Shown here: positions 1-64,000 of the stretch, piece by piece | How the letters are laid out: every line of letters begins with the position of its first letter | Position numbering within the stretch: the stretch's first letter is position 1 | DNA from: Candidatus Aegiribacteria sp. | GTDB lineage: Bacteria > Fermentibacterota > Fermentibacteria > Fermentibacterales > JCC-6 | Assembly (NCBI GenBank): GCA_021108005.1 | Contig: JAIORS010000191.1 | Coordinates: 6,345 to 70,344, forward strand | Direction of reading: 5' to 3' | Length of the DNA stretch: 64,000 nucleotides | The notes under the pieces: generated by a model | The model's database searches: none | What the model was told of the DNA's origin: nothing | The model's input: the letters and a program-made list of their open reading frames with translations, nothing else | Program-made: the position numbers and the translations under genes

Positions 1-1
1 G

Positions 2-913
2 ATGAAGCAGTTGGTTACACTGAATGATAATGATAATTCTATAGCTACTCCCCTTTCGGTGCTTCTCGTGGATGTGGACGGATTGAGGGAAATCAACAGG
101 CTTTTCGGGTACAGGGTAGGAGATAAAACACTGAAAACAGTTGTTTCCACCATAAAGGGATTGATGCGCCCCGGCGATATAATAGGCAGATTCAGGGAAG
201 ATCTGTTCGGAGTTCTTCTTCCCGAAACGGGGGGCGAGAATACCATTAAAGTTGCTGAACGGATCTGTTCCGTTATCGCTGGCACCGAAATAAGGCCCGA
301 CAGGGTTCCCGTGACAGTCAGCATCGGGGCGTCCATTTCATCATCCTGTAAGGAAAACCCGGAGCTTACCGTTAACCGGGCGTATGCAGCCCTGAACCAG
401 GGTAAGGTTCAGGGGGGCAACAAGGCAATTCTGTGGTCAGCTGCGGAAGATTTAAAAGAGTTCGATTCCAAGACGCTGAAGATCTTCAACACCGGCGATC
501 CCGGCTGGGACCATTCCATTAGTATTACCATCATGGAACTGCTCACAACTGAAAGCCCCTCACTGGAAATGCTTGCGGAAAAACTGCGAGACGTTCTGCG
601 GAGTGAATTTATCTTTATGGAGGATGACAAAGGAAACAGCTTCAGAATCGGCAGTAAAATCCTCAGAAGGATTCCTGATGAAATTCGTATGAATTCAACC
701 AACAGGATAAAATCACATTCGGGAATACTTGGCAGATACGAAGTCCTTTCAGTGCGACTGCAATACGGAGGAAGGCTCGTTTCAGCATGGGACAACGTGG
801 AGGGGATACCCGGCAGCCTGAAAAACATTTTCAGGGCTCTCGCCTCTCTTGCCAGCCTTCTTATTCGGGGAGGATCAGCAGTTACGGGGCATTCGCCTGA
901 ATTGCGGCCCTGA
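2..913 (+). CDS. GGDEF-domain protein, 5'-partial; active-site motif degenerate (RFRED/REDLF where GGDEF/GGEEF is expected)
   Basis: LLVDVDGLREINRLFGYRVGDKTLK...GRFREDLFGVLLPET matches the GGDEF diguanylate-cyclase fold, but the GG(D/E)EF signature is replaced. The ORF runs off the 5' edge of the window. Confidence 0.55.
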   Translation: MKQLVTLNDNDNSIATPLSVLLVDVDGLREINRLFGYRVGDKTLKTVVSTIKGLMRPGDIIGRFREDLFGVLLPETGGENTIKVAERICSVIAGTEIRPDRVPVTVSIGASISSSCKENPELTVNRAYAALNQGKVQGGNKAILWSAAEDLKEFDSKTLKIFNTGDPGWDHSISITIMELLTTESPSLEMLAEKLRDVLRSEFIFMEDDKGNSFRIGSKILRRIPDEIRMNSTNRIKSHSGILGRYEVLSVRLQYGGRLVSAWDNVEGIPGSLKNIFRALASLASLLIRGGSAVTGHSPELRP

Positions 914-3707
914 GAAATTTGCCCGTATGGGAAACTTCACTGTTAACCAGCTGGTCAGGTGTACCGGTTGCTATTATTTCTCCCCCCGCATCACCTCCGT
1001 CGGGTCCAAGGTCTATTATCCAGTTGGCGTTCTTTATGACATCAAGGTTGTGTTCGATGACAATTACAGTATTTCCAGCCCTGACAAGCCTTCCCAGCAC
1101 CATAAGCAGTTTCTTCACATCATGGAAGTGGAGACCTGTTGTGGGTTCATCCAGAAGGTATACCGTGTGAGTTGACCCCGGACGTGAAAGTTCCCTTGCG
1201 AGCTTTATCCTCTGCGCTTCACCTCCGGACAAGGTTGTCGCCTGCTGGCCAAGCTTGATGTAGCCCAGCCCCACGTCGTCCAGCACTTTAAGAATGCGGT
1301 ATATGGCCGGGATTCTTTCAAAATGGATAAGTGCTTCACTGACAGTTAGTTCAAGAACTTCAGCGATGTTCAGTCCATGGTAAGTGATTTTGAGCGTTTC
1401 GCGGTTGAATCGGTGACCTTTACATGTCCTGCATTCGATGAAGACATCCGACAGGAAATGCATTTCTATTTTTATTAAACCTGCTCCCCTGCATTCCTCG
1501 CATCTTCCGCCTTTCACATTGAAGCTGAATCTACTTGGTTTGTACCCCCGGACCTTTGCCTGAGCCGTCTGAGCGAAGAGCTTCCTTATATGGTCGAATA
1601 CCTTTGTATAAGTAGCGGGATTGGATCTTGGTGTTCTTCCAATAGGGTCCTGGGAGATATTTATAACCTTGTCCACTTTTTCGACTCCCCGGAGGGAGCC
1701 GTAGGGCCCGGGGCGTAGTTTCAGCATGTTTCCAGTTGCTGCGGAAAGAGCCGGATAAAGAGTCTGGCTGATGAGAGAACTTTTACCCGATCCTGATACT
1801 CCCGTGATACAGATAAACTTTCCCAGGGGGATTTTAAGGTTAACATCCTTAAGATTATGAAGAGTTGCCTTCTTCAGAATAAGGAAACCGCTGGATTTTC
1901 CATAGGCAGGCACTGTTCTATGAATAAATTTCCTTCCTGAAAGGTAGTCACCCGTAAGAGATTCTTCCGATGACATTATCTCCTCAGGAGTTCCGGCAGC
2001 CACGACATTGCCTCCGTGTATACCTGCTCCAGGGCCGAAATCCACCACATGATCAGCAGAAAGAATCGTATCATGATCATGTTCTACAACCAGGACTGTA
2101 TTGCCAAGATCCCTTAGCTCCTTCAGTGTGGTGAGGAGCCTTCTGTTATCTCTCTGATGGAGACCAATTGTGGGTTCATCCAGTACGTAAAGCACTCCTG
2201 TAAGGCCGCTTCCTATCTGGCTTGCGAGCCTTATTCTCTGGGCTTCACCACCGGAAAGGGTTGGTGATGATCTGTCCAGAGTAAGGTAATGAAGCCCTAC
2301 ATTCACAAGAAAGTCCAGCCTGCTGCGAATCTCTCTCAGGAGTTCTTCCGCCACCTTCTTTTTCCACGGATCAAGTTCGAGGTGCGTAAAAAAATCATGA
2401 AGTTCATGAACGGTCATGGAATTGAGCTCGTGTATTCCTCTGTCACCTACGGTTACTGCCCTGGCTTCCCTTCTCAGGCGGGTGCCTTCGCAGACTGAAC
2501 AGTTGGTCTTATTGAAGAATTTCTCGTAATGTTTCCTTGCGGCCTGGCTGCTCGTGCTGCGGTAGCGCCTCTCAAGCCTGGGAATAACTCCCTCCCAGAT
2601 GGTTTCCCACGTTCCGGCACTGTTCTTCGATGACCATGATATGCTTATTTTCCGGTTGGCTGAACCGTACAGTATTTCATCCTGTACTTCCGGGGACAAA
2701 CTCTGCCACGGAGCACCAAGACTGAAATCAAGTTCTCTGGACAATGCCCGCACCAGGTTTTTCACGTGGCTGGAAGGTATACCCCAGGGGGCAATAGCTC
2801 CGTCCTTTATTGACAGAGCTTTCCTTGGCAGCACCAGCAGCGGGTCAACCTTGAGTTCGTATCCAAGTCCCGAGCACTCAAGACACATTCCGAGGGGGTT
2901 ATTGAAACTGAACAGCTGAGGGGTGAGATCAGGCATGCTTATACCGCAGTATGCGCAGGCGCTGCTTTCGCTCATCAGGGTTTCTTCACCGGTGTCCGCA
3001 TTGACTACGGAAAGTATTCCATCCCCTTCACCCAGCGCTGTTTCCACGGAGTCCATAAGCCTGCTGGCGATACCCTTTTCGCATACTATCCGGTCAACCA
3101 CGAGATGAATATCGTGCTTCTTTTTGCTGTTCAGCGTTATGTTCTCTTCGAGACTTCTGGTTTTTCCGTCAATAAGAACCCGGACGTAACCCTTTTTTCT
3201 CAGTGTCGGGAAGAGGTCTGTATGGGCACCCTTTCTGTTTCGAAGAAGTGGAGCAGTTATCAGCAATCTTGTGCCTTCAGGGAATTCAAGAATCCTGTCC
3301 ACCATCTGCTGCGGTGACTGGCTTGAAACCTTTCTACCGCACTCCGGGCAGTGGGGAGTACCGACCCTGGCATAAAGAACCCTCATGTAATCGGATATCT
3401 CCGTTACGGTTCCAACGGTGGACCTGGGATTATGGCTTACCGTTTTCTGTTCAATGGAAATAGCGGGAGAAAGCCCCTCGATGCTTTCGTAAAGGGGTTT
3501 TTCCAGCTGGCCAAGAAATTGTCTTGCATAGGCTGAAAGTGATTCTACATACCTTCGCTGCCCCTCGGCGTAGAGGGTATCAAACGCAAAGGAGCTTTTG
3601 CCGGAACCGGATACGCCTGTCAGGACCACAAGCCTGTTTCTGGGAAACTCCACAGTGATATTCTTGAGATTATGCTCTCTGGCTCCCCGCACGATAATTT
3701 TGTCCAT
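882..3707 (-). CDS. uvrA: Excinuclease ABC subunit A (UvrA)
   Basis: MDKIIVRGAREHNLKNI...LTGVSGSGKSSFAFDTLYAEGQRRYVESLSAYARQF, two ABC ATPase modules, zinc-finger cysteines. The ORF track extends to 3863, but the conserved UvrA N-terminus begins at the ATG at 3707. Confidence 0.95.
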   Translation of the reverse strand: MDKIIVRGAREHNLKNITVEFPRNRLVVLTGVSGSGKSSFAFDTLYAEGQRRYVESLSAYARQFLGQLEKPLYESIEGLSPAISIEQKTVSHNPRSTVGTVTEISDYMRVLYARVGTPHCPECGRKVSSQSPQQMVDRILEFPEGTRLLITAPLLRNRKGAHTDLFPTLRKKGYVRVLIDGKTRSLEENITLNSKKKHDIHLVVDRIVCEKGIASRLMDSVETALGEGDGILSVVNADTGEETLMSESSACAYCGISMPDLTPQLFSFNNPLGMCLECSGLGYELKVDPLLVLPRKALSIKDGAIAPWGIPSSHVKNLVRALSRELDFSLGAPWQSLSPEVQDEILYGSANRKISISWSSKNSAGTWETIWEGVIPRLERRYRSTSSQAARKHYEKFFNKTNCSVCEGTRLRREARAVTVGDRGIHELNSMTVHELHDFFTHLELDPWKKKVAEELLREIRSRLDFLVNVGLHYLTLDRSSPTLSGGEAQRIRLASQIGSGLTGVLYVLDEPTIGLHQRDNRRLLTTLKELRDLGNTVLVVEHDHDTILSADHVVDFGPGAGIHGGNVVAAGTPEEIMSSEESLTGDYLSGRKFIHRTVPAYGKSSGFLILKKATLHNLKDVNLKIPLGKFICITGVSGSGKSSLISQTLYPALSAATGNMLKLRPGPYGSLRGVEKVDKVINISQDPIGRTPRSNPATYTKVFDHIRKLFAQTAQAKVRGYKPSRFSFNVKGGRCEECRGAGLIKIEMHFLSDVFIECRTCKGHRFNRETLKITYHGLNIAEVLELTVSEALIHFERIPAIYRILKVLDDVGLGYIKLGQQATTLSGGEAQRIKLARELSRPGSTHTVYLLDEPTTGLHFHDVKKLLMVLGRLVRAGNTVIVIEHNLDVIKNANWIIDLGPDGGDAGGEIIATGTPDQLVNSEVSHTGKFLRAAIQANAP

Positions 3708-4061
3708 AACTCTCTTTCTCAACAGAGTTTTATTAGCGCAGCACTCCCGCAACCATATACTATACAACTTCAACTGAAACATAGAATGTGCCACAATAGC
3801 ACGGCATTTATAAACGGAGGAAGGGGAGCTGATTCGATGAGTTTGTAAAATATTGCGGGACAATATACTATGGGTACGGGTATTTCTGGCATGATGATTG
3901 CTCGAAATATATCCGAATTGAATTCCCGGCTGGCCGAAGAATAAGGAAGGTATCGGTCGGGTTCTAGAAGTAACCAGTGATTTGAAGACCCGTAATAAGG
4001 GTGAAGTTTAAACGTATTCTTCCATTACTTTCGCAGGAAGAGAAGAAGAGGAGATGAAAAC

Positions 4062-5981
4062 ATGGGAAAAATAATAGGAATAGACCTTGGAACCACGAAT
4101 TCATGCGTGGCCGTTATGGAGGGCGGTGAGCCTACCGTAATACCCAACGCTGAAGGCGCGAGAACTACACCTTCGGTAGTAGCCTTCAATGACAAGGGTG
4201 AGAGGCTTGTAGGTGTTGTAGCCTACAGGCAGGCAGTGGCGAATCCCGAGAATACGATATTCTCGATAAAGAGATTCATGGGATGCAAGTACAACGAGAT
4301 GAAAAGTGAAATTGAAAGGGTTCCCTACAAGGTTATTGAGGGGAAGAACGGCGATGCCTGGGTGGAAATCATGGGCAAGAAGTACTCACCCCCGGAAATA
4401 TCCGCGATGATACTTCAGAAAATGAGGCAGACAGCCGAGGATTACCTGGGAGAGAAAGTAGAGAAAGCGGTTGTGACCGTTCCCGCGTATTTCAACGACA
4501 GTCAGAGGCAGGCCACCAAGGATGCCGGGAAAATAGCCGGTCTTGAAGTGGAAAGAATTGTAAACGAACCCACAGCGGCAGCTCTTGCCTACGGACTTGA
4601 CAAGGAATCCTCAAACAGGACTATCGCCGTATACGACCTCGGTGGAGGAACCTTTGATATATCAATACTGGAAATTGGTGACGGGGTTTTTGAGGTTAAA
4701 TCAACCAATGGAGATACTCACCTGGGTGGGGACGATTTCGACCATGCCATCATTAACTGGATGGTTGCCGAATTCAAGAAGCAGCAGGGCATCGATCTGT
4801 CCAATGACAAAATGGCCATTCAGAGGCTCAAGGAAGCTGCTGAAACAGCCAAATGCGAGCTTTCAACAACACAGAGCACCAATATCAACCTTCCTTTCGT
4901 CACGGCGGATTCAGCCGGGGCGAAGCATCTCGACATGACACTTACAAGATCAAAACTCGAACAGCTGGTTGATGACCTTGTAGAAAGAACAGTGGCTCCC
5001 TGTAGAACGGCATTGAAGGATGCCGGTATCGAGGCGTCAGCTATAGACGATGTTCTTCTGGTCGGTGGACAGACCCGGATGCCGCTTGTTCAGAGGAAGG
5101 TTACCGAGATATTCGGCAAGGAACCTCACAAAGGAGTCAACCCGGATGAAGTGGTTGCCGTTGGAGCAGCCATCCAGGCAGGTGTACTCTCAGGTGATGT
5201 CAAAGATGTCCTTCTTCTGGATGTTACTCCGCTTACACTTGGTATCGAAACCCTCGGCGGAGTGGCGACACCCATTATAGACAAAAACACAACTATACCT
5301 ACAAAGAAAAGCCAGATATTCAGTACCGCAGCTGACAGCCAGCCCCAGGTGGAGATCATCGTGCTTCAGGGCGAAAGAAAAATGGCGGCAGACAACAGGA
5401 CTGTTGGAAGATTCGTTCTTGACGGTATTCCACCTGCCCCCAGGGGAATGCCTCAGATAGAAGTAACGTTCGATATCGATGCTAACGGAATTCTTCACGT
5501 TTCAGCAAAGGATAAGGCTACCGGGAAGGAACAGAAGATCAAGATAGAAGCCTCCAGCGGACTATCCAAAGATGAAATAGAAAGTATGATTCATGACGCT
5601 GAAGCTCATGCAGATGAGGATGCTAAAAAGAAGGATATAATAGAAAGGCGCAATCAGGCCGATGCCATGGTTTTCGAAATCGAGAAACAGATGAAGGAAT
5701 ACGGAGACAAAATATCTTCAGATGACAGATCCAGGCTTGATGCTGCAGTTTCGGAAATGAAGAAGGCACTTGAGGGGGAAGATGACGATCTGATAAAGCA
5801 GAAGTCAGAGAGTCTTCAGGAAACCTGGAAGCAGTTCGGGGAAGCCTTCTACAAGCAGCAGCAGGCTCAGGAGCAGGATGCGGGACCAGCCGGACAGGCC
5901 GGAGAAACAACCGGAACAGCTGATGCCGGTGGAGATGAAGACAACACTGTTGACGCTGATTACGAAGTTGTTGATGACTGA
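4062..5981 (+). CDS. dnaK: Chaperone DnaK (Hsp70)
   Basis: [13 protein letters not shown]...DLGGGTFD...[11 protein letters not shown], full-length with acidic C-terminal tail. Confidence 0.97.
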
Positions 5982-6637
5982 TGGCAGATCCAAGAAGGAG
6001 CCGTAGTAAAAAAAAGGAAGGTACTTCCGCAAGAGGAAAAATTCCCATTTCGGTAGTTGAGGACGAGATGGAGAAAAACCTTGAGGAAGCCGGGAATTCT
6101 AAGGCTGATGAAGAAGTTGAAAATCCGGAACTTCCAACGGATTCTAAACCTGATCCAATAAAACTGCAGCTTCAGGATAAGCTCCTGAGGCTGCAGGCGG
6201 AATTTGACAACTACAGGAAGCGTCAGGCAAGAGATTTTCGAAAACTGTGTACCCAGGGCAAGAAAGAGCTGATAAAAGAGCTTCTTGCTGTGCTGGATAA
6301 TTACCACAGGGCAGAGCAACTGGTAAAAGAGGGGGGGCACTCCGTAGAAGAGATAGCCGATGGGCTGATGAAAACATCTGAGCAGCTGGTTGGTATTCTG
6401 AAACAGGAGGGCCTTAGTGAACTGGATATAAAGAAAGGTGATCCCTTTGACCCCAATATTCAAGAAGCCATGATTGCGGAAGAAGAAGAAGGTCTGGATC
6501 AGGATACCGTTCTGGAAGTATATCAAAAAGGATACCGTTTAGGCGAGGATCTTCTCCGTCCCGCGAGAGTAAAGGTTGGAAAACCTGTTTTAAAACCCAC
6601 TGCCGGGGAGCAGGATGAAGGTGAAGAGGGAGAATAG
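5981..6637 (+). CDS. grpE: Nucleotide exchange factor GrpE
   Basis: ATG overlaps the dnaK TGA. LQAEFDNYRKR, LAVLDNYHRAEQ and C-terminal GYRLGEDLLRPARVKV motifs. Confidence 0.9.
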   Translation: MADPRRSRSKKKEGTSARGKIPISVVEDEMEKNLEEAGNSKADEEVENPELPTDSKPDPIKLQLQDKLLRLQAEFDNYRKRQARDFRKLCTQGKKELIKELLAVLDNYHRAEQLVKEGGHSVEEIADGLMKTSEQLVGILKQEGLSELDIKKGDPFDPNIQEAMIAEEEEGLDQDTVLEVYQKGYRLGEDLLRPARVKVGKPVLKPTAGEQDEGEEGE

Positions 6638-6643
6638 AAAACA

Positions 6644-7651
6644 GTGAATAAAGACCTCTACTCCATCCTGGGGGCTGACGAGAAAGCATCGCAGGAAGAA
6701 CTGAAGAAGTCTTACCGCAAGCTGGCCAAGAAGTATCATCCCGATGCGAACCCTGGAGATAAGAAAGCGGAAGAACGTTTCAAGGAAATCTCCGAAGCGT
6801 ACGATATTCTCGGCAGCAAAGAAAAAAGAGAACAGTACGATCAGATGCGGAGGGGCGGCGGAGACTTTTCGTGGGGTGAAGCCGGCGGTCAGAGAGGAAA
6901 TCCCTTTGGCGACGGCGGTTTAGCTGACATCCTTCGTTCGATGTTCGGTGGCGGTGGAGGCGGCGGAGGCGGCGGTTTCGGACAGAGGAGAGCCTCAAGA
7001 CCTACCGTTGTTGTATCTGTCCCGTTTAAAACTGCTGCCCTGGGAGGAACTGTCAGGGCTAATATGGAAGTGCCCTCCACATGTCCTGTATGCATGGGAG
7101 CAGGAGGCTCGGGAGAAGAACGCTGCAGCCAGTGCGGTGGTTCAGGCAGAATACAGCAGGGCCAGATGGTAATGCCCTGTCCGGCCTGTGGAGGTTCAGG
7201 CAGGACTTTCAAAAATAAATGTTCGAAGTGTCATGGAACCGGCGAAGTCATGTCTTCAGAAGTTGTTGACCTGAACATTCCCGCAGGATCAGATGACGGA
7301 TCAGTGCTGCGTCTCGCAACACCCTCCAGGAAGACAGTGATGGTAAAACTGAGGGTTAAGCCGGACAGTTTTTTCAGGAGAGACGGCAGGAACATTCACT
7401 GTACAGTGAAGATAAATGTTCCCCAGGCAGTTCTGGGCACGAAACTGAAAATACGTACTCTCGACGGCAAAATAGTACTTAAGATTCATCCTGGAACCCA
7501 GCCTGAAACGGTTCTGAGAATTCCAGGAAAGGGTGTTCCCTACAGAGGTACAAAGGGAGACCAGCTGGTTCATGTGGAGGTTACAGTACCAGAATCCGTA
7601 ACGGAAGAGGAAAAGGTTCTCTGGGAGAAACTTTCAGGGAAAAAAGCTTGA
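6644..7651 (+). CDS. dnaJ: Chaperone DnaJ
   Basis: GTG start. J domain with KKYHPD, Gly/Phe-rich region, four CxxCxGxG zinc-finger repeats. Confidence 0.93.
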
Positions 7652-7716
7652 CGCGGATACTCGAGCGTATTATTCCCTGTACAACGTTAATTTGAACAGA
7701 TAAGAAGGAGACTTTT

Positions 7717-7893
7717 TTGAACTATGCCTATCTTGCCCTGTTGATCCCGGGGTTTCTGCTTGCAGTTGCCGGGTTTGTGATGCTCGGAAAGAAACTTCAT
7801 CCGGTAATTACAGGTTTTATGTTTCTTGCAGGGATAGCCGCCCTTGTCCTTGGGGTTCTACTGACCTGCGTCCCGGAATTCTTCTCCGGTTAA
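7717..7893 (+). CDS. Small hydrophobic membrane peptide (58 aa), two predicted TM helices
   Basis: TTG start 7 nt after an AAGGAG ribosome-binding site. Translation LNYAYLALLIPGFLLAVAGFVMLGKKLHPVITGFMFLAGIAALVLGVLLTCVPEFFSG. Not in the ORF track (below 60 aa, non-ATG start). Confidence 0.3.
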   Translation: MNYAYLALLIPGFLLAVAGFVMLGKKLHPVITGFMFLAGIAALVLGVLLTCVPEFFSG

Positions 7894-7970
7894 ATTAGCT
7901 ATATAGAACAGAATTGCACATGACAGCGTAAATAGTTACATTCTTTAATATGAACGGAGTGTGACTGATC

Positions 7971-9566
7971 ATGAAGTATTCAATTCCTCTTCTGACTGCA
8001 TTAACCACAATAGCATTAGCGGAGACCCTTCTCGTTCCCTCTCAGTACCCTTCCATTCAGAATGCCATCAACGCTGCTCAGGACGGCGATACGGTACTTG
8101 TGTCCCCCGATGAATACGAAGGACCTATTAACTTTGAGGGGAAGAACATCGTTGTATCAAGTACAGCAGGTGCCGGCAGTACTCTAATCAGAACCTCCCG
8201 TAATTACCACTGCGTGTCCATCGCAGGAGGGCAGGACAGCACAGCTGTTCTTGAAGGCTTCACAGTAAGTAACCAGGTCTCGGATAATGAAGTATCTCGC
8301 GATACTATCGGCTGTGGTGGAGGCCTTTACATCGTTAATGCATCTCCAACCATTCGGAACAATATCATTACGGACTGCGTTGCTGAAAGTCAGGGAGGGG
8401 GATTATTTCTGGAGAACTCATCCACGCTGATGTCAGGCTGTATCATCAGCAATAACACCGCGATGTTCTCCGGTGGAGTATCTGCTCTATCTTGCGGGAA
8501 GCTTGATCATCCTTTGCGCATAATCGACTGTACAATTACAGGCAATCAATCTACAGATATGGCTGGCGGACTTTCGTGTAATAGTAGTAGTTCAATAGTA
8601 ATTATCAACAATTATATCAGCGATAATTACACGTACCTTTCTGGTGGAGGTATACTGCTAAATTACACCAATGCGCTACTTTTTGGAAATACCATTTCCG
8701 GAAATGACGCATTCGATGGAGGTGGAATTTCAATAAGACATTCTGAACCGACGATAATCGGAAACATCATTGTTCGGAATACTGCTGATTACGGAGCGGG
8801 CATATACCAACTTTCAGGTCTCTTCGAACATTTAGAAAACAATACTATTGCAAACAATGCCGCGTCCGTCAGAGGTGGTGGTCTTTTATGTAAGGACGGT
8901 TCCATTTCTATTGTTAATTCCATTTTGTGGGGGAACATCGCTCCAACAGGATCTCAGATACTTATGGATAATGCTGATGTTTCGGTTGAATATTGCGATG
9001 TCGAGTACGGAGAAGATTCCGTGTATAACTTTGCAAGTTCCACACTCAACTGGGGCCCGGGCAACATCGATATCGATCCTGAGTTCGAGACGGGGCCTTT
9101 TGGTGATTATCACCTTCCATGGGGTACACCCTGTGTTGATGCGGGCAATCCCGCTTCAGAGTACAACGATCCCGAAGATCCTTTCAATCCGGGCTACGCC
9201 CTTTGGCCCGCGATGGGACTTATTCGTAACGACATGGGAGCCTTCGGAGGAGGAGGAGTAGACTACTGGCTTTCTGTGGAAGAGGAAGAATTATCACCGA
9301 CTGAAAATGGGCTTCCGTTAAAATCCTTCCCCAATCCGTTCAGTTCATCATGCACTGTGTGTTATCAGCTTGATGAAGCTTCACAAGTTGTTCTTCAGGT
9401 GTTCGATCTATCCGGTCGGCTCGTTGAGACCCTTGTAGATAAGGCTGTTCCCTCAGGCATGCACTCCGAACACTTCGATGGCTCCGGCCTCTGCCCGGGC
9501 GTGTACCTGATAAGACTGGTCGCGGTAGATGTTTCAACTTCACGGAGATGCATTGTACTTAGATAG
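7971..9566 (+). CDS. Secreted right-handed beta-helix repeat protein with T9SS C-terminal sorting domain
   Basis: N-terminal signal peptide. Repeated GGG(L/I)...N..I.gN modules of pectate-lyase-like beta-helix type. C-terminal ~80 aa (LKSFPNPFSSSCTV...VYLIRLVAVD) resemble the Por/T9SS sorting domain. Confidence 0.7.
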   Translation: MKYSIPLLTALTTIALAETLLVPSQYPSIQNAINAAQDGDTVLVSPDEYEGPINFEGKNIVVSSTAGAGSTLIRTSRNYHCVSIAGGQDSTAVLEGFTVSNQVSDNEVSRDTIGCGGGLYIVNASPTIRNNIITDCVAESQGGGLFLENSSTLMSGCIISNNTAMFSGGVSALSCGKLDHPLRIIDCTITGNQSTDMAGGLSCNSSSSIVIINNYISDNYTYLSGGGILLNYTNALLFGNTISGNDAFDGGGISIRHSEPTIIGNIIVRNTADYGAGIYQLSGLFEHLENNTIANNAASVRGGGLLCKDGSISIVNSILWGNIAPTGSQILMDNADVSVEYCDVEYGEDSVYNFASSTLNWGPGNIDIDPEFETGPFGDYHLPWGTPCVDAGNPASEYNDPEDPFNPGYALWPAMGLIRNDMGAFGGGGVDYWLSVEEEELSPTENGLPLKSFPNPFSSSCTVCYQLDEASQVVLQVFDLSGRLVETLVDKAVPSGMHSEHFDGSGLCPGVYLIRLVAVDVSTSRRCIVLR

Positions 9567-9573
9567 GGTTAAC

Positions 9574-10896
9574 ATGAAGCATTTCGTTTTGATAGTGATC
9601 GTGTTGCTGATTCTCTCCTGCGGGGACAACCCCGCTGAACCTGCCGGTCCTGATTATCCCACTCCCTCGGTTCTTTCAGCTCTGTTTATGGGGGGCTGGT
9701 TTCCGCCCGATACATCCAAAGGCACGTGTAACGATATTCAACTTACATGGACCATGTGTCCGGATAGTACATTCTGGAAGTATACTCTGTACAGGTCAAA
9801 TACTCCCGATATCGAATCACTTCCCGATTCAGCGGAAGTCATTTACACAAGCTTCGACGCTTCCGATACTGCATACACAGACACAAATACATCGTGGGAC
9901 ACCTGGTTCTACTACGCTGTCAGAACGTACGATCAGGATACTCTTGGTTCCTGGAGCAACGAAGCATCACTATATATACCGTCCCGCACCTCATTCGGAG
10001 GGCCGGATTCGCTTGTTGAACTCGTGGATGTCGGTGCCGGCCCGGGAGGTATCTGTACGGTTCCTTCGGGAGATTATGTTTACGTGTCATGCTATTTTGA
10101 TAACTCCGTTTACGTTCTGGAGACATTCGATCCTGCCGTATATACAAGTGTTCCTGTTAGCGGCGGTCCCATTGATGTATGCGCCGGTTCTCAATACGCG
10201 TACGTATCGTGTTCTTCAAGCGACGAAGTTGCTGTGATAAGGACATCCGACAACACTGTGGAATCAACGGTATCGGTTGGTGATTCACCCTCCGGGCTGT
10301 GTATCACTCCGGACGGCTCCAGAGTTTACGTCTGCTGCTACGGCAGTGATGAGGTATGGTGCCTTGATGCTTCTTCACTTGCCGTTCTTGATGTAATAAC
10401 GGTTGGCGACGGACCATGGGACATCTGTACGCTGCCTTCCGGTGAATACGCCTATCTGACCTGCAGGCTTGATGGAACAGTATCGGTTGTACGGGTTTCG
10501 GATAACTGCGTTGTTTCAACTCTGAATACCGCTTCGGAACCTGTGGGTATCTGCTCATCAATATCCGGAGATTACGTTTATGTATGTGATTACTCTTCCG
10601 GTGAGATTGTACCTGTAAGAACATCTGATAACTCGATACAGTCATCAATCAGTGTCGGCAGCGGTCCTATTGGTATCGCTGTTGTTCCCAACGGCAACCT
10701 GGCTTACGTGTCATGCAATATCTCTAACAGGGTCTATCTGGTTGATCTAACCATTGGTTTGATGGTAAGCTACCTTCCGGTCGGGGTAAGACCGAACGGT
10801 GTATGTTCACTGCCTTCAGGTGAATATGTATACGTAGCTAACAGCAGTTCCGGCTCGGTAAGCGTGTTCGGGTACAGCAGTCTGGAATATCGGTAA
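9574..10896 (+). CDS. Lipoprotein with YVTN-family beta-propeller repeats
   Basis: LSCG lipobox. About seven ~40-aa repeats of the form P.GI...P.G.Y.YV..y.s..V.Vi. Confidence 0.6.
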   Translation: MKHFVLIVIVLLILSCGDNPAEPAGPDYPTPSVLSALFMGGWFPPDTSKGTCNDIQLTWTMCPDSTFWKYTLYRSNTPDIESLPDSAEVIYTSFDASDTAYTDTNTSWDTWFYYAVRTYDQDTLGSWSNEASLYIPSRTSFGGPDSLVELVDVGAGPGGICTVPSGDYVYVSCYFDNSVYVLETFDPAVYTSVPVSGGPIDVCAGSQYAYVSCSSSDEVAVIRTSDNTVESTVSVGDSPSGLCITPDGSRVYVCCYGSDEVWCLDASSLAVLDVITVGDGPWDICTLPSGEYAYLTCRLDGTVSVVRVSDNCVVSTLNTASEPVGICSSISGDYVYVCDYSSGEIVPVRTSDNSIQSSISVGSGPIGIAVVPNGNLAYVSCNISNRVYLVDLTIGLMVSYLPVGVRPNGVCSLPSGEYVYVANSSSGSVSVFGYSSLEYR

Positions 10897-10924
10897 AGTA
10901 CATAACCTTTATATGCAGCTTATG

Positions 10925-11992
10925 CTACTCGATCAAGCCAAGCTTTTTGAAATTATCGATAAACTCCATCAGCAGTTTGTCGTTCGGGTGAAGTCTGAAA
11001 GATCTCTCAGCAAATGATGCAGCCTTTTCCAGGGCGTTATCCTGCACAAGCTGGCGGATTTTTACAATGTATTCCGCGGTGGTTTCAGAATTACTGCCGT
11101 CCAGTGAGGATGAAACAGTATTTGATTCAGTCTCAATATCTGACAGGAGTTCCTCAAGCCCATTCGTTTCAGGAATCATCTCAAAGGCTCTGCGGGCAAG
11201 TACGACAGCTTCAGCAACTTTTCCTGCTACCAGTTTTTTTCTGGCTATTTGAACAAGATTGGCAGATTTGATTTTCGTTTTCAGAAGATCTATCCTTAAC
11301 TGAACCTCCGGATTATCCGGATCGATTTTCATGGCTCTCTTCAGATAGGCAATCGCCTTCTGCTGATGCCCGTTGTTGTATTCTCTGTCAGATGCTTCAA
11401 ATATTTTAGTAATTCGATCCTCGGAAGCCATCGATGATTTCCTTTCATGGTTGTTTTCCACAGCTGTTTCAACAGGTTCTGTTTCCTGATCTAAAAACAT
11501 TTCCTCAGGAGTGAATTCAAGTATTTCAAATTGCTCTTCCGCAGGAGTTTCCAACTCTGTTTGCGCAGATTCTGTTTCCTGATCTACAAGCATTTCCTCT
11601 TGAGTGAATTCAAGGATTTCAACAGGTTCTGTTTCCTGATCTACAAATATTTCCTCAGGAGTAAATTCAAAAATTTCAACTGGTTCTTCCTCAGGAATCT
11701 CTACAGTGGTTTCCGCCGGTTCTTCCTCAGGTTCGGTTCCGGTGTTCTTTCTGCCAATAAACTGAATAACCTGAACGAGGACTCCATTGTTATCATCAAC
11801 ATCAACAGCCTTCCTCATAAGCTCAAGGGCTTCATCTCTTTTTCCCTGGTGAAGTTTCTTCTTGGCTTTTCTGACAAGGCTGGCAATAACCTTTACATTT
11901 TTTTTCAAAACTACCTCCGGAAATTCAGCAGCCCGAAGCGTAAAGATAATACAACTTCGAACTCTTCGGGAACCATGGCAGTATATCCACAT
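10925..11992 (-). CDS. TPR-like protein with internal acidic tandem repeats
   Basis: N- and C-terminal TPR-like helices (AIAYLKRAMKIDPDNPEVQ) and a central E/F/T-rich ~20-aa repeat (EPVEILEFTPEEMFLDQET). Start codon uncertain. Confidence 0.45.
   Translation of the reverse strand: MWIYCHGSRRVRSCIIFTLRAAEFPEVVLKKNVKVIASLVRKAKKKLHQGKRDEALELMRKAVDVDDNNGVLVQVIQFIGRKNTGTEPEEEPAETTVEIPEEEPVEIFEFTPEEIFVDQETEPVEILEFTQEEMLVDQETESAQTELETPAEEQFEILEFTPEEMFLDQETEPVETAVENNHERKSSMASEDRITKIFEASDREYNNGHQQKAIAYLKRAMKIDPDNPEVQLRIDLLKTKIKSANLVQIARKKLVAGKVAEAVVLARRAFEMIPETNGLEELLSDIETESNTVSSSLDGSNSETTAEYIVKIRQLVQDNALEKAASFAERSFRLHPNDKLLMEFIDNFKKLGLIE
11460..11700. repeat. In-frame tandem DNA repeat, ~60-nt unit in about 3.5 diverged copies
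   Basis: ttcaacaggttctgtttcctgatctacaa...ttcctcaggagtgaattcaag recurs at ~11470, ~11560 and ~11622. Confidence 0.6.
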
Positions 11993-12133
11993 GGATTGCC
12001 GTTCACAAGTGTCACCTCACCGCTGCTGAAGATATATTACCTGTGCCTGCGACTTACCGAAGTTGCAGCCTTGGATGAGCTATTTTAGTTTAACCATGCA
12101 GTTAACCTTCAAGCGAAGAACTCAGGGAGATTA

Positions 12134-13897
12134 ATGATGTCATTTTCCATAAAACGCATTCTGGGTATGGACGAACTCGGTCCTGAAATGACACCAAAGG
12201 GATCAGGAAAGATCGAGTTCGTTGATGTTACATTGAGGGATGGCCAGCAGTCACTGCTGGCAACAAGAATGTCAACCGATCAGGTTCTAAGGCTCATGCC
12301 CCTGATACTTGATACAGGAATGAGAACCATGGAAGTATGGGGCGGAGCGACGCTGGACAGCGCTATGAGGTATCTGGATGAAGATCCATTTGAGAGACTG
12401 AGCAAGTTGGCTGACGAAGCTGGACCGTCCGGCTGCAGGCTGAGAGCCCTTTCCCGCGGGCAGAATCTTTTCGGCTATGACCCCTATCCGGACGATATAG
12501 TAAAGGATTTCAACAGAGAAGCCGTTAGAACCGGTGTTGGCATCATGAGAATTTTCGATGCTCTCAATTACATTCCCAATTTCAGCGCGGCGCTTGAGGG
12601 CACGAGGGATGCCGGAGGTCTCTTTGACGGGGCAATCTGCTACACCACCGGGGAACCGTACGATATCGATCACTTTGTCGGGAAGGCTCTTGAGCTTCAG
12701 AAGCTGGGTGCGGATATGATTTCGGACAAAGATATGGCCGGTCTGAAAGAGCCTTCTATCGCATGGAAATATTATACCACACTAAAGGAGACACTGGATG
12801 TGCCTGTCGTAAGCCATACTCACTGTACTCCCGGCTTCGGTCATATTTCAGCTGTCATAGCCATGCTTGCCGGCGTGGATATGATAGATACATGCTTCCT
12901 TCCTCTTGCCGGTGGGTCCTCCCATCCTTCGATCGAACTGCTTACTGTTTTCGCTGAACTACTGGGTAAAGATACCGCCCTGGATATCTCCCCTGAAAAG
13001 ATCGAGCCCCTGCATGATGAATTAAGAAAAGTCATCTCCGAAGTTGAGCAGGAATTCTCCATTTCGACTCACAAAACCACCTGGCCAGGAAAGGATACCC
13101 TTGCTCCCATGGCAGAGCAAGTGCTGCAGTGTCTTTCGGAGGGAAGGACCAGGGACGCTAACGGAATCGTTCACGAAATGGAAGAGCTTTGCGGTTTTCC
13201 TCCGCCTAACGAGGAAGTAGAGAAGGCGCAGATTCCAGGTGGAATGTACAGCAATTTTACAACTCAGCTTGCGAAAGACGGCAAATCAGACTGTCTTCCC
13301 GCAGCCCTTGACGCAGTGCAGTCGGTCCGAAAAAAGGCCGGATGGTGCCCGCTCGTTACACCAACATCTCAAATCGTAGGGGTAAAGGCTTACCTTGAAA
13401 CTCTGGGAAAAGATATAAACCCTATCCAGTACGAAAATCTCATTGCGGGATACTACGGCGAAACCCCTTTCCCCATTGATGAGGATTACCGTGAGAAGAT
13501 ATGCGGTTTCAGAGATGAGAGAAGGTACGATCCTTCTGAATTCAACAGGCAGATCCCTCTGATGCACGGAACTGACCTTCCCCTTGCCGAAACTCCCCAT
13601 GAAAAACTGCTCTATTATCTCTTCCCCGAAAGCTCCGGTAAAACCTTCCTGGAGAAAAGGAGGCAGGAGGAATGGGCAGTCATTGTCAAAGAAAGACAGA
13701 AAAAAGAAACGCATCTTCTGGAAGAAAAAGAGAAGAACCTGAAAGACCAGGCAATTGTGAACAGATACGCTGGAAAGATGGAACAGCTGTCAGAAGAGCT
13801 ATCCGATGCTCTCGAGGAAGCAGGAAGCGAATTTGACACTGATAACCTTGAAGAAATAGCCGATCTTGCCGAACAGGCCGAGGAGGAGAAAAAATAG
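12134..13897 (+). CDS. Pyruvate carboxyltransferase-domain protein (oxaloacetate decarboxylase alpha / transcarboxylase 5S-like), no biotinyl domain
   Basis: FVDVTLRDGQQS HMGL-like TIM barrel followed by the conserved carboxyltransferase C-region. C-terminus is a charged coiled coil with no AMKM biotin-attachment motif. Confidence 0.8.
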   Translation: MMSFSIKRILGMDELGPEMTPKGSGKIEFVDVTLRDGQQSLLATRMSTDQVLRLMPLILDTGMRTMEVWGGATLDSAMRYLDEDPFERLSKLADEAGPSGCRLRALSRGQNLFGYDPYPDDIVKDFNREAVRTGVGIMRIFDALNYIPNFSAALEGTRDAGGLFDGAICYTTGEPYDIDHFVGKALELQKLGADMISDKDMAGLKEPSIAWKYYTTLKETLDVPVVSHTHCTPGFGHISAVIAMLAGVDMIDTCFLPLAGGSSHPSIELLTVFAELLGKDTALDISPEKIEPLHDELRKVISEVEQEFSISTHKTTWPGKDTLAPMAEQVLQCLSEGRTRDANGIVHEMEELCGFPPPNEEVEKAQIPGGMYSNFTTQLAKDGKSDCLPAALDAVQSVRKKAGWCPLVTPTSQIVGVKAYLETLGKDINPIQYENLIAGYYGETPFPIDEDYREKICGFRDERRYDPSEFNRQIPLMHGTDLPLAETPHEKLLYYLFPESSGKTFLEKRRQEEWAVIVKERQKKETHLLEEKEKNLKDQAIVNRYAGKMEQLSEELSDALEEAGSEFDTDNLEEIADLAEQAEEEKK

Positions 13898-14014
13898 AAC
13901 TCAGTTGATATTGACTTAACCCGGATATTTTATATCATTGATATCTGTGGAATGATTTGGGGTATATTGCAACCACAATAAAAAAAGTGCTAAAAAGCCG
14001 ATAGCTCCCCTAAA

Positions 14015-14040
14015 GCCGCCGGCAGGCGGCATTTCTATTT
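14015..14040 (+). terminator. Rho-independent terminator-like hairpin upstream of metK
   Basis: GCCGCC-ggca-GGCGGC perfect 6-bp GC stem followed by atttctattt. Confidence 0.45.
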
Positions 14041-14069
14041 CGGCTGCGAATTAGAGAGGTTCATTTGCC

Positions 14070-15227
14070 ATGAATAAAATGTTCACCAGTGAATCCGTAT
14101 CCGATGGACACCCCGACAAGATCTGTGACCAGATCTCGGATGCTGTTCTTGATGCTCACCTTAAAGGCGATCCTGACGCTCACGTTGCCTGCGAAACCCT
14201 TGTAACAACCAATTTCTGTCTTCTGGCAGGAGAAGTGAAAAGCCACACCAATGTTGATTACGAGAAAGTAGCAAGAGACACCATACGATCAATAGGATAC
14301 GATATTCCGGATCTGGGTTTTCATTACAGCGAGAACACCTATAAAGTAAGAATACACTCACAGTCACCCGATATCAATCACGGTGTTATTGACAACGAAG
14401 GAGCGGGAGACCAGGGGCTTATGTTCGGTTTTGCATGCAGCGAGACTGAATTTTTTATGCCCTATCCCATTCAGCTTGCGCACAGGCTCCTTGAGCAGTT
14501 AAGAGAATCACGCAAGTCTGAAGAAATCTCATGGGCAAGGCCCGATGCCAAGAGTCAGGTGACTGTGAAATATGATGGTTATACACCTGTTTCCATCGAC
14601 GAGATTCTCCTTTCCGTTCATCACGCGCCTCTCGCTGAGAACGAAGAAATGGAAGCTGACATACGGAAGAAGGTTATAGCGCCGGTTCTCGAAAGATGCA
14701 AACCATCTCTGAAGTGGGACGGCAAGTTGTTTTTCAACCCATCCGGTAGATTTGCGATAGGCGGCCCCCATGGAGATACCGGTCTTACCGGTAGAAAGAT
14801 CATTGTTGATACCTACGGCGGGACCGGAAGACACGGCGGTGGAGCATTTTCCGGCAAGGATTCAACCAAGGTAGACCGATCTGCAGCCTATATGGCCCGG
14901 CACATCGCAAAGAATATTGTAAAGGCGGGAATTGCTGACAGGTGCGAAATCCAGATCGCCTACGCAATAGGAAAGCCAGAACCTGTTTCCGTAATGGTTG
15001 AGACCTTCGGAACAGAAAAGGTCAGCGATGTCAGTTCGATTGAAAAGGTTGTAAGGGATATATTCCCTCTTCGTCCCTACAGGATCATTGAGTATTTAGG
15101 GCTCAAGAAACCTATCTTCTCAAGCACATCCTCCTTCGGGCATTTTGGAAGAGAAGCCGGAGCGGACGGGTCCTTTACATGGGAAAAGACAGACAGGGCG
15201 GAGGAACTGGCCTCAAAGCTTCTTTAG
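14070..15227 (+). CDS. metK: S-adenosylmethionine synthetase
   Basis: FTSESVSDGHPDKICDQISDAVLDA, GGGAFSGKD. Confidence 0.95.
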   Translation: MNKMFTSESVSDGHPDKICDQISDAVLDAHLKGDPDAHVACETLVTTNFCLLAGEVKSHTNVDYEKVARDTIRSIGYDIPDLGFHYSENTYKVRIHSQSPDINHGVIDNEGAGDQGLMFGFACSETEFFMPYPIQLAHRLLEQLRESRKSEEISWARPDAKSQVTVKYDGYTPVSIDEILLSVHHAPLAENEEMEADIRKKVIAPVLERCKPSLKWDGKLFFNPSGRFAIGGPHGDTGLTGRKIIVDTYGGTGRHGGGAFSGKDSTKVDRSAAYMARHIAKNIVKAGIADRCEIQIAYAIGKPEPVSVMVETFGTEKVSDVSSIEKVVRDIFPLRPYRIIEYLGLKKPIFSSTSSFGHFGREAGADGSFTWEKTDRAEELASKLL

Positions 15228-15259
15228 ATAAGTGATGGGAGGCGCAGTTGACTGTATTA

Positions 15260-16363
15260 ATGATATTCTCGTTACTGGTTTCCACAGGCTCACTTGACAG
15301 TCTTGATGCCTGTCTGCGGGAAACACGGGAGCAGATAATTCAGCTGGAAAATGAGGAAGCAGCTGTATCAACCATTTTGGATGCAATCCATCAGCATCTT
15401 CTCATTTCCAGAAGCTACTACAACGAGATGGCACTGGAGGAAGCTGAAATACTCCATCAGCTGAGCAAGGTTTCCGATGTGTTTACCGCTGAGGATTCCC
15501 TCCGCGAAGTTCTTGTCGAAAGCCTGTCATCCCATATGCTTTACCTGTATTCTCACAGGAATCTGGGCGGAATCGGAAGTTTTTTCGTGGAGGGTGGATT
15601 TACCAGGATGCTTCACCGACAGGCCTATATAGATTATCTCGCGTCAAAGGCAGCTGGTGAAGTATTTATGTTATCAATCAGCCAGGACTCACTTGGAAGC
15701 TTCCGGGATTCGCTTGAAGTCCTTCTTGTCAACGTGCAGCAGCTGCGTCAGCAGATGGTGGAAATACAGGAAGGTATATACAACGAAGAGGCGAACCAGG
15801 CTTCGATGAGGAACCAGATCATGGGTAGAATCGCCGCCGCCAAGGAGTCCCTTGCTGTGCTTGAAGACAGAAGAGTAAGCAGGGCTGAATTCGTAACTCA
15901 GCTCAGCGTTCGCTCCAGTACGGCTTCGTCAGGAACTCCTTTTGTTGAGCCGGATATGAACAGTTATCTGGAGCGGCAGAGGGGCAATTTAATCTGGCCT
16001 GCTGACGGGCAGGTTATCAGGAGGTTCGGAATAGAAACGCATCAGCAGTACGGAACTCAGATCACAAACGATGGAATAACCGTTATTACTCCACCGTCAC
16101 AGAATATCCTTGCGTCGGCACCCGGAGTAGTTCAGTATGCCAGTGAGTTCCTGAGCATGGGGCAGATGGTTGTTCTTGATCACCAGGATGGTTATTTCAC
16201 GGTTTACGGTTACCTGAGCCTGGTCACGGTCAGTCCTGGTGATGAGGTAAACACAGGATCTCAACTGGGCAGAACAGGACCTGTTCCGGGAGGGCAGCCT
16301 GGATACTATTTTGAAATCCGAAAAGGCGGAGAACCTATAAATCCCATGGATTATCTGGAGTAG
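15260..16363 (+). CDS. M23 (LytM) family peptidase with N-terminal coiled coil, EnvC-like
   Basis: C-terminal M23 domain (APGVVQYASEFLSMGQMVVLDHQDGYFTVYGYL) after a long coiled coil. Alternative TTG start at 15248. Confidence 0.8.
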   Translation: MIFSLLVSTGSLDSLDACLRETREQIIQLENEEAAVSTILDAIHQHLLISRSYYNEMALEEAEILHQLSKVSDVFTAEDSLREVLVESLSSHMLYLYSHRNLGGIGSFFVEGGFTRMLHRQAYIDYLASKAAGEVFMLSISQDSLGSFRDSLEVLLVNVQQLRQQMVEIQEGIYNEEANQASMRNQIMGRIAAAKESLAVLEDRRVSRAEFVTQLSVRSSTASSGTPFVEPDMNSYLERQRGNLIWPADGQVIRRFGIETHQQYGTQITNDGITVITPPSQNILASAPGVVQYASEFLSMGQMVVLDHQDGYFTVYGYLSLVTVSPGDEVNTGSQLGRTGPVPGGQPGYYFEIRKGGEPINPMDYLE

Positions 16364-16364
16364 A

Positions 16365-17465
16365 ATGAGCTTACTGAAAATGGTCAGGGGGCAGAAAAGG
16401 GCAGGTGAGCTGCTGAGCAGATCTTTCTCGAAGGGAAGGCTTGCTCACGCATATCTGTTTGCCGGTCCTTCAGGCGTGGGGAGGCTTACAGCAGCTCTTG
16501 AGCTTGCGGCGGCCTGGATGTGCGGCGATGATGAGAATGGCTACTGTGGTGAATGCAGGAACTGCCAGAGAATATTCAGATTTCAGCATCCGGATGTCAG
16601 GCTCACAATCCCACAGACGGGCAGCACAGAACCCGAAGAAATAGCCAACCTGCTTCAGTCAAGGGTGGATGACGGCATAACACCTGTAAGGTTGCAGGGA
16701 AACATAAGGATAAGCATAGGCCAGATAAGAGAAATGGAGAAAAGACTCTCAATGAAGGCTTTCGAAAACCATGGGCATATCGAGATCATTCCTGATGCGG
16801 ACAGAATGGGTGTAGAAGCTGCAAACGCCCTGCTGAAAACACTTGAAGAACCTCCCGATGAAACCGTGATTATACTCATCAGTTCGATATGGTCCGCTCT
16901 TCTTTCCACAGTAAGATCCCGCTCTCACCTGATAAGATTCAGAAGGCTTCCGGATACTGTGATCAGGGACATCCTTATGGACAGGTTGGATCTGCGTGAA
17001 GAGGAGGCATCCTGTATAGCGGGATCTTCAGACGGGAGGCCTGGAATTGCTCTTTTAAGAGGTAACAGCGCATCCCGGGTTGAGGGGGAATTCGGATCAG
17101 AAAAAGTTCTCCGCAGATTGATTGAGGGCGGTACAGTAATGTCAGCTGTATCACTGGCTTCCGAAGTTTCCAGAAAGCTTGGCAGGGAAGGATCCCTTGA
17201 GTTCTGTAAGAGCATGCAGCTATTTATTCATGATCTCAGGAGACATGCTTGTAAAAACAAACCTCTTGTACACTCCTCTAAGGTTCTTCAGGGGTTCGAT
17301 ATCAACGATGATGCATTCAGCAGCGGTTTGAATTATTTTCGAATGGCCGAAGCAAGGCTTGCGGGAAACGGTATGCCGAAGATAGTGCTGACAGCCGCTT
17401 TCACCGGAATGCATCGCAGTATAGTCAGTTCAGGAAGGGATTCACTAATTGAATTACAGGAATGA
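16365..17465 (+). CDS. holB: DNA polymerase III delta-prime subunit
   Basis: AHAYLFAGPSGVGR Walker A, zinc module CGDDENGYCGECRNCQ, sensor motifs. Confidence 0.85.
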   Translation: MSLLKMVRGQKRAGELLSRSFSKGRLAHAYLFAGPSGVGRLTAALELAAAWMCGDDENGYCGECRNCQRIFRFQHPDVRLTIPQTGSTEPEEIANLLQSRVDDGITPVRLQGNIRISIGQIREMEKRLSMKAFENHGHIEIIPDADRMGVEAANALLKTLEEPPDETVIILISSIWSALLSTVRSRSHLIRFRRLPDTVIRDILMDRLDLREEEASCIAGSSDGRPGIALLRGNSASRVEGEFGSEKVLRRLIEGGTVMSAVSLASEVSRKLGREGSLEFCKSMQLFIHDLRRHACKNKPLVHSSKVLQGFDINDDAFSSGLNYFRMAEARLAGNGMPKIVLTAAFTGMHRSIVSSGRDSLIELQE

Positions 17466-18360
17466 AAACGGAAACAGTGACGGCAACGGCAATTACGATA
17501 CGGAGAGATTCAACGCTATAGAGCTTTTCCGCCTTCTTTTCAGTTCCAGAAGGCTTGAGACTTTCATAAACTTGTCGAGTGAACCGGTTTCGGTAGGGGA
17601 TATGGTGGTTGTATCCGTGGACAGAGGAGAAGATATCGGGATTGTAATTGCGAAGTACAATCCAAAAGATCCGGTGGCTTCGATCAACGGTCATTTACAG
17701 CGGAAAGCTACACCTGATGATATTCAAAAGGATCAGCAGAACAGGAGTTTCGAAGAAAAAGTGCTGAAATTCTGCAGAGAAAGAGTCTCCACAAGAAGTA
17801 TGGAGATACGCCTGACCAGCTGCGAGACTCAGCTGGACAGAAGGAAAATAAGAGTATATTTCACAGCAGACCAGAGGAAGGATTTCAGAGGGCTCGTACG
17901 TGATCTTGCCAGCAAGTTCCACGCAAGAATTGAGATGAGACAGATAGGTGTAAGGGATGATGCCAGGCAGAAGGATGGTTTGGGTCTGTGCGGAAGAAGA
18001 CTATGCTGTGCTTCCTATCTATCGCATTTCAGATCAATCACCCTTAAGGCAGCCAGAGAGCAGGATCTTGCACCTAATCCATCCAAAGTCTCCGGGATAT
18101 GTGGACGCCTGATGTGCTGCTTGAATTTCGAATCGGATTTCTACAGAAAAGCTTCCAAACTCTATCCTCAGCTGGGCTCCAGGATCATGATAGGAAAAAG
18201 GGAAGGAAAAGTTACAGCGGTGAATATATTCATGGAAACTGTAACCCTTCAGATGGAGGATGAAGAAGAAAGAATCATGGATATTGAGAAATTCCATAGA
18301 AAAAAGAAACCTCTGAAGAAATCACGCACAATGGATGAAAATAACTCCCGGAAGAATTAG
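17449..18360 (+). CDS. ricT: PSP1 C-terminal domain protein (RicT/YaaT-like)
   Basis: GDMVVVSVDRGEDIGIVI, CGRRLCCASYL and CGRLMCCLNFE motifs. Directly downstream of holB, as in Firmicutes. Confidence 0.8.
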   Translation: MNYRNENGNSDGNGNYDTERFNAIELFRLLFSSRRLETFINLSSEPVSVGDMVVVSVDRGEDIGIVIAKYNPKDPVASINGHLQRKATPDDIQKDQQNRSFEEKVLKFCRERVSTRSMEIRLTSCETQLDRRKIRVYFTADQRKDFRGLVRDLASKFHARIEMRQIGVRDDARQKDGLGLCGRRLCCASYLSHFRSITLKAAREQDLAPNPSKVSGICGRLMCCLNFESDFYRKASKLYPQLGSRIMIGKREGKVTAVNIFMETVTLQMEDEEERIMDIEKFHRKKKPLKKSRTMDENNSRKN

Positions 18361-18390
18361 CCGGGAACAATTCCGTAATATGGAGAAACA

Positions 18391-20388
18391 ATGTCAAGAT
18401 ATCTTGTAACAAGCGCGCTGCCATACGCTAACGGACCTTCTCATCTAGGGCATTTAGCCGGAGCCTACCTTCCGGCTGATATTTATGTCCGCTTTCTAAG
18501 AATGTGCGAAGAGGATGTGATATACATTTGCGGTACAGATGAGCACGGTGTTCCAATAACGATCAAGGCGGAGCAGATGGGAATAACTCCCAGGGAGGCT
18601 GTTGACAGGTATCATGAGATCATCAGGAGGGATTTTGAGCGTTTCGGAATATCCTTTGACAATTTCTCCAGAACTGAAAGTCCTGATCATTACAGATTCA
18701 CCCAGGAAGTATTTATTGATCTGTTTGAAAAGGGATACATCGTTGAGAAATCCATGAAGCAGTTCTACTGTGATGAATGCAGCCGCTTTCTGCCAGATCG
18801 GTATGTGAGCGGGACCTGCCCTGAATGCGGCTCTGCGAATGCCAGGGGAGATCAGTGTGAAGACTGCGGCGCCTGGCTGGATGCTCTCGATCTTATACAG
18901 CCCATATGCGAGATATGCGGTTCCACTCCGGTCCCGCGGGAGACCACACACTGGTTTCTGCGCCTTGATGCTTTCCAGAAATGGCTGGAGGAATGGCTCG
19001 GGCAGCACGATGACTGGAAGAACAACGTACTTAACTACTGCAGGGGCTGGCTTAAAGACGGATTACGGGAAAGGGCTATTACACGAGACCTGAACTGGGG
19101 AGTGCCTGTTCCGCTGGAGGGAGCCGAGGGAAAAGTGCTTTACGTGTGGTTCGAAGCCCTTCTCGGGTACGTAAGCAGCACGAAAGAGCTGTTCAGGAAA
19201 AGGGGAAACCCGGAGGGATGGAAGGATTACTGGTTTGATCCTGAAACCCGCCTGGTGCAGTTCATCGGAAAGGATAACATAGTTTTCCACGCTGTTATAG
19301 AACCCTCAGTTCTCCACGGTCTTGGCGGTTTCATCCTTCCATGGAATATCCCGGCCAATGAATACCTCAACATCAACGGAAACAAATTCTCCACAAGCAG
19401 GGGAACAGCCATCTGGATGAAGGATTATCTTGCTCATTTTCCGCCTGATCCCATGAGGTACGCTCTCGCGATAAACGCGCCTGAAAACCGGGATGCCGAT
19501 TTCACATGGAATGAATTCCGCTCAAGGAACAACGAACTCGCAGATGTTTTCGGCAATTTCATCAACAGAACAATGAAGTTCGCCCAGAAGACATTTGGAG
19601 GAGTGGTACCGGAACCTGCAGATCCGGGAGAGGCGGAAAAGGAACTCATGCAGTCCGTCACCGCAGCCCGGGACGAGATGGAAGAACTGCTGCGCAACTT
19701 CAAATTAAAGGCCGCATGTCTCAGAGTGATGGACCTTGCCAGAGAGGGAAACAGGTATTTCGATCAGTCCCAGCCCTGGAAAACTGCCAGAACTGATATC
19801 GATAAATGTTCCGCAACCATTTACTACAGCATCCAGTTTGCCGACTCGCTGAGGATACTGTTTAACCCATTCATTCCTCATACTTGTGCAAAAACTGGTA
19901 AAATGCTTGGCAACGACTCTCTTCTCTGGAAGGATGCCGGGGAAGAAAATATCACGGCTGGACAGAAGCTGGGAGAACCTGAGATACTGCTTGAAAAGCT
20001 AAAGGAAGGTTTTGAGGAAGTTATGAAGAGCGAAGGATCGGCAGAAGAACCTGAAGTCAGTGAGACAGTATCTTACGACGAATTCATGAAAATGGACATG
20101 AGGGTCGGGGTTGTAAAAGAGGTTCACGATATAGAAGGCGCTGACAAGCTGTTCAGGCTCGTGGTCGATATGGGTGATCATTCGCGTCAGCTGGTTGCCG
20201 GAATGAAGCCTTTCTATTCGGTGGATGAACTGACGGATAGAAAGGTAGTGGTTCTAATAAACCTTCAACCGGCTAAGATAATGGGGGTCAAAAGCAACGG
20301 GATGATTCTTGCATCCGATGACGGAAAGGGAGGAGTTCGTCTCCTTAAGCCAGCGGATGACGCCTGTCCGGGAGATGGCATTCGCTGA
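18391..20388 (+). CDS. metG: Methionyl-tRNA synthetase with C-terminal tRNA-binding (EMAP/Trbp111-like) domain
   Basis: ALPYANGPSHLGHL HIGH motif, CxxC zinc knuckles, KFSTS KMSKS motif, C-terminal MKMDMRVG...VAGMK domain. Confidence 0.95.
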   Translation: MSRYLVTSALPYANGPSHLGHLAGAYLPADIYVRFLRMCEEDVIYICGTDEHGVPITIKAEQMGITPREAVDRYHEIIRRDFERFGISFDNFSRTESPDHYRFTQEVFIDLFEKGYIVEKSMKQFYCDECSRFLPDRYVSGTCPECGSANARGDQCEDCGAWLDALDLIQPICEICGSTPVPRETTHWFLRLDAFQKWLEEWLGQHDDWKNNVLNYCRGWLKDGLRERAITRDLNWGVPVPLEGAEGKVLYVWFEALLGYVSSTKELFRKRGNPEGWKDYWFDPETRLVQFIGKDNIVFHAVIEPSVLHGLGGFILPWNIPANEYLNINGNKFSTSRGTAIWMKDYLAHFPPDPMRYALAINAPENRDADFTWNEFRSRNNELADVFGNFINRTMKFAQKTFGGVVPEPADPGEAEKELMQSVTAARDEMEELLRNFKLKAACLRVMDLAREGNRYFDQSQPWKTARTDIDKCSATIYYSIQFADSLRILFNPFIPHTCAKTGKMLGNDSLLWKDAGEENITAGQKLGEPEILLEKLKEGFEEVMKSEGSAEEPEVSETVSYDEFMKMDMRVGVVKEVHDIEGADKLFRLVVDMGDHSRQLVAGMKPFYSVDELTDRKVVVLINLQPAKIMGVKSNGMILASDDGKGGVRLLKPADDACPGDGIR

Positions 20389-20393
20389 GTGTA

Positions 20394-21608
20394 ATGCGAA
20401 TCTGTGATGTGAATAGCCTGTATTCCCCAACCGGGGGGGGTATACGGATATATCATGACAGAAAGCTGAATTACTTTTCTGAACATACCCGGCATACCGC
20501 TTCCCTTGTCATTCCCGGTAAGGATGACCGTATTATGTGCAGGGAAAGCGCAAAAATCTACACTGTGAAATCAATACCGATCTTCCGATCCGGATACCGC
20601 ATGATAGCTGACAGCGGAGGTCTCAATTCCGTTTTTCTCGATTACAGGCCTGATATTGTTGAGATAGGAAGTCCCTACCTGCTTCCAGCCCTTACAGCTA
20701 GGGCAATGGGGGCCTCCCCGGTACCTACGGTAGGTTTCTACCATTCGGATTTTCCCGACAGCTATATCAGCCCCTATGCAGGGAAGATATTCCCCTCAAA
20801 AATTGCTGAGAGATTGAAAAGGGCCGCAATAAGTCATGTGCGAAAACACTTCGGAAACATGACTGCCGTATTTGCCGCCTCAAGATGCATGCTTGCGAAG
20901 CTTCACGACGCTGGAATCAGAAGGCTGTTCTACACACCTCTGGGTGTTGATACGGATGTGTTTTCACCATCAGCCGGATCAAGCAGGTTCAGAAGGGAAA
21001 CCGGAGCCTCAGACAGGTCCAGACTCGTTCTGTATATGGCAAGACTGCATTCTGAGAAAGGACTGGACCTGCTGATGAAGGCCTACCCGCTTTTCAGAGA
21101 TCCTGGCACTATTAAGCTTGTCATAGGTGGACATGGGCCCCACGAAGGGCTGGTAGCGGAGTTCATTAAAAAGTATCCTGAAGTTCATCGACTGCCCTGG
21201 CAGAAGGGAAGGAATGCTGTAGCTGAAGCCATGGCATCCTCTGATGTATTCCTGGCCCTGGGCCGATATGAGACTTTCGGGCTTGCCGGCCTTGAAGCAA
21301 TAGCTTCAGGAACTGTACCCGTATTTCCGGATATGGGAGCTGCGGGTGAAATGGCGGCGTCACTCGGGCTACTGCCTCCTTTCGAAGCGGACAACCCCGA
21401 AAGCCTCGCGAAAGCCATCTCGGCAGCAATGGAAGTATTATCCAGTCGGGAAACCACTGAATACCTGAGGAATTATGCCGTTTCCAGGCACAGCTGGGTG
21501 GACGTTTTCAGGAGAATGGAAAAATTCTACGAGAGAATCATAGAAGCCTTCAATGATAATGACGTTGAAAGACTGGTTCCACCGGACAGTTGGTGGGAAG
21601 AGCCATGA
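20394..21608 (+). CDS. Glycosyltransferase family 4
   Basis: RLHSEKGLDLL...ETFGLAGLEAIASGTVPV (E-x7-E region). Confidence 0.8.
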   Translation: MRICDVNSLYSPTGGGIRIYHDRKLNYFSEHTRHTASLVIPGKDDRIMCRESAKIYTVKSIPIFRSGYRMIADSGGLNSVFLDYRPDIVEIGSPYLLPALTARAMGASPVPTVGFYHSDFPDSYISPYAGKIFPSKIAERLKRAAISHVRKHFGNMTAVFAASRCMLAKLHDAGIRRLFYTPLGVDTDVFSPSAGSSRFRRETGASDRSRLVLYMARLHSEKGLDLLMKAYPLFRDPGTIKLVIGGHGPHEGLVAEFIKKYPEVHRLPWQKGRNAVAEAMASSDVFLALGRYETFGLAGLEAIASGTVPVFPDMGAAGEMAASLGLLPPFEADNPESLAKAISAAMEVLSSRETTEYLRNYAVSRHSWVDVFRRMEKFYERIIEAFNDNDVERLVPPDSWWEEP

Positions 21609-22342
21609 AAAAGCTTCACCTGACGGTTCACGATGTTTCACCTGCCCACGAGGGTAAAATAAGACAGATTCATTCCACTCTCACGCAGCTGGGGGTTGTC
21701 AGGTACAGCATGCTTGTGGTTCCGGATTATCATGGAAAGTGGCCCCTTGATGAATTTCCAGAATTCTGCGGATGGCTCGAACAGCTTGCTGAAAACGGTG
21801 TGGAAATGGTTCTTCATGGTTACAGGCACGAAGGCAGCGATGCAGGCCTTGGGATCACGGACAAAATCAGATCCGCTCTTTTCACAAGAAACGAAGGGGA
21901 ATTTCTGGGCCTTGATGAGAAAAACGCGGAGAAACTTCTGGAAACGGGCCGGGAGGTTCTTAAGAGGGTTCTTGGTATTGAAGTGCAAGGTTTTGTCGCC
22001 CCCGCATGGTTCAATAGCCGCGGAACCATTGCCGCGTTGAAGAAGTCAGGATTTACATTTACGGAGAACAGGCTGCGTATCTGGAATCCCGAAACCGGAC
22101 GGACGATCCTTAGAATGCCAGTTGTGAATTACGCCGGTGGAGGGTTGTTGAAAAGAACACTTGCGGCTTTCTGGGTCAGAGTCTCCGGTATAATACTCAG
22201 CAGATCGGGGACGGTTAGATTCGCCATTCATCCGGGGGATTTTGAGGTTGATGCTGTGAAAAAAGCAGTTCGGAAGCGGTTGGAGATTTTTCTCAGGAGA
22301 CGGGAATCGATCATCTTTAAGGATATCAAGCCTGCGCCATAA
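21605..22342 (+). CDS. DUF2334-like polysaccharide-deacetylase-fold protein
   Basis: HDVSP...VVPDYHG...LHGYRHE pattern. ATG overlaps the GT4 stop (ATGA). Confidence 0.45.
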   Translation: MKKLHLTVHDVSPAHEGKIRQIHSTLTQLGVVRYSMLVVPDYHGKWPLDEFPEFCGWLEQLAENGVEMVLHGYRHEGSDAGLGITDKIRSALFTRNEGEFLGLDEKNAEKLLETGREVLKRVLGIEVQGFVAPAWFNSRGTIAALKKSGFTFTENRLRIWNPETGRTILRMPVVNYAGGGLLKRTLAAFWVRVSGIILSRSGTVRFAIHPGDFEVDAVKKAVRKRLEIFLRRRESIIFKDIKPAP

Positions 22343-22481
22343 TGTCACCGTGAGTAGTTATCGGATTCTCCAGTTACTATATACGCACAATTCGCGACGG
22401 AAATATTCTTGCTTATATTTGTATTCGATAATTCGATAAAGAAAACAGATTTTGTAATTACATCGAAGAAAAGGACAAAAA

Positions 22482-23171
22482 ATGTATCTGGGATTTGTAG
22501 ACATGAACGCGGGTTTTCTTATTATCATCGCTGCGATGATAATTGGGCTCATAGCCCGATCGAAGGTTACCGGCACTTACAATAAGTTCAGCAGGATAAG
22601 TACTGGAAAGGGGCTATCCGGCGCAAGGATGGCCAGGGAAATTCTGGACAGCTACGGGCTTGCCAATATCGATATACAGGAGATCGGCGGCAGGCTTACC
22701 GATCATTACGATTCCCGGAACAGCGTACTGCGTCTTTCACAGAGTGTTTACAGTGGAACTTCGATCGCGTCAGTTGGCGTAGCAGCCCATGAAGCAGGGC
22801 ATGCCGTTCAGGACGCGATGGGCTACAGTCCTTTTCAGCTTCGTCAGAAACTGGTGCCTGTTGCAAACCTTGGTTCCCAGATGCTGTTTCCGCTGATAAT
22901 CGGCGGATTATTATTTCATATGACCTCACTATACTATATTGGAGCCGCGCTCTACGGGGCAGCCCTTCTTTTTCAGGTAGTGACGCTCCCTGTGGAATTT
23001 GATGCCAGCAAACGGGCGGTAGTCTATCTGCAGAAAAGCGGCAGCATGACTACGGAAGAGCTTTCCGGCGTTAAGAAGGTACTTGGCGCTGCAGCGATGA
23101 CATATGTAGCAGCCGCGCTTGCTTCCCTGGGTCAGATGATCTGGCTGTTGCTTGCCGGCAGGAGAAGATAA
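22482..23171 (+). CDS. Membrane zinc metallopeptidase, YugP-type (Zn_peptidase_2)
   Basis: N-terminal TM, HEAGHAVQ motif, C-terminal TM helices. Confidence 0.75.
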   Translation: MYLGFVDMNAGFLIIIAAMIIGLIARSKVTGTYNKFSRISTGKGLSGARMAREILDSYGLANIDIQEIGGRLTDHYDSRNSVLRLSQSVYSGTSIASVGVAAHEAGHAVQDAMGYSPFQLRQKLVPVANLGSQMLFPLIIGGLLFHMTSLYYIGAALYGAALLFQVVTLPVEFDASKRAVVYLQKSGSMTTEELSGVKKVLGAAAMTYVAAALASLGQMIWLLLAGRRR

Positions 23172-23803
23172 TGGGTATAGAAACTCCATTCATCATTGTT
23201 CTTGTATTCTTCAGCGTTGTATGTCATGAAATTGCCCACGGGTACGTTGCCCTTAAGCTGGGCGATCCCACCGCCTACAGGGCTGGAAGGCTGACATTCA
23301 ACCCTGTTTCGCACATCGATCCGATAGGAACGATAATGCTTCCCGCCCTGTTTCTTATAACCAACAGTCCCATCATGCTGGCATGGGCCAAGCCCGTACC
23401 GGTTAATCCGGGCTTTTTCAGAAATCCAAAGACAGGCATGATGTGGGTCGCGATTGCGGGACCGGCGACTAATTTTGCTATTGCTCTTGTACTTACACTG
23501 CTTCTCCATCTTCTGGGAAGCGCCATGCCTGCTATACTTATGCACAGCCTGGCAATGGCCGCGCTTATGAATATTGTGTTGATGGTTTTCAACCTCCTGC
23601 CCATTCCTCCACTTGACGGCAGCAGGATAGTGGCGAGGTTTCTCAACGGGCAGGCTCTGTACAACTATAGAAAGCTAGAGAGATTTGGTCTTTTCATAGT
23701 GTTCGGGCTGTTATGGCTGGGTGTTATTTCGAGTATTCTTTATCCCGCTCTGAACTTCGCTGTCCGCCATCTTGATCTTTACCAGTACCTCCCCCGTTTC
23801 TAG
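23171..23803 (+). CDS. Site-2 protease family (M50) membrane metallopeptidase
   Basis: HEIAHGYVA motif in a TM helix, LPIPPLDGSRIV second motif. Confidence 0.8.
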   Translation: MGIETPFIIVLVFFSVVCHEIAHGYVALKLGDPTAYRAGRLTFNPVSHIDPIGTIMLPALFLITNSPIMLAWAKPVPVNPGFFRNPKTGMMWVAIAGPATNFAIALVLTLLLHLLGSAMPAILMHSLAMAALMNIVLMVFNLLPIPPLDGSRIVARFLNGQALYNYRKLERFGLFIVFGLLWLGVISSILYPALNFAVRHLDLYQYLPRF

Positions 23804-24758
23804 GGTCAGGTCTTGCATCCGGGCATTATTATCGTATAATATACATATGACTAGACAATTACGCATTAAAATCCCTGGCGGACTGTATCATATTTACTCC
23901 CGTGGTATAGATCGGAGTGATATCTTCAAAGATAATAACGACAGGGACAAATTTCTGGAGATACTGCAGAACAGCATCAGTAATTCAGGCTGGAGGTGTT
24001 ATGCCTACTGTCTCATGAACAACCATTACCATATCCTGATAGAATCAGCAGATGGAGATACTTCTCGCGGAATGCATCAATTGAACAGTGTCTACGCCCA
24101 GTATTTTAACTGGAAGCATGAACGCGTGGGGCCACTCTTCCAGGGCAGATTCAGATCTATATTGGTTGACAGGGAGAATTACTTTTTGGAATTATGTAGG
24201 TATATAGTACTTAACCCGGTAAGGGCAGGAGCGGCGAAATCCCCTGAAGAGTATTATTGGAGCAGTTACAGAGTTACATCAGGACTTGATAATCAGGAAA
24301 CCTGCATCGATAGAGAGTTTGTGCTTTCCCGATTTGCCGGAGATAACGATTCAGACGCATCTGCAAGGGCTGCATATTCACAGTTTGTTTACGAAGGTCT
24401 TGACAAGGATTTTTCTCCATTTGAAATAAAGGGTGATTTGATTCTGGGAGACAGAAAATTTGTAGAATCCCTGAAGGAAGAAATCGAGAAGGAAAAAGAC
24501 AATACTGATTTTCCTAAGTTTCAGAGAACAGCGCATCGCCCAGATCTTGTGGAACTACTTGATCCCCTGACTGTTTCTTTAAGAGAGACGCGCAATGCGG
24601 CTGTGGGAGAAGCGTACAGTATATTCGGTTATACACAGAAAGAAATTGCAGGATTACTAGGTATTAATGTTTCAACTGTATATCGAATTCTAAAGAGTAT
24701 ATGATTATTAATAGTTAAAATAAAATGATAATAATGCCCGGATGCAAGACCTGACCCC
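23803..24758. mobile_element. RAYT/IS200-like element: single transposase gene bounded by perfect 30-bp terminal inverted repeats
   Basis: GGGTCAGGTCTTGCATCCGGGCATTATTAT at 23804-23833 and its exact reverse complement at 24728-24757. Inserted between the M50 stop codon and the RBS of the next gene. Confidence 0.7.
23847..24704 (+). CDS. REP-associated tyrosine transposase-like protein (IS200-like HuH domain + C-terminal DnaA-type HTH)
   Basis: GGLYHIYSRG, NNHYHILIE (HuH motif), EEYYWSSY tyrosine region, C-terminal GYTQKEIAGLLGINVSTVYRILK HTH. ORF track starts at 23772, but the ATG at 23847 gives the conserved N-terminus. Confidence 0.8.
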   Translation: MTRQLRIKIPGGLYHIYSRGIDRSDIFKDNNDRDKFLEILQNSISNSGWRCYAYCLMNNHYHILIESADGDTSRGMHQLNSVYAQYFNWKHERVGPLFQGRFRSILVDRENYFLELCRYIVLNPVRAGAAKSPEEYYWSSYRVTSGLDNQETCIDREFVLSRFAGDNDSDASARAAYSQFVYEGLDKDFSPFEIKGDLILGDRKFVESLKEEIEKEKDNTDFPKFQRTAHRPDLVELLDPLTVSLRETRNAAVGEAYSIFGYTQKEIAGLLGINVSTVYRILKSI

Positions 24759-24769
24759 AGGAGGCTATT

Positions 24770-26260
24770 TTGATTTTTTTGATGATTTTTCTTACTATTT
24801 CCGGTGATGTGTACGATGATACTCCTCTGACTATCAACCCTGATCCTTCATACGTTCAGGGAACTTACGAAGAATGGATGCAGGGCCAGCCTGAATATCA
24901 GCCTTTGCGCGTAACAACTATTGCCGGAACCGACGGAGCTGATTTTGTACTTATCTTCGAAGAAGGGCTTACAGACAGCCTTAATGCCGGGCTCCTTGAC
25001 CAGTGGACAGCGGATATCGCTTCACAGGGGCTATCATTTGAGGTAATAGAGGTTACTTACAGCACACCAGAGGATTTGAAATCGTACATTACATCCCAAT
25101 ATGCCGAAGGTCTTGAGGGAGCTGTACTCATAGGGAACCTTCCCGTCCCCTGGAGTGCTCTTGAAGACGCATACAAGCAGACCGGATCGGTTTTCCCCAG
25201 CGATTACTTTTACATGGATCTCGATGGTTACTGGGGAGATAACTGGATAGGGTATCCTTTCCTGAACAATCCCGGTCAGGATGGGAAGTACGATACCTTC
25301 AGCGGAAGCCTTGACCCTGAGATATATGTAGGGAGAATTAAAATTGATAATCTCTCGCAGGTTGGAGATCCCACCGAAATCCTGAATGATTACGTGGAGA
25401 GGAATCATGAATGGAGATTAAACGGAGATCCTGAACCCCTGAACGCTCTGTGTTATGTCGATGATGACTGGGCATACTTCGGTTCAGGATATCGGAATTC
25501 CATGCAGTACCTTTACCCTAATACAGAACTTGTAAACAACGAAGCTGCAACGAATGGTACCGATTATCTTGAAAACAAGCTTCCCGGGAACTACGTATGG
25601 ATAAGCCCATTTGTTCATTCAAATCCCGGAGGTCACTACTGGTCTCCCGGCCCTACAACGTTTTGGAATGATCTGGTTCCAGCCTTGCCCCAGGCTCATT
25701 TCTACAATCTGTTCGCCTGCTCTAACTGCCGATTCACTACCGTGCATTGCATGGGAGCGGTATACGCGTTCTGCACCTCAACTGGCCTGGCATCGATAGG
25801 CAGCACAAAAAGCGGTGCTATGCTGCACTTCACCCCTTTCTATTCACCCCTCGGTCTCGGAGAATCATTGGGAGAATCGTACCGTGACTGGTGGAGTTAC
25901 ATTACCATTGGTGGCTTTACTCCAAGTGAGATGTCATGGCATCTTGGAATGGTTCTGCTTGGTGATCCAACGTTGATACCTGCTATGCATATGCTTGGGA
26001 TTGAGGACGAGAGCAGCTACACCGACCTTGCGGAAATAGCGTTTTCCCGCAATCCATGTTGCGGGGTATTATCCGTTTCCTATCCGGCTGATCGTGGTGA
26101 TGTGGAAATATACGATACTTCGGGCAGACTTGTGGCTATCGGCAGAATTGAAGATTCTGCATGCACCATACAGGTTTCCTCGTTGAGCGCAGGCTGTTAC
26201 ATTGTCCGTGTTACTACGGATAGCACTACATCATCAGCGTCTGTCGTAATTCTTAAATAA
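24770..26260 (+). CDS. T9SS C-terminal-domain protein, possibly clan CD (C25/gingipain-like) cysteine peptidase
   Basis: AGGAGG RBS then TTG start. Candidate His (NPGGHYW) and Cys (NLFACSN) dyad. C-terminal ~70 aa T9SS sorting domain (CCGVLSVSYP...CYIVRVTTDS). N-terminal hydrophobic segment is short for a signal peptide. Confidence 0.45.
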   Translation: MIFLMIFLTISGDVYDDTPLTINPDPSYVQGTYEEWMQGQPEYQPLRVTTIAGTDGADFVLIFEEGLTDSLNAGLLDQWTADIASQGLSFEVIEVTYSTPEDLKSYITSQYAEGLEGAVLIGNLPVPWSALEDAYKQTGSVFPSDYFYMDLDGYWGDNWIGYPFLNNPGQDGKYDTFSGSLDPEIYVGRIKIDNLSQVGDPTEILNDYVERNHEWRLNGDPEPLNALCYVDDDWAYFGSGYRNSMQYLYPNTELVNNEAATNGTDYLENKLPGNYVWISPFVHSNPGGHYWSPGPTTFWNDLVPALPQAHFYNLFACSNCRFTTVHCMGAVYAFCTSTGLASIGSTKSGAMLHFTPFYSPLGLGESLGESYRDWWSYITIGGFTPSEMSWHLGMVLLGDPTLIPAMHMLGIEDESSYTDLAEIAFSRNPCCGVLSVSYPADRGDVEIYDTSGRLVAIGRIEDSACTIQVSSLSAGCYIVRVTTDSTTSSASVVILK

Positions 26261-26279
26261 TTCAGAAGTGATAAAAATG

Positions 26280-26304
26280 GGGGACATGCCGAACGCATGT
26301 CCCC
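26280..26304 (-). terminator. Rho-independent terminator between convergent genes
   Basis: GGGGACATGC-cgaac-GCATGTCCCC perfect 10-bp stem. On the minus strand it is followed by catttttat, so it mainly serves the 26313..27914 gene. Confidence 0.6.
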
Positions 26305-26312
26305 GAAAAAAT

Positions 26313-27914
26313 CTACAATTCAGTCCAAGTGCCCGGGTCTTCGGGCAATTTGTCCAGAATGTCTTCATTTATAACCATGCCGTACTTCTCTTCCAGTTCA
26401 CGTATGATATTTATCGTGGTCTGTTCCTCAAGTTTGTTTCTGGTCATTACATACAGCTCATCCTCAACCTCGTCGAAGTTTGCGTTTCGCTCAGGAACAA
26501 CTTCAATCAACCTGAATATGCACAGTTGGGTTCCGCTGTACAGTTCCAGAGGTCCCAGCCACGTGGTTGTGTCGGTGGGATCCATAAGGAAGACATCATT
26601 ACCATGATAACCGGGAACATCACCGAGTAACAACGGTCTGGTTATCTGAGGGTGAGCTGAATCAGCAGCAAGGTTTTCGAACCCCGGCAATTGAAGATGG
26701 TACTGTTCTCTTTCATCGGTGGTCATTTGACGGTATACATCTATAGAATCGCCGGGCATATGAGCAGCCTGCAGAATCCTCTTTTCGGGAATGGTCAATG
26801 GCTCCTCCAGGTTTTCGAAAAGGTACTCCATATCTTCCTGCGTAACATTCACGGTTGATTGAATTCGATCTTCGTAAAACAGATCGGATGCCATATCAAG
26901 GAGGTTTTTCTCCGACTCAGCGTAAAGAGAATCAATGATTTCGGGAGATTCACTTTCAAGGATACCACGGCAGTAACTGTTGTAATGAAGGAATTCAACA
27001 AAAACAAATATCCAGTTCACATCGGTAGGATCTACCGAATATCGGTTCCGGTAGTACGAAATTTCATTCTTCAGATCAAGGGCAGTCCAGCTGCCCAGAT
27101 CTGATTCCAGTATAACGATCTCGTCAGCCGGAGGCTCAGCTTCCTCTACGTAGTAGAGCCTTAACTGCTGCAGTGCGGTTGAGTCCAAATTCATGTTGTA
27201 ATCAGTCTGAATAGACAGCTTGAGATTGTCTTCTGTCTCCTGAAATCTTCTGTTTGCGATTGCATTCGCGGCATCAGATCGAACAGCAGCCGTATCTGCA
27301 AGAGCCCGGGCAATACGAGATGAATCTGCAGTTACTGCTGAATCGAGCCTGACTTCGATTCCACTGAGAGTAATACCGCTTTCCCCTATGTCCAGCGTAT
27401 CAATAAGTTTGGCCATCTCCGCTGGGAGTTCCGGAAGATGAACCGGACCGGTAACTTCCTCTGTATCACTGCCGGGATTCACTGTAAATAGGACTGTTCT
27501 ACCCAGATGACCTACGAAGAAATCTATCTCATCTTCACCAACATTTTCCAGTTCTATCTCGAAAAGAGATCTCCTTGCGGCTTCGCCGCACTTCTGATTC
27601 ATCCATGCGCTTCTGTATGCTAGCAGAAAAGCATCATCCATATATCCCGCTGCCTCAAGCTCGTTCTCCAGAAGAGCCTTTCTACCACGGGTAACAATGT
27701 ATTCACCGACGGTGTTGTTCTTCGATATGAACAGTTCTCTCTGGTTGTCATTCATGCTGTTCCAGGTTTCTCCGGCATCACCAACAGTAAGTGTGTCTTC
27801 CCCAATAGCTATCAACCATGTAGTGCTGTCGACCCTGGTTCCCGAGCATCCACTTAAAAACGCGAGGACAATTAACGTAATAAACACTATTGCTGATGTG
27901 TTAATGAACTTCAA
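26313..27914 (-). CDS. Hypothetical lipoprotein, possibly SurA/PpiD-like periplasmic chaperone without a PPIase domain
   Basis: Signal peptide plus LSGCS lipobox. Only weak resemblance to SurA N-domain helices. Confidence 0.35.
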   Translation of the reverse strand: MKFINTSAIVFITLIVLAFLSGCSGTRVDSTTWLIAIGEDTLTVGDAGETWNSMNDNQRELFISKNNTVGEYIVTRGRKALLENELEAAGYMDDAFLLAYRSAWMNQKCGEAARRSLFEIELENVGEDEIDFFVGHLGRTVLFTVNPGSDTEEVTGPVHLPELPAEMAKLIDTLDIGESGITLSGIEVRLDSAVTADSSRIARALADTAAVRSDAANAIANRRFQETEDNLKLSIQTDYNMNLDSTALQQLRLYYVEEAEPPADEIVILESDLGSWTALDLKNEISYYRNRYSVDPTDVNWIFVFVEFLHYNSYCRGILESESPEIIDSLYAESEKNLLDMASDLFYEDRIQSTVNVTQEDMEYLFENLEEPLTIPEKRILQAAHMPGDSIDVYRQMTTDEREQYHLQLPGFENLAADSAHPQITRPLLLGDVPGYHGNDVFLMDPTDTTTWLGPLELYSGTQLCIFRLIEVVPERNANFDEVEDELYVMTRNKLEEQTTINIIRELEEKYGMVINEDILDKLPEDPGTWTEL

Positions 27915-27968
27915 TATTTTTCCTTCCTGTCTCCTGTTTTCGTTACAAATTCGTGCAAGCCGGTTATA

Positions 27969-29633
27969 TCAGAGAACCGTATTTGGTATGTACTCGCCGA
28001 ATTCTTCACGAAGAACACCACATATTTCTCCGAGTGTTGCATAGGAGTGTACGGCCTGCAGTATGAACGGCATAAGGTTTTCGGTTGTATTCGCAGCATT
28101 ACCGAGGGACTTAAGGTTATCTTGTACTGCACCGTTATCACGGTTTTCTCTGATATCCAAAAGCTTAGCGAATTGAGCTTTCTCAACCGAAGGATCAACC
28201 TTGAGAAGTCCCTCCGGTGGTTTCTCTTCGATTTCGTACATGTTTACCCCGACAACGATGCGATCGGAGTTTTCTATTTCCCTCTGGTAACTGTATGCCG
28301 ATTCCTGAATCTGACGCTGGGGATATCCCTCTTCTATTGCCTGAACCATTCCACCGAGGGAATCGATTCTGTTTATGTGATCTATGGCTTCCGTTTCTAT
28401 TCTGTCTGTAGCTTCCTCAACGAAGTAACTACCTGCGAGAGGATCTACGGTGTTCGCAACTCCTGATTCGTTAGCGACTATCTGCTGAGTTCTGAGAGCA
28501 ATCCGTACGGCATGTTCCGATGGAAGCGCAAGCGCTTCATCCCGGCTGTTGGTATGAAGGCTCTGTGTACCCCCAAGCACGGCGGCAAGAGTCTGAATTG
28601 CGACTCTTACAATATTGTTATCGGGCTGCTGGGCGGTAAGAGTAGAACCACCCGTTTGAGTATGAAATCGCAGCATCATGCTTTTTGCCTTTAGTGCGCC
28701 GAATCTATCTTTCATTATTCTTGCCCATAGTCTTCGGGCAGCCCTGAACTTCGCAATTTCCTCAAGAAGATCGTTATGGGCATTGAAGAAAAAACTGATT
28801 CTGGGAGCGAAATCATCAACCTTGAGACCGGCTTTTATTGCCGCTTCAACATAGGCGATACCATCAGCAATAGTAAACGCAACCTCCTGGGATGCGGTAC
28901 TTCCCGCCTCCCTTATATGGTAGCCGGAGACGCTGATTGTGTTCCACTTGGGAACGCTTCTGCTGCAGAAACTGAATATATCCGTTATCAGTCTCATTGA
29001 ATGACCCGGTGGAAATATGTAAGTTCCCCTGGCCATGTACTCCTTGAGTATATCATTCTGAATTGTGCCCCTGAGTTTTTCGGCGGGAATGGATTGTTTT
29101 TCTGCCACTGCGATGTACATTGCCAGAAGAACGGCTGCAGGCGCATTGATAGTCATGGATGTGGAGACTGTGTCCATTGGAATATCCCTGAAAAGTATCT
29201 CCATATCTGACAGACTGTCTATCGCTACACCCACCTTCCCAACTTCCCCCGCGCATAGGGGGTGATCGGAATCGTATCCTATCTGTGTAGGGAGGTCGAA
29301 AGCCACTGACAGGCCTGTCTGGCCCTGTTCGAGCAGGTAACGGTACCGTTTGTTGGATTCCTCGGCGCTTCCGAAACCGGCGTACTGGCGCATGGTCCAA
29401 AAACGACCACGATACATGGTTGGCTGAACACCTCTTGTATAGGGATATTCGCCGGGAAAACCCAGTTTCTCAAGATATTCGTTTCCGGGTTTCTCAGGGA
29501 AACAGATCCTTTCTACTGGATCTCCGGAGCCAGTACCGAAAACATCCTTCCTTTCGGGGTGTTTCTCAAGCGCAGGATCGAGAATTCTTTCCTTCCAGGC
29601 TTTCTTCTCTTTAATAAATCTGCTTTCACTCAT
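27969..29633 (-). CDS. Acyl-CoA mutase catalytic (large) subunit, methylmalonyl/isobutyryl-CoA mutase family, with no fused B12-binding domain
   Basis: [61 protein letters not shown] is the mutase TIM-barrel signature. 554 aa corresponds to the substrate-binding domain only. Confidence 0.85.
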
Positions 29634-30727
29634 TAAGGAACCCTTCCTTCGGGATTGTAATCCCTTGCTTTCTCTTCATCCCGGAGAACTCGGAGGGCAC
29701 CGAGAGCCAGAGCCTCCATTTCTTTCTCTCCTGGATATATCATTACATCAGCTATGAAATTAATACGCTTCGTAATCCAGCTGATGAAGTTCTTGTCGTA
29801 AGCTATGCCGCCGGTTATCACTATCGCGTCGACGTTACCTTCAAAGACAGTTGCGAGAGCTCCTATTTCCTTGGAAATCTGGTATGCCATAGCTTCGTAA
29901 ACAATTTCATACTCGCTGTTCCCATTCTCAATTTCCTTTTCGACTGCCATCATATCGTTAGTTCCCAGGTAGGCAACGATTCCTCCGGCCCCCTTGATCA
30001 TTTTCTTGATCTCGGCGTGAGTTCGTTTCCCGCTGAAGCAGAGTTCTACCAGATCACCTACAGGGAGGCCTCCTGACCGCTCCGGAGTGAAGGGCCCGTC
30101 TCCGTTGAGGGCGTTGTTGACGTCTATTATTATTCCATTCTTATGGGCGCCTACGGAAATACCACCGCCCAGATGAACCACAATCAGGTTCAGTTCGTGA
30201 TAATCTCTTCCAAGATCGCCAGCCGCTTTTCTTGCTACTGCTTTCTGGTTCAGCGCATGGAGGATAGACCTTCTCGGGAGATCGGGATGACCCGATAACC
30301 TCGCAATAGGCTCCAATTCATCAACAACAACAGGATCTACGATGAATGCGGGACAATTAGCTGTAATTGAAAGCTCCCTCGCGATAGGAGCGCCGAGGTT
30401 AGAGACATGTTCGCCCTGTACCTCGTTGCGAAGATCTTCGATGAGTTTGTCGCTTACGGAATAGGTTCCTCCTTCAAGTGGATACAAAACACCGCCCCGA
30501 CCGACTATGGCATCGAAGTCTGAAATGTTGTAATCGGCCTTGGCAAGTTCGTTCAGTATAACGCCTTTTCTGAATTCGTATTGAGCGAAGATATGATCGA
30601 ATTCAGAAAGGTCATCATTTGAATGGGTTATCTTGATTGACCAGACTTCCTTTTCATTCTGGAAAACAGATATCTTGGTTGATGTTGAACCTGGGTTGAT
30701 GGCTAGAATCCTGCTGGTTTCTGACAT
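29633..30727 (-). CDS. buk: Butyrate kinase
   Basis: [17 protein letters not shown]-terminus, ASKHG-fold motifs ([11 protein letters not shown]). Confidence 0.9.
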
Positions 30728-30801
30728 TCTACTCCTATCTTAATAATATGCTTATATACTTGAGCATTATACTAATTCACTGAAGCTGGAATGCCAAGAA
30801 T

Positions 30802-31155
30802 ATGAAAAAAAGTAACTCCGCCTTGATCGAAGAGCTAAAATTTGTCCTGAAACGCATGAACAGGCTCAGGGAAGCATTCAGGATTGAAAAGGAAGAAGCA
30901 CTTGAGAATACTGATATTGAATCCCTGAAGAAGCTCAGAGAACGTTCTAAATTCATTTATCAGCTTAGTATAAACGAATGCTTAAGAGAGATAACGATGC
31001 TGAAGAACTGCATCTCTTCGGATCAGCCGGGGATGGAGGAAGCTGATGACCTTGCGGAGCTGTGCCGTTCGGAAGCCATGCAGCTTAAGGCGCACATATC
31101 TTCTGCGCCCAACCGGCTCATTCGCGCAATCAAAGCACGGGAATTCAGGAACTGA
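30802..31155 (+). CDS. Hypothetical coiled-coil protein
   Basis: ORF only; no recognisable motif. Confidence 0.3.
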   Translation: MKKSNSALIEELKFVLKRMNRLREAFRIEKEEALENTDIESLKKLRERSKFIYQLSINECLREITMLKNCISSDQPGMEEADDLAELCRSEAMQLKAHISSAPNRLIRAIKAREFRN

Positions 31156-31225
31156 TCAAATGTATCACAGGTTCCATTCGAGTATATTAGCGCTTCCATG
31201 TTGACAAGCATCTGAAAGGATTTCC

Positions 31226-32569
31226 ATGAAGAGAATAAGTGATAAAGGACTAACAGAGCTGATATCTGCTGAAGAGCTTACAGGAATGACAGGGGAGACC
31301 GTAACTCTTCACGGAGTGGTTCAGAGAATCCGCCGCCTGGGCTGGGGCGCCTTCATCATTCTCCGGCGTCATGATGGCCTACTTCAATGCGTAATGGGGA
31401 ACGAGGGAAACGAAAATATTCTTGAGAAGCTGGATGTGGAACAGTCTGTTGAAGTCAGTGGTACCTTGAAAAGGGCTGGAATAAAAGATACTTCCATACA
31501 CCCCTCTACCGTAGAACTTCAGACGGATTCCATTAAAATAATCTCCCTGCCCGCGGAACAGCCTCCGATCGATATGACAAAGAAAATACTCGATCTTCAT
31601 ATAGATACAAACCTGGATCTGAGACCCCTCAGCCTCCGGCATCCCATGGAGCGGGCAAAGCTGAAGGTTGCTGAAACAATTGCGGCAGCATTCCGGAACA
31701 GCCTGACAGATATGGGGTTCACCGAGATCCGAACCCCCAAAATCTGTTCGGTTGGCGCTGAGGGTGGCGCGAACATCTTCAAGGTGAAGTATTTCGACAG
31801 GGAAGCCTTCCTCGCTCAATCACCTCAGTTCTACAAGCAGATGGGGGTTGGGATCTACGAAAGAGTATTCGAGGTAGGCCCCGTATTCAGGGCTGAACCG
31901 CATCAGACTTCCAGACATATCAACGAGTACACCTCACTGGATTTCGAAATGGGGTTCATAACCGGTTTTGAAGAAGTCATGGCTGTTGAAATAGCTGTGC
32001 TGAGAGACTGCCTGGAAGCGGTGAAGAAGAATTGCGCCTACGAAATTGAGATGCTTGGAGCCGATCTCCCTCTGATTCCCGAAACCGTTCCTTCCATAAC
32101 CCTTGAGCAGGCACACCGGATTACATTGGAGGTCAGTGGAAAGGACTCCACCGGGGAACCTGATCTTGACCCGGAGGAAGAGAAGATATTGTGTACTTAT
32201 TCCATGGAGAAGTGGGATTCGGAATTCCTGTTCGTTACCCATTTCCCCACCGAGAAGCGACCCTTCTATACAATGGATGATCCTGATAATCCGGGAATGA
32301 CCCTAAGTTTTGATTTACTCTTCAGGGGTCTTGAAGTAACAACCGGTGGACAGCGGATACATGAGTACGATTCACAGGTTGAGAAATTGAAGGCCTTCGG
32401 GCTCGATCCCGATGATTTCAAGAGTTATCTCCAGGCTCACAAGTACGGCCTTCCTCCCCATGGCGGTCTTGCAATAGGTCTCGAAAGGATAACCGCGAGG
32501 ATATTGGGAATAGATAATATCAGGTTAACCACCATGTTCCCCCGCGATGTGAAAAGACTGACCCCGTAA
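31226..32569 (+). CDS. Class IIb aminoacyl-tRNA synthetase: archaeal/type-2 aspartyl-tRNA synthetase or asparaginyl-tRNA synthetase
   Basis: N-terminal OB anticodon-binding fold. Motif 2 (FRAEPHQTSRHINEYT) and motif 3 (GGLAIGLERITARILG). Asp versus Asn specificity cannot be resolved by eye. Confidence 0.85.
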   Translation: MKRISDKGLTELISAEELTGMTGETVTLHGVVQRIRRLGWGAFIILRRHDGLLQCVMGNEGNENILEKLDVEQSVEVSGTLKRAGIKDTSIHPSTVELQTDSIKIISLPAEQPPIDMTKKILDLHIDTNLDLRPLSLRHPMERAKLKVAETIAAAFRNSLTDMGFTEIRTPKICSVGAEGGANIFKVKYFDREAFLAQSPQFYKQMGVGIYERVFEVGPVFRAEPHQTSRHINEYTSLDFEMGFITGFEEVMAVEIAVLRDCLEAVKKNCAYEIEMLGADLPLIPETVPSITLEQAHRITLEVSGKDSTGEPDLDPEEEKILCTYSMEKWDSEFLFVTHFPTEKRPFYTMDDPDNPGMTLSFDLLFRGLEVTTGGQRIHEYDSQVEKLKAFGLDPDDFKSYLQAHKYGLPPHGGLAIGLERITARILGIDNIRLTTMFPRDVKRLTP

Positions 32570-32585
32570 AGGGAATTACGAGTAT

Positions 32586-32772
32586 GGGGTCAAATCTTTA
32601 CTCTTGACATTATCTTTCTATGTGCCTAGTGAAAATGTATAGAACTTCACATTCAAACACTTTTTTACTTTTGTACAATTTGATGAATGGAAGTAATGTC
32701 AAGAGTAAAGATTTGACCCCTTTTCCTCAATGTGATGAATGGAAGTAATGTCAAGAGTAAAGATTCGACCCC
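32586..32772. repeat. MITE-like repeat cluster: 27-bp perfect terminal inverted repeats 81 bp apart, plus an extra direct copy of the right end
   Basis: GGGGTCAAATCTTTACTCTTGACATTA at 32586-32612; reverse complement at 32694-32720. A 45-nt direct repeat at 32681-32725 and 32733-32777 has one mismatch. Confidence 0.5.
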
Positions 32773-32876
32773 TTTTCTTTTTTTTTCATCTTGACGAGGA
32801 TTCATTGGTTTCGCTAGTTTCCAGTTGAGAAATGCAGTTTATTCTACAGGAATTTTAACAAAGGTGGAGTTAATCA

Positions 32877-33233
32877 ATGTCTTTCGAAGCACGTGACAGA
32901 GCCGTCTTCGATCCTGATGACTTCATTGAGCGCATGATGGGGGACCTGGCATTAGCGCAATCAATTGCGGAAACCTTTCTTATTGATATCCATCGTCAAA
33001 TCGACGTACTGAAGGAAAAACTCGATAAGGATGATTCACGAGCAGTTGAACTTCAGTCTCACTGCATAAATGGCGCTGCCGCCATCATGGCTGCCGAAAA
33101 ATTCCGGGAAGTCGCATCCGCAATTGAAAAGGCCGGAAGAATCGACAATCTTAGAATCGCAGTAGCTTTAATACCAGAACTTGAAAGAGAACTCGCAGTA
33201 CTCGAGAAGGAAATGAGGCAAACTTTATTATGA
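32877..33233 (+). CDS. Hpt (histidine phosphotransfer) domain protein
   Basis: Four-helix protein with H-x-I-N-GAAA motif (LQSHCINGAAAIMAAEKF). RBS AAGGTGGAG. Confidence 0.6.
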   Translation: MSFEARDRAVFDPDDFIERMMGDLALAQSIAETFLIDIHRQIDVLKEKLDKDDSRAVELQSHCINGAAAIMAAEKFREVASAIEKAGRIDNLRIAVALIPELERELAVLEKEMRQTLL

Positions 33234-33868
33234 GAATTCTGGTCGTAGAGGATGATCTCTCTACCCGTAAGACCCTATTTGGCTTACTTCAGAAGTGCGG
33301 TCATGATACGAATGCTGTAGCAAGCGGAGAAGAAGCATGGGAGTTGATCAGGCAACCAGACGCACCCAGGCTGATACTGCTGGACTGGCTGATGCCAGGA
33401 TTGGATGGCATCCATTTATGTAAAAAGGTTCGTTCGATAGACAAAGAAGATCCGTATTACATCATAATGCTCACTGTCAAAGACAACAAGAAAGACATCG
33501 TTGAAGGTTTGAATACCGGGGCAGACGATTACATAACGAAGCCCTTCTATCCCGAAGAACTCCGTGCCCGCATCAATGCAGGCCAACGGATTATTGAAAT
33601 GCAGAACAGATTACGGAATCGCGCGATAGACCTCCAGGACTCGCTCGATCACATTAAAATCCTGCAGGGCATCCTGCCAATCTGTTCATTCTGCAAAAAA
33701 GTGCGTGATGACAAGAATTACTGGCAACAGGTAGACGATTACATTGAAACACATACGGAAGCTCAGATCACACATTCGATATGTCCTGAATGTATGGAGA
33801 TACACTATCCGGAGATCGCTGAAAGGATAAGAAGAAGGAAAGCTGAAGAGAAAACGGATTCAGACTAA
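33230..33868 (+). CDS. Response regulator: CheY-like receiver plus conserved C-terminal Cys4 tail of unknown function
   Basis: MRILVVEDD...LLDWLMPGLDG...TVKDNK receiver domain. C-terminal LPICSFCKKVRDDKNYWQQVDDYIETHTEAQITHSICPEC. Confidence 0.8.
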   Translation: MRILVVEDDLSTRKTLFGLLQKCGHDTNAVASGEEAWELIRQPDAPRLILLDWLMPGLDGIHLCKKVRSIDKEDPYYIIMLTVKDNKKDIVEGLNTGADDYITKPFYPEELRARINAGQRIIEMQNRLRNRAIDLQDSLDHIKILQGILPICSFCKKVRDDKNYWQQVDDYIETHTEAQITHSICPECMEIHYPEIAERIRRRKAEEKTDSD

Positions 33869-33922
33869 TCATCTTAATACTACTGTCTCAGCAGGCAAAG
33901 GAATTATGAAAACAGGAGATCG

Positions 33923-34792
33923 ATGAATATCGTTAGGAGAAAGATGAACACCGATTTTGTTTCAAAGAAGCTGTTAACTGTGATATTAGTATTACTTACT
34001 TCTTCAGCAATACAGGCGGATTACTGGTATGGAGATTTCACTGATGACAGAACTGTTGTCTTCTCAGATGAAGCTGTTCTCTACACTGTTCCGAACGCGG
34101 ATTCCTCAATATTCATTCAATTGCCAATGGGATCACCGGTCACAATACCCGAAGGCGGTAACGGGGAATACAACTCCAATGGGCTGACTTCATACTGGTA
34201 CAAGACGGTCTATCAGTCAGATGATTCTGAATACACGGGTTTCATTCCCGGCTGCGAACTCGCCATGTCGGACATGGTTCTTGCTGGTGACACGCTTTTT
34301 CTGTTCACTGTCACAGGGTACAATAAAGAATTGTATCAATTCATTGGAGAAGCCAGGGTGGTCAGCTCAGGGGAAATCCTGGCTGATATAGAGGTTGACC
34401 CCATGGGCAGCTCTTTCGACCAGGGCTTTTATCAGTACAATACGGAGTGTCTGCAGTACGATCCAGCCGGACTGACAGGAGTAAAGAATCTTATAGAACT
34501 CTCGTTTCTTTATCCGGCCTGCGGATACACTAATTGCGATATTCTGTTTGCGTGGACAGGCAGTGAACTGATCGCCGGACCTGTGGGTTATTCTATGGCT
34601 GAAGCCGGATGTTTTCATGTCAACTCACACTACATACTTCCCTCCGACTCCACAGGAACAGTAAATGAAGTCGTTGTTGAAACGATCCTGGAGGAATTCG
34701 ATGATGATACGATGGATTATTTTGAAACCGAGAGAACCGCGATTACTTTCAAATGGGACGGAACGGAATTCATAGAGCTGCCGGTAGAATAG
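33923..34792 (+). CDS. Hypothetical secreted protein
   Basis: Signal peptide (LLTVILVLLTSSAIQA); no recognisable domain. Confidence 0.4.
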   Translation: MNIVRRKMNTDFVSKKLLTVILVLLTSSAIQADYWYGDFTDDRTVVFSDEAVLYTVPNADSSIFIQLPMGSPVTIPEGGNGEYNSNGLTSYWYKTVYQSDDSEYTGFIPGCELAMSDMVLAGDTLFLFTVTGYNKELYQFIGEARVVSSGEILADIEVDPMGSSFDQGFYQYNTECLQYDPAGLTGVKNLIELSFLYPACGYTNCDILFAWTGSELIAGPVGYSMAEAGCFHVNSHYILPSDSTGTVNEVVVETILEEFDDDTMDYFETERTAITFKWDGTEFIELPVE

Positions 34793-34817
34793 CTCCCGAT
34801 ACTGTTATTTGTAATTG

Positions 34818-35660
34818 TCAGGTTTCTATAATCGGAGGGGCTGGAGGAAGAGAAGAGTCCGGACCAATAAATTCAGTATCCGAGATATCTTCATCTGGAG
34901 CTTTAGAAAGCATAATGTCCCTGTCTTTGAGTCCGACGAATTTGCCGAAAGCGGATTTTTCAAGCAGAAGAAGCTTAGCTGCTTTCTCTACAACCTCGAC
35001 TGCATCGCACGCGGAATCGATATCTTTTCCCAACCCCAGTATTCCATGCTTTCTCCAGATGACGCAGTCGCTCTCGCGGAATGCTTTTGCGGTTTCTTTT
35101 CCCAATATCCAGGTCCCAGGAGTCATGTAATCAAGAAAGCGGACTCCCCGGCTCATCAGAAGCGCGACCTCCGGATGGGATCTGTTCACAGCATCTTCGA
35201 GCATTTCGGCAGGCAGATCGCTGGAGGACAGCGCAAGCATGTGTGTTGAGTGCGTATGAACCAGAGAAGCGGTTTCCCATCCACGGTTGGTGGCTTCCGC
35301 CAGAACCAGAAGGTGTGAGCTGAACTCGGTTGTGGGTTCTTTATCTGACGCGAGCCTTATTACTTTCATTCCGTCTGCTGAAACTCTTACAGGGACGATT
35401 TCCGTGTCCAGCTCGTGCGGTAACTTTCTGAACCTGCTTCCAGCGCATGTAATAAGAAAAGTCCGACCCGCAAGTTCTGGTATAGGGAAAGGGAGGATGT
35501 CTGAAACGACATCCCCCTCCCATATTGAACTGTCGGACCCCTCCGGCAAAAGAACGGAGATGTTGCCTGCGTTGGCTTCGGCCCAGCCCGTTCTGGCAAG
35601 CTCAACAGCTATCCGGCCAATATCCTCCTTTGTTGCCCTGATAAGGTCCATGGCTGTCAC
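34818..35660 (-). CDS. Class II aldolase/adducin-family protein
   Basis: ANAGNISVLLP and HTHSTHMLAL metal-binding histidines. Longer (280 aa) than FucA/AraD. Confidence 0.65.
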   Translation of the reverse strand: MTAMDLIRATKEDIGRIAVELARTGWAEANAGNISVLLPEGSDSSIWEGDVVSDILPFPIPELAGRTFLITCAGSRFRKLPHELDTEIVPVRVSADGMKVIRLASDKEPTTEFSSHLLVLAEATNRGWETASLVHTHSTHMLALSSSDLPAEMLEDAVNRSHPEVALLMSRGVRFLDYMTPGTWILGKETAKAFRESDCVIWRKHGILGLGKDIDSACDAVEVVEKAAKLLLLEKSAFGKFVGLKDRDIMLSKAPDEDISDTEFIGPDSSLPPAPPIIET

Positions 35661-35667
35661 GATTCCC

Positions 35668-36987
35668 TCAGAGAATGTTCTCGGCAGAATTCGAGATGAT
35701 GTCCAGACCCTTTAGGATATCTTCGTCGGTGATGTTCAGTGGTGGTCTGAATCTGATGCTGTTCGCGCCGCAGGGAAGAATGATGGCGCCGTTCTTGAAT
35801 ATTTCAGCGATCATCCTGTCTCTGGTTTCACTGTTGGGAAGGTCAAATGCGCACATGAGCCCTCTGCCCCGTACGTTGGATATCTGTTCGGGGTATTTCT
35901 CCTGCAGATTCCTGAGACCTTTCATGAGGGTTTTTCCCTGAGATCGGACATTTTCCAGGATGTTCTCGTCTAACATTACATCAAGGTATTTATTGCATCT
36001 CACCATATCCACAAGATTGCCGCCCCAGGTTGAATTGATCCTGCTGGATTCATGGAATACGTTGTCTTTAACACTGTCAACTCGCCTGTTCGAAGCGATA
36101 CCGCAAACCTGTGATTTTTTACCGAAGCAGAAAATATCAGGCTCCACTCCTATGGATTGCCATGCCCACCATTCGCCTGTAAGACCCATACCGCTCTGAA
36201 CTTCATCGAAAATAAGCAGGAATTCATGCTTATCAGCCAATTCGCGTATTTCCTGAAGGTATTCAGGCCTGAAGTGATTATCGCCGCCCTCTCCCTGGAT
36301 AGGCTCGATAACCATGCATGCGATATCATGGCCATGCTTGCTGATAGCTTCGTTTATCTGGGCCAGGGATTTCTTTTCAGCTTCGATTACCGCGTCAAGA
36401 TTATCCTCAAGAGGGAAGACAATTGGAGGGACATCAACACGTGGCCAGTCGAACAGAGGGAAGTACATGTATTTCCTGGGGTCTGCCGTGTTTGTTAGCG
36501 AAAGCGTATATCCTGTTCTTCCGTGGAATGCCTTCTTGAAGTGGATAACCATTTTGCCGATCTCGCCTCTTCCGGCCTTCAGGTTCTGCCTGACTTTCCA
36601 GTCGAAGGCTGTCTTCATGGCGTTTTCCACCGCGAGGGCACCGCCCGATACGAAGAAAAGGTAGGGATGACTGTCGGGAACAACAGTATCCGCGAAAGTC
36701 TCCACAAAAGCTGCGAGTTCTTCCGTATAGAAATCCGAGTTGGAAGGCTTGTTTATGGCAACATCCGCCAGATGGCTTCTGAATTCATCCGTACAGAGGG
36801 CGGGATGGTTCATTCCAAGAGGAGCCGACGCGAAGAAGCTGAAAAGATCGAGATACTCCTTTCCATCGATTGCATCATGTATCGTGCTTCCTTTGCTTTT
36901 CTTGAGATCAAGAACCATGTTAAATCCGTCGGCAAGCATATGGCTTGCAATTGTGGATCTGACTTCAGATGCGGGTATATGTTTCAT
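35668..36987 (-). CDS. lat: Class III aminotransferase, L-lysine 6-aminotransferase-like
   Basis: Close resemblance along the length to actinobacterial LAT (SAPLGMNHPAL, KPSNSDFYTEELAAFVETFA, FFVSGGALAVENAMKTAFDWK, EVQSGMGLTG). ATG at 36987 chosen over the track's 37050. Confidence 0.75.
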   Translation of the reverse strand: MKHIPASEVRSTIASHMLADGFNMVLDLKKSKGSTIHDAIDGKEYLDLFSFFASAPLGMNHPALCTDEFRSHLADVAINKPSNSDFYTEELAAFVETFADTVVPDSHPYLFFVSGGALAVENAMKTAFDWKVRQNLKAGRGEIGKMVIHFKKAFHGRTGYTLSLTNTADPRKYMYFPLFDWPRVDVPPIVFPLEDNLDAVIEAEKKSLAQINEAISKHGHDIACMVIEPIQGEGGDNHFRPEYLQEIRELADKHEFLLIFDEVQSGMGLTGEWWAWQSIGVEPDIFCFGKKSQVCGIASNRRVDSVKDNVFHESSRINSTWGGNLVDMVRCNKYLDVMLDENILENVRSQGKTLMKGLRNLQEKYPEQISNVRGRGLMCAFDLPNSETRDRMIAEIFKNGAIILPCGANSIRFRPPLNITDEDILKGLDIISNSAENIL

Positions 36988-37228
36988 GTACACCACCCCT
37001 TTCGTTTCAAAAGTTTGAGAATTTACGCTGAGCAATATTACAAAGCGCATGATTCAGTTTGCAGGATTACACAGATGAAATTCATAATGAAATGTGTCCC
37101 TGAATCTCATTTCTCCGGGGGATTTTGTCAACACTTCTTGCAGCAGACAATGAGGCATAACTATATTTATACTGTATATTCAAAGTATGTGCTATTTAAC
37201 TGCAGATCATTCTTAACAGGGGGCATAA

Positions 37229-38155
37229 ATGGAACCTATCAGAACTCTCGAGGAAATGAAAAAGATCGCCAGAGAACTACCCTTAAAGCGGGTAGCCGTA
37301 GTACGTGCCGATGAAGTTGAAACAATGAGCGCAATTGGCTCTGCGGTTAAGGATGACATGGCGGATGCTGTACTTATCGGCCCCGAAAAGGGAATCAGGG
37401 AAGCCGCTGAAGAGGCTGGTTTCGACCTCAACGGTGTTGAGATTATCCATGCGGAAGATGACAATACGGCATCCATCAAGGGTGTTGAAATCGTCCGTTC
37501 GGGTAGAGCAGATGTCATAATGAAGGGTCTTGTTGCCACAAGTTCTTTCCTGCATGCAATTCTGGACAGAGAAAAGGGAATCAGGGGACCTGGAGTCCTG
37601 AGCCATGTTGCCGCTTTTGATGTTCCCGGATACCACAAGCTTCTGCTTATTACAGACGCTGCTATGAACATCGCTCCGAATTTTGATCAGAAGGTCGGAA
37701 TGCTCAAAAACGCGGTGATAGTAGCAAAGGCTCTTGGAGTTGAACATCCCAAATCAACGTACGTATGCGCCAAAGAAGTCCCCTACGAGAAAATGCCCTG
37801 CACCATGGAAGCCGCAAGGATGAAGGAACTGGCGGACACAGGGGAATTCGGCGATATCGTCTTCGATGCCCCCCTTGCCATGGATCTCGCCGTGTCGGTC
37901 GATGCCTGCAGAATTAAAAAGATCGACAGTCCTGTAGGAGGTGACGTGGATATTATCGTACTCCCGGATATCGAGGCCGCTAACGTGCTTTACAAATCAT
38001 TGATCTTCATAGCGGGCGGAGAACTGGGAGCCGTTATAATGGGAGCCAACAACCCGGTAGTTCTTACATCAAGGGCCGATTCCGCTGAATCAAAACTGTG
38101 CTCCATTGTGCTTTCAGCTGTTGTAGCGAGCTACGGAGCTGAAGGCGGGCACTGA
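37229..38155 (+). CDS. ptb: Phosphate butyryltransferase / phosphate acyltransferase (Pta/Ptb family)
   Basis: About 300 aa. KRVAVVRADEVETMSAIGSAV...IMKGLVATSSFLHAIL...DAAMNIAPNFDQK. Confidence 0.8.
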   Translation: MEPIRTLEEMKKIARELPLKRVAVVRADEVETMSAIGSAVKDDMADAVLIGPEKGIREAAEEAGFDLNGVEIIHAEDDNTASIKGVEIVRSGRADVIMKGLVATSSFLHAILDREKGIRGPGVLSHVAAFDVPGYHKLLLITDAAMNIAPNFDQKVGMLKNAVIVAKALGVEHPKSTYVCAKEVPYEKMPCTMEAARMKELADTGEFGDIVFDAPLAMDLAVSVDACRIKKIDSPVGGDVDIIVLPDIEAANVLYKSLIFIAGGELGAVIMGANNPVVLTSRADSAESKLCSIVLSAVVASYGAEGGH

Positions 38156-38607
38156 TGAAGCTGGCTATTGCGTGCGATCACGCCGGGTTCCAGCTGAAAA
38201 GCGACCTTGTTCCGTGGCTTTCCGGTGAGATGGGGCTGACAGTAGAGGATATTGGAACTTCATCACCCGATTCGGTTGATTACCCCGACTTCGCATGTAA
38301 TTTGTGCAGGTATCTTCTAAAAGGAAATGCCGAAAAGGGGATTCTCATATGTAATACGGGATTAGGTATGAGCATGAGCGCGAACAGATTCCGGGGCATC
38401 AGAGCTTCCCTCTGCCTGTTTCCCAGGATGGCGTACTACGCCAGACATCATAACAACGCGAACGTACTGGTAATGGGAGGCGGAATCACCGCCCCGTTCC
38501 AGGCCAGGGAAATCGTTACAGTATTTCTTCAAGAGGAATTCGATGGAGGACGGCACAAAAGAAGAACAGACAAGATCGAGTCAGTATCAAAGACTGATTT
38601 CAGCTGA
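38155..38607 (+). CDS. rpiB: Ribose-5-phosphate isomerase B
   Basis: MKLAIACDHAGFQLK, GILICNTGLGMSMSANRFRGIRA, ANVLVMGG. Confidence 0.9.
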   Translation: MKLAIACDHAGFQLKSDLVPWLSGEMGLTVEDIGTSSPDSVDYPDFACNLCRYLLKGNAEKGILICNTGLGMSMSANRFRGIRASLCLFPRMAYYARHHNNANVLVMGGGITAPFQAREIVTVFLQEEFDGGRHKRRTDKIESVSKTDFS

Positions 38608-38620
38608 TTAACGGTGAAAA

Positions 38621-39685
38621 ATGATTGATATAGTCTGCGGGGCAAGACCGAACTTCATGAAGATTGATCCGATAATAAGGAACATCGATCCCACTATTGA
38701 AGTGAGGATCATTCATACCGGGCAGCACTACGACCATATGATGTCACAGAGTTTTTTCGACGAACTGGAACTGCCAAGGCCTGATATAAACCTTGAGGTG
38801 GGTTCAGCCAGCATTACGGAGCAGACCGCAACCATAATGAAGCGTTACGAGAACGTTATTATCGAGCGGATGCCCGATGCGTTAGTAGTGGTGGGAGATG
38901 TGAATTCAACCCTTGCGTGTTCACTAGTTGCTGTAAGGCACGGTATTCCTGTTGTACACGTTGAGGCGGGGCTCAGAAGTTTTGACCGCAGTATGCCTGA
39001 AGAGATAAACAGAATTCTCACCGATCAGATTGCCGGTCTGCTCCTGATAACAAGTGCCGAAGCACGGGGTAATCTGCTCGATGAGGGCAGGAGCAGCGCA
39101 ATAATCAAGCTTGTCGGGAATCCCATGATAGATACGCTGTTGAGGCTCCTACCCGCGGCGATGTCAGTCGGCGAGCCGTTTCCCGAAGAACCCTTTGCGC
39201 TGGTTACGCTTCACAGGCCATCGAATGTTGACAATCCCGAAAGGTTGTTAGCGATACTGAAAGCACTTGGTGCCCTTCAGGGGTTGAGGGTGCTTTTTCC
39301 AGTTCACCCCAGAACCCTGAGCCACATTGAGGAATGGAACATTGAAATCCCGGATAGAATTTCAATTGAGAAGCCCATGTCATACCTTGAATTCTTAAGA
39401 GCACAGGCCACGGCATCCGTTGTGATAACGGATTCCGGTGGTGTTCAGGAGGAGACGAGTGTACTCGGAGTGCCCTGTGTTACAGTAAGAACAAGTACCG
39501 AAAGACCGGTTACACTGGAACTTGGAACCAATGTTCTATGTCCGGATGTATCCGAATTAGTTGAAGCAGTGGCAGAGCAGATTGCGAACCGTCCTGAAGA
39601 GCCGCCGGAGATCCCGTTCTGGGATGGGAAAGCCGGTTCCAGGATAGCTGCCTCCATAGAGGAGTTTACTGGAGGGAAAAGATGA
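38621..39685 (+). CDS. wecB: UDP-N-acetylglucosamine 2-epimerase (non-hydrolysing)
   Basis: GARPNFMKIDPI, HTGQHYD, HVEAGLRSFDRSMPEEINR, DSGGVQEE. Confidence 0.9.
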   Translation: MIDIVCGARPNFMKIDPIIRNIDPTIEVRIIHTGQHYDHMMSQSFFDELELPRPDINLEVGSASITEQTATIMKRYENVIIERMPDALVVVGDVNSTLACSLVAVRHGIPVVHVEAGLRSFDRSMPEEINRILTDQIAGLLLITSAEARGNLLDEGRSSAIIKLVGNPMIDTLLRLLPAAMSVGEPFPEEPFALVTLHRPSNVDNPERLLAILKALGALQGLRVLFPVHPRTLSHIEEWNIEIPDRISIEKPMSYLEFLRAQATASVVITDSGGVQEETSVLGVPCVTVRTSTERPVTLELGTNVLCPDVSELVEAVAEQIANRPEEPPEIPFWDGKAGSRIAASIEEFTGGKR

Positions 39686-41112
39686 AACCTGGATTACTTA
39701 CATTAACTATTTTCGTACTGGGACTTCCAGTTGTCGCCGGCGGTTGCGGAGATAACACCGGAGAAACCGGTCTGTCCGTTACCGCCGCTGATGCATGTAT
39801 TCAGAAGTTCGCGGTTTCAATACAGGGCGATGATGTTGGATATATGCAGCTGGAAATTGTTGAGCATGGAACGGATTCACTCCTGATAACACAGACTATC
39901 AACTGGAACATGATACTCATGGGAAACCGTAGAGATATCGAAATGACCATGACCGCCGTTTCGGATCTTGTGTTTAACCTGGGACGCATGGAGATGAATA
40001 TGTCCGACGGATCATCGAATATAGATATAAGAGCTTTCAGACAGGATTCCCTTCTGATAACGGAAATAGGTACTGCAGGGAGGTTGATAGAAAATTCAAC
40101 CGTTATTGAGGGCGACTATCTGCCGGTTCTGGCCGATTTAGCCTGCGCTTCAATGGAGTGGACCGAAGGACAGGAGAGAACCTTTCAATCCTTCGACCCG
40201 GCCAGCGGGATGATTCTTTCATCCACAGCCGTATGTGAAGGATTTGAGGAAGTGGAACTTCTGGGTGATACGGTCAACTCAGCCAGATTGAAATTATCCC
40301 AGATGGGAACAAGGAATACCGTCTGGGTTTTCGAAGGCCAGATTATCAGGGAATTCGAAGAAGGTCTTGGCATGAACATGACACGTGTTCCCCCCGAACA
40401 GGGAGGCGATATTGTAGCAACCAGAGATCTCTACGAAGTATTCACCGTGTCCTCAACTCCGATCCGGGATCCCAGAAGTACGGAATCTCGAACATTCGTA
40501 CTGCAAGGTGAAATAGACTGGAGCCAGTTCCAGCTTGATATTCCTCCCACTCAGACAGCTTCGGGATGCACCGTAACAGTTTCAAATGGTATTCCGGACA
40601 ATATTGCCCAGTATCCGCCGGTCGTTCCCGAATATCTTGAAATATATACGATGCCCGAATCAATGATTCAGAGTGATGATTCGGTGATAGTTGAAAAAGC
40701 AGCCAGCCTGACAGAAGGCTCAACCGATTCATGGGAAGCCGCCAGAAGAATTTCATCCTTCGTTGATGTCAGTGTTGAAAACAGCCCTACCGTGTCTCTG
40801 CCTTCAGCGGTTGACGTAATCGAGAACTTAAGGGGAGACTGCAACGAACACACCGTACTTACCGTGGCTCTTGCGCGGGCTGCCGGCCTGCCCGCCAGGA
40901 TCTGCGCCGGTATTGTATATTTGAACGGCTCATTTGGATACCATGCGTGGCCGATGATCTGGGTGGGGGAATGGGTGGAGATGGATCCAACCTTCAGCCA
41001 GTACGTTGCGGATGGAACACATGTCATACTGGCCACCGGTGATCTTGAGTCACAGTACGTTGTCAATTCCGCCATTGGCAGATTGAGTATTATCGAACTG
41101 GATATGAACTGA
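39682..41112 (+). CDS. Transglutaminase-like cysteine-protease-fold lipoprotein
   Basis: Lipobox (VVAGGCG). C-terminal GDCNEHTVLTVALARAAGLPARICAGIVY...GYHAWPMIWVG...EMDPT Cys-His-Asp core. Confidence 0.7.
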   Translation: MKPGLLTLTIFVLGLPVVAGGCGDNTGETGLSVTAADACIQKFAVSIQGDDVGYMQLEIVEHGTDSLLITQTINWNMILMGNRRDIEMTMTAVSDLVFNLGRMEMNMSDGSSNIDIRAFRQDSLLITEIGTAGRLIENSTVIEGDYLPVLADLACASMEWTEGQERTFQSFDPASGMILSSTAVCEGFEEVELLGDTVNSARLKLSQMGTRNTVWVFEGQIIREFEEGLGMNMTRVPPEQGGDIVATRDLYEVFTVSSTPIRDPRSTESRTFVLQGEIDWSQFQLDIPPTQTASGCTVTVSNGIPDNIAQYPPVVPEYLEIYTMPESMIQSDDSVIVEKAASLTEGSTDSWEAARRISSFVDVSVENSPTVSLPSAVDVIENLRGDCNEHTVLTVALARAAGLPARICAGIVYLNGSFGYHAWPMIWVGEWVEMDPTFSQYVADGTHVILATGDLESQYVVNSAIGRLSIIELDMN

Positions 41113-42230
41113 TGGTTTCGAAGGTTGAAATTAATGCAATGAAGAAAGCTTTGAAACTCGCGGTTTACGGTAAGAGAAATACTTTCCCCAACCCCATGGT
41201 GGGCGCTGTTATCCTTGACAAAGATGGAAACCATGCCGGAGATGGTTTCCACCGGAAATGCGGAGCACCCCATGCAGAAGTGGTTGCCATTTCATCAGCG
41301 GGTGACGCATCCTCCGGAGGTACGATGGTTGTAACCCTTGAGCCCTGCTGCCATCAGGGACAAACCGGACCCTGCACCGATGAAATTATCAGGGCAGGGA
41401 TTGCAAGAGTTGTAATCGCTATGACCGATCCCGATCCAAGGGTGAGTGGCAAGGGTATTAAACAACTTGAATCTGCTGGAGTTGAGGTCGAAGCGGGGCT
41501 TCTCTCCGATGAAGCCAGCGCAATGAACAGGGTGTATCTGCACTACCTTGAAACTTCGAGAAGCTGGGTAACACTCAAGATAGCGCTCAGTCTTGATGGC
41601 AGAACAGCCGCGGTTGACGGAAGCAGTAAATGGATTTCATGCGAGGATTCTCGAGAACTGGTACACAGGAAGAGAGCCTCGGTTCAGGCAATCATGACGG
41701 GCGCGGGAACTGTGCGGGATGATGACCCGGAACTGACAGTCCGTATGGCTGATATTCCGCCGGGCGGGCAGCCCGTGAGAATAGTGGTTTCATCCACAGG
41801 CAATTTTGGTGGTTCCAGAAAGATTTTTAGGGCTCCGGGAAAGACTATTATCGCTGTTCCTGAAGGTGTGACAGACCGATTAACTGAATTCAGCGGAATG
41901 TCCGGAGTCGAAGTCTGGGAATTTCCACCGGATTCGTCCACTCCGGGATTCAATCTTGTTCCTCTTTTCGAAAGAACCGCTGATTCGGGTATCGGTGAAA
42001 TACTTTGCGAAGGGGGAAGTGGTCTTTCCACGCAGCTGATGAAAGATCGGCTTGTTCAATCCGTAAGCATTTTCACTGCTCCGGTTATACTTGGTGGAGA
42101 GGGAAGACCGGCTTTCGAGCAGCTTGGAATAGATACTATTGAAGACGCCGTAAGACTTAAAAATGTTTCATCCAGTCGGTCAGGATCCGATTTTTTGACG
42201 GAGGGCGAAATTGTTTACCGGCTTGATTGA
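41112..42230 (+). CDS. ribD: Riboflavin biosynthesis deaminase/reductase
   Basis: CGAPHAEVVAI...TLEPCCHQGQTGPC deaminase plus C-terminal reductase domain. Confidence 0.9.
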   Translation: MVSKVEINAMKKALKLAVYGKRNTFPNPMVGAVILDKDGNHAGDGFHRKCGAPHAEVVAISSAGDASSGGTMVVTLEPCCHQGQTGPCTDEIIRAGIARVVIAMTDPDPRVSGKGIKQLESAGVEVEAGLLSDEASAMNRVYLHYLETSRSWVTLKIALSLDGRTAAVDGSSKWISCEDSRELVHRKRASVQAIMTGAGTVRDDDPELTVRMADIPPGGQPVRIVVSSTGNFGGSRKIFRAPGKTIIAVPEGVTDRLTEFSGMSGVEVWEFPPDSSTPGFNLVPLFERTADSGIGEILCEGGSGLSTQLMKDRLVQSVSIFTAPVILGGEGRPAFEQLGIDTIEDAVRLKNVSSSRSGSDFLTEGEIVYRLD

Positions 42231-42822
42231 GAATACCGGAAGCGTCAAAACCTTCTCAGGTGGCAATCTGACTGTTCATACAACTCTTTCCGAATCCGCC
42301 ACCATGGGTGACAGTATCGCAGTTGATGGCTCATGTCTTACGGTTAGTGGTATAGTTCATCAGGGCCTGTTGTTTCATTGTTCGGCGGAAACCGTTTCAA
42401 GAACCGTTATTTCTCGATACTATCCGGGCACGGAAGTGAATCTTGAGCGTCCTCTTAAACTTTCTGACGGACTGCACGGTCATCTGGTCACTGGCCATGT
42501 GGATGAAACCGCATCCGTTCTGAAGATTGGGAGGTCTGAACAGGATATGACAGTATGGATATCCTGTTCCCGTAAGTATTCCACTCTGCTGGTGGAAAAG
42601 GGTTCCGTAGCCGTCAGCGGAATAAGCCTTACCGTAGCCTCACTTGAGCGGGACAGATTTTCCGTTGCCCTGATACCTGAAACTGTCAGAGGCACTACCG
42701 TTGGAAATTGGAAACCGGGCACTCACGTGAATGTGGAATACGATATCGTAGGCAAGTACGTAAAGAAGCAGACCGATGCAGCCATCGGAGAGAGACGATT
42801 GAGGGATTACCTTGAACAGTAA
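42211..42822 (+). CDS. ribE: Riboflavin synthase alpha subunit
   Basis: [12 protein letters not shown], duplicated barrel motifs ([11 protein letters not shown] / [11 protein letters not shown]). Confidence 0.9.
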
Positions 42823-44041
42823 CAGGATTGCGAAGGCAGAGGAAGCAATTGAAGCCATCCGCAGCGGCAGAATGGTTGTTGTTGTTGACGATGAGAACAG
42901 GGAGAACGAAGGAGACCTGATAATCGCGGCCGAGAAGTGTGATGCCGAAGCCGTGAATTTCATGGCTCTTGAAGGAAGGGGACTCATATGCCTTTCAATG
43001 GAGGAGGAAGCGCTTGAAAGGCTGGATATTCATGAAATGGTTCCCAAAAATACGTCACTTCACAAAACAGCGTTCATGGTCAGTATTGACGCAATTAAGG
43101 GAGTCTCAACAGGTATTTCCGCTCATGACAGGGCCAGGACTATAGCCGTGGCCATAGACCCGGCTTCAAAATCATCCGATCTGGCCAGACCAGGACACAT
43201 ATTTCCACTGGCTGCCAGGCCGGGAGGCGTTCTCTCCAGGACGGGTCACACGGAGGCTGCTGTTGATCTCGCAAGGCTGGCTGGATTCAAGACAGCAGGG
43301 GTTATCTGCGAGATCATGAACAGAGACGGTTCCATGGCCAGGCTTCCTCAACTCAGAAAGTTCACCGAAACGCACAGCCTTGTTTTAACATCGGTTGAGG
43401 AATTGGTCAGTTACCGCAGGAAAACCGAAAAGCTGGTAAGAGAAGTCGCCCGGTCAACACTGCCTACCGATTACGGTGTATTCGATCTTCATATATTCGA
43501 GGATACTACAGAGGGAGAGGTACATGTTGCCCTGGTGAAAGGTGATGTGAAGGGTAGAAAGAACGTGCTTGTAAGAGTGCATTCCCAGTGCCTTACAGGT
43601 GATGTTTTCGCATCCCGCAGGTGTGATTGCGGAAGCCAGCTCCATGCGGCAATGAGGAGAGTTGAATCGGAGGGGCAAGGAGTAATTCTTTACATGGCTC
43701 AGGAGGGACGCGGAATAGGCCTTGCAAACAAGATAAAAGCGTACCATCTGCAGGATCACGGGCTGGATACAGTTGAGGCAAATGAGGAACTTGGTTTTCC
43801 AGCGGATCTCAGGGATTATGGTACTGGTGCGCAAATCCTGGCGGAGCTTGGCCTTTCAACCATAAGGCTCATGACGAACAATCCAAAGAAGATAGTAGGA
43901 CTGAAGGGATACGGGCTTGAGATAACGGAAAGGGTCAGGATAGAAATTCCGCCTACGGAAGAGAACCTCCATTACCTCAGAACAAAAAAGACTAAACTCG
44001 GGCATATGCTGGAGGGAGTAGATGATGACCTGGATTCATGA
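42812..44041 (+). CDS. ribBA: Bifunctional DHBP synthase / GTP cyclohydrolase II
   Basis: [19 protein letters not shown] (RibB) and [20 protein letters not shown] (RibA zinc site). Confidence 0.93.
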
Positions 44042-44546
44042 AGGTAAACTGGACGGTACAGGTATTAAACCTGCTATTGTAGTATCAAGATTCAACAGTT
44101 TCATTACAAAAAAGCTTCTTGACGGATCTCTGGACTGTCTGGAAAGACATGGTGTTAACACCGATGATATTAACGTATTCTGGGTACCCGGAGCATGGGA
44201 AATTCCCCCCGTATCCGTGAGGATAGCCGATACGGGAATGTTCGATTGTGTTATCTGTCTCGGTGCGGTCATTCGCGGAGAGACTCCCCATTTCGAGTAC
44301 GTATCCGCTGAAAGCGCAAAGGGCGTAGCCCAGGCCGCGATGCTTACGGATGTTCCCGTCATTTACGGCATCATAACCGCGGACACAGTTGATCAGGCCG
44401 TTGACAGGGCCGGGACCAAATCCGGCAACAAAGGTTTCGACGCGGCCATGACAGCTCTTGAAATGACGGCTCTTTACGACTATGTCGCGGATCTTGATGA
44501 ATCAATGGATTACGATAACGCTGAAGAGGAGTCGACCGAGGAGTAA
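44022..44546 (+). CDS. ribH: 6,7-dimethyl-8-ribityllumazine synthase
   Basis: IAIVVSRFN-type core ([16 protein letters not shown]), VPGAWEIP. Confidence 0.9.
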
Positions 44547-45004
44547 TGGGTGTAAGAAGCAGAGGCCGGAAAGCACTTCTTCAGGCCAGGTACGGAGCTG
44601 AAGTGAACAGCAGATCCCTACAGGCGAACCTGGAGGATATCAGGCAGTATCTGGCCGATCCTGACCTTGGAATGGGTGTTCCTTTTGAGATGGAGGATTG
44701 GAACTGGGTATCCGACCTTGCCAGAGCTGTTCTTGAAAACAGAACCGAAATAGACGCGAGACTCGAAGAAGTCCTTGAGAACTGGACAGTAGACAGGCTC
44801 AGTCTTGTTACACGCCTGATTCTTGAACAGGCTCTGGGGGAAATGTACTATTTCCAGCCGTTAACTCCGGTTCCCGTTGCCATTAACGAAGCTATCGAGC
44901 TGGCAAAGGCTTTCGACGAAGATGAATCCGCTGGTTTTGTGAATAGCGTTCTGGATAAAATTGCTAAAATCGGGAACTCCGAAGATCCTCCTCAGGGGAC
45001 ATAA
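44546..45004 (+). CDS. nusB: Transcription antitermination factor NusB
   Basis: RRKAREALLQALY-type N-terminus (RGRKALLQARYGAE). Downstream of ribH, as in many bacteria. Confidence 0.85.
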   Translation: MGVRSRGRKALLQARYGAEVNSRSLQANLEDIRQYLADPDLGMGVPFEMEDWNWVSDLARAVLENRTEIDARLEEVLENWTVDRLSLVTRLILEQALGEMYYFQPLTPVPVAINEAIELAKAFDEDESAGFVNSVLDKIAKIGNSEDPPQGT

Positions 45005-45007
45005 TTA

Positions 45008-45718
45008 ATGCTCATTAGAATCATTTCCGATATTCACAGTAATTACCAGGCTCTCGAAGCGGTTCTGAACGACCCGACCGGGAAAGATGCGGAAAAGACT
45101 TTATGCCTTGGCGATATCGTGGGTTACGGAGCCGATCCCTCCAGATGCATTGAGAGGGTACGGCAGGAATGCGACATCGTAGTTTCTGGTAACCATGACG
45201 CTGGAGCGGCAGGGCGGGTATCTCTCGACAGGTACAACTGGGAGGGAGCTACGGCTTTAAGATGGACAAGATCAATTCTTTCTCAGGATGAAAAGGACTG
45301 GCTGTCACTTATTCCGTACTTCGCTGAGTACGAGAATTTCTTTCTCTGTCACAGTTACCCGGCCGATCCTGAAAACTGGACGTACGTTCTCCGGCGGAAT
45401 CAAGCCCTTGAATCCATAAACGCGAGGCAGGGGTATATATCGCTTATAGGACATACACACCTTCCCGGCTGCTGGATGGAAGATGGCAACTACACCGATG
45501 CTTCGAAGGGAGATTTTTCGAAGGTCAGGCTTGTTAACGCTGGCAGTGTTGGACAGCCAAGGGACAGAGATCCAAGGGCGGCTTACCTTCTCATTGATAC
45601 CGAAGCTGGAACGTGGGAACACCGCAGGGTGAAGTACAGCATCGATGACGCCGCCGCCAGAATAAAGGAAGTTGCGCTGCCCCCCATTCTATGGGAGAGA
45701 CTTTACCGAGGACACTGA
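45008..45718 (+). CDS. Calcineurin-like metallophosphoesterase (YfcE/MJ0936-like)
   Basis: ISDIHSN, GDIVGYGADP, GNHD, GHTH motifs. Confidence 0.8.
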   Translation: MLIRIISDIHSNYQALEAVLNDPTGKDAEKTLCLGDIVGYGADPSRCIERVRQECDIVVSGNHDAGAAGRVSLDRYNWEGATALRWTRSILSQDEKDWLSLIPYFAEYENFFLCHSYPADPENWTYVLRRNQALESINARQGYISLIGHTHLPGCWMEDGNYTDASKGDFSKVRLVNAGSVGQPRDRDPRAAYLLIDTEAGTWEHRRVKYSIDDAAARIKEVALPPILWERLYRGH

Positions 45719-45719
45719 T

Positions 45720-45751
45720 GGGGTCGGACTTCACTTGCGGCACTTACGCAG
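45720..45751. repeat. GGGTC-headed intergenic repeat, copy A
   Basis: GGGGTCGGACTTCACTTGCGGCACTTACGCAG immediately after the phosphoesterase stop. Related copies at 46453, 51943 and 55283. Confidence 0.5.
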
Positions 45752-45877
45752 TTTAAGCACAGTTTATTAGACAACAGTTATTCAATACATGCACGTGGAT
45801 TCTGAAATTGACCAGGCTGAAATCCGGCAGTATCATTATTCTGGATGTAGAAAACGATATGAAGAAACAGAAGTCGT

Positions 45878-46429
45878 ATGTCGGGAGCAGGAATGAATAT
45901 TAGAAGCGCATTGTTGTCTATAGCAGTTGCTCTTTTTTCTACGAGTTTTGTTTCAGCCGATCCGGTACCGATACCTCCGGCTGAAAACAGATTCAGTATC
46001 ATGCAAACATTGGAAATGACATTTCACATGGAGAGCCCTCTTGATCAGCATTCCATGAATACCTGGATCATCTATGGAGGTCCTTCCCTGGTCTATATCT
46101 GGATCCCGGATGAAATAGTGGGTTCTGGTATCGGTTTGGAGTTAGGAGGGGAACTTCGGAAATATTTCATTGAACCTTATTCTGGTATTTTTTTTGGTGC
46201 GTATATGGGTGCCGGTATTTTATTCAGGACAGGTGAGGAACACATAGAGGCTATTTCTTCAGGTCTCAAGCTTGGATGGCGTATCCCCCTGATAAGAGCA
46301 GCGCTTCCTCTGGACCTTGAACCGTACATTGGTGTTGGTATTAAGCTGCTCAGTAACGAAAATGATGTGTGGGGCGAAAATTACTCCCATGTTACTTTAT
46401 ATCTTGGAACCAAGGTTGAACTGTACTGA
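45878..46429 (+). CDS. Small outer-membrane beta-barrel-like protein (OmpW/OmpX-like size)
   Basis: Signal peptide, alternating amphipathic beta-strand pattern, C-terminal aromatic (…GTKVELY). Confidence 0.45.
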   Translation: MSGAGMNIRSALLSIAVALFSTSFVSADPVPIPPAENRFSIMQTLEMTFHMESPLDQHSMNTWIIYGGPSLVYIWIPDEIVGSGIGLELGGELRKYFIEPYSGIFFGAYMGAGILFRTGEEHIEAISSGLKLGWRIPLIRAALPLDLEPYIGVGIKLLSNENDVWGENYSHVTLYLGTKVELY

Positions 46430-46452
46430 TCGATCAGAAGTACAGAGTCAAG

Positions 46453-46482
46453 GGGTCGGACTTCACTTGCGGCACTTGCAGA
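46453..46482. repeat. GGGTC-headed intergenic repeat, copy B
   Basis: GGGGTCGGACTTCACTTGCGGCACTTGCAG. First 26 nt identical to copy A. Contains the tandem 7-mer CACTTGC ×2. Confidence 0.5.
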
Positions 46483-46489
46483 AATAGAA

Positions 46490-47656
46490 TCAGATCTCCG
46501 TTTCGTCAGTTTTCTCAGGAAGCTTCAGTTCCGTGGAGAACCTCGCGAGCAGTTCCATTTCCGTTTTACCTTTCGCAGCGCTGGCTGAGAGCCTCGCTAT
46601 ATCCGAAAAGATATTTAGTCTTATCTCAATGGGAAGGCAAGAAGCGCTGTATATGGATTTTCGCAGTCTCGTTTCAAGATCAAGTGAATTGGAATTTCTT
46701 GCGAATTCGATTGCTTCGCTTGCCACATTGTCACCAAAAGTTTTCTGGAGTAGCACCTGCTCCTGTTGATTGAGCATGCCATCCGCCAGGAAGAGCGCGA
46801 GTGTTCCCCATAGAACAGCTTCAAATGCTGCGGCTTCGTTTATCTTTACCAGGTGAAACCCGCCGACAGCGGCAAGTTCTTTCTGGATCTTTTTTTCGAG
46901 CTTCTCCCATTCCAGGGGGGCTTTCCCCTTTTTCCCGGTAAATTTGTAGTACCGGTCACTCATCTCGAACCACAGGAGGGCTCTGACCCTTGAGGTGATT
47001 AAAGGATGCGTGGACAGAAGCTGAAACTTGGATCCTCCCATATCCAGCAATTCCCTTGCCTGGTCAAGGTAGGTGGTAAGGTCGAATCTTATATATTTGT
47101 CGCTCAATCCTGATGCCAGTTTGAGCATTCCCCTGAACGAGGATTCTGTTGATCCGCAGGATATAAAGCCTATCCTGTCCGCGCTTATTTCCCTTGCCCT
47201 TGAAAGAGCGAGCAGGTTGAAATTCTCCAACGGCGAACCGTCAGGATTCGGTGGTGGATACCGCAGGTGGCCGAAGAGGGTGTGAGATATTTCATGACCG
47301 ACGATGAATTTTATCTCGCTGGCGCTGAATCTCTCTATCAGGCCTGAGCTGAGCGCAAGGGTTACAGATCCGCCCTTGCCCTCACCGAAACTGTACGCCT
47401 GGCCCTCGCCGGAGTTAAAAACGTAACCCTCAACGGTTCTGTCGGGAATGAGTTTCTTTCTTACATCTTCGATTAATTCAGCGATCTCGGGAAAGAGCTC
47501 TGGTGCGATGAGAACAGAATGTGATAGATTCCGGCTCCTTACTTCGATCTGTTTCTCTTCTATGCCATCCTCGACTGAGCTGAAGCCATACTCATCGAGG
47601 GAATCATTTTCGAACCTGAAATCCTCGATCTGAAATGGCAGCTTAGCTTTTTTCAT
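46490..47656 (-). CDS. Soluble M48/HtpX-like HExxH metallopeptidase fused to a C-terminal TerB-like domain
   Basis: FIVGHEISHTLFGH zinc motif with no TM helices. C-terminal helical domain with TerB-like LALFLADGMLNQQEQ and ARLSASAAKG...ELLARF halves. ATG at 47656 (MKKAKLPF) chosen; it overlaps the upstream gene by 14 nt. Confidence 0.55.
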   Translation of the reverse strand: MKKAKLPFQIEDFRFENDSLDEYGFSSVEDGIEEKQIEVRSRNLSHSVLIAPELFPEIAELIEDVRKKLIPDRTVEGYVFNSGEGQAYSFGEGKGGSVTLALSSGLIERFSASEIKFIVGHEISHTLFGHLRYPPPNPDGSPLENFNLLALSRAREISADRIGFISCGSTESSFRGMLKLASGLSDKYIRFDLTTYLDQARELLDMGGSKFQLLSTHPLITSRVRALLWFEMSDRYYKFTGKKGKAPLEWEKLEKKIQKELAAVGGFHLVKINEAAAFEAVLWGTLALFLADGMLNQQEQVLLQKTFGDNVASEAIEFARNSNSLDLETRLRKSIYSASCLPIEIRLNIFSDIARLSASAAKGKTEMELLARFSTELKLPEKTDETEI

Positions 47657-48902
47657 CACTGCCTTCGAGGAGAGCCATTTCTTTGGAAATAAGTTCCTGC
47701 ATCTGCCGTGCCTGCGCCTGTTTCTCAGGGTTGGAATGTGTGGCCAGGGCGCGCCACTTCCTGTTCTCTTTTCTGAGATGCTTTCTTTTCTGTTCGACTG
47801 TCCAGGAGGGGTCAATGCCCAGTTTTGTGTTGATATTATCGGTTTCAAATATATCTATCGGAAGTATCTTCTCTATCATGGTTCTGAAGCGTTCGTGATC
47901 AACGCCCAGATTTTCGGCGAGAGAGTTAACCAGTTCAAGTTCAGTGTCCACGGCTTTTCCATCTGCGCTGGCCACCTTCAGGCAGAGTTCGAGTATGTCG
48001 TACTTGTCTCCCATGGATGAGGCCGGAATGGGATTCATCTCGATGAGGTCACTGCAGAGAGGGATGATGTCTTCGGGAACTGAGCTAGCGGAGGCCATCA
48101 TCGCCGATTCCACGGCGCTGTTAAGCTTCTGCTTAACCTCCTGCTTCTGTGATTCCACACTGCTTTCGATTCGCTTTTGTATCCATTCCTTGACAACACG
48201 GCCCTCGGTTCCCGAGAAATTCCCGTCAGCGGCGCTTACCGAGACCGCGAGCTTAACTGCCAGTTCCGCTGCTCTTAGCCTCGACTTCATATTGTCCATG
48301 TAACCAGACTGAGTATTCACAAAATATATTTCTGATTTTGACTTTACCAGTACCGTTTTATCGGGAGCAATAATTGTTACTTCGAAAAGAAGCAGTCTCT
48401 TTCCCCTTGCGGGGAAGGTCAGGGTTTCAATTGGTATGGATAACATCGGTTGCCAGACGGAGAGAAGAGACTTCATGAATGGAAGTATATCCATGGTCGA
48501 AGAGAAAAAGGCGGTAGTATCCTGGTACTGGAGGTTGTCCAGAGAACAGAGAACCGGTTTCTGATCATCCTTCCCATTGGTGATATCAAAGAGGGTTATT
48601 GTTTTCAATACCGGGCAGTTGTTCATTGGCGCGTTTATCGGTCCCTGCATCTCGATAGTGAAAACTTCCATCGTGATCTCTCCGAAATCCTTCATCTCGG
48701 TGGAGACATATGTCTGGAAAAGGAAGTTTGTCGTTGTAGGTCTTGGCCCGTTCTTAGCTTCTTTTCTCGTTTTCGTGCCCGATGATTTCTTCTCATCTTC
48801 AGAACCTGCTACCCCTGCAACTATTCCAATAACTACAATAAGCAGAACTATGCCGCAGCAGATTGGAGGTGCCAGGGAACTAAGGACAATTGTCGCTATC
48901 AA
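47643..48902 (-). CDS. DjlA-like membrane co-chaperone candidate: N-terminal TM anchor, TerB-like domain, C-terminal J-like domain with non-canonical HPD (HSNPE)
   Basis: TM helix at aa 1-32. TerB-like halves (AVSVSAADGNFSGTEGRVVKEWI and LKVASADGKAVDTELELVNSLAENLGV). C-terminal tail KRKHLRKENRKWRALATHSNPEKQAQARQMQELISKEMALL resembles the DjlA J-domain (AYRKLMSEHHPDK...KQKAQEIQQAYELI). Confidence 0.5.
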   Translation of the reverse strand: MIATIVLSSLAPPICCGIVLLIVVIGIVAGVAGSEDEKKSSGTKTRKEAKNGPRPTTTNFLFQTYVSTEMKDFGEITMEVFTIEMQGPINAPMNNCPVLKTITLFDITNGKDDQKPVLCSLDNLQYQDTTAFFSSTMDILPFMKSLLSVWQPMLSIPIETLTFPARGKRLLLFEVTIIAPDKTVLVKSKSEIYFVNTQSGYMDNMKSRLRAAELAVKLAVSVSAADGNFSGTEGRVVKEWIQKRIESSVESQKQEVKQKLNSAVESAMMASASSVPEDIIPLCSDLIEMNPIPASSMGDKYDILELCLKVASADGKAVDTELELVNSLAENLGVDHERFRTMIEKILPIDIFETDNINTKLGIDPSWTVEQKRKHLRKENRKWRALATHSNPEKQAQARQMQELISKEMALLEGSDEKS

Positions 48903-48911
48903 AACCGTCTC

Positions 48912-50474
48912 CTATTCAACCTGGAAAACCCGAAGGCTGGACCTTCTTCGTTCCACCTCGGACTGGGACATCTGTCCCGCCTGGGTATCTATGTCCATCT
49001 CCAGTTTTCTGCCCGACTCCTCGTCCTTGAATACGCAGTGCATTCTCTGGTTTGTATCGTAGCTGTATTGAACCTTGACAGGCTTGTTGGCCTCCCGGTT
49101 GGGTGGAAGATCCAGGTGACCGATGGACACGATATTCACAATATCCGGATCGGTACTTTCAATGACGTGCTGAGTAACTTTAGCTTCTATCTCTACCTGG
49201 CCCTTTGCGGCGGTGTAATAGGTTCTCTCAACCTGACATGGCAGGGTCGTATTCTTCGGAATGAGAACATCATTTATCAGGATTTTTCTCCCGGTTTCCT
49301 GATCAATGGTTGCGATTATAGTTCCATAGCAGTGTCCGCAGACTTCCTTCAGCTTGATATCCCCGAGCCCAGCGGCTACTCCGCTGGGAACTTTGGATGC
49401 GTCCTGTTCCATCAGCTTCAACCCTGCATGGAGAGCGGCTCCAAGGGCAACGCACTCGTCCGCGTTCACCGCAACCGTAGGAGGTTTGCCGAACATCTTC
49501 TCGAGTCTCTTCTGGATCACAGGTATACGGGTGCTTCCTCCCACAAGCAGCACTCTGTCAATCTGATTCGGTTCGAGTTCGGCTTCGTCGAGCACATCCT
49601 CCACAAGCATGTCTATCCTTGCAGTCAGGGGTGAGATAAGTTCCTCGAACTTCTGCCTGCTCAACTCGTGCTTAAAACTACCCTCGTTTCCAACCAGAAG
49701 TGTTTTAACAGATGGACGTTTTGAAAGTGATTTTTTTGCGTCTTCAGCCTCTATCTCGTACCTTGCCCGGTCTTCCGGAGTTGGAAACAGATCTCCATTC
49801 TTCTCACTGCTGTAAACATCTTTGAAGTTCTCGACCAGTTTCTGGTCGAACTCGTACCCACCCAGCTGATGGTCACCGGTGGAACAGACGATATCGATCT
49901 TCTTTCCCTGAACGTTCATAACTGTAACATCGAAAGTGCCACCGCCCAGATCGAACACCAGTATCTTTCCCGATACGTCCTGCTCAGACGCGTAGAATAA
50001 AGCTGCAGCCGTCGGCTCATTAACTATTCCTATTACGTTAAGACCGGCCATCTTGCCAGCGTCCATTGTGGCCTTCCGTCGAACTTCGTCGAAGTAGGCC
50101 GGAACGGTAACGACAACATCGGAGATTTCGCCCACCTGCTTCGAACATTCCTCTTTCAACTTTCGAAGGATAAGCGAAGAGAGTTCAGCGGGAGTCCACT
50201 GTTTTCCCATGACTTCCTGGGGATAGAAAGGATCCCCCATGTAACGTTTCACCCATCGGGCTGACCTTGTGACATCATCGGCCCTGGCATTAATGGCTTC
50301 ACGACCCACGAGCACGGTTTCCTGGCTGTCATCGGGAAAATAGATCGCTGAGGGTGTAATTCGCTCACCATCGGAATTGGGAACCGTCTCGGGTTTCCCT
50401 ATACTGTTAAGAATAGCCAAACCAGAAAAGGTCGTTCCCAGATCTATGCCTGCAATGTTACTCAATGTCATCAC
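48912..50474 (-). CDS. Hsp70-family ATPase paralog (520 aa), lidless substrate-binding domain
   Basis: [36 protein letters not shown] actin-like ATPase motifs, followed by a beta-sandwich SBD without the helical lid or EEVD tail. Distinct from the canonical dnaK at 4062. Confidence 0.85.
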   Translation of the reverse strand: MMTLSNIAGIDLGTTFSGLAILNSIGKPETVPNSDGERITPSAIYFPDDSQETVLVGREAINARADDVTRSARWVKRYMGDPFYPQEVMGKQWTPAELSSLILRKLKEECSKQVGEISDVVVTVPAYFDEVRRKATMDAGKMAGLNVIGIVNEPTAAALFYASEQDVSGKILVFDLGGGTFDVTVMNVQGKKIDIVCSTGDHQLGGYEFDQKLVENFKDVYSSEKNGDLFPTPEDRARYEIEAEDAKKSLSKRPSVKTLLVGNEGSFKHELSRQKFEELISPLTARIDMLVEDVLDEAELEPNQIDRVLLVGGSTRIPVIQKRLEKMFGKPPTVAVNADECVALGAALHAGLKLMEQDASKVPSGVAAGLGDIKLKEVCGHCYGTIIATIDQETGRKILINDVLIPKNTTLPCQVERTYYTAAKGQVEIEAKVTQHVIESTDPDIVNIVSIGHLDLPPNREANKPVKVQYSYDTNQRMHCVFKDEESGRKLEMDIDTQAGQMSQSEVERRRSSLRVFQVE

Positions 50475-51186
50475 TTCCTTCTGTTTGTTTCATATAGAGC
50501 CTTACTTTAGCAGGTCGAATAAGCTTCCGATGTTCGTCATCGATGTAAAAAATGTAGCCCGGGTTCACTACCTTCGATATGTGTCCGGGTTCCCCCTTTT
50601 CAGAGGGGTCTTTGCCCACTACTTCCGCTATTTTTTCCTGGCCTGAGTAAGGAGTATCGATTTCGGGTTTAAACTGTTCTATTCCGCTTCCATCAAGAGC
50701 GAATACGAGCTGGTCGTAAATCATATCGAGATCCTGACGGTGATTATCAGTTACTTCATCGGTGCTGTTCATACGTTTTTCAACATCATCGATGCATCTT
50801 ATTATTCGATGACAAAAATTCTTCAACACTGTCCAGTCGTATCCGTCCTGAAACCTCTTGACCATGCTTTGTTGTTTTGCGAAATAATCCCTCAGGCTCG
50901 ATACCTGTGAGAGCATATCCATTGCGGAGTTGTCAGACCGCTTCGCGAAATCTCCCGCCGATCTGAGGGCTGTAAGTATATCGAGATTCTGTTTCTCGAG
51001 TTCTGTCTGCAGCAGCCCGCTTACGTCAGATATCTGATCTTTCATTTCGTTAAGATGATTGCGCAGATCTTTTGAATTCTTCTTGAACATGGTTTTAAGA
51101 CTTTTTGAAAGCTCCCTGAATTGTTTTCCGGAAAGAGCAGCCTCTGCTTTCCCGGATATTTCAGCCTTCTCCGCTTTACTGGCCAT
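50458..51186 (-). CDS. GrpE-like nucleotide exchange factor paralog
   Basis: N-terminal coiled coil. C-terminal motifs align with the window's own GrpE: GIEQFKPEIDTPYSGQEKIAEV (cf. GLSELDIKKGDPFDPNIQEAMIAE) and PGYIFYIDDEHRKLIRPAKVRLY (cf. KGYRLGEDLLRPARVKVGK). Overlaps the Hsp70 paralog by 17 nt. Confidence 0.5.
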   Translation of the reverse strand: MASKAEKAEISGKAEAALSGKQFRELSKSLKTMFKKNSKDLRNHLNEMKDQISDVSGLLQTELEKQNLDILTALRSAGDFAKRSDNSAMDMLSQVSSLRDYFAKQQSMVKRFQDGYDWTVLKNFCHRIIRCIDDVEKRMNSTDEVTDNHRQDLDMIYDQLVFALDGSGIEQFKPEIDTPYSGQEKIAEVVGKDPSEKGEPGHISKVVNPGYIFYIDDEHRKLIRPAKVRLYMKQTEGSDDIE

Positions 51187-51468
51187 TTACAATCCTCCAT
51201 TGTTACCGATGAAAGTGAATCCGGAATCTGTACTATTCAATTAGAACCGGAACTGTAGAGTTATCGAGAACTATCTTCTTCTGAACCCTTACCCATCCGG
51301 TTAATACAATCAATTCAAGGTCGCATCAGGCGAATACTGATTAGTTTTATTGAAGGATGATATTCAATGGTATCAAGTTCTGTCAATTCCTGAAAATCGT
51401 AAATCGTATTTCAGTTCATTCACTTCTATCAAATATGGTAGATGAATCACTGAAAACATTTAGACCCT

Positions 51469-51954
51469 TCAGGATATGGTGTATCTTCCGCGCAGCATAT
51501 CGATTGACTTGCAGAGAAGAAGGCTCAGGCCCGTTCCCCACATGAACCCGGTTGCCGTCAGAAGAGAGCGAGAAGTATCAATCACTCCCGTGAATTCCAG
51601 TACCCACTGTAAGCCCATAATGAATGTAACGAACAGGGAAACCAGGAGAACGGTTTTCCATTTCAGTCTTTTCCGAAATAGCGGGAAGAACACAGCACAA
51701 CCGAGAACAATTGAAAAGTATATTCCGTTGCACCTCACGCATACTGCGGCAGGTCGTCCGAATATCACAGGGCATCGATCCGGTATGCCATGACACAGTA
51801 ATTTGTATGCAGATCGTATGAAACGTGCGGTTCCATCGTGAGAAAAATGCTCCAGGATTGGAGGCAGCAGACCAAGCAGCCAGATTACCAGGAAACTCAG
51901 AGCTATACATAAAGCCCATACGGGGTAACGGTTGTTTCTCGGACCGGACGTCAC
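51469..51954 (-). CDS. DUF2085-like membrane protein
   Basis: LCHGIPDRCPVIFGRPAAVCVRCNGIYFS between TM helices. Confidence 0.55.
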   Translation of the reverse strand: MTSGPRNNRYPVWALCIALSFLVIWLLGLLPPILEHFSHDGTARFIRSAYKLLCHGIPDRCPVIFGRPAAVCVRCNGIYFSIVLGCAVFFPLFRKRLKWKTVLLVSLFVTFIMGLQWVLEFTGVIDTSRSLLTATGFMWGTGLSLLLCKSIDMLRGRYTIS

Positions 51955-53054
51955 TTGCGCAGAGTGTCTTTCATTATTTCTATCATACTGTTCGCGGTAT
52001 CATCCCAGTTGAAACCGGTAGCCCATTCCATGCCGCTTTTTCCGAGTGTGTCCCTTTGAACCGGATCGTTTGCAAGCCTGTCCATTTCAGCCGCAAGACT
52101 ATCCACACTGCCATGGGGAACAAGAATGCCGGTAATGCCGTCCTTCACCGAATCCCGAAGACCATCGCTGTCGCTGGCGATAACGGGGGTTCCGCAGGCG
52201 TTTGCTTCGATTACCGTCAGTCCCCATCCCTCTTTCTCAGATGCGAATACGGCCGCCCAGGCCTTCCGCAGCCAGTGGAGCTTTCGCTCCTGGGAAACGA
52301 ATCCCTCAAAGGTAACACTCCGGTCAAGGCCAAGGCGTGAGGCGGTTTTTTTCAGCTCCGCTTCGTAATCGCCGGATCCAAGCACTACAAGCCTGTAATT
52401 CTTACCCGCGTCCCGCAGTACAGCCAGCGCCGCAAGGATCAGTTGGACACCCTTGTACTTTTTCAACCTTCCGACGTACAGGAATGTCCCCTGTTCCGGA
52501 TCGGGTTTTCCCGGCCTGTAGAATCCGGTGTCTATCCCGCAGGGAATAACGGAAATATTTTCCGCGGATATTCCCCTTTTTACGAGATCCTTCTTTGTAG
52601 ATTCGGAAATAGCCACGAAAGAGCATTCTCCATAAACCCTAGGTATGAAAGATTCCATGAAATTCACATAGAGCGCAAGAGGCAGCGCGACTTCCCTGTA
52701 AGCCGTTGTGCCGAAGAGGTGGGGCACAATGGTAAGAACAGGAACCGGAGACCATCGGGGGCTGTAGAAGGGTATCTTGCAGAGGTCTTCAATGACAAGG
52801 TCGAAGTTGGATGATATGTCGAGGGAGAGGGCAAATTTTTTCAGTGTAAAATTGAAAGTGTTCCGCTTTCCATTACGGAGGATACGTATACCGTCTATTG
52901 TTTCTTCAGAGGGGAGACCGGCCACCGCCTGAGAGATCTGTGTAACCTCATGGCCGGCAATGACTGTCCTTCTGAGGATTTCATGAAGGTGAATCTCTGC
53001 CCCCCCCGTTTCAGGATTCTTCGGATCCCTCCAGTTAAGGGCCAGAATACGCAT
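51951..53054 (-). CDS. Glycosyltransferase family 4
   Basis: EGWGLTVIEANACGTPVIASDSDGLRDSV. Confidence 0.8.
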   Translation of the reverse strand: MRILALNWRDPKNPETGGAEIHLHEILRRTVIAGHEVTQISQAVAGLPSEETIDGIRILRNGKRNTFNFTLKKFALSLDISSNFDLVIEDLCKIPFYSPRWSPVPVLTIVPHLFGTTAYREVALPLALYVNFMESFIPRVYGECSFVAISESTKKDLVKRGISAENISVIPCGIDTGFYRPGKPDPEQGTFLYVGRLKKYKGVQLILAALAVLRDAGKNYRLVVLGSGDYEAELKKTASRLGLDRSVTFEGFVSQERKLHWLRKAWAAVFASEKEGWGLTVIEANACGTPVIASDSDGLRDSVKDGITGILVPHGSVDSLAAEMDRLANDPVQRDTLGKSGMEWATGFNWDDTANSMIEIMKDTLRK

Positions 53055-53055
53055 G

Positions 53056-53838
53056 TCAGCTGTCCTGTTTTTTTCCGGCGATGATTCCGACGATGTAACC
53101 GAATCTCGGCCCGAAGTAAGAATCTTCGACCTTCTTTCTGAGGAGGGTCCGTAATCTGTGGACAGGTGGAATAAGTACCGGCCTCAGCGGAAGCTTGATG
53201 CCCGGTTTCATAAGCAATTCCCGGAATATCTTGTAAGCGAGGGAGGGGGAGAAAAACCTTCCGTAAATACTATCAGGTTCCAGGCCTGTTTCTCTGAGAA
53301 TTCTGGAGAGTTCACCCGGTGTGAACTGGGTCTCCCAGCCCGCGAACCATGCGTTCATCGCGATAAGGGTTTTCTTTATCAATGTGTAGATATGAACCGT
53401 TTGAGGAACATCCACAAGAACTTTTCCACCTTCCTTTATGACTCTTACGTTTTCACGAAGAAGAGGAAACGGATCGCGGAAGTGTTCCAGAACTCCCTGA
53501 TGAAAAACAAGATCGATGCAATTATCTTTGAAGGGCAGGGCAAGGGCATCACCGCAGACGAGGAGTAATTGAACCCCTGCTCTTTCAGCTGCCTCACTGG
53601 CAAGCCTGAGAGCTTCGTGGGAGTAATCAAGCGCTATCGCGATAGCCCCGTTTTCAGCGAGAATAACACTGTCCCTGGCGGTTGCGGCTCCAACCTCCAT
53701 TACGATTGCGCCATTGATGTCCATCCTTTTGAGGAGCTCTTCAGGTATGCGCCCATCGTTATCGTAGATTTCGTCAAGGTCACGATCCCTTTTCCAGAAA
53801 TCGTCCCAGTGCTTCCGTTCCGATGTTCTTTCAGCCAT
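53056..53838 (-). CDS. Class I SAM-dependent methyltransferase
   Basis: VMEVGAATARDS (motif I), ALDYSHEAL, methyltransferase-11-like spacing. Confidence 0.75.
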   Translation of the reverse strand: MAERTSERKHWDDFWKRDRDLDEIYDNDGRIPEELLKRMDINGAIVMEVGAATARDSVILAENGAIAIALDYSHEALRLASEAAERAGVQLLLVCGDALALPFKDNCIDLVFHQGVLEHFRDPFPLLRENVRVIKEGGKVLVDVPQTVHIYTLIKKTLIAMNAWFAGWETQFTPGELSRILRETGLEPDSIYGRFFSPSLAYKIFRELLMKPGIKLPLRPVLIPPVHRLRTLLRKKVEDSYFGPRFGYIVGIIAGKKQDS

Positions 53839-53922
53839 GCGGATAATCTAGAAGAAAAACTGAAACTTTCCAAATAGAAAATGCCGGGACTGATCAGTCC
53901 CGGCACTGTCCGTACCTCTCCT

Positions 53923-55230
53923 TTAATTTTTAAGGTCTCTACTGCCTATCCAGTTCAGGAAGCCGTTTCTCCTGAAGTCCCAGTACCTGTTCAGTCTTCT
54001 GGGTACGGATGCTCTATCCCAGTCGGTAGGTCTGTAGACTCCCGTATCGGGAACAACGAGGGAGCCAACGTACGAACCCTGGTCGTACACCTTCTGGATC
54101 TCTTCAGCTATCTCATCGATATCATTCTGTGAGGCAATCCCGTTTGAAGTTGCCTTGTAGAACTGTACTGTCACTCTTATGGGGAATTCCGGATCCCTGC
54201 GGATTTCAAGATCATCCATCTCAGTGAAGGGCCCTTCCAATTCTCCATGACCGATCACGGCAGCTTCGACATCCGATACACCCCTGCTGAGCTCACCAGA
54301 CGCACAGAACGTTTCACAAGAAGAGTCGCAGCATACATCATCGAAATACGTGCTTTGAGGATTCCTCTGCTTCAGGGGAATCTGTATCAACAAAACCATA
54401 TTCAGGTTACTCTCCTCGGATATGTCCGAGGGGTCTCCCCCGCTGCTTACATAATCAGCCCTGAAGTCCGAAATCCGCTGCCCGGTCAGGCTGGCGCGAT
54501 TCCCGTCTTCGTTGAAGAAAAGTCTCTGACCCCAGCTCCAGGATCCCGGAACCGCGTCTCTTGCGTTATCTATTACAGTCACACTCGTGCCTTCTCTTGT
54601 TACCAGAATTGTAAGTACGGCAGGATCGCCCTCGTAGGACTGGTAATTGTAAAGTACAGGATTGAACGTTGCGTTTCCCGAATCCTTAATAGGAAGGAAC
54701 ACCGCCTGGGCGCTTACCAGAACAACGCTGTCCCGCTCCGCGAGCAAGCTGTGTTCGTCACCATCCCATGATTCCGGATCGTGGAGATAGTACCTGATAT
54801 TGTCAACGAAATCCGTAAGTGATACAGGAGCAAGATCTTCGCCTATTTCGTTGCCAACCAGCAGATAGAAATTATCCGGGTCAAGATCCGCTGAAATATC
54901 GTGAAAATTCGGATACCTTATCACTGGCATGCAGGTAAGAGAGGGGTTTTCAGAACCGTTTTGGCGGCTGTGAACCTGTATTGTCATATCGGAAATGTTT
55001 GGACCCCAGCACGAGCCGGAGTAACGCCCCGTGTCCTCCCAGGTAACGTTTACTACATCGAGACCGTGCGCGCTTGCCATTTTTCTTACGTTCTGGTCCC
55101 AGACCATCTCGGATACTCTTTGTACTACTTCCTGATAATTTTCGCCGCTTGACCTGCCCGGACAGAAGTATCCAGCGACCGAGACGGAGAGAATCATCAG
55201 TGATGTCATTGCGTTCAGAAACATTTTCAA
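53923..55230 (-). CDS. Hypothetical secreted protein
   Basis: Signal peptide; no recognisable domain. Confidence 0.4.
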   Translation of the reverse strand: MKMFLNAMTSLMILSVSVAGYFCPGRSSGENYQEVVQRVSEMVWDQNVRKMASAHGLDVVNVTWEDTGRYSGSCWGPNISDMTIQVHSRQNGSENPSLTCMPVIRYPNFHDISADLDPDNFYLLVGNEIGEDLAPVSLTDFVDNIRYYLHDPESWDGDEHSLLAERDSVVLVSAQAVFLPIKDSGNATFNPVLYNYQSYEGDPAVLTILVTREGTSVTVIDNARDAVPGSWSWGQRLFFNEDGNRASLTGQRISDFRADYVSSGGDPSDISEESNLNMVLLIQIPLKQRNPQSTYFDDVCCDSSCETFCASGELSRGVSDVEAAVIGHGELEGPFTEMDDLEIRRDPEFPIRVTVQFYKATSNGIASQNDIDEIAEEIQKVYDQGSYVGSLVVPDTGVYRPTDWDRASVPRRLNRYWDFRRNGFLNWIGSRDLKN

Positions 55231-55326
55231 CCTCCCGTGTTGTTTTCACTGCTGTTACAAGGACAGGTTGCTGATTATTCCATCTCCCAGGTCGGACTTA
55301 CTTATCTTACTTATTCTGTCCATTTT

Positions 55327-55349
55327 ATAGTACTATTAATAAGTACTAT
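55327..55349. promoter_or_regulatory. Perfect palindrome ATAGTACT-N7-AGTACTAT upstream of the cNMP-binding gene
   Basis: 8-bp arms, 7-nt AT spacer, about 160 bp upstream of the 55510 start, in an AT-rich promoter-like region. Confidence 0.4.
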
Positions 55350-55509
55350 ATCATAGTAATAGCAATGTTTGGCTTATTATTCGTATATGACTTTTGGACA
55401 GCCATATTCAGTATAGAATGTATAGATAGGTTTGAGGTTGACAGGGGCTCAGGATATTGTTTAATTGCTTACTGAAATACATTGAGTTGAAATCACCGAG
55501 GAGGAAAAG

Positions 55510-56022
55510 ATGAAGGAAAGAGAACTTTTTAATCAAGACAGAGGACTTCTCGAACCGGAAATGATGCCTTTCTACGAAGTAGCGGAACTGAACAACGGAG
55601 ACGCGATGATGTTTCAGGGAGAACTCACTACAGATTTCTTTATCATCAAATCGGGAAAACTTGAGGTTATCGAAGGTACCGGTGGCAAAGCGGTTACACT
55701 GGATACGCTGGAAGCAAACGATGTGTTCGGTGAAATAGCTTTCTTCGATGAGGGAGAGCGGTCCGCTACCGTCCGGTCGTTGGGAAAATCAGTCCTTTAC
55801 AGGATGACCCGGGAACATTTCGCCGACATGGTTCAGACTCAACCGCAACTTGCCATAGAATATCTTATAATTCTTGGAAAACTTGTTTCCGGTAAGCTCC
55901 GAAGGGTCGATATGATGATAGCCGGGGTAACCGGAGATCAGAAGATCAAAAAAGACCCGGACTTGAAAAAACTGATGAAGGATATCAGAAAGGCCATGAA
56001 GAGCAAGAGGGATCTGTTTTAA
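55510..56022 (+). CDS. Stand-alone cyclic-nucleotide-binding (cNMP/CAP effector) domain protein
   Basis: FGEIAFFDEGERSATVRS matches the cNMP pocket. No HTH or other output domain in the 170 aa. Confidence 0.75.
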   Translation: MKERELFNQDRGLLEPEMMPFYEVAELNNGDAMMFQGELTTDFFIIKSGKLEVIEGTGGKAVTLDTLEANDVFGEIAFFDEGERSATVRSLGKSVLYRMTREHFADMVQTQPQLAIEYLIILGKLVSGKLRRVDMMIAGVTGDQKIKKDPDLKKLMKDIRKAMKSKRDLF

Positions 56023-56073
56023 TGGAATAAGCGGCGGAGCAGAACCCCGCCGCCATTCAGGACAAGAACAGCA

Positions 56074-56850
56074 CTAAAGCACGTTGAAAAGCCTGAGATA
56101 ATCGATAAGCTGATATTCAAAGGACAACAAATCAGCGCCATCTGTGAATACACTGTCTATGTAAAATTCAGCGTAATGATTATTAGTCAGCTGTACATAT
56201 ACCCAGTTGATATCGGTTACCTGTACAGAATCAACCCATTCCGATGAACCGGGTGCTGGAGCTACGTTTCCGAGTGTACCCCTGAGACAGAGCTTCGTAT
56301 CGTTTCCGCCGGGATACAGCGCAGGGTTATGATTGCCCGAGTAGAGGTAAACTTTACTATTAGCTATTCCAACGTAGATATCCTGATGAAATTCAGAGGA
56401 ATCGGCCACACCGGTTCCCCAGCCGAGACCGTCATTATAGAATATCAGACCGTTCGATGTGGTGTTCGCTCTGAGTTCCTGCTCCTGGGAATAATTGGCC
56501 TGAGCCCTGGAATTAACTCTGTTTGAAAAACCTGTAGAGTAATCCAGCCCCTTGGAGGCCTTTATCTCGTAATACCCGGTCGATGTCGCTACATGCGTCC
56601 AGGTTGTATCCGCCGTTAAACCGGGCTCGCCCCAGTCTCCAGGATGAGTTGTCGCGTAGTAGATGTGGTACCCGTCAACTTCCACGTCAAGAGCATCCCA
56701 TTCCAGAACTACAGAATCTCCCTTTGATGCCGTTTCGTTAATAGTTAGGTTCTGTACATTGGGAAGGGACCCGGATGGTGCTGAAGGATCGCTCGAACAT
56801 CCCACAATAGAAATAGCAGCTATAACAGCAGCTATCATGTACTTTTTCAT
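56074..56850 (-). CDS. Hypothetical lipoprotein
   Basis: Signal peptide plus VGCSS lipobox. Confidence 0.4.
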   Translation of the reverse strand: MKKYMIAAVIAAISIVGCSSDPSAPSGSLPNVQNLTINETASKGDSVVLEWDALDVEVDGYHIYYATTHPGDWGEPGLTADTTWTHVATSTGYYEIKASKGLDYSTGFSNRVNSRAQANYSQEQELRANTTSNGLIFYNDGLGWGTGVADSSEFHQDIYVGIANSKVYLYSGNHNPALYPGGNDTKLCLRGTLGNVAPAPGSSEWVDSVQVTDINWVYVQLTNNHYAEFYIDSVFTDGADLLSFEYQLIDYLRLFNVL

Positions 56851-56934
56851 ATCAGTCTCCCGTCAGTTAATGATTCAAAGTCATTATAGGAATATCTAAA
56901 ATTTGTACATGTATATCAAACCCTTAATGCATTA

Positions 56935-57591
56935 CTACTCGTATACCTTCTCTCTTGAATCAAGCTCCAAAGCGAAATAAGTTACCAGCGGGTCCGGATG
57001 CTGTACCGCCTCACTGAAAAGTGAATCGTACAGAACCTGAAGGCTGTCTGCTTCAGCAGTATATCGGAGAGTATCCAACCTTATGTAATACGAGACAATA
57101 CATTCCCGCTGCGCTCTTAATCGGTGCATCAGAAAGAGGATAAGATATGGTTCAAGCGGTGATTCAGGATTCTCATTCATGTAGGACAAAGCAAATACCG
57201 CTTCATCACCCGGGCCTTCAGGGAGACCTTCCCACTCATAATAGCATATGGCTGAGGATGCATACTCAAGCGCCAGGGAAGAGATGTCCGGATGATCTAT
57301 CAGTGCTGCAATCCCCCTTTCCAGACCCGCTCTTTTCTTCATGGTTATAGAATCCACCCAGTATTCACACTCCGAGAAGTCGAGATTAGTAACGAAGCTG
57401 TCCCAGTGCAGGGCGTACTCATCCAGTCTGAGGAGGGGCGGATCAGGATAAACAGCCAGGAAGGAATCAAATGTTCGAGGCTGTTCGATGTTGTAGAAAT
57501 AGAAAAGAGATTTAAACATTCCATCAATGTTATAGTCTGCAGATAGTGGAAAGACACAGATTGACATGCTCAGAACCAGCAGGATTCTCAT
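56935..57591 (-). CDS. Hypothetical secreted protein
   Basis: Signal peptide from MRILLVLSMSICVFPLSA (ATG at 57591). Confidence 0.35.
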   Translation of the reverse strand: MRILLVLSMSICVFPLSADYNIDGMFKSLFYFYNIEQPRTFDSFLAVYPDPPLLRLDEYALHWDSFVTNLDFSECEYWVDSITMKKRAGLERGIAALIDHPDISSLALEYASSAICYYEWEGLPEGPGDEAVFALSYMNENPESPLEPYLILFLMHRLRAQRECIVSYYIRLDTLRYTAEADSLQVLYDSLFSEAVQHPDPLVTYFALELDSREKVYE

Positions 57592-57839
57592 ATTACTGAC
57601 CTCCAATGCAGAAAGTTAGCTTCTATTTACACAATATTAACAGATCTTCACTTATTCGGGGAGCCCGAAGGCTGATTCGAGAGTTCGGGAGCCAGTACTG
57701 GCGAACCTCTCCGAATGTGCCGACACCACCGGAATTCTCACCGATCAGAACCGCGTATCACCTGGTCGCAGTTCGAAAGGATGAGATGTATTCAGCCCGG
57801 AGTCATTATCACCGTCTTCCTGCGGGATTCTCTCAAGGA

Positions 57840-58368
57840 AACAATAGGAAAGTGGATTTTTCGTAATACCATTACCTGCTCCCAAAGCAGTAAATATTTC
57901 CCAATAAACCTCCGATGTCCTGCCTGATTAGGTAAATGTGTTTAATTATGGGTCTTTCCTGCTAATGCGGTAGATATCCAGATACCGCAATTGCCGTGCG
58001 TAGATCGGGCAAGTTCGTTATTCCAACGCCATTGACGGCTCTAATATAACTAAATAGATTTGTGATATAACCAAATGTATATGTTATATAACTGAAATAT
58101 TTAGTTCATACAGGAGAAATACCGATATGGAAACATACGATTTTAGTTTTATCTACGCTCTTCTGGGAGAGACTGTGTCCAGAACTCTTTTCTACATTGC
58201 AAGGTTCGGTGATTCCTATCCTACGGAGATAGCGAATAACTTCTTAATGAACCAGCAAAGGGTTCAGTATCGGATGGAAAAGCTCGAGGATGCCGGGATA
58301 CTAAAGAGCAAACTCGTCGGCAGGACAAGGCTGTACAGGATTAATCCCCGGTACGTTTTGAAGAATGA
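57840..58368. repeat. 529-bp direct repeat, copy 1 (identical to 62005..62533)
   Basis: Identical by eye along its length: AT-rich upstream region with palindromes plus the first 242 nt of the wHTH gene. Confidence 0.85.
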
Positions 58369-58414
58369 TGTGATTGCATCCATATCTCCTATAAGCAGGT
58401 TTCCATTGGAGTAG
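58127..58414 (+). pseudogene. Truncated duplicate of the wHTH regulator gene (first 81 codons identical to 62292..62663, then divergent and short)
   Basis: Lies in repeat copy 1. Reading continues 46 nt into unrelated sequence (antisense to the NHL-like fragment) before a stop. Confidence 0.5.
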
Positions 58415-58695
58415 AACGCCATGGAAGAGGGCAAATTGAACTCACCCGTTCCGGAGCCCTCCCGCCCAATAGATCTGATGAATTCTCCCTCCGGTGTGTA
58501 CATGAATGCCATGTGCTTAATCCTGTCCAGAAACATGATATTACCATCGGGTGAATGCGTCATGTAGATAGGCCGTCCGAAAATGTAGTCAGGATCACCG
58601 ATTTCGACTCTTATCGAATCGGTAATAACGAGTTTGTACTCAATGTCGGGGAGTTCGGGTGGGGATTCGTCAGCTCCGCACCCGATCAGTATCAT
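58369..58695 (-). pseudogene. 5' fragment of an NHL-repeat-like lipoprotein gene, 3' end replaced by repeat copy 1
   Basis: MILIGCGADES lipobox; NHL-like SIGREGSGTGEFNLPSSMAFYSNGNLLIGDMD. Homology stops exactly at the repeat boundary (58368/58369). Confidence 0.45.
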
Positions 58696-58720
58696 TAATA
58701 CAGTTGAGAGTATTCAGTGT

Positions 58721-59350
58721 TTAATTCCAGTGACCAACCCTCTCAAAGATCAGAGTTTTTCCAACACAGGCCGGGCAAAGGTTGCTATCATTCAGAGAAA
58801 TCAGCTCCCAGCTCATCGGATTACCCGTCGGGTCTTCGCCTAACAGAACACCTGCAGGAAGCTCATCATCCAGGATAAGTTCTCCCAGAACATCGGGTGA
58901 TCTCAATGTCCTAACTAATTTCTCGATTCCATGGTAGTTGTTGTTGAGGGTGACCGCGATTTCACTGAAGTTTATCTCACCGGTCTCACGGTAGTTATTA
59001 TTAATATTAACGGCTATTTCCTCGGCGGTCTCCATTCCGATCCCACGGTAGTTATTATTGATGTTAACGGCAATCTCCTCAACGGTCAGTTCTTCAATCT
59101 CACGGTAGTTGTTGTTGAGGGTGACCGCGATATTTTCGGCGACGATCAGGACAATGTCGAATCCTACCAGTTGAAACTCACCGGTTTCAGGATCACGGTA
59201 TACTTCGGCAACATAACCCGGTGTCATGCCATATCCCGCAAAGAACTCATCGGTCTGGTAGCCGCACTCGTCGCAGATGCCAATAACAATTTCCCCGGCA
59301 ACAACCGGTATGGCACAAGCCAGCACAAGAAGCATAAGCATCCAGCGCAT
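58721..59350 (-). CDS. Secreted 19-aa tandem-repeat protein
   Basis: Signal peptide (MRWMLMLLVLACAIPVVAG). Four copies of EEIAVNINNNYR.I...TAE, encoded by a 57-nt DNA repeat at 58931-59146. Confidence 0.5.
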   Translation of the reverse strand: MRWMLMLLVLACAIPVVAGEIVIGICDECGYQTDEFFAGYGMTPGYVAEVYRDPETGEFQLVGFDIVLIVAENIAVTLNNNYREIEELTVEEIAVNINNNYRGIGMETAEEIAVNINNNYRETGEINFSEIAVTLNNNYHGIEKLVRTLRSPDVLGELILDDELPAGVLLGEDPTGNPMSWELISLNDSNLCPACVGKTLIFERVGHWN

Positions 59351-59506
59351 ATATCCCTCCTTAGTATCTGCTTTCCAGTCAGATTTGAGAATACATATCA
59401 TCAGCCCGTTCTGTCAAGAACAGAGTGAACGCAGACCTACCTCTCAAAGGGCATAGAGAATTATGATCGTTAATCAGTTATTATCCTTCAGTAAGAAAGG
59501 AAGCTC

Positions 59507-60532
59507 ATGAAACTCATAACAATCGCTCTTCTCATCCTGTTTTCAGTGTCAGCACATTCGGTCACGATTGACATTCTTTCGGAGTATTCCTGTCCCGTCG
59601 AGATGATAACATCTATTCCGGTCCGAATCGATAGCTGCCAGCTTCTGGAATCGGGAGGGTTGAGAATCTCGGCAAGCCAGTCAGTTCTATTTAACGATGT
59701 TGAATTTAATTACGATTCCTGGACGATTGTAATCGATTCGGATTGGTGTCCCATGTCATGTGACAGGGCTGCCCTTGATAACAGTTTCGAACTGAGTACT
59801 GCCCAACTAGGGGGATCAGGCGAGATGTGGCTGATCGCCTGCGCAGAGCAGGGGGACACACTGTGGACATGCGCTCTCGAGGGAACGGATGAGTTCCATG
59901 TTAATCCTTTTGTAACCGAGATCTCTGATGGTAGATACCTGGTAAACAACGATCCCGATTGTCATAGCACCTGTACGGAGATCCAGAGCATATCAGCAGC
60001 CGGTGAGATGATATGTCATTATTCGCTGAATACCGATTATCTGCTTGACCTGCCCGAGCCAATCGGTGAGACAGCAGCATATGTCCACTCCCTCCGCATG
60101 ACATCCAGCGGTGATATTCTTATCGGCGGTGCCGTCCAGCAGTGGTTCACCAGCCCGGTGGCTGGATTTGTCTGCCTTCTCGATGGTGATACCGGTAATC
60201 CCCTTTGGAGAAATGCAGGTTATTTCCGCGGAATGGCTAGTGTTTACGATGCCGTCGAAACGTCTTCAGGTCATGTAATAGCTGTAGGCACCACTGCGAG
60301 AAGCGTCGAATTGGAAGAGACACCTCGCACTATGTGGGGTACAGAGCTGGCGTTCATCGCCGTTCTGGATGCAACTGGAACACTTCAGAAAATGGTTGTG
60401 TGCGATCTGGATATTGCCAATTGCTTCTACAGTATCATCGAGACGGATCAATCGGAGTGCGAGTTCCTGATTGTCGGCACCGGTTCTTCATCGTACGAAC
60501 TTGTATTTCTGAAGGTAATCATTTCTACATAA
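59507..60532 (+). CDS. Hypothetical secreted protein
   Basis: Signal peptide; no recognisable domain. Confidence 0.4.
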   Translation: MKLITIALLILFSVSAHSVTIDILSEYSCPVEMITSIPVRIDSCQLLESGGLRISASQSVLFNDVEFNYDSWTIVIDSDWCPMSCDRAALDNSFELSTAQLGGSGEMWLIACAEQGDTLWTCALEGTDEFHVNPFVTEISDGRYLVNNDPDCHSTCTEIQSISAAGEMICHYSLNTDYLLDLPEPIGETAAYVHSLRMTSSGDILIGGAVQQWFTSPVAGFVCLLDGDTGNPLWRNAGYFRGMASVYDAVETSSGHVIAVGTTARSVELEETPRTMWGTELAFIAVLDATGTLQKMVVCDLDIANCFYSIIETDQSECEFLIVGTGSSSYELVFLKVIIST

Positions 60533-60876
60533 CACGATAACCGATCAGGATGGGAATTCCGACGACCTTTTCGGAAGCTTGAGTTAATTTCTAAATCCCT
60601 TTGAGGTTTTCTCTCAGCCTCTGCACGGGATCATCCGATTTCGTTATTGCACTTTGGATTCGGACCTCAGATCGAAGATCTGAATGGTGAGTTTATCCTG
60701 AGCGAGCGAAGCGAGTCGAAGGGAATCCCGTCGGGCGTTGATTCAATAGTATACACTTCAAATCATAGATTAATTTCAATAGACTTTATTTTCACAACTT
60801 GAACGATGCAATTCATTGTAGTGACCCCTTTACAGAAATCAAGCTCTACGCATACTCATGTATGGAAGTAGGCAAG

Positions 60877-62006
60877 ATGAACGCGAAAAAACCACTCTCT
60901 GAAACCCATCCGGAAGTAGCTGCACAGTGGCACCCATCAAAAAATGGAAATCTCAAACCTGATGATGTTACTTATGGTATGCGTAAGAATGTCTGGTGGA
61001 TTTGTGATAATGGACACGAATGGTGTGATACTATTGGACATAGATCTCGCGGAAGAGGTTGACCATTTTGTTCTGGAAGACGTCCAAGTGCTGAATACAA
61101 TCTAGCATCAATCAATCCAGAAATAGCCAGTGAATGGCATCCAGAGAAAAATGGTTCTGAAAAGCCTGAACACTTCACCCCTGGTAGCAGTAAAAAAGCA
61201 TGGTGGATTTGTGACAAAGGTCATGAATGGAAAGCTAATATTAGCAGTCGAAATAGGGGAGCAGGCTGTCCATATTGTAGTGGTAATAAGCTCGCATATG
61301 AGAATAGTCTTGAAGTTAAATATCCAGATTTATCAAAGCAATGGAATATAGAAAGAAATGGATTACTGAAACCTTCAGAGGTAAGTCCTGGATCTCAGAG
61401 AAAAGTATGGTGGATATGCGAGAATGGGCATGAATGGGATGCGTATATCGCTAATAGGGTTAGAGGTGGAGGTTGTCCATTCTGTAATACTCAGTCATCT
61501 AAGCTTGAAATACGGGTCTATTGCGAGTTGAAAGCAAGTACTATGGAGAAAAGTACAATGGTTACGAGCTTGATGTATTCCTTGTTAAAGAGAAGATTGG
61601 TATCGAAATCGATGGAGGATATTGGCATAAAGACAAAGTATGCCAGGACAGGAAGAAGAATGAAACTCTCAAGACTCAAGGCATAACCGTTGTCAGGCTT
61701 AGAGGTGAAGGTTTGAGCAAGCTATCACCATTCGATTCATGTTACAAAAAGAATGAGCGTCACAAAGTAATCATTAATAGGTTATTAGAGGGTATGTTAG
61801 AGAACTCTTTACTCAATAAGAATGCAGTTCGAATCATGCAAGAGTACATTACTGAGAATAAGTACAGATCGCTGTCCGAGTATAGACGTATACTGGAATA
61901 TTTACCTGGACCAATGCCCGAGAAATCCTTGCAATCACAAAGGCCCGATATTGCCTCAGAATGGCATCCAACAAAAAATGAACCCCTTACACCTACTATG
62001 TTCTAA
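60877..62006 (+). pseudogene. Zinc-ribbon-repeat / DUF559 (Vsr-like endonuclease fold) gene, disrupted
   Basis: Repeats of WHPxKNG...P....GS.KKVWWICxxGHEW....RxRGxGCPxC. In-frame TGA at 61060 where the repeat consensus needs Cys. Frame switches between the last Zn ribbon (frame 1) and the YELDVFLVKEKIGIEIDGGYWH endonuclease-like domain (frame 3). The 3' end is cut by repeat copy 2. Confidence 0.55.
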
Positions 62007-62533
62007 CAATAGGAAAGTGGATTTTTCGTAATACCATTACCTGCTCCCAAAGCAGTAAATATTTCCCAATAAACCTCCGATGTCCTGCCTGATTAGGTAA
62101 ATGTGTTTAATTATGGGTCTTTCCTGCTAATGCGGTAGATATCCAGATACCGCAATTGCCGTGCGTAGATCGGGCAAGTTCGTTATTCCAACGCCATTGA
62201 CGGCTCTAATATAACTAAATAGATTTGTGATATAACCAAATGTATATGTTATATAACTGAAATATTTAGTTCATACAGGAGAAATACCGATATGGAAACA
62301 TACGATTTTAGTTTTATCTACGCTCTTCTGGGAGAGACTGTGTCCAGAACTCTTTTCTACATTGCAAGGTTCGGTGATTCCTATCCTACGGAGATAGCGA
62401 ATAACTTCTTAATGAACCAGCAAAGGGTTCAGTATCGGATGGAAAAGCTCGAGGATGCCGGGATACTAAAGAGCAAACTCGTCGGCAGGACAAGGCTGTA
62501 CAGGATTAATCCCCGGTACGTTTTGAAGAATGA
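62005..62533. repeat. 529-bp direct repeat, copy 2
   Basis: Identical to 57840..58368. Confidence 0.85.
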
Positions 62534-62663
62534 GCTGATGAATTTACTGCAGAAGGCTCTTGAATATCTTCCAGAGGAAGAAATAGAATCATTTTATACG
62601 AAGAGGAGAAGGCCACGGACAAAGGGAAAGACACTGAAAAGATATCGAGGGAATGCGGAATAG
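62292..62663 (+). CDS. Small winged-helix DNA-binding protein (putative regulator or antitoxin)
   Basis: LLGETVSRTLFYIARFGDSYPTEIANNFLMNQQRVQYRMEKLEDAGILKSKLVGRTRLYRINP wHTH pattern, basic C-terminal tail. Confidence 0.5.
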   Translation: METYDFSFIYALLGETVSRTLFYIARFGDSYPTEIANNFLMNQQRVQYRMEKLEDAGILKSKLVGRTRLYRINPRYVLKNELMNLLQKALEYLPEEEIESFYTKRRRPRTKGKTLKRYRGNAE

Positions 62664-63169
62664 CTGATCTTGCTGCAATAATATGCCAGCATCTTGCGAA
62701 TAGAGAAATCCACGCTGTCCTCACGGGTGGTGCTGTAGTATCGATTTACTCGGATGACCGCTATCTTACTGCTGATCTTGATTTCATTACCCTCAGTAGC
62801 ATGAAACGAGTAAAGGTAGCTCTTGAAGAGCTTGGATTCCATAAAGAGATGGGACGCTATTTCTCACATCCTGATACAGAACTCCTGATAGAATTTCCGC
62901 CCGGTCCGCTATCTATCGGTTATTCCCCTGTTTCCAGTACACACAAAATAACAATCGGGAATTCCACACTCAACCTTCTCACACCAACCCAGTGCGTCAT
63001 GGACAGGCTGGCAGCCTTCTACCACTGGGATGATATACAGTCTCTGGCACAGGCTATACTCGTTGCTACACTTCATGATGTGGACATGGAATACATTGCT
63101 GAGTGGTCCATCATAGAAGGAAAAAGTGAACTGTTCAACCACTTCAGAGATAAATTGAATAAACAATAG
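62564..63169 (+). CDS. Nucleotidyltransferase-fold protein (minimal NTase, GG...D.D motif), translation start unresolved
   Basis: Open frame from 62564. REIHAVLTGGAVVSIYSDDRYLTADLDFI is the NTase hG[GS]-x9-13-DhD core. No ATG/GTG/TTG occurs upstream of this motif; the first ATG (62801) lies after it. The frame overlaps the 3' end of the wHTH ORF in the -1 frame. Confidence 0.4.
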   Translation: MSSRGRNRIILYEEEKATDKGKDTEKISRECGIADLAAIICQHLANREIHAVLTGGAVVSIYSDDRYLTADLDFITLSSMKRVKVALEELGFHKEMGRYFSHPDTELLIEFPPGPLSIGYSPVSSTHKITIGNSTLNLLTPTQCVMDRLAAFYHWDDIQSLAQAILVATLHDVDMEYIAEWSIIEGKSELFNHFRDKLNKQ

Positions 63170-63279
63170 GAAAGTGGAATTTTCGTAATCCCATTGATAT
63201 CTTCGATCAAAAAGTATGCGGACCAATACGGCAGAAAACGCCCCTTGCAAAATAGTGAACATTTGTTTACATATATGCC

Positions 63280-64000
63280 ATGGAATATGTCATTACACCT
63301 GTTCGAAGCTGGTACTCCTTCAGGTACGGTGTTGAGTCCCCCACGCAGCTTGCTGAAGGAATTGCCAGGTGTGGTTACGCCGGAGGAATTCTTTCGGATG
63401 CCGGAGTTGTAACCGGACAGCTGGAATATGCCGCGGCATGCAGGGAAAACGGTATCATCGGGGCTGCGGGAGTTAAGCTGAGGATTAAAGGGATAGAAGT
63501 AGTTTTTGCAGCTCTTGAAGGAGGATGGGGGAATCTTTGCGGTCTCATAACCTCTGCAACTGTCCCTGATAGGATCTCGACCGAGGAATCACTGCCCCTG
63601 TGTGTGAACATGGCAGCGATTGTCGAAAAACCTTCCGGGGCAGAAATGCTGGAACATGAGATGGGTTTCTCCGGGCAGCTGTTCGTATCTGTTTTCCCCG
63701 AATGCATATCCGGCAGAAAGCCAGGCATGGTAGAGCGTGAGATACTTGAACAGGGATATCGTCCGATTGCATCCTGGCCTGTTGTATTTACAACTACCGA
63801 AAGCATAAACACACACAGGATTCTTCGCAGAGGATATCTGGCCATAGAGAAAAAGAAAATTGATCCGATGGAATTCTCGGGTAAGAATAATGTATTGCCC
63901 GATGTTGATGTGTTCAAAAGGAGTTTCCGCGGTGCTGAGCGTTCATTGATGGGAAACAGGCAGTTGGCGGGAATGATTTCAACGGAACCTGTAAAAGAAG
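63280..64000 (+). CDS. DnaE-type DNA polymerase N-terminus (degenerate PHP domain, DnaE2/ImuC-like), 3'-partial
   Basis: Frame open from the ATG at 63280 to the window edge. MEYVITPVRSWYSFRYGVESPTQLAEGIARCGYAGGILSDAGVVTGQLEYAAACRENGI matches the DnaE N-terminal PHP layout (cf. ELHCHSxFSxLDGA...ALAITDHG) with PHP metal ligands substituted. Confidence 0.5.
   Translation, partial: MEYVITPVRSWYSFRYGVESPTQLAEGIARCGYAGGILSDAGVVTGQLEYAAACRENGIIGAAGVKLRIKGIEVVFAALEGGWGNLCGLITSATVPDRISTEESLPLCVNMAAIVEKPSGAEMLEHEMGFSGQLFVSVFPECISGRKPGMVEREILEQGYRPIASWPVVFTTTESINTHRILRRGYLAIEKKKIDPMEFSGKNNVLPDVDVFKRSFRGAERSLMGNRQLAGMISTEPVKE

Follow-up and report, generated by a model that had tools for sequence, protein, structure and literature searches.

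A probable TIRtron of Candidatus Aegiribacteria (Fermentibacterota), anciently inserted between an M50 protease gene and a T9SS cargo gene

A RAYT-like gene flanked by TIRs has been described as a TIRYT or TIRtron, and in the majority type the TIRs share the motif GGGGWSAS, whose distance to the ORF is constant (Di Nocera, De Gregorio & Rocco 2013, PMC3733652). Most TIRYTs belong to subclass 2.1 of TnpA-Y1, which is characterized by HTH_23, HTH_28 or Bac_DnaA_C tails and a Ser motif after the Tyr, and for which no REPs were found. Subclass 2.1 or TIRYT proteins are present in about 15% of sequenced strains (Quentin 2018, PMC6006769). The motif Y---NP is the class-2 signature of TnpA-Y1, and class-2 enzymes have been proposed to benefit the host in some unknown way.

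The window is the whole 64-kb stretch of DNA analyzed here. According to the sequence and the ORF list, its positions 23803-24757 form a 955-bp unit made of one gene and two 30-nt inverted arms. This unit is probably a TIRtron: a TIRYT gene (TnpA-Y1 class 2, subclass 2.1) with its cognate 30-nt TIRs. The TIRYT characters found at the locus were HUH together with Y---NP, long TIRs whose arms do not fold by themselves, an end of the GGGGWSAS type, and HTH_23 with WSS. The features are as follows.

23171..23803, forward strand: site-2 protease gene (Peptidase_M50), the upstream flank, from Pfam and the ORF list.
23803..23832, forward strand: TIR-L, exact 30-nt arm, with a conserved core of 16 nt, GGGTCAGGTCTTGCAT, at its outer end.
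23813..23840, forward strand: putative promoter in TIR-L, read by eye (TTGCAT at 23813-18, 16 nt, TATAAT at 23835-40, 6 nt to the ATG).
23847..24704, forward strand: TIRYT gene of 285 aa, ATG to stop, the sole gene between the arms.
24728..24757, reverse strand: TIR-R, exact reverse complement of TIR-L.
24759..26260, forward strand: downstream flank, with the SD AGGAGG (24759-64) and a Peptidase_C25-like T9SS cargo gene from a TTG at 24770 to 26260.

The 64-kb window had exactly two copies of the 30-mer GGGTCAGGTCTTGCATCCGGGCATTATTAT, one at 23803-23832 (+) and one at 24728-24757 (-), and no match was expected by chance in shuffled sequences even at 3 mismatches. The initial annotation had reported an exact 30-nt inverted repeat around a single gene, and this was borne out; its left arm, placed at 23804-23833, was off by one base. 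With imperfect matches included, the repeat reaches 41 nt (23800-23840 / 24720-24760, 90% complementary), and the inner extension reads TTTTAT at TIR-R vs TATAAT at TIR-L. As had been stated, the first base of TIR-L is the final base of the M50 stop codon TAG (23801-23803), with TA immediately outside, and the right arm ends 1 nt before AGGAGG: the arm end at 24757 is followed by C at 24758, AGGAGG at 24759-24764 and the TTG start at 24770. The two neighbors also match their earlier description as an M50 protease and a T9SS cargo protein, with Peptidase_M50 upstream and a Por_Secre_tail (T9SS) domain on the Peptidase_C25 protein downstream. The ATG-started 285-aa protein has the same length and sequence as the database protein P0001. 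A 310-aa TTG-started ORF in the window was rejected as a mechanical upstream extension of the 285-aa gene.

The TIRYT protein consists of an N-terminal Y1 HUH nuclease domain (about residues 1-145; Pfam Y1_Tnp, 1.1e-10), a helical linker and a C-terminal HTH (about residues 245-283, nt 24579-24695; Pfam HTH_23, 1.6e-6). The HYH motif and the Tyr region that had been pointed out were both present, as H60-Y61-H62 (nt 24024-24032) and CRY119IVLNP (Y---NP), in which Tyr119 (codon 24201-24203) is the predicted catalytic residue. A WSS motif lies at residues 138-140. H60, H62, E66, Y119, N123, P124 and W138-S-S were invariant in 41 relatives (family alignment A1), and 34 of these relatives matched HTH_23. 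Other Pfam HTH matches of the protein were Sigma70_r4_2 and HTH_28, and PDB profile matches of the HTH were of the DeoR, NtrC/Fis and LacI types. Bac_DnaA_C (PF08299) was absent from the Pfam matches of the protein at E <= 0.01 and was not among the 25 most frequent Pfam families of the 41 relatives. Thus, the first designation of this tail as a DnaA-type HTH was unsupported.

A single-sequence phmmer search against PDB sequences returned nothing relevant, and a profile search was needed. This search found TnpA-REP (4ER8) at E 2e-4, with Y119 aligned to the catalytic Y115. The AF2 model of the protein (pLDDT 92.7) had 4ER8 as its best Foldseek match (E 6.8e-8, TMt 0.73), with ISDra2 and IS608 TnpA below it. 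The NCBIfam model REP_Tyr_transpos (NF047646) gave 76.1 bits and just missed the cut-off of 80. Rfam and PHROGs searches gave nothing meaningful. The Y---NP motif, 4ER8 as the best match in sequence and fold, and the 76 bits for NF047646 set the protein apart from an ordinary IS200 TnpA and support a RAYT-like identity. Sequence and model together mark it as a class-2 RAYT-like enzyme, in which a single-strand HUH/Tyr nuclease is joined to a helix-turn-helix at the C-terminus.

The element end reads AGGGTCAG, which agrees with GGGGWSAS at 7 of 8 positions and starts with AGGG, not GGGG. The relatives L112, L008, L114 and L115 read GGGGTCxx at the outer end of the TIR. In the window element the ATG follows 44 nt after the arm start. 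Eleven elements from Fermentibacterota, WOR-3 and Pseudomonadota were compared, and in 9 of them the distance from the first G to the ATG was 44-47 nt. At 5 of 6 loci with this core, both arms carried GGGTCAGGTCTTGCAT unchanged despite dS values of 1.1-3.2; at the sixth, L004, the left arm has one T-to-C change. The deepest orthologue, L112, carries a variant core. Across the 11 elements, 90.4% of arm positions were complementary and 22 of 34 positions had changed on both sides. This complementarity was reached by 0 of 500 shuffles, and slid controls gave 32-45%. As judged from these alignments, selection acts on both arms, and they co-vary among relatives. The paralogues L008, L112, L114 and L115 carry their own matching TIR variants. 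These matching variants and the constant TIR-to-ATG geometry in different phyla tie the ends to the Y1 gene. The TA flanks are not universal in the family, with deviations in L008, L114 and L115.

These observations bear on the explanation that the locus is an ordinary IS200/IS605 element, or else a TIR element moved by another, TA-duplicating DDE transposase with the Y1 gene as a passenger. The Pfam domain name 'Transposase IS200 like' would agree with the former, and TIRs with TA on both sides, which are typical of cut-and-paste DDE elements (IS630/Tc1-mariner), with the latter. However, the protein has Y---NP and not the class-1 Tyr motif, it is 285 aa long with an HTH, subterminal hairpins are missing, no tnpB was present among the window neighbors, and the IS200/IS608 structures rank below TnpA-REP. 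A foreign DDE enzyme is opposed by the fixed TIR-to-ATG geometry and the paralogue-specific TIRs, and no DDE gene was found nearby in the window or in the relatives' loci. Either version is hardly credible.

Single arms folded at only -1.8 to -3.8 kcal/mol, with z values of -0.6 to -2.0 vs shuffles, and no GTAG-tagged palindrome or GTAG-hairpin was found at the arms of the window element. Further arm copies were absent from the 64-kb window, also when 3 mismatches or a degenerate pattern were allowed, and from 175 kb of related Fermentibacterota DNA. The proposal that the arms are inverted REP copies was not supported, as neither arm folds alone and neither of these two DNA sets had another copy. 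A small TGC...GCA hairpin or GCAT direct repeat in each arm was also considered and rejected, because the stem has 3 bp, the fold is not significant and the feature is not general among paralogues.

A canonical REPtron, in which a RAYT lies between two inverted members of a REP/REPIN family found throughout the genome, would explain the RAYT-like fold and motifs, the REP_Tyr_transpos score just under 80, a gene that is single-copy and vertically inherited like RAYTs, and the REPIN-like hairpin doublets that the core forms in other phyla. It is nevertheless very unlikely, given arms without a significant hairpin or GTAG-tagged palindrome, no extra copy in either DNA set, and a long HTH tail of subclass 2.1, the subclass for which no REPs were found.

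The history of the TIRtron was compared among related loci. In three relatives, L117 (Aegiribacteria MLS_C), L118 and L119, the site was empty: neither a Y1 gene nor a TIR came after M50. In L119, the SD and the start of the C25 gene come directly after the M50 stop codon. Occupied orthologous sites (M50, Y1, C25) were found in L001, L004, L006, L007 and L112, six with the window. Because three relatives have an empty junction, the element is an insertion between the M50 gene and the cargo gene, as the initial annotation had proposed. The identity of Y1 to the window protein was 92, 71, 70, 62 and 50% in L001, L004, L006, L007 and L112, and that of DUF2334 was 79, 67, 64, 51 and 51%, respectively. 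The divergence of Y1 tracks that of its neighbors DUF2334 and a 533-aa gene, the dN/dS of the TIRYT gene was 0.06-0.14 among orthologues, and the window holds a single copy of the Y1 gene. The insertion is not recent, since the element occupies this site in genomes whose neighboring proteins are only 44-55% identical.

Comparison of these loci indicates a single ancient insertion at the M50 stop codon, inside the M50-C25 operon junction, followed by vertical inheritance as a single copy under purifying selection. The insertion point would be the TA of the M50 stop codon TAG. On the same evidence, M50 and the C25 gene were operon partners ancestrally, and the 955-bp element now stands between them. 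It had been suggested that expression of the cargo gene may depend on read-out from the element, but the simplest reading of the AGGAGG by the right arm is that it already served as the SD of the M50-C25 junction before the insertion. The cargo protein does begin with a short hydrophobic stretch, described as a weak signal peptide; it is ancestral, as the empty sites have it too.

A close copy, L003 of assembly GCA_030594645.1, was 76% identical and nested among the orthologues, and it is located between an ABC-3 gene and an Mg-chelatase gene. It has the same TIRs, with TA on both sides, and is the only relocation seen. Because this copy lies at a different locus in another MAG, the TIR-gene-TIR unit has moved. 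In both insertion events seen, removal of one TA restores the stop codon of the neighboring gene, which suggests either TA duplication or insertion 3' of a TA by an element with TA at its own right end. The empty site predicted at the ABC-3/Mg-chelatase junction would read ...TCAATTACAGGTAAGCC..., with a TAA stop for the chelatase. L001 is without the C25 gene; an element-mediated adjacent deletion was rejected there, as the deletion begins 8 nt outside TIR-R, after AGGAGGC. The contigs L002 and L005, which end exactly at the TIRs, were also rejected as evidence for multiple copies, because a perfect inverted repeat of at least 31 nt would itself break de Bruijn assemblies.

The layout TTGNAT-N16-TATRAT-N6-ATG was kept in L001, L003, L004, L006, L007 and L112. 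A consensus promoter scan did not call TTGCAT-N16-TATAAT, in which TTGCAT matches TTGACA at 3 of 6 positions. No SD was found ahead of the TIRYT ATG, and no terminator-like site between 23600 and 24950. TIR-L probably contains the promoter of the gene, giving a leaderless or near-leaderless mRNA. With a leaderless mRNA of its own, the gene would not be translated from transcripts that run in from M50. Transcription through the element would then also cover the C25 gene.

The overlap of TIR-L with the putative promoter would also suit a fully domesticated host gene, with no transposition in the lineage and with arms that serve a host function as operators or binding sites (e.g., HTH autoregulation or single-strand DNA processing at replication forks). 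The long stay at one locus, the divergence that tracks the neighbors, the dN/dS of about 0.1, the lack of dispersed copies in the DNA searched, and the host benefit proposed for class-2 enzymes are consistent with such a gene. In contrast, the HUH and Tyr residues are invariant, both arms are symmetric over 30 nt, whereas a promoter-operator role would not need the distal arm in this form, and L003 shows that the whole unit moved within the clade. We consider domestication unlikely, and it overlaps with the TIRtron explanation rather than excluding it.

The 16-nt end GGGTCAGGTCTTGCAT recurs in unrelated phyla, where it bounds short gene-less hairpin doublets. GGGTCAGGTCTTGCATNNNNNGCA was scanned in genome and metagenome contig collections, and the matches there included neither the source contig nor any Aegiribacteria locus. 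Convergent core pairs 40-190 bp apart were found at 8 of 24 genome loci, 5 of 22 metagenome loci and 3 of 55 IMG/VR loci, and these doublets fold at -24 to -31 kcal/mol. The 55 matches of the 16-mer in the viral collection (IMG/VR) are near chance by a rough estimate from collection size, except for L099, L101 and L109, and this collection contained no relative of the TIRYT protein. Several GC-rich single matches were set aside as gene starts (ATGCAAGACCTGACC encodes MQDLT). Some doublets or MITEs with the end sequence in other phyla flank toxin-antitoxin cassettes. A literature search for 12- to 15-mer strings of the TIR end found no relevant paper.

No biochemical study of a TIRYT came up in the literature searched, and binding, cleavage site and strand are therefore all inferred here. 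At each end, the enzyme would recognize the outer core (TA)GGGTCAGGTCTTGCAT, which is conserved. It may do so in duplex form through the HTH, or else the arms might pair within one strand into a hairpin or panhandle, following REPIN logic. Cutting and rejoining would occur at the TA next to the first G via a 5'-phosphotyrosine on Tyr119. The relocated copy L003 and the gene-less doublets of other phyla lend indirect support to an action of the protein on its TIR and to mobilization of TIR-bounded DNA. To our knowledge, the HUH Y1 enzymes characterized so far act on one strand, with hairpins in direct orientation. Inverted ends put the recognized sequence on opposite strands, so that the mechanism cannot be simply copied from IS608 or TnpA-REP.

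A broader proposal is tentative, and we hold it to be more doubtful than probable. TIRYTs might be HUH enzymes that have swapped hairpin recognition for long HTH-read ends, or that act on the foot of a two-end hairpin, with a 14-16-nt end (TA)GGGTCAGGTCTTG(C)AT essentially frozen across phyla. In Aegiribacteria, the element would then be a host-maintained, leaderless gene with its promoter in the TIR, kept at one locus over deep divergence, a persistent RAYT/REPIN-like symbiont, and the doublets and MITEs of other phyla would be non-autonomous partners.

The locus provides a natural series of three empty sites, six occupied orthologous sites over deep divergence and one relocated copy, together with a sharply defined candidate substrate, TA + GGGTCAGGTCTTGCAT. 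The series and the candidate substrate form a basis for binding, cleavage and mobilization assays on TIRYTs. The locus also indicates that TIRYTs can persist vertically like RAYTs. The picture of what TIRYT elements are is unchanged by it.

Among the known systems, IS630/Tc1-mariner elements and MITEs resemble this element in having TIRs flanked by TA and short TIR-bounded non-autonomous derivatives. They differ in their DDE transposase; here there is none, and the TIRs co-vary with the Y1 gene. The TnpA proteins of IS200/IS605 (IS608 and ISDra2) share the HUH Y1 fold and chemistry, and insertion beside a short specific sequence without the need for a DDE enzyme. However, these class-1 proteins have about 130-150 aa and a different Tyr motif, and their elements are often accompanied by tnpB, are multicopy, and end in subterminal hairpins in direct orientation without TIRs, whereas the window element has TIRs.

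TnpA-REP of E. coli (RAYT, PDB 4ER8) is the closest solved structure and sequence, with the same layout of HUH, Tyr in Y---NP and Asn. The REPtron/REPIN system is also similar in its single-copy, vertically inherited gene flanked by inverted copies of its substrate, and in short inverted doublets as presumed non-autonomous partners. RAYTs differ in having about 165 aa and no HTH, compared to 285 aa with an HTH in the window protein. Their substrates, of which there are tens to hundreds of copies, are imperfect hairpins of 20-40 nt tagged with GTAG at the 5' end, whereas the arms in the window do not fold alone and had no dispersed copies in the 64-kb window or the 175 kb of related DNA.

The published TIRYT/TIRtron is the system most like this locus: a Y1 HUH protein longer than RAYTs with a C-terminal HTH, long TIRs instead of REP hairpins, an end fitting GGGGWSAS at a constant distance from the ORF, and a low intragenomic copy number. 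In some genomes, the TIRs of that system also occur as single, dimeric or clustered repeats. Nothing essential differs here; the motif starts with AGGG instead of GGGG. The class itself is already described, and the comparative history (empty sites, relocation and dN/dS) and the extent of the 16-nt core are added detail on it. What is new is the host lineage, Candidatus Aegiribacteria of the Fermentibacterota.

The window contained just two exact copies of the 30-mer GGGTCAGGTCTTGCATCCGGGCATTATTAT, one at 23803-23832 (+) and the other at 24728-24757 (-), and dinucleotide shuffles yielded no match to it even with three mismatches tolerated. The exact 30-nt pair of the initial annotation was confirmed, with its left-arm coordinates corrected by one base, and the repeat extended imperfectly to a total of 41 nt. 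Both junctions had been placed correctly, the left arm starting at the last base of the M50 protease stop codon and the right arm ending 1 nt ahead of the downstream ribosome-binding site. The locus was arranged as follows:

23803-23832, + strand: left terminal inverted repeat (TIR-L), starting on the G of TAG, the stop codon of M50 (23801-23803)
23847-24704, + strand: Y1 transposase gene, starting at ATG, 285 aa, the sole gene enclosed by the TIRs
24728-24757, - strand: right repeat (TIR-R), reverse complement of TIR-L, one base from AGGAGG (24759-64)
24770 onward, + strand: C25/T9SS cargo gene, start TTG, preceded by AGGAGG

The 285-aa protein was identical to an annotated protein of a Candidatus Aegiribacteria MAG, and a scan of the window found no second Y1 gene. 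The element (23803-24757) had 41% G+C; the window as a whole had 47.7% and the two neighbours 48-49%, a difference that persists despite long residence at the site.

Pfam matched the Y1 protein to Y1_Tnp (residues 14-120, E 1e-10) and, at the C-terminus, to HTH_23 (residues 245-283, E 1.6e-6), with sigma-70 region 4 and HTH_28 as weaker matches. The DnaA-type HTH suggested previously was unsupported, as Bac_DnaA_C had no match in the protein; this family was also absent from the 25 most frequent Pfam families among 41 relatives (43-92% identity to the window protein), 34 of which matched HTH_23. The alignment of these relatives was invariant at H60 and H62 (HUH), E66, Y119, N123 and P124 (motif CRYIVLNPV), and W138-S-S. 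Class 2 (TnpA-REP-like) Y1 enzymes have Y---NP as their published signature (PMC6006769). The family profile, compared to PDB sequences, matched a single transposase, E. coli TnpA-REP 4ER8 (E 2e-4), and paired Y119 with Y115, the catalytic tyrosine according to the 4ER8 structure paper. The top Foldseek match of the AlphaFold model (pLDDT 92.7) was again 4ER8 (E 6.8e-8, target TM 0.73), with the ISDra2, IS608 and IS200 transposases ranking lower. The NCBIfam model for REP-associated tyrosine transposases gave 76.1 bits, slightly under its cut-off of 80. Given the Y---NP motif and 4ER8 as the best profile and structural match, the enzyme is RAYT-like rather than an ordinary IS200 TnpA, as first proposed.

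The Y1 gene was present at the same site in five other assemblies (L001, L004, L006, L007, and L112), within the shared gene order GT4, DUF2334, Zn-peptidase, M50 / Y1 / C25-T9SS, 533-aa gene, methylmalonyl-CoA mutase. Y1 identity to the window was 92, 71, 70, 62, and 50%, respectively, and that of DUF2334 was 79, 67, 64, 51, and 51%; the 533-aa gene gave 62% in L004, 50% in L007, and 44% in L112, with no value for L001 and L006. Thus, Y1 diverges in parallel with its neighbours. The dN/dS values were 0.06-0.14 for Y1, 0.03-0.07 for M50, and 0.15-0.23 for DUF2334, with dS mostly >1, and the Y1 gene is under purifying selection.

Three more distant relatives lacked the element and any trace of a TIR. 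In L117 (Aegiribacteria MLS_C, M50 82% identical), M50 was followed by 121 bp and C25; in L118, M50 was followed by a 5' remnant of C25 only; in L119 (Fermentibacteria), the M50 stop was directly joined to the Shine-Dalgarno sequence (SD) and start of C25. These empty sites demonstrate that the element is an insertion between M50 and the cargo gene, as previously read. The insertion is ancient, was made into an operon junction, and has been vertically inherited since. At the empty sites, too, the cargo protein has a short hydrophobic N-terminus, and this feature therefore does not stem from the insertion. Excising the element from L001 together with one TA gave TTCTAGGAGGC, in which the M50 TAG stop overlaps the AGGAGG SD; this overlap accounts for the position of the right arm next to the SD.

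The closest relative, L001, has lost the entire C25/T9SS cargo gene (L001:6911-6935 versus window 24758-26322). The deletion begins 8 nt to the right of TIR-R, following AGGAGGC, and extends into the final two codons of the 533-aa gene, which now stops at a TAG on the TIR-R edge. C25 was also absent from L112. The 533-aa gene (window 26313-27914, - strand) adjoins the locus, is conserved and syntenic in all relatives, and had no Pfam match at E <= 0.001.

One relocation has occurred in the clade. The L003 copy is 76% identical and falls within the orthologue group (dN of 0.13 to L004), and its surroundings differ, with an ABC-3 permease gene on one side and a Mg-chelatase gene on the other. 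The left arm contributes the final seven codons of the permease ORF, and the right arm adjoins the chelatase stop codon. TA was found at both ends of the element, and removal of the element with one TA restored the TAA stop of the chelatase. The L001 and L003 reconstructions therefore place both insertions seen in the clade at a stop-codon TA. The sequence is compatible with duplication of TA and with insertion 3' of TA by an element carrying TA at its right end; the latter would be in IS608 style.

The window, L001, L003, L006, and L007 had the same outer 16 nt in each arm, and L004 differed by one T-to-C change in the left arm only; this end was kept despite saturated synonymous sites. Matched variants of their own were carried by both arms of the deepest orthologue, L112 (GGGGTCAAACCTTGTAT), and of paralogues or distant relatives, namely L008 (GGGGTCGTATCTTGAAT) and L114 and L115 (GGGGTCAGGTCTTGAT). 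In L018 (Pseudomonadota MAG, protein 39% identical), the right arms equalled the window core and the left arm had one change (TTGCAA). Across 11 elements, 90.4% of arm positions were complementary and both sides had changed at 22 of 34 positions; none of 500 shuffles scored as high, and register-shifted arms were 32-45% complementary. The arms are selected and co-evolving, with concerted change between elements. Since the counted arms had been chosen as inverted repeats, the test addresses concerted change, the cause of which may be pairing or recognition by a common protein. In other Aegiribacteria MAGs (L008, L009, and L010), a second TIRYT, paralogue P0033 (48% identical), occupies another conserved locus, with polysaccharide synthesis genes on one side and a response regulator and hydrogenase on the other. 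This paralogue is flanked by a perfect 24-nt TIR of its own, and the organism group therefore contains several TIRYT lineages, each having private ends.

Genome, metagenome, and viral (IMG/VR) collections were scanned for the end core, and no Aegiribacteria were among the loci returned. The core GGGTCAGGTCTTGCAT (15-16 nt) recurred in unrelated phyla as convergent pairs 40-190 bp apart. The hosts were three Salinisphaera species, Thiohalobacter, Methylobacter, two Actinomycetes MAGs, a Gaiellaceae MAG, and several metagenome contigs, with the pairs distributed as follows:

Genome contigs: L013, L015, L022, L025, L026, L028, L029, L030
Metagenome: L037, L044, L047, L048, L050
IMG/VR: L099, L101 (12 core copies on a 7.4-kb contig), L109

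The doublets folded as long hairpins (-24 to -31 kcal/mol, with z near -11 in the two short doublets). Within the 8 kb fetched, a full Y1 gene was present in L018 only. Such gene-less doublets agree with the single, dimeric, or clustered repeats reported for some TIR families (Di Nocera et al. 2013, PMC3733652). Across 175 kb of DNA from Fermentibacterota, TIR-type motifs were confined to the two flanking each Y1 gene, with no doublets, which excludes high-density dispersal and is still compatible with low density.

Other arrangements were also observed. Two direct copies of a ~190-bp TIR-bounded MITE surround a RelE-like/Xre-HTH toxin-antitoxin pair (L048:718-1851), and a BrnT/CopG-antitoxin pair lies between two 58-nt direct repeats beginning with the core (L049:2091-3370); these cassettes may be carried or captured by the repeats. 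L018 has three tandem right-end cores 3' of the gene (7565-7660; ATGCAAGACCTGACCCTATCC about every 30 nt) and an N-run whose flanks are duplicated, which probably reflects a scaffolding artefact.

We propose (TA)GGGTCAGGTCTTGCAT as the recognition sequence of the enzyme at either end, where Tyr119 would cut or join DNA beside the first G. Because inverted ends place the recognised strand on opposite strands, two options arise. In one, the ends would be duplex and the HTH would place the nuclease on them; in the other, the arms of one strand would pair, as proposed for REPINs, with the enzyme acting at the foot of a panhandle (gene-bearing unit) or a hairpin (doublets). TIR-L probably contains a promoter, judged from the layout TTGCAT-N16-TATAAT-N6-ATG, which is conserved without an SD in L001, L003, L004, L006, L007, and L112; a consensus promoter scan did not call it. 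A leaderless message would stop M50 read-through transcripts from yielding transposase by translation. No terminator-like site was found by scanning the element, and C25 is therefore plausibly co-transcribed through it. L007 has ~75 extra bp between TIR-L and ATG (4813-4932), including a second layout, TTGCAG-N16-TATGAT-N6-ATG; the 265-aa gene predicted for it in the database begins too far downstream, since the in-frame ATG at 4932 gives the full-length protein.

The arms had been read as inverted REP copies. This reading was not upheld, as single arms folded as ssDNA were indistinguishable from shuffles (-1.8 to -3.8 kcal/mol, z -0.6 to -2.0) and no further copies, exact or degenerate, were found within the 64-kb window. 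RAYT-like genes between long terminal inverted repeats have been described as TIRtrons encoding TIRYTs, with GGGGWSAS at a constant ORF distance common to many TIRs (Di Nocera et al. 2013, PMC3733652). Most TIRYTs were placed in TnpA-Y1 subclass 2.1, characterized by a C-terminal Bac_DnaA_C, HTH_23 or HTH_28, a Ser motif, and the lack of REPs (Quentin et al. 2018, PMC6006769). The arm start AGGGTCAG matches 7 of 8 positions of GGGGWSAS, and the conserved end (15-16 nt) is much longer than this published 8-nt motif. The first G of TIR-L lies 44 nt from the ATG, and the distance was 44-47 nt in 9 of 11 family members examined. All defining features of TIRYTs and TIRtrons that can be tested in silico were found, and the element is a member of this class, for which our literature search returned no experimental study. 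It would work in the manner of a REPtron, yet it is not one, nor is it an IS200/IS605 insertion sequence; the locus is an ordinary, if well-resolved, example of the TIRYT/TIRtron class.

Follow-up and report, generated by a model that had tools for sequence, protein, structure and literature searches.

A low-copy, GGGGTC-headed intergenic repeat of Candidatus Aegiribacteria and its probable relationship to the terminal inverted repeats of TIRYT transposases

The window analysed here, by which we mean the whole stretch of 64,000 nucleotides of Candidatus Aegiribacteria DNA, contains a 26/26 direct repeat of the sequence GGGGTCGGACTTCACTTGCGGCACTT. Exactly two copies are present, both on the + strand. 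Copy A starts 1 nt past the stop (45718) of a Metallophos phosphoesterase gene (45008-45718), and copy B is found between two gene ends, with the stop of the 45878-46429 gene 22 nt to its left and that of a convergent gene for an M48 peptidase 12 nt to its right. An earlier note on this DNA had reported the repeat and had placed its copies 3' of the phosphoesterase stop and of the OMP-like gene, and the measured positions bear out both statements; only its coordinate for the second copy (46453) is one nucleotide off, the true start being 46452. Both copies are found unchanged in two Logan contigs from the same organism. No third match with three or fewer mismatches occurs within the 64-kb window, and 100 shuffles gave 0 matches. 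The features of this part of the window are as follows:

45720 to 45745, + strand: copy A of the 26-mer, with a subfamily I tail (...CACTT-ACGCAG); nhmmer envelope 45718-45751; its orthologue is found in the related locus L030
45748 to 51945, no strand assigned: lineage-specific block of 6,198 bp, absent at the phosphoesterase-GT4 junction of the related loci L030 and L031
45878 to 46429, + strand: gene for a small secreted all-beta ("OMP-like") protein of 183 amino acids, with a signal helix and eight predicted strands
46452 to 46477, + strand: copy B of the 26-mer, with a subfamily II tail (...CACTT-GCAGAAATAGAATC) like that of L013 copy a; envelope 46450-46483; located between the convergent OMP-like and M48 genes

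The 183 amino acid protein matched no Pfam or NCBIfam family and only 12 homologues were found. Its AlphaFold model has a pLDDT of 77, and a Foldseek search with this protein returned weak matches only (E≥0.04), almost all of them to membrane beta-barrels or beta-sheet pore-forming proteins. Judged from the predicted model, an OMP-like identity is plausible.

Relatives of the 26-mer were sought by scanning genome, metagenome and viral collections with exact core sequences (an 18-mer, a 20-mer and a 17-mer, respectively). Most matches were chance occurrences in high-GC coding DNA, with genuine copies in three low-GC sequences, L003, L008 (an Aegiribacteria MAG) and L013. Among GTDB species genomes, only two related ones contained the exact 18-mer, once each, and the 20-mer metagenome scan gave only one related contig. 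Non-orthologous copies of the family number one in L003, two in L008 and two in L013, and the orthologous copy is that of L030; besides this orthologue, no further copies were found in ~170 kb of other Aegiribacteria loci. A profile search (nhmmer) added only one diverged copy, at L008 3459. The copies of the family all fall outside genes, mostly where two convergent genes end: the L003 copy, for example, is found 6 nt past the stop of a peptidase gene and faces a convergent gene. In L013 the two copies have a 60-nt spacing and lie just past a tRNA gene. A tRNA fragment or att site was considered as an identity for the repeat and rejected (the window has no tRNA gene and the L013 copies do not overlap theirs), as was a CRISPR-like array in L013, where a 60-nt period is seen with no third unit and the 3' ends of the two copies differ. 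A perfect 10-bp hairpin (GGGTCAGGTT-TT-AACCTGACCC) is also present in L003 at 7411-7441, over the last codons of the peptidase gene and 9 nt before the 26-mer copy, and it carries a GGGTCAGG head as well.

Alignment of eight copies reveals a left boundary that is sharp at GGGG and 26 nearly invariant bases, in which spaced (G/C)ACTT direct repeats can be read. The 3' tails fall into two subfamilies, the first (...CACTT-AC(G/A)-A-rich) comprising A, L030, L003, L013b and L008 and the second (...CACTT-GCAGA..AATAGA.TC) comprising B and L013a. The conserved 26 nt form the terminal part of a short, low-copy, non-palindromic intergenic repeat with a unit of about 30-50 nt and two tail subfamilies, confined to the Aegiribacteria lineage.

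Two diverged relatives that the earlier note had listed, at 51943 and 55283, do not belong to this family. The first (51942-51959, + strand) matches at 15/18 positions with an nhmmer E-value of 0.34 and, rather than lying between convergent gene ends as had been stated, covers both the GT4 stop and the called start of the DUF2085 gene, these two genes being on the minus strand. It was rejected as a copy because part of it falls on the stop and last codons of GT4 and because its orthologous sequence is not a repeat: CACTTGCGCAG within it represents the final GT4 codons (LRK*), relatives encode the GT4 C-terminus with other codons, and the 3' 14 nt of the site correspond by orthology to GGGCGTTATTTACG, an L030 sequence that is no copy of the repeat. 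The second (55283-55297, + strand) shares no more than the 10-mer GGTCGGACTT (nhmmer E=8), and the conserved upstream region in which it lies reads AGGTCCAGCTT in the orthologous L031. The 11-mer GGGTCGGACTT, found at 35469 on the minus strand inside a 280 amino acid ORF, was treated as a chance match (E=2.3). The window also holds a separate 300-nt direct repeat of 100% identity (57840-58139 and 62005-62304, copies 4,165 nt apart), with a third, partial copy of 35 nt at 63161-63195; between the two full copies lie genes with 207-nt-period 'EWHP..KN' repeats.

Comparison with the orthologous loci L030 (89% nucleotide identity) and L031 (79%) shows that in both of these the phosphoesterase gene is directly followed by convergent GT4 and methyltransferase genes. 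The 6.2-kb block of the window, containing the OMP-like gene, copy B and the M48, TerB, HSP70, GrpE and DUF2085 genes, stands in place of 35 bp of L030. Most of the block is made up of an M48 peptidase-TerB-HSP70-like-GrpE-like operon together with the DUF2085 gene (46490-51954). L030 keeps a copy of the repeat at the copy A position (GGGGCCGG..., 25/26), while L031 has no copy at the same junction. Since L030 retains copy A and is without the block, copy A is ancestral to the insertion. The earlier note had described the OMP-like gene as cassette-like, bracketed as it is by two copies, but what L030 and L031 lack is the 6.2-kb block and not the 732-bp unit, copy A is older than the block and the tails of A and B differ; thus the 732-bp repeat-gene-repeat is not an insertion unit. 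The block has an ordinary GC content with no compositional anomaly and its six proteins gave no PADLOC matches, on which grounds a defence island was rejected.

A second instance of bracketing is found in L008, where direct copies at 3459-3491 and 5838-5863 lie on both sides of a gene for a 757 amino acid protein that combines an LVIVD-like repeat region with a C-terminal T9SS tail, an arrangement that mirrors that of the OMP-like gene; it is the diverged copy found by the profile search that supplies one side of this pair. With two exported-protein genes each lying between direct copies, the 6.2-kb block that is inserted, by comparison with L030 and L031, just to the right of copy A, and a tandem pair of copies past the tRNA gene in L013, the 26-mer might be regarded as an att-like recombination site, beside which genes or blocks would be inserted as cassettes with direct copies left on both sides. 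We consider this distinctly unlikely. The empty sites lack the block and not the unit between the copies, the right end of the block is without a genuine copy of the 26-mer, the genes of the block include no recombinase or integrase and its composition is unexceptional. Moreover, the tails of A and B belong to different subfamilies and neither copy has the form of the reciprocal hybrid that a single crossover would leave.

The earlier note had gone on to interpret the copies as a REP-like family. In the strict sense this cannot be upheld, two of its four listed copies being spurious and the hairpin, the GTAG/CGTC tag and the high copy number all being absent. When both copies were folded on both strands, as the note had proposed, z ranged from -0.3 to +0.8 relative to shuffles, so that a conserved hairpin, for which folding would have to be better than that of shuffled sequence, is not seen; the best stem has 4 bp including one G-U pair. 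The lack of a common hairpin was among the outcomes that the note itself had named as refuting its reading. Neither the GTAG nor the CGTC end tag, as these are defined for REPs (PMC3733652), is present in the 26-mer, the head of which is GGGGTC. REPs are also recognised by over-representation, by identity to the sequence flanking a transposase gene and by inverted doublets. The abundance of the 26-mer (two copies in 64 kb and few matches in related genomes) is far below that of REP families across the window, the collection scans and the ~170 kb of related loci; the flanks of the transposase gene in the window read GGGTCAGGTCTTGCATCCGGGCATT, with the head alone in common; and all copies are single or direct, an inverted pair never being found in the genome and metagenome collection scans. 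The absence of a hairpin and the low copy number therefore indicate that the 26-mer is not a REP.

No terminator-like or consistent promoter-like pattern overlaps either copy, there being no GC-rich hairpin with a T tract, and the 26-mer has no Rfam match. The only Rfam match in the window is to the SAM-II (long-loop) riboswitch at 13941-14003 (+ strand; 46.3 bits, gathering score 44), which by synteny with L017 lies just upstream of the S-adenosylmethionine synthetase gene. These results bear on the idea that the 26-mer has nothing to do with transposases and is a cis-element of the host, for instance a protein-binding site or a 3'-end/termination element at convergent gene ends, kept by selection and resembling transposase repeats in its head by chance. 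Several observations are of the kind that such an element would produce: the 26 nt are nearly invariant among non-orthologous copies of different genomes, copy A is kept at 25/26 in a genome of 89% identity where the adjoining spacer has been replaced, copy number is low, the (G/C)ACTT direct repeats are spaced within the sequence, and there is a strong bias to gene 3' ends, often beside an A-rich or T-rich tract and in one L008 copy adjoining a terminator hairpin. However, 25/26 barely exceeds the 89% background, the copy is missing from the same junction in L031, the orientation of the copies with respect to neighbouring genes is inconsistent, and most copies lie at places with no promoter to regulate. 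A cis-element also lacks a hairpin, terminator signature or Rfam match to speak for it, and would leave the sharp GGGG boundary and the similarity to terminal inverted repeats unexplained. On balance we regard it as unlikely.

The transposase gene and a related non-coding element lie elsewhere in the window:

23800 to 23840, + strand: left terminal inverted repeat (TIR) of a TIRtron, containing AGGGTCAGGTCTTGCATCCGGGCATTATTATC
23847 to 24704, + strand: gene for a TIRYT-type Y1 (HUH) transposase of 285 amino acids with a C-terminal HTH_23 domain, located after a peptidase M50 gene
24720 to 24760, - strand: right terminal inverted repeat of the TIRtron; its minus-strand read begins GGGGTCAGGTCTTGCATCC and fits GGGGWSAS
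32586 to 32772, no strand assigned: MITE/REPIN-like hairpin element with three 27-nt GGGGTC(A/G)AATCTTTACTCTTGACATTA arms, at 32586-32612 (+), 32694-32720 (-) and 32746-32772 (-)

TIRYT genes are RAYT-like genes flanked by long TIRs, many of which share the motif GGGGWSAS, and some of these TIRs form moderately abundant families found as singletons, dimers and groups (Di Nocera et al. 2013, PMC3733652). TIRYTs have been equated with TnpA_REP subclass 2.1, which comprises long proteins with HTH_23, HTH_28 or DnaA-C tails (Quentin et al. 2018, PMC6006769). The "RAYT" of the window is of this published TIRYT/TIRtron type. The encoded protein is 100% identical to an NCBI entry from Candidatus Aegiribacteria sp.; in domain searches it matches Y1_Tnp (E=1e-10) and has HTH_23 at residues 245-283, and its translation shows an HYH motif and the YIVLNPV tyrosine; against the NCBI RAYT equivalog model REP_Tyr_transpos it scores 76 bits, the cutoff being 80. 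The gene is flanked by inverted arms of 41 nt that are 90% complementary, and the right arm (GGGGTCAG) is an exact fit to GGGG[AT][CG]A[CG], the left arm reading AGGGTCAG.

We fetched nine homologue loci from Aegiribacteria and Fermentibacteria, with protein identities from 92% to 48%. In all nine the gene has inverted repeats headed GGG(G)TC-N4-CTTG, with three types of TIR body (AGGT..., AAAC... and GTAT...). Among window 23800-24760 and the loci L017, L019, L020, L022 and L024-L029, the central tetranucleotide varies (CCGG, TTGA, TCAA, TTAA, TTCA, TTTA), with the head and CTTG fixed. Five related genomes have the gene at the same place, after peptidase M50 (protein identity 49-92%), and this shared position indicates vertical inheritance of the transposase gene. 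In other genomes a second, paralogous TIRYT type (GGGGTCGTATCTTG...) is found near a hydrogenase operon, and at L029 1380-1415 the inverted-repeat head is locally duplicated upstream of the transposase gene (GTCTTTGGGGTCGTCTTTGGGGTCGTATCTTG).

The element at 32586 folds as a long hairpin (z=-8.5) and forms an inverted doublet, its third arm having been made by a 52-nt tandem duplication. It lies directly 3' of a gene for an aminoacyl-tRNA synthetase of the tRNA-synt_2 family; L027 and L028 lack it at this junction, their convergent genes being only about 20 nt apart. The head of its arms (GGGGTCAA) fits GGGGWSAS at 7/8 positions. On a position matrix built from the pooled TIRs over the 22 nt after GGGTC, the arms score 13.7-16.5 bits (p<1e-4), and on this sequence comparison the element is clearly TIR-derived; TIR-derived, non-autonomous elements therefore exist in this genome.

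How does the 26-mer relate to these repeats? That the GGGTC head is common to the inverted repeats of the transposase gene, the 32586 element and the 26-mer, as the earlier note had observed, is confirmed by comparing all three, and of the REP-like family with a conserved head that it proposed the head survives, shared as GGGGTC or GGGTC by all loci fetched, and the REP nature, for want of a hairpin and of copy number, does not. The 26-mer head (GGGGTCGG) fits GGGGWSAS at 7/8. Past the head, the resemblance to TIRs is strong for the 32586 arms and weak for the 26-mer, where it needs a 1-nt gap: on the TIR matrix the 26-mer scores 1.4-3.1 bits with a one-base gap (p about 0.005), which, given ~70 other GGGTC sites in the window, could be chance. 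A closer match is seen to the GGGGTCGTATCTTGAATTTTGGCA type of TIR, which flanks the paralogous TIRYT in L024, L026 and L029; here 17/24 positions agree with one gap, a figure equalled by only two unrelated positions in ~128,000. No TIRYT gene flanked by the exact 26-mer was found among the fetched loci. The presence of the head at every homologue locus and its equality to the published TIR motif make a link between the 26-mer and this transposase class plausible, and since the 17/24 match is so rarely equalled and the conserved block begins exactly at the head, the 26-mer is probably related to the TIRs of TIRYTs.

The ends of another type of transposon could also begin in this way. Tn3-family elements have 38-bp ends that start with GGGG and finish with TAAG, and copy A reads GGGG...TTTAAG over exactly 38 nt. 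That the copies are solo terminal repeats of a Tn3-family or similar element is very improbable, though: TAAG is found at positions 35-38 in copy A and in no other copy, paired copies are all direct, and no inverted pair and no associated DDE transposase came to light in the genome, metagenome and viral collection scans. With TAAG not conserved among the copies, a 38-bp Tn3-type end was rejected.

Returning to the TIRYT connection, we put at about an even chance the reading that the copies are solo TIR-type units of the GGGGWSAS class, deposited in trans by a TIRYT-type enzyme. The 26-mer would then belong to the GGGGWSAS-headed TIR class that flanks TIRYT genes (TnpA_REP subclass 2.1, with a C-terminal HTH). 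We infer that such an enzyme would act in trans on single-stranded DNA, that the GGGGTC head may serve as its recognition or cleavage end, and that solo units would come to sit in harmless gaps at gene 3' ends. The earlier note had suggested mobilisation by the enzyme encoded at 23847, but the resident transposase's own repeats differ from the 26-mer in body and this enzyme is, as far as sequence can tell, probably not the cognate one. It is a paralogous TIRYT of other Aegiribacteria genomes (GGGGTCGTATCTT type) that has the nearest TIR type. Against spread by a TIRYT we count the copy number, which is very low for a transposase-spread family, and the head fit of only 7/8.

Going a step further, the solo GGGGTC-headed units might act as joints: neighbouring genes would be captured and relocated there, either by a TIRYT-type HUH enzyme or by recombination of one unit with another. 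Behind this lie the two exported-protein genes bracketed by direct copies and the 6.2-kb block exactly beside copy A. Were it true, Aegiribacteria would have a small "cassette" system for exported or surface proteins; we think it very improbable.

Among known systems, the TIRtron/TIRYT system offers the closest points of comparison. The gene at 23847 encodes a homologue of Y1 HUH transposases with an HTH at the C-terminus; it lies between long terminal inverted repeats rather than REP hairpins, has a TIR head that fits GGGGWSAS, and is present once, at a syntenic place, having been inherited vertically. Related TIR-like sequences occur dispersed in modest numbers, some as singletons and some as hairpin dimers. 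The differences are that the host (Aegiribacteria/Fermentibacterota) lies outside the published examples consulted, which come mainly from other phyla, that the 26-mer singletons mismatch the resident TIR body and are nearest to the TIR of the paralogous TIRYT, that they fit the motif at only 7/8, and that the link to any TIRYT is a statistical one. With the REP/REPIN-RAYT system (Nunvar 2010; Bertels and Rainey 2011, PMC3116915; PMC5581495) the locus shares short intergenic repeats near gene 3' ends, a domesticated tyrosine transposase, present in single copy and with the repeat type inverted on either side of it, and a hairpin doublet of the 32586 type as presumed mobile unit. The 26-mer differs from REPs in having no palindrome, GTAG tag or inverted doublets, in its far fewer copies and in not being identical to the sequence flanking the transposase gene. 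Flanking-16-mer counts are low for RAYT groups other than 2 and 3 (Bertels 2017, PMC5581495), and the abundance of the 26-mer is closer to these low counts. Finally, the 32586 element resembles MITEs in being short and non-coding, with conserved ends, an intergenic location and a presence that varies among related genomes, whereas the 26-mer copies are single, unpaired ends; no target-site duplication was identified for them.

The 26-mer family thus consists of ordinary repeats of an already known kind and opens no new question. What the locus adds is a clade in which a TIRYT gene is syntenic across genomes whose proteins range from 92% down to 49% identity. The inverted repeats of this clade hold the GGGGTC head while the body drifts, and solo units occur as well as a hairpin derivative. 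Together, the TIRs, the hairpin derivative and the solo units form a compact set on which to test what portion of the repeat is read by the enzyme.

Follow-up and report, generated by a model that had tools for sequence, protein, structure and literature searches.

A 64,000-nucleotide stretch of DNA from the uncultured Candidatus Aegiribacteria, referred to here as the window, contains a canonical dnaK-grpE-dnaJ operon and, at positions 46490-51186, four closely packed minus-strand genes in the order GrpE-like protein, lidless Hsp70, TerB/J-like protein and M48 peptidase. The question raised by this second locus is whether its products form an Hsp70 machine of their own, and of what kind. Our preferred reading, to which we give a probability of about 0.55, is that they work as a second, dedicated Hsp70 machine on the cytoplasmic side of the inner membrane, coupled in this organism to a protease. 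The canonical operon, whose products matched Pfam HSP70 with 904 bits, GrpE with 126 bits, and DnaJ, DnaJ_C and DnaJ_CXXCXGXG, represents the housekeeping counterpart of the second machine. The features discussed below are as follows.

4062..7651, plus strand: canonical operon of dnaK (639 aa), grpE (218 aa) and dnaJ (335 aa, with HPD), from Pfam
46490..47656, minus strand: soluble M48 zinc metallopeptidase, 388 aa, from Pfam Peptidase_M48
46511..46861, minus strand: helical C-terminal domain of the peptidase, residues 266-382, tentatively TerB-like
47643..48902, minus strand: anchored TerB/J-like protein, 419 aa, from the open reading frame, an alignment of 19 relatives and an AF2 model
47658..47837, minus strand: J-like tail, residues 356-415, from AF2 helices and family-level profile matches
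47865..48302, minus strand: TerB domain, residues 201-346, from Pfam TerB
48303..48740, minus strand: Ig-like beta-sandwich domain, residues 55-200, from the AF2 model
48804..48902, minus strand: N-terminal hydrophobic anchor, residues 1-33, from sequence and alignment
48912..50471, minus strand: lidless Hsp70 paralog, 519 aa, from Pfam HSP70
50458..51186, minus strand: GrpE-like nucleotide exchange factor, 242 aa, from Pfam GrpE
51357..51386, minus strand: promoter-like site (TTGACA, 18 nt, TATCAT), matching 11 of 12 consensus positions in a consensus scan only
51469..51954, minus strand: DUF2085 membrane protein, from Pfam DUF2085

Gene layout and genomic context

A preliminary description of this locus had reported four coupled minus-strand genes, with overlaps of 17 nt and 14 nt and one 9-nt gap, and a canonical chaperone operon in the same window. 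All of the open reading frames and junctions were confirmed, and the canonical operon was found at the position given above. The GrpE-like and Hsp70 genes overlap by 17 nt if the latter begins at a GTG at 50474 (520 aa), or by 14 nt if it begins at the ATG at 50471 used by GenBank (519 aa). The Hsp70 and TerB/J-like genes are separated by the 9-nt gap, and the TerB/J-like and M48 genes overlap by 14 nt. The length of 388 residues for the peptidase is counted from an internal ATG, its longest open reading frame extending to 47848.

On inspection of the sequence, a strong Shine-Dalgarno GGAGG lies 8 nt ahead of the ATG of the GrpE-like gene at 51186, and the promoter-like site is about 170 nt 5' of that start. 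The site falls within the 282-nt spacer that separates the GrpE-like gene from its immediate upstream neighbor, the co-oriented DUF2085 gene. DUF2085 occupies the upstream position in loci L002-L006 and L015 and is missing from L001, L016 and L010; its presence there is conserved only in Aegiribacteria-like loci. In the window the operon lies among housekeeping genes (riboflavin synthesis, nusB, a glycosyltransferase), in DNA of even GC content.

The GrpE-like protein and the lidless Hsp70

The GrpE signature that had been read in the 242-aa protein is borne out by its profile score, 49.5 bits against Pfam GrpE (PF01025), with a gathering cut-off of 25.8. Residues 91-229 align with profile positions 30-162 of 165, and this C-terminal GrpE domain carries the motifs QDGYDW...IRCIDD and PGY...RPAKV behind a coiled-coil-like N-terminal region. 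No similarity at the BLAST level was found between this protein and the window's own GrpE, and the NCBIfam GrpE equivalog models gave only 13-25 bits, far under their cut-offs, which places it in the GrpE family without making it an orthologue of housekeeping GrpE. Its relatives are usually 430-680 aa long, and in 65 of 70 loci they carry a TM-like segment at the N terminus; unlike most of them, the protein in the window has no membrane segment. The protein would be expected to act as an exchange factor, speeding ADP release from the Hsp70 encoded beside it.

An Hsp70 paralog of 520 residues, lidless and with an intact ATPase domain, had also been proposed, and this description holds. The protein scored 346 bits against Pfam HSP70 (PF00012), above the gathering score. 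Alignment to the window's DnaK, with which it shares 32% identity, revealed a complete nucleotide-binding domain and an end about 20 residues past SBD-beta, with the alpha-helical lid missing. The catalytic residues D8, K70, E171, D194 and T199 (DnaK numbering here and below) are invariant among 121 family members. Other regions have diverged. Compared with the window's DnaK, the interdomain linker is about 13 residues longer and more polar, and the hydrophobic VLLL of DnaK is replaced by IKLK in the window and by I[NK]L[TK] in the family. All TerB-linked Hsp70s examined have G or A in place of R167 and H or Y in place of Q378, and most have S in place of D477. In DnaK, R167 and Q378 are bonded by D35 of the J-domain HPD motif (Mayer 2021, PMC8215388).

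Among known Hsp70s, the paralog most invites comparison with HscC. The HscC subfamily is defined by the loss of DnaK residues 76-101 and by 4-8 extra residues in loop L1,2 (Mayer 2021, PMC8215388), and the paralog has a 21-residue deletion at the same site and an 11-residue insertion in L1,2 of SBD-beta. Both are specialized, non-essential-type Hsp70s with a reduced lid, and the membrane-anchored partners of each have moved away from HPD in their J motif, which reads HPE in the HscC partners DjlB and DjlC. Assignment of the paralog to HscC was nevertheless rejected. It is only 32% identical to E. coli HscC, and the TerB-linked Hsp70s formed a clade separate from DnaK, HscA and HscC with a bootstrap value of 1.0 in a tree that contained a single HscC sequence. 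HscC proteins are 550-580 aa long, whereas the TerB-linked Hsp70s are 512-542 aa and have lost almost the whole lid. R167 and Q378, absent from the TerB-linked proteins, are retained by HscC as they are by DnaK and HscA. HscC is thought not to need an exchange factor (PMC8215388), while a GrpE-like gene lies beside the TerB-linked Hsp70 in 53 of 53 loci, and the latter has TerB proteins as partners, not proteins of the DjlB/DjlC type.

The anchored TerB/J-like protein

The 419-aa protein begins with a hydrophobic anchor holding a conserved P-x-CCG motif and followed by a Lys/Arg-rich linker. The AF2 model (mean pLDDT 79) has low pLDDT in the anchor region, with a helix at residues 18-31. By the positive-inside rule, that is, from the distribution of charge only, the remainder of the protein should be cytoplasmic. 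Next comes a highly conserved Ig-like sandwich made of beta strands throughout (pLDDT 81 for residues 51-60 and 84-96 for residues 61-200), whose only matches were generic Ig-like sandwiches; it is a candidate module for binding a client or a partner. The TerB domain that follows scored 37.5 bits against Pfam TerB (PF05099), with a cut-off of 24.4, has the TerB fold and contains two invariant ADG...E motifs (D226/E233 and D314/E321). An exhaustive profile search recovered 950 representative relatives at E<=1e-3 and 326 at E<=1e-30, mostly full-length proteins of 380-410 aa.

The order of modules, with an anchor, TerB and a C-terminal J-type region, is that of DjlA, an anchored TerB-like co-chaperone of DnaK whose J domain is required for activity (PMC11709261). 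DjlA differs in lacking the additional 145-residue Ig-like sandwich between anchor and TerB, in having HPD where the 419-aa protein has HSN in a tail under the Pfam DnaJ threshold, and in using the housekeeping DnaK and GrpE, whereas the 419-aa protein is encoded with an Hsp70 and an exchange factor of its own. As a candidate DjlA the protein was rejected (17 bits against NCBIfam PRK09430, cut-off 162; HPD absent; extra beta-sandwich).

The tail consists of LGI, a basic helix (KRKHLRKENRKW), a loop and a second long helix, with modeled helices at residues 357-360, 369-386 and 392-415. In the loop, H389-S390-N391 (nt 47730-47738) stands where J domains read HPD, which puts Asn at the site of the essential Asp. 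In DnaJ the corresponding change, D35N, is inactivating. The preliminary description had named this a membrane-anchored protein with TerB and J-like domains; the TerB assignment and the HSN reading stood, but the window's own tail was unmatched by Pfam DnaJ (PF00226) even at E<=10. Similarity to J domains emerged at the level of the family. Of 10 family tails, 5 had Pfam DnaJ as their top match and a sixth had it among its matches, in register, with E from 2.3e-5 to 0.16 and 12.5-24.8 bits, under the gathering score of 27.8. An hhalign comparison of the family tails with six real J domains gave E=4.9e-4 at a probability of 32% and aligned HxD to HPD. A profile search of PDB sequences found no J domain. 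Among about 160 relatives the tripeptide is mostly x-x-D, with HSD in 30, HPD in 19, SSD in 15, HKD in 10 and HSN in 5. As judged from sequence, the tail appears J-like as a family trait, with homology that is sub-threshold everywhere.

One explanation of the departure from HPD, in line with the tethering role suggested in the preliminary description, is a pseudo-J tail. Such a tail would tether or restrain the Hsp70 while leaving its ATPase unstimulated, in the manner of Pam16/Tim16 of the mitochondrial import motor, and the Hsp70 would act as a holdase or be triggered by client alone. The tripeptide in the window is HSN, its closest relatives have HSN or HSD, and loci identified through the GrpE-like gene mostly have S/N-x-D without His; the partner Hsp70 has a polar linker and lacks R167 and Q378. 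In Hsp110, a diverged linker accompanies loss of J stimulation (2026 review, PMC13580251), a parallel that also favors a pseudo-J tail. The invariant catalytic residues and the strictly retained exchange factor point the other way, since both would be pointless without a turning ATPase cycle. The relatives conserve the Asp and the basic helix II, HPD itself survives in some of them, and DjlC, which bears HPE, functions with HscC according to Kluck 2002 as cited in PMC8215388. The Asp is mostly kept, and R167 and Q378 are replaced in the partner Hsp70; a J interface that has been remodeled is no less likely than one that is dead. We regard a purely tethering tail as possible but unlikely.

The M48 peptidase

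The product of the last gene scored 62.5 bits against Pfam Peptidase_M48 (PF01435; cut-off 20.3) and has the M48 fold. Its HEISH motif is at residues 121-125 (nt 47282-47296), with a third ligand, E156, in the motif RAREISADR, and HExxH and the Glu ligand are invariant among 35 peptidases. The sequence contains neither a membrane segment nor a signal peptide. A soluble M48-TerB fusion had been proposed, of which the M48 half is well founded; the C-terminal domain was unmatched by Pfam TerB. That domain is tentatively TerB-like, with one ADG...EQ motif kept (D292, E299, Q300) and a second degenerate. Among known M48 peptidases, HtpX and Oma1 take part in the quality control of membrane proteins. 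The operon's peptidase shares the M48 fold and HExxH plus downstream Glu with HtpX, Ste24, BepA and Oma1, and differs from them in being soluble, in its C-terminal helical, possibly TerB-like domain and in being encoded within an Hsp70 operon.

Conservation of the gene neighborhood

Linkage was examined in 80 metagenomic loci retrieved through the GrpE-like protein alone, with only loci that had enough downstream DNA entering the downstream counts. The Hsp70 paralog is the next gene in all 53 countable loci and the TerB/J-like gene follows in 40/40, but the M48 peptidase follows in only 2 of 33, so that it is not integral to the core mechanism. Conservation of the four-gene neighborhood, raised as a check by the preliminary description, was thus found for three genes and not generally for the fourth. 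The conserved unit is GrpE-like, Hsp70 and TerB/J-like, and the peptidase is a recurrent accessory. None of the outcomes that the preliminary description had named as refuting it was observed.

All of the Aegiribacteria-like loci retain the four-gene order including the peptidase. Five distant relatives of the peptidase were looked up; four are within Hsp70 and TerB clusters of differing layout (L013, L014, L096 and L097), and the fifth adjoins a small TerB gene. The triad was found also in Planctomycetota genomes. Its diverged representatives number in the hundreds in the protein library, and more than 300 loci were confirmed in metagenomes from sediment and elsewhere; we found no description of the triad in the searchable literature.

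A proposed membrane-associated Hsp70 machine

The reading of the locus as a second machine draws on the gene content, the domain identities, the intact catalytic residues, the strict co-occurrence of three genes and the recurrent association with a peptidase. The 419-aa protein, which combines the DjlA plan with an Ig-like sandwich, would localize the machine and probably select its clients, themselves probably membrane proteins. Its J-like tail may dock onto the specialized lidless Hsp70, whose J-contact surface and interdomain linker would have been remodeled in step with the tail, and the HPD-less tail would presumably stimulate its ATPase. The GrpE-like protein, itself membrane-anchored in most other lineages, would reset the Hsp70 through nucleotide exchange. 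In Aegiribacteria and several other lineages the soluble zinc peptidase is an addition, to which polypeptide held or unfolded by the Hsp70 would be handed for cleavage, and its helical domain may recruit it to the anchor.

Like DnaK-GrpE-DnaJ, the system is a co-encoded Hsp70 ATPase, GrpE-family exchange factor and J-type targeting factor, but all three parts are strongly diverged and the whole is membrane-tethered, lidless and sometimes accompanied by a peptidase. The mitochondrial import motor (mtHsp70, Mge1, Pam18, Pam16 and Tim44) likewise has a membrane-held Hsp70, anchored J and HPD-less J-like proteins, and recycling by a GrpE homologue. This likeness is functional only; the homology it implies is that of shared families, and a translocon or import function is not evidenced here.

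The same components could instead serve signaling or regulated proteolysis rather than bulk quality control. TerB would sense a membrane or metal cue, the Hsp70 would remodel a specific regulator much as DjlA and DnaK loosen IgaA-RcsD in E. coli, and the peptidase would then cleave at a specific site, in the manner of BlaR1-type sensor proteases. We found no conserved regulator gene beside the system across lineages and no sigma/anti-sigma pair adjoining the operon in the window, and the peptidase is missing from most loci, which leaves this explanation doubtful.

A role against phage or in genetic conflict, with the Hsp70 and protease sensing or destroying a phage protein or triggering abortive infection, seems very improbable. 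TerB modules do belong to stress and phage-resistance systems, TerB having been linked to phage defence in work cited in PMC11709261, and among the peptidase-containing clusters L014 adjoins DarT/NADAR and Sel1-repeat genes and L097 an integrase. A search of PADLOC-DB 2.0 gave no significant match for any of the four proteins. The Hsp70, TerB and M48 proteins were unmatched, and the GrpE-like protein had only weak matches of a coiled-coil type, to ZorA (E 0.0041) and LeoA (E 0.017). Viral contigs, phage genomes and plasmids yielded no relatives, and the housekeeping neighbors, the even GC content and the stable DUF2085 synteny across Aegiribacteria also argue against this role. A redundant back-up heat-shock chaperone with the general job of DnaK, which the pairing of an Hsp70 with a GrpE-family partner might suggest, is hardly tenable for a lidless protein of a separate clade (bootstrap 1.0) that has an altered substrate cleft and linker, remodeled J contacts, dedicated anchored co-chaperones and a GrpE-like partner without BLAST-level similarity to canonical GrpE.

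The module bears on several wider matters. Current reviews recognize three prokaryotic Hsp70 types, the specialized ones being said to do without an exchange factor (PMC8215388), and refer to other DnaK derivatives as unexplored "dark matter" (PMC13580251). The module departs from that picture in being compact and strictly conserved as three genes and in pairing a specialized Hsp70 with a dedicated exchange factor. We suggest tentatively that the TerB-linked Hsp70s could be a fourth prokaryotic class, with an obligatory, usually anchored GrpE-like factor and an HPD-independent, J-derived anchor, forming with M48 an unfoldase-protease for membrane proteins; if so, this would be a chaperone-protease based on Hsp70 and not on an AAA+ ring. 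The J-type partner has drifted from HPD and the HPD-reading residues of the Hsp70 have changed alongside, so the family offers a natural experiment on rewiring of the J-Hsp70 interface. The module is also a concrete entry to the function of TerB domains, including that of DjlA. The recurrent M48 peptidase suggests a direct coupling of Hsp70 to a protease, which is not known in bacteria. The system as such and the J-like tail have so far gone unnoticed; all four proteins already carry individual names in GenBank, where the GrpE-like protein (MCD4776785.1) is listed as "nucleotide exchange factor GrpE".

Organization and Setting of the Operon

The four proteins exceed the curated Pfam thresholds for GrpE, HSP70, TerB, and Peptidase_M48, respectively, as the assignments in the preliminary description led one to expect. 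Their genes fill a single minus-strand interval, and a canonical chaperone operon in the same window makes theirs a second system, as had been stated. The relevant features are as follows.

4,062-7,651, canonical dnaK-grpE-dnaJ operon
46,490-51,186, minus strand, the four-gene operon
51,386-51,357, minus strand, near-consensus sigma-70-like site from a sequence scan, inside the 282-nt spacer upstream of the operon
51,469-51,954, minus strand, DUF2085 membrane protein, directly 5' of the operon

The tight coupling claimed for the genes is real. The GrpE-like and Hsp70 genes overlap by 14 nt if the Hsp70 start is ATG 50471 (the GenBank call) or by 17 nt if it is GTG 50474, a gap of 9 nt separates the Hsp70 and TerB genes, and the TerB and M48 genes overlap by 14 nt. 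The first ATG of the operon is preceded by a GGAGG Shine-Dalgarno sequence, and the region is uniform in GC content. In a terminator scan, sites were no more numerous than in shuffled sequence, and neither a search for CIRCE elements nor Rfam over 45,000-53,000 returned anything relevant.

The neighboring genes are of the housekeeping kind (ribBA, ribH, nusB, and genes for a metallophosphoesterase, a GT4 glycosyltransferase, and a methyltransferase). Two flanking ORFs, at 53,923-55,230 (minus strand, 435 aa) and 45,878-46,429 (plus strand, 183 aa), matched nothing in Pfam at E ≤ 0.001; the 183-aa product has a signal-like segment at its N-terminus. The DUF2085 gene occupies the same upstream position in six Aegiribacteria-like loci (L002-L006 and L015) and is absent in the more distant loci L001, L016, and L010. 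Its presence could reflect synteny within the lineage, or its product could be a fifth partner specific to that lineage.

The Hsp70 Paralog

Over the nucleotide-binding domain and SBD-beta, the Hsp70 paralog can be aligned with DnaK. It ends about 20 residues past SBD-beta and consequently has no lid, it is missing the segment equivalent to DnaK residues 76-101, and it has about 13 additional residues before the linker and an insertion of about 11 residues in loop L1,2. HscC has this 76-101 deletion and an L1,2 insertion in common with the paralog. Five catalytic residues are all invariant in 121 family members, so that the ATPase should be active, and the original reading of a lidless Hsp70 with an intact ATPase domain stands. 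Lidless DnaK derivatives are known and have been called unexplored (PMC13580251).

Relatives of the paralog number in the thousands (512-542 aa), many of them named from Planctomycetota. Its identity to E. coli HscC is 32%, the same figure as to the DnaK of its own genome. All ten TerB-linked Hsp70s in a small neighbor-joining tree formed one clade (bootstrap 1.0) apart from DnaK, HscA, and HscC; a sister relationship to HscC is possible, because the tree included only one HscC sequence. Myxococcus SglK/GrpS was considered and rejected, since SglK is of the DnaK type and full length and can complement a dnaK mutant of E. coli.

The contacts made by the HPD motif of J domains on DnaK are H33 with the backbone of L391, P34 with P419, and D35 with R167 and Q378 (PMC8215388). 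The TerB-linked Hsp70s retain P419 and a hydrophobic residue at 391. The R167 position holds Gly or Ala in every one of the 121 close TerB-linked Hsp70s and Gly, Ala, His, or Tyr in the wider set, and the Q378 position is His or Tyr in every one examined; both R167 and Q378 are retained in DnaK, HscA, and HscC alike. The D477 position is mostly Ser, and where the DnaK linker reads VLLL these proteins have I[NK]L[TK].

The GrpE-like Exchange Factor

BLAST shows no similarity between the GrpE-like protein and the window's own GrpE, and the GrpE-like protein does not reach the NCBIfam equivalog cut-offs. It is a diverged member of the GrpE family and not a duplicate. Its counterparts in metagenomic loci are mostly long (median 461 aa), and 65 of 70 have an N-terminal TM-like segment; the 242-aa form in the window is a short variant without an anchor.

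The 419-aa Anchor and Its J-like Tail

The 419-aa protein begins with a hydrophobic anchor and a Lys/Arg-rich linker. Residues 55-200 form an all-beta domain, residues 201-346 are the helical TerB domain, and residues 356-415 make up a tail of three helices. The all-beta domain is confidently modelled and matches only generic Ig-like sandwiches, including in a Foldseek search of the PDB. Nearly all close relatives have a conserved P-x-CCG motif within the anchor, at residues ~14-21 (window region 48,840-48,860).

The tail had been described as J-like, with HPD replaced. The J relationship is supported at the level of the family but not by the window's own tail, which has no Pfam DnaJ match. 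Pfam DnaJ was the top match for five of ten relatives' tails and was listed for a sixth, below threshold (E from 2.3e-5 to 0.16) and in the correct register. When a profile of 146 tails was aligned by hhalign with six genuine J domains (those of DnaJ, DjlA, HscB, DjlB, and DjlC from E. coli and of the window's DnaJ), the E-value was 4.9e-4; LGI fell on LGV, and H-x-D fell on HPD. The J domains of DnaJ and DjlA scored at least as high as all but one or two of 500 shuffles of themselves. A search of PDB sequences with the whole-protein profile returned no J domain; its hits were limited to helical proteins made by design and a weak match to TerB. We conclude that the tail probably derives from a J domain and is no longer a canonical one.

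At the HPD position, the window does read HSN (H389-S390-N391), as do five of about 160 family members, the window included; HPD occurs in 19 and HSD in 30, and the great majority have the Asp. S/N-x-D predominates in the loci nearest the Planctomycetota type. Helix II of the tail remains strongly basic. The changes in the tail correlate with the changes at the J-contact residues of Hsp70. In the E. coli hscC/djlB/djlC locus (L095; djlB and djlC at 3,416-4,843 and 6,213-7,664), the N-terminal J domains of DjlB and DjlC, the partners of HscC, read HPE and not HPD; a specialized Hsp70 with a non-HPD J protein therefore has precedent.

The M48 Peptidase

The fourth protein had been called a soluble HExxH peptidase fused to a TerB-like domain. 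The first part is secure: besides the Pfam match, H121, E122, H125, and E156 are invariant in 35 relatives, and there is no membrane segment. The second part is weaker. The C-terminal domain matches the TerB domain of the 419-aa family by hhalign with E = 1.9e-4 and a probability of 48%, and Pfam TerB matches, even weak ones, occur in only 4 of 35 close relatives; more distant relatives have both Pfam M48 and TerB. A TerB-like C-terminal domain is thus plausible but not established. The Sabulitectum peptidase is without this domain.

The N-terminus of the peptidase has an R-[YF]-x-x-D motif (residues 14-18; window region 47,600-47,620), in which R14 and D18 are invariant in 35 relatives. The segment is modelled with high confidence and could be a pro-peptide-like or partner-binding element.

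Conservation of the Gene Cluster

The set of proteins closely related to the 419-aa protein is narrow (18 clusters, 42-95% identity), and a genome-collection scan with the narrow family alignment found only three loci. The four-gene order described at the outset is intact in every close-relative locus examined. The architecture of the 419-aa protein is far more widespread: an exhaustive profile search recovered 326 representatives at E ≤ 1e-30 and, at the looser limit of E ≤ 1e-3, 950, most of them 380-410 aa long with matches from end to end. Two Planctomycetota genomes have genes for a GrpE-domain protein, Hsp70, and a TerB protein in that order, and no peptidase.

As a measure of linkage independent of the Hsp70 and TerB genes, metagenomic loci were retrieved by the GrpE-like alignment alone (313 confirmed relatives, 80 kept), and their ORFs were scored with our own HMMs. 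Among loci with sufficient downstream DNA, the GrpE-like gene was followed by the Hsp70 paralog in 53 of 53 and by the TerB/J-like gene in 40 of 40, whereas the M48 peptidase followed in only 2 of 33. Four of five more distant peptidase relatives lie inside Hsp70 and TerB clusters, with differing layouts; the fifth adjoins a small TerB gene and no Hsp70. The core is therefore a three-gene module; the peptidase is an accessory that recurs and has become attached to it in several forms.

Gene order in clusters containing distant peptidase relatives
L013: Hsp70, TerB/J-like, PEGA protein, TerB/J-like, Hsp70, M48
L014: TM-GrpE-like, Hsp70, short TerB/J-like protein, M48
L096 (Pseudomonadota MAG): Hsp70, TerB, M48
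L097: GrpE, Hsp70, M48, Hsp70, TerB

Doubling to two Hsp70 paralogs and two TerB/J-like genes in some clusters (L013, L097) indicates that the module has been duplicated and elaborated; the intervening PEGA-domain protein of L013 is 769 aa long.

An ECF-type sigma factor gene (Pfam Sigma70_r2/r4) lies directly 5' of the GrpE-like gene in the related locus L024 (3,841-5,066, plus strand) and in 14-17 other metagenomic loci. The gene after it encodes a protein of 213 aa that has a CxxC motif and a hydrophobic stretch and may be an anti-sigma factor. Such an arrangement is suggestive of regulation in response to envelope stress. Another gene that recurs upstream of the GrpE-like gene, in L022 (2,285-4,195, plus strand) and about 35 metagenomic loci, encodes a type II/IV secretion ATPase (T2SSE and MshEN domains) and is probably a case of lineage synteny within Planctomycetota-like contigs.

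Proposed Function

As an Hsp70/exchange-factor/J-type machine whose anchor resembles DjlA, the module belongs to a known kind. GenBank names all four proteins individually. The arrangement had been thought undescribed, and we found no description of an Hsp70/GrpE-like/TerB/M48 cluster in full-text searches of the literature, although an earlier mention is possible. What is new is an Hsp70 clade of its own, an obligatory and usually anchored GrpE-like partner, a tail without HPD that is matched by altered contact residues in Hsp70, and the coupling to a peptidase.

The analysis shows which domains are present, that the active sites are intact, that three of the genes are strictly linked, that the peptidase recurs, and that the 419-aa anchor and, for most lineages, the exchange factor have membrane segments. 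The mechanism given next is a proposal. By the positive-inside rule, and given the need to meet a cytosolic Hsp70, most of the anchor would be cytoplasmic. The tail would dock on Hsp70 through the remodelled interface and govern its ATPase, with the GrpE-like protein resetting the chaperone. The Ig-like and TerB domains may select a membrane-proximal client or cue, and the peptidase, where present, would cut what Hsp70 holds. Strict retention of the exchange factor argues that the ATPase cycle turns over and that the tail is not a purely passive tether. The window's own tail has Asn at the Asp position, so that a passive tether may still apply in this organism.

A signalling role, in which remodelling is coupled to site-specific cleavage of a regulator, has DjlA as a precedent and would suit the ECF sigma and possible anti-sigma genes directly upstream at 14-17 metagenomic loci; we regard it as a rather doubtful alternative to the client-directed machine proposed here. 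An anti-phage or defence system is improbable and has little support: one related locus (L014) lies beside DarT/NADAR, but PADLOC gave no significant match, the viral contigs, phage genomes, and plasmids searched held no relevant relatives, and the gene context is housekeeping. A redundant heat-shock role is very unlikely for so remodelled an architecture.

The Hsp70/TerB/M48 cluster of L014 adjoins genes for Sel1-repeat proteins as well as the DarT/NADAR genes (1-3,967 and 8,443-9,063). Sel1-repeat genes, ybeQ and ybeT, are also found at the E. coli hscC locus.

Follow-up and report, generated by a model that had tools for sequence, protein, structure and literature searches.

The 529-bp direct repeats in the 64-kb stretch of DNA analysed here (the window) very probably arose through a real duplication anchored on the end of an IS. 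The left 85 nt of the repeat are an IS91-family end, and its boundary is sharp at CAAT. The whole repeat would be a duplicated junction fragment, consisting of a decayed oriIS-type end of an IS91-family (HUH-Y2, rolling-circle) element and the neighbouring DNA: a spacer, then the third of a portable wHTH–nucleotidyltransferase module nearest its promoter.

As the initial annotation had reported, the two copies are identical (100%) over exactly 529 bp; beyond both ends, identity drops at once to random levels (18–32%). The repeat is a composite of about 85 nt of IS end, an 82-nt spacer and 359 nt of the module. The repeat copies and the IS ends are listed below.

57690..57843, + strand: probable decayed terIS-type end, finishing in ...TCAAGGAAACAAT directly against E1 (a ter^ori junction)
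57840..58368, + strand: R1, repeat copy 1, an exact match to 62005-62533
57844..57927, + strand: E1, remnant of about 85 nt of an oriIS-type end, with AACAAT immediately before it
57928..58009, + strand: spacer, 82 nt, containing the hairpin GCGGTA-N10-TACCGC
58010..58368, + strand: duplicated module 5' part, with a promoter-like TTGACG-17-TAGATT, operator-like palindromes and wHTH codons 1-80
58127..58414, + strand: truncated wHTH ORF of 95 aa, 80 native codons followed by 15 codons from the antisense of the NHL fragment
62005..62533, + strand: R2, repeat copy 2, comprising E2 (62009-62092), spacer (62093-62174) and module 5' part (62175-62533), and running on into the remainder of the module
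63161..63195, + strand: E3, AACAAT followed by 31 nt surviving from the same oriIS-type end; a DnaE2/ImuC-like polymerase gene lies 85 nt downstream

The repeat had been described as a palindrome-rich regulatory region with the N-terminal part of a wHTH gene, and this description holds. The palindromes named at that time are present (GCGGTA...TACCGC; ATAACTAAATA...TATTTAGTT), and those of the module 5' part are I2, I4, I6 and I7. The promoter-like sequence comes from a promoter scan run on copy 2. The wHTH portion, which starts at 58127 in copy 1 and 62292 in copy 2, amounts to 80 codons plus 2 nt and not to 81 codons. Neither the IS nor the module copies of other genomes resemble the spacer significantly.

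The left edge of the repeat is the terminus of an element dispersed across Aegiribacteria/Fermentibacteria MAGs. The element is present in at least six of these MAGs and in nine metagenome contigs, with left flanks that are all unrelated, and an alignment with 15 other copies places the left boundary of E1 sharply. The full-length element (L022) measures 1.72 kb; its 452-aa product has Zn_Tnp_IS91 (3.6e-16) and Y2_Tnp (9.7e-14) domains, the transposase architecture of the IS91 family (IS91, IS801, IS1294). The end type that the window shares with this copy is found 196 nt beyond the transposase gene, on its downstream side, which is also the location of oriIS in IS91 (PMC13181058). In the relatives, this end carries two subterminal palindromes, like the oriIS of IS91 and IS801, and the two ends of the element differ, again as in the IS91 family, and are not inverted repeats. 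E1 is about 80% identical to positions 1-85 of two IS copies (L021 and L029). Both E1 and E2 retain about 85 nt, and IS91 requires merely 82 bp of its oriIS end (PMC13181058).

The tetranucleotide abutting the oriIS-type end is CAAT in four of nine copies, against a chance of about 1/256 per copy, in a count whose scan pattern left the flank out; CAAT is the preferred target of the family. The far end of the IS also finishes in CAAT or AAAT, and in IS801 and IS1294 the tetranucleotide at the terIS cleavage site likewise matches the target tetranucleotide (PMC13181058). Read in tnpA orientation, the preferred tetranucleotide has T at position 2, as in IS91, although it is ATTG (CAAT) here and CTTG/GTTC in IS91. 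The host phylum (Fermentibacterota/Aegiribacteria) is new for the family. Non-autonomous deletion derivatives, another trait shared with the IS91 family, include a 940-nt copy (L021) and an ori+ter mini element (L046), and their existence makes trans mobilisation a plausible process for this lineage. The mini element is an independent insertion in the intergenic region upstream of the 218-aa gene, and this region is a recurrent site for the IS.

A further match to the first 34–35 nt of the repeat, with two mismatches, lies at 63161-63195; the chance expectation is 0. This third end, E3, is 84–87% identical to the IS ends and truncates the second gene of the module at 63161. E1, E2 and E3 share one orientation and each follows AACAAT. 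Outside the window, AA precedes CAAT in just 2 of 14 copies. The presence of AACAAT before all three ends and its rarity elsewhere fit unit ends made at ter-like sites. The left flank of copy 1 resembles a terIS end. At the orthologous locus (L046), homology with the window stops at 57689, and 57690..57843 shares the collinear blocks CGnATCACC, ATGAGATGTATnCA and TCAAGGAAA with the far end of the full-length IS, a score reached by only 3 of 2000 shuffles. The match to the end of the 940-nt derivative is not significant. The sequence comparison, significant against one of two reference ends, is thus suggestive of a terIS remnant. The third partial copy, the IS-end nature of the left edge and the terIS-like flank were absent from the initial annotation. 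Unlike the known IS91-family elements, the window holds remnants of 31–85 nt, and no transposase gene and no further IS parts were found across its 64 kb. The first oriIS palindrome is degraded in E1, E2 and E3 (TTTTTCGTAAT versus the consensus TTTTCCGCAAT), and all three ends may be inactive; activity of the window's IS91-type ends is presumed.

These observations bear on the proposal, made in the initial annotation, of a generic duplication or a site-specific insertion. A segmental or tandem duplication, or an integrase-type insertion of the intervening DNA, would make the IS end irrelevant, and unrelated DNA flanked by a direct repeat is indeed the expected outcome of a Campbell-type insertion or a large target duplication. 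Such an origin is very improbable. It leaves unexplained why the left boundary coincides with an IS-end boundary within a few nucleotides in three places. Neither an integrase, a recombinase nor an att-like dyad was found in or near the intervening block, no tRNA gene appears in the ORF listing or in the stretches read by eye, and the block is a mosaic of host fragments and not an element. The match between left edge and IS boundary, the third terminus at 63161 and the terIS-like flank argue for a transposon-anchored event.

The 3.6 kb between the copies (block X) contains an NHL fragment, relocated host genes with a purC remnant, and a Zn-ribbon/DUF559 pseudogene.

58369..58695, − strand: NHL/DUF5128-like gene for a beta-propeller lipoprotein, N-terminal fragment of about 109 codons, broken at the junction with R1
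58721..59401, − strand: intact 226-aa gene with 19-aa tandem repeats (57-nt repeats in the DNA), relocated host segment
59507..60532, + strand: intact 341-aa gene, relocated host segment
60593..60637, − strand: purC remnant, last 14 codons (...DDPVQRLRENLKGI*), aligning with the purC 3' end of L040 (...DDPMDRLRENLRGI*)
60877..62004, + strand: Zn-ribbon (DUF4379 x3)/DUF559 pseudogene, with one in-frame TGA and one frameshift in the three-frame translation

Both truncations at the repeat edges had been recognised correctly. On the opposite strand, the NHL-like gene is broken at 58368/58369; its fragment matches Pfam DUF5128 (E 1.1e-4, slightly under the curated cut-off), and its translation has no canonical start ahead of the signal peptide. 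The Zn-ribbon/DUF559 gene (Pfam DUF4379, 2.6e-16; DUF559, 2.4e-5) is cut within its fourth repeat at 62004/62005, after ...TPTMF. The block had been called one of decayed genes, which is true of these two and of the purC remnant, but the 226-aa and 341-aa genes are intact. Their orthologues in related species are 82–90% identical. For the 341-aa gene, identity is 89–90% and the orthologue adjoins purC in two relatives (L039 and L040); in the latter, the 226-aa protein is 59% identical with collinear DNA, and the homology to the purC remnant ends at 60635. The two intact genes and the purC 3' remnant are relocated from another locus.

Copy 2 supplies the intact wHTH gene, in agreement with the initial annotation, and leads into the rest of the module.

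62292..62663, + strand: intact wHTH gene, 123 aa (MCD4776798.1), with weak ArsR/MarR-like matches
62642..63169, + strand: nucleotidyltransferase-fold gene, with its C-terminal tail replaced by KQ* read from E3

The wHTH matches in Pfam, NCBIfam and PDB are weak yet consistent. The second gene lacks ATG, GTG or TTG at the conserved N-terminus, and a canonical start is absent clade-wide; PGAP annotates 175 aa from an ATA start at 62642. The protein has 964 homologues of about 175 aa and no match to AbiEii/DUF1814 or other Pfam, NCBIfam and PADLOC models. The fold of its AF2 model (pLDDT 96) is that of a MenT/ANT-like nucleotidyltransferase, and Foldseek matches the model to ANT(2'')-Ia, MenT1, LnuA and MenT3. 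The module resembles MenAT/AbiE-type TA systems in its small wHTH gene, followed directly by a nucleotidyltransferase-fold gene that carries the motif G[GS]...D.D, in its palindrome-rich promoter and in its varied genomic contexts. It differs from them in the size of this protein, in a different C-terminal helical domain (TM about 0.55–0.6 only) and in the missing canonical start codon. The two-gene module is portable: it occurs in four unrelated contexts with 85–93% nucleotide identity, and homology is confined to 62175/62196-63160/63163, beginning at the equivalent of 62175-62196 in L006, L011 and L048. Since module homology begins inside the repeat, the repeat spans an IS/module junction and is not a natural unit.

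Comparison with other assemblies recovered the same order (flank A, R, X, R, flank B) in two ENA metaSPAdes assemblies from other samples (L001 and L002, with 4 and 21 SNPs relative to the window, respectively). Both also annotate the 95-aa wHTH product, with a weak MarR_2 match. Repeat position 239 is T in both window copies and C in both copies of L001 and L002, a pattern that fits either gene conversion or a single consensus emitted by a de Bruijn assembler for a 529-bp repeat. Consequently, perfect identity means identity as assembled. Since short-read assemblers collapse repeats of this kind, it supports recency only weakly, and the recent duplication once read from it is unsafe. A junction scan of JGI metagenomes gave no matches, and neither an empty site nor a variant with a single copy was found.

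It is improbable that the arrangement itself is an assembly artefact, with a chromosome A-R-B and X+R as a separate 4165-bp circle (a rolling-circle intermediate or excision product, for example), or a mixed population of A-R-B and A-R-X-R-B. Short reads underlie all the evidence, a de Bruijn graph cannot distinguish these structures, and the assembler forces both copies to be identical. Furthermore, the junction between the end of X and the start of R (...AACAAT^AGG...) is exactly that of a circle closed ter-to-ori. One Logan contig (L005) has its first base exactly at 62005 and continues unbroken through the right edge of R into B, a path that is unexpected if R-to-X and R-to-B were equally covered there. 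On the other hand, the linear order is found in three assemblies from different samples and software, a linear path across a 529-bp repeat normally requires read-pair support, and X has no replication gene. Two further Logan contigs, one running from the left flank and stopping 30 nt into R (L013) and one consisting of block X and overlapping R by 30 nt at each end (L045), display the two left contexts and the two overlaps of X with R.

If the duplication is real and starts from the IS end, the favoured but tentative explanation is a specific rolling-circle route. The region from the 218-aa gene to the DnaE2-like gene would consist of IS91-type units without a transposase, arrayed head to tail: (terIS remnant ...AACAAT)^[E1-spacer-module 5' | block X ...AACAAT]^[E2-spacer-whole module ...AACAAT]^[E3, 31 nt]. 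A transposase acting in trans would nick the E2 unit at CAAT^AGG, and copying would proceed rightwards through the module, like IS91 one-ended transposition. IS91 overruns terIS in 1–10% of events, taking along adjacent DNA (PMC13181058). The copy would then be inserted 4.2 kb upstream, after the terminal CAAT of the resident terIS remnant. Finally, an illegitimate deletion or abortive insertion would fuse the new copy, at wHTH codon 81, with NHL codon ~109, with loss of the remaining copy and of the 3' part of the NHL gene. This additional step must be assumed because the right repeat edge has no terIS-like sequence, only GAAT 2 nt inside the edge. The role of a transposase in making the copy, the order of events and the deletion are what we infer.

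The main rival to the rolling-circle route, rather unlikely in our assessment, is host recombination primed on the pre-existing remnant E1, without a transposase. After a double-strand break to the right of E1, which lay beside the terIS remnant, the broken end would invade E2 by way of the 85 nt that they share, about 444 nt of the right flank of E2 would be copied, and the new end would be joined illegitimately to the other broken end inside the NHL gene, that is, one-ended homology with an illegitimate join (BIR/SDSA or homology-facilitated illegitimate recombination). Such a process accounts for identity that begins at the IS-end boundary and stops arbitrarily in wHTH codon 81, where there is patchy microhomology (GAnnTGAT on both continuations), and for the NHL truncation at the same junction. 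By needing no active transposase, it agrees with the degraded palindrome and the absence of tnpA from the window; the mini element of L046 marks the same intergenic region as a recurrent IS site, and SNP sharing by both copies within an assembly would fit ongoing conversion. However, it requires a separate prior insertion of E1 precisely at the ter^ junction, gives no reason for the 6-nt AACAAT identity left of the nick site or for AACAAT before E3, and has no direct evidence for the break.

In complex class 1 integrons, the 3'-CS flanking ISCR1 is partially duplicated, and captured genes are added. Rolling-circle reading into adjacent DNA by ISCR elements is held to build mosaics of captured fragments between partial direct duplications. 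The region around the repeats is likewise a mosaic of gene fragments bracketed by partial direct duplications, and co-duplication of DNA adjacent to the ori end is shared with the IS91 family. Next to the captured genes, ISCR1 retains its transposase, and the segment duplicated there is the integron 3'-CS, whereas the cargo here is a putative TA-like module with host fragments, and there is no transposase. As already recognised in the initial annotation, the repeat pair is a substrate for deletion of the intervening 3.6 kb. Most likely, the arrangement represents an ordinary transposon-driven rearrangement in the genome of an uncultured member of the Aegiribacteria.

The two 529-bp direct repeats in this region very probably represent a real duplication that is anchored on an IS91-type end. 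Self-comparison of the window shows that positions 57840-58368 (R1) and 62005-62533 (R2) are 100% identical over exactly 529 bp, as the initial annotation had read by eye, while the 50-nt windows flanking the repeat on either side match at the random level of 18-32%. The two palindromes described in the repeat are present as well. The wHTH gene, whose start codon lies at 58127 in the first copy and at 62292 in the second, contributes 80 codons plus 2 nt to the repeat instead of the 81 codons originally counted. Both reported gene truncations were located: the first copy cuts a minus-strand NHL/DUF5128-like fragment at 58368/58369, and the second cuts a zinc-ribbon/DUF559 gene with three DUF4379 repeats within its fourth repeat, at 62004/62005. 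A third, partial copy had escaped the initial annotation, in which the first 34-35 nt of the repeat recur with two mismatches at 63161-63195; the chance expectation for such a match is 0. The inverted partner of the repeated 35-mer is absent from the window. The whole-window k-mer self-comparison also returned further short exact repeats (20-mers or longer) at 11467-11589, 32681-32713 and 45720-45745, with spacings of 57-150, 52 and 732 nt, respectively.

Features of the repeat region, in window coordinates
57840-58368, first copy of the 529-bp repeat (R1)
57844-57927, E1, oriIS-type end remnant of an IS91-family element
58721-60635, intact 226-aa and 341-aa genes and, on the minus strand, the last 14 codons of purC
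60593-60637, minus strand, the purC remnant itself (last 14 codons, ...DDPVQRLRENLKGI*), after the 341-aa gene
62005-62533, second copy of the repeat (R2)
62009-62092, E2, second oriIS-type remnant
62175/62196-63160/63163, module of the wHTH gene and a nucleotidyltransferase-fold gene
63161-63195, E3, third oriIS-type remnant

The 3.6-kb block between the copies (X) had been described as decayed genes. This description is half right, because the intact 226-aa and 341-aa genes sit among an NHL fragment, the purC remnant and the zinc-ribbon/DUF559 gene. The segment 58721-60635 is bordered by the NHL fragment and the zinc-ribbon/DUF559 gene, the latter containing one in-frame TGA, one frameshift and the truncated fourth repeat. 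In two related species, the same segment has a HEPN/MNT pair on one side and a complete purC on the other, and it lies downstream of ParE/ParC; the complete purC at the equivalent position is carried by contigs L039 and L040, and no purC was seen elsewhere in the 64-kb window. For this species, the available records were searched for another, native 341-aa gene and showed the gene at the window-type locus only. The 226-aa gene encodes a secreted protein, for which other assemblies give a length of 209-211 aa, and contains four tandem 57-nt (19-aa) repeats at 58923-59150 with the approximate consensus AVTLNNNYREIEELTVEEI.

The first 170 nt of the repeat lie outside the module; of these, the leading 85 nt are an IS91-family end. 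A pattern derived from the 35-mer finds the same sequence in several Aegiribacteria/Fermentibacteria MAGs, on up to three contigs per genome. The left flank is unrelated in each, the left boundary is sharp, and the likeness among copies extends from 85 to ~680 nt. The element on contig L022 is 1.72 kb long and carries, on the opposite strand, a 452-aa ORF matching PF14319 (Zn_Tnp_IS91, 3.6e-16) and PF04986 (Y2_Tnp, 9.7e-14), both beyond the cut-offs. The window-type end sits 196 nt downstream of this transposase gene; the oriIS of IS91 is likewise located downstream of tnpA (PMC13181058). The element's ends read AGGAAAGTGGATTTTCC... (oriIS-type) and ...CAGGTCAAGGA(C/A)AAT (far end), the far end being defined as the point where the likeness between the copies on L021 and L022 stops. 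They are unlike each other, and comparison by eye of the reverse complement of one with the other gives no inverted repeats.

A pattern scan free of flanking sequence located nine copies, in which the abutting tetranucleotide is CAAT (four copies), TAGT (two), TAAT, TAAA or AGAG. CAAT likewise adjoins ten more Aegiribacteria/Fermentibacteria copies and the three in the window, all of them located by patterns that included this tetranucleotide. CAAT corresponds to ATTG in the transposase orientation, and the IS91 targets CTTG and GTTC have a conserved T at position 2 (PMC13181058). As in IS801 and IS1294, the terIS-side end of the element closes with the target tetranucleotide (PMC13181058). 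In L021 and L022, the only two copies with both flanks visible, no target-site duplication extends past the CAAT-like tetranucleotide. The oriIS end of the relatives includes two subterminal palindromes, ATAGGA..GTGGA-TTT-TCCRC..TCCTAT and CTGCT-N5-AGCAG, with folding energies no better than those of shuffles. Deletion derivatives are common and include the 940-nt element of L021, a copy on L025 and an ori+ter mini element on L046. The transposase domains, unlike ends, target tetranucleotide and subterminal palindromes all argue, at the level of sequence, for membership of the IS91 family. Two other genomes show the boundary briefly duplicated just ahead of the IS end, as CAATAGG-CAATAGGAAAG at L023 6925-6945 and CAATAG-CAATTGGAAAG near L016 2916 (minus strand); cleavage or insertion more than once at one site could have left this trace. 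In viral contigs, the IS end had chance matches only, with no IS homology, and Rfam scans of the region and of five element-carrying loci returned no known RNA family.

Within the window, the element is represented by three co-oriented end remnants only: E1 and E2, of ~85 nt and inside the repeats, and E3, of 31 nt. No transposase gene or other IS part was found in the 64 kb. The first oriIS palindrome is degraded in all three remnants, and the second is intact. The identity of the repeat copies starts at the boundary between AACAAT and AGG, and the third copy has the same boundary. AACAAT precedes all three window ends, while elsewhere AA stands before CAAT in only 2 of 14 copies. At the 63160/63161 junction, E3 takes the place of the final 6-8 codons of the module's second gene, so that the protein ends in ...KLNKQ* in the window and in ...KLDASTSKHL* or similar in relatives.

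To the left of copy 1, the orthologous locus on L046, from a related species, is homologous to the window only as far as 57689. In the 154 nt from there to E1, three blocks are shared in collinear order with the terIS end of the L022 element, TCAAGGAAA at the extreme end among them. The score of this comparison was reached by 3 of 2000 shuffles and that with the L021 end was not significant; the match came from a chained alignment extended to 57843, while the first comparison, over 57690-57839, was at shuffle level. The junction is therefore described as probably ter^ori, a reading for which the alignment is suggestive only. The right edge of the repeat reads ...AAGAAT^GA, and 86-116 of 300 shuffles score as high against real terIS ends; a pseudo-terIS at this edge is thus not supported. 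The units led by E1 and E2 both close with AACAAT and show no further terIS similarity, and the 82-nt spacer between IS end and module resembles the IS no more than shuffles do. The mini element on L046 (4176-4400) is a MITE-like derivative of the same IS with a ~105-nt oriIS-type end and a terIS-like end, upstream of a 218-aa gene. It is oriented opposite to the window remnants and lies in the orthologous intergenic region; the site has therefore apparently been hit repeatedly. The gene that follows E3 (63280-64000 onward; 10989-16273 in L001, an ENA metaSPAdes contig) encodes a DnaE-type polymerase of 958 aa with DNA_pol3_alpha and finger domains. The customary histidines are missing from its N-terminal PHP-like region (MEYVITPVRSWYSFRYG...), suggesting that the enzyme is DnaE2/ImuC-like. 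The next gene encodes a LonC-like protease.

The remainder of the repeat belongs to the module, copies of which, 85-93% identical in nucleotide sequence, occur in at least four unrelated contexts on other Aegiribacteria contigs (L006/L007/L008, L009-L011, L048). The homology of every copy to the window is restricted to 62175/62196-63160/63163. The share included in the repeat, 62175-62533, comprises a promoter-like TTGACG-17-TAGATT, operator-like palindromes and the 80 codons of the wHTH gene, which encodes 123 aa with weak ArsR/MarR-type matches. The second protein belongs to a large family without Pfam assignment (964 matches, typical length ~175 aa), and the motif LTGGAVVSIY...DLDFI is nearly invariant in 50 homologues. 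Its AlphaFold (AF2) model has a pLDDT of 96.2, and Foldseek aligns it with ANT(2'')-Ia (3.9e-5), the toxin MenT1 (1.1e-4), LnuA and the toxin MenT3 at TM ~0.5-0.6. The model and the motif indicate a predicted nucleotidyltransferase (Pol-beta-like) fold with the catalytic G[GS]...D.D motif. Searches of Pfam at E<=10, NCBIfam and PADLOC gave zero matches, and assignment to DUF1814/AbiEii by sequence was dropped because of this; a sequence and profile search of the PDB was likewise empty. By analogy, the module looks like a putative toxin-antitoxin pair of the MenAT/AbiE style.

Several features of the module were observed alongside. The nucleotidyltransferase-fold ORF has no ATG, GTG or TTG at the start used by homologues (M-x-K-I...), and the first canonical start, at 62801, is past the catalytic motif. 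The PGAP call is 175 aa from an ATA at 62642 (MCD4776799.1), and the missing start codon is common to the Aegiribacteria copies on L006, L011 and L048. Relative to the wHTH gene, which it overlaps, the ORF lies in the -1 frame, and a heptamer A_AAG_GGA occurs at ~62620; fusion of the two genes by -1 frameshifting at this heptamer was dropped, as it is not conserved in L048. By eye, the module adjoins a tRNA gene at L006 10440-10540 (minus strand, after a strong hairpin) and lies beside an apparent 3' tRNA-gene fragment (TGGAGGCGGCGGGATTCGAACC) at L011 10540-10565. These positions hint at integration hot spots.

The assembly evidence determines how far the duplication can be trusted. The window originates from a Candidatus Aegiribacteria MAG (locus tags K8S15_, proteins MCD4776797-99), and its order, left flank-R-X-R-right flank, is recovered in two ENA metaSPAdes contigs from other samples, with 4 and 21 SNPs relative to the window. 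Logan contigs from three further runs match what a k=31 graph would give for an R entered from two different left contexts and an X linked to R at either end: L013 comes from the left flank and ends 30 nt into R, L045 is X with a 30-nt overlap into R at each end, and L005 (SRR15668622), equivalent to window 62005-63388, begins exactly at the left edge of R. Such a graph would be fitted equally well by a single chromosomal R and a separate 4165-bp circle of X and R. Moreover, L005 passes the right edge of R into the module unbroken, which is unexpected if R is continued equally often into X and into the right flank in that sample; this may reflect low coverage or a subpopulation without the R-to-X junction. 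An artefact or a circle is nevertheless considered improbable. Repeat position 239 is C in both copies of each ENA contig (L001 and L002) and T in both window copies. Since a short-read assembler represents both copies of a 529-bp repeat by one graph edge, the identity of the copies is partly imposed by the method. Consequently, it cannot date the duplication, and the earlier step from perfect identity to a recent event is not safe. Between the window and L002, 14 substitutions fall within ~100 nt at 56555-56657, inside a 258-aa fn3-like lipoprotein gene, and only 7 other sites differ in the surrounding 11 kb; such a cluster resembles a recombination tract or a hypervariable patch.

The anatomy of the region can be written as (ter remnant ...AACAAT)^[E1-spacer-module 5' / X ...AACAAT]^[E2-spacer-module ...AACAAT]^[E3]. 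Because the duplicated tract starts at an IS91-type nick site and 444 nt of it are non-IS DNA, the duplicate is not an independent IS insertion; a starting point of this kind is also not what a random duplication would predict. Generic duplication or integrase-type insertion is accordingly very improbable as a source, and no tyrosine or serine recombinase was found among the ORFs or Pfam matches of 54-64 kb. Readings of the 35-mer as an integron attC, a dif/Xer site or an att site, and of the region as an integrase-mediated island or integron cassette, were dropped: there is no recombinase in this interval, and the 35-mer has no inverted partner and is the IS end.

The preferred source, tentative and given less than even confidence, is IS91-type one-ended rolling-circle copying. 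Copying would have started from the E2 unit with transposase supplied in trans, and the copy would have been inserted after the CAAT closing the resident ter remnant. A deletion or abortive insertion would then have fused wHTH codon 81 to NHL codon ~109, so that one junction would explain both truncations. This route is preferred because three properties of IS91 fit it: only 82 bp of the oriIS end are required, terIS is missed in 1-10% of events, and insertion takes place after the target tetranucleotide (PMC13181058). Against it stand the lack of a transposase in the window, the degraded first palindrome, the right edge without ter-like sequence, and the failure to find an empty or intermediate site; the left flank joined straight to X had 0 matches in JGI metagenomes. 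The main rival, judged only somewhat less probable, needs no transposase: during break repair, an E1 already in place would have primed copying from E2, with illegitimate joining of the other end.

The window mosaic bracketed by partial direct repeats is comparable to the mosaics described for ISCR1 in complex class 1 integrons. A broader reading, doubtful at present, is that oriIS remnants of 31-85 nt are still substrates of a transposase whose gene lies at another place in the genome, and that units inserting after the previous CAAT build a growing head-to-tail array of captured host fragments and the TA-like module. In the uncultured phylum Fermentibacterota, the locus would then act like ISCR elements in capturing genes, but with no transposase of its own, and would be driven by a CAAT-targeting IS91-family lineage.

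At the first copy, a complete promoter/operator region precedes a 95-aa ORF. In the truncated wHTH protein, the helix-turn-helix and wing are predicted to be preserved (matches to Pfam and PADLOC within residues 17-90), and the C-terminal 42 residues are lost; that this protein titrates or competes with the intact regulator is speculation. The repeat pair would also be, as the initial annotation proposed, a good substrate for RecA-mediated loss of 4165 bp (X and one R), and strains with and without X should therefore coexist. Consequently, strain-level presence or absence of the 3.6-kb block is to be expected. The locus should be flagged as unreliable in short-read MAG assemblies, because the 529-bp repeat and the IS ends break contigs, a point of use to assemblers of these genomes as well as to mobile-DNA researchers. 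The novelty lies in a host phylum known from metagenomes alone and in a different target sequence; the kind of element is unsurprising and raises no new biological question. If the reading is right, a regulatory region and a truncated repressor-like gene have been duplicated and host genes relocated. It would also document in Aegiribacteria/Fermentibacteria an IS91-family lineage with a CAAT target and common non-autonomous derivatives, which reshuffles host DNA as ISCR/IS91 elements do in Proteobacteria.
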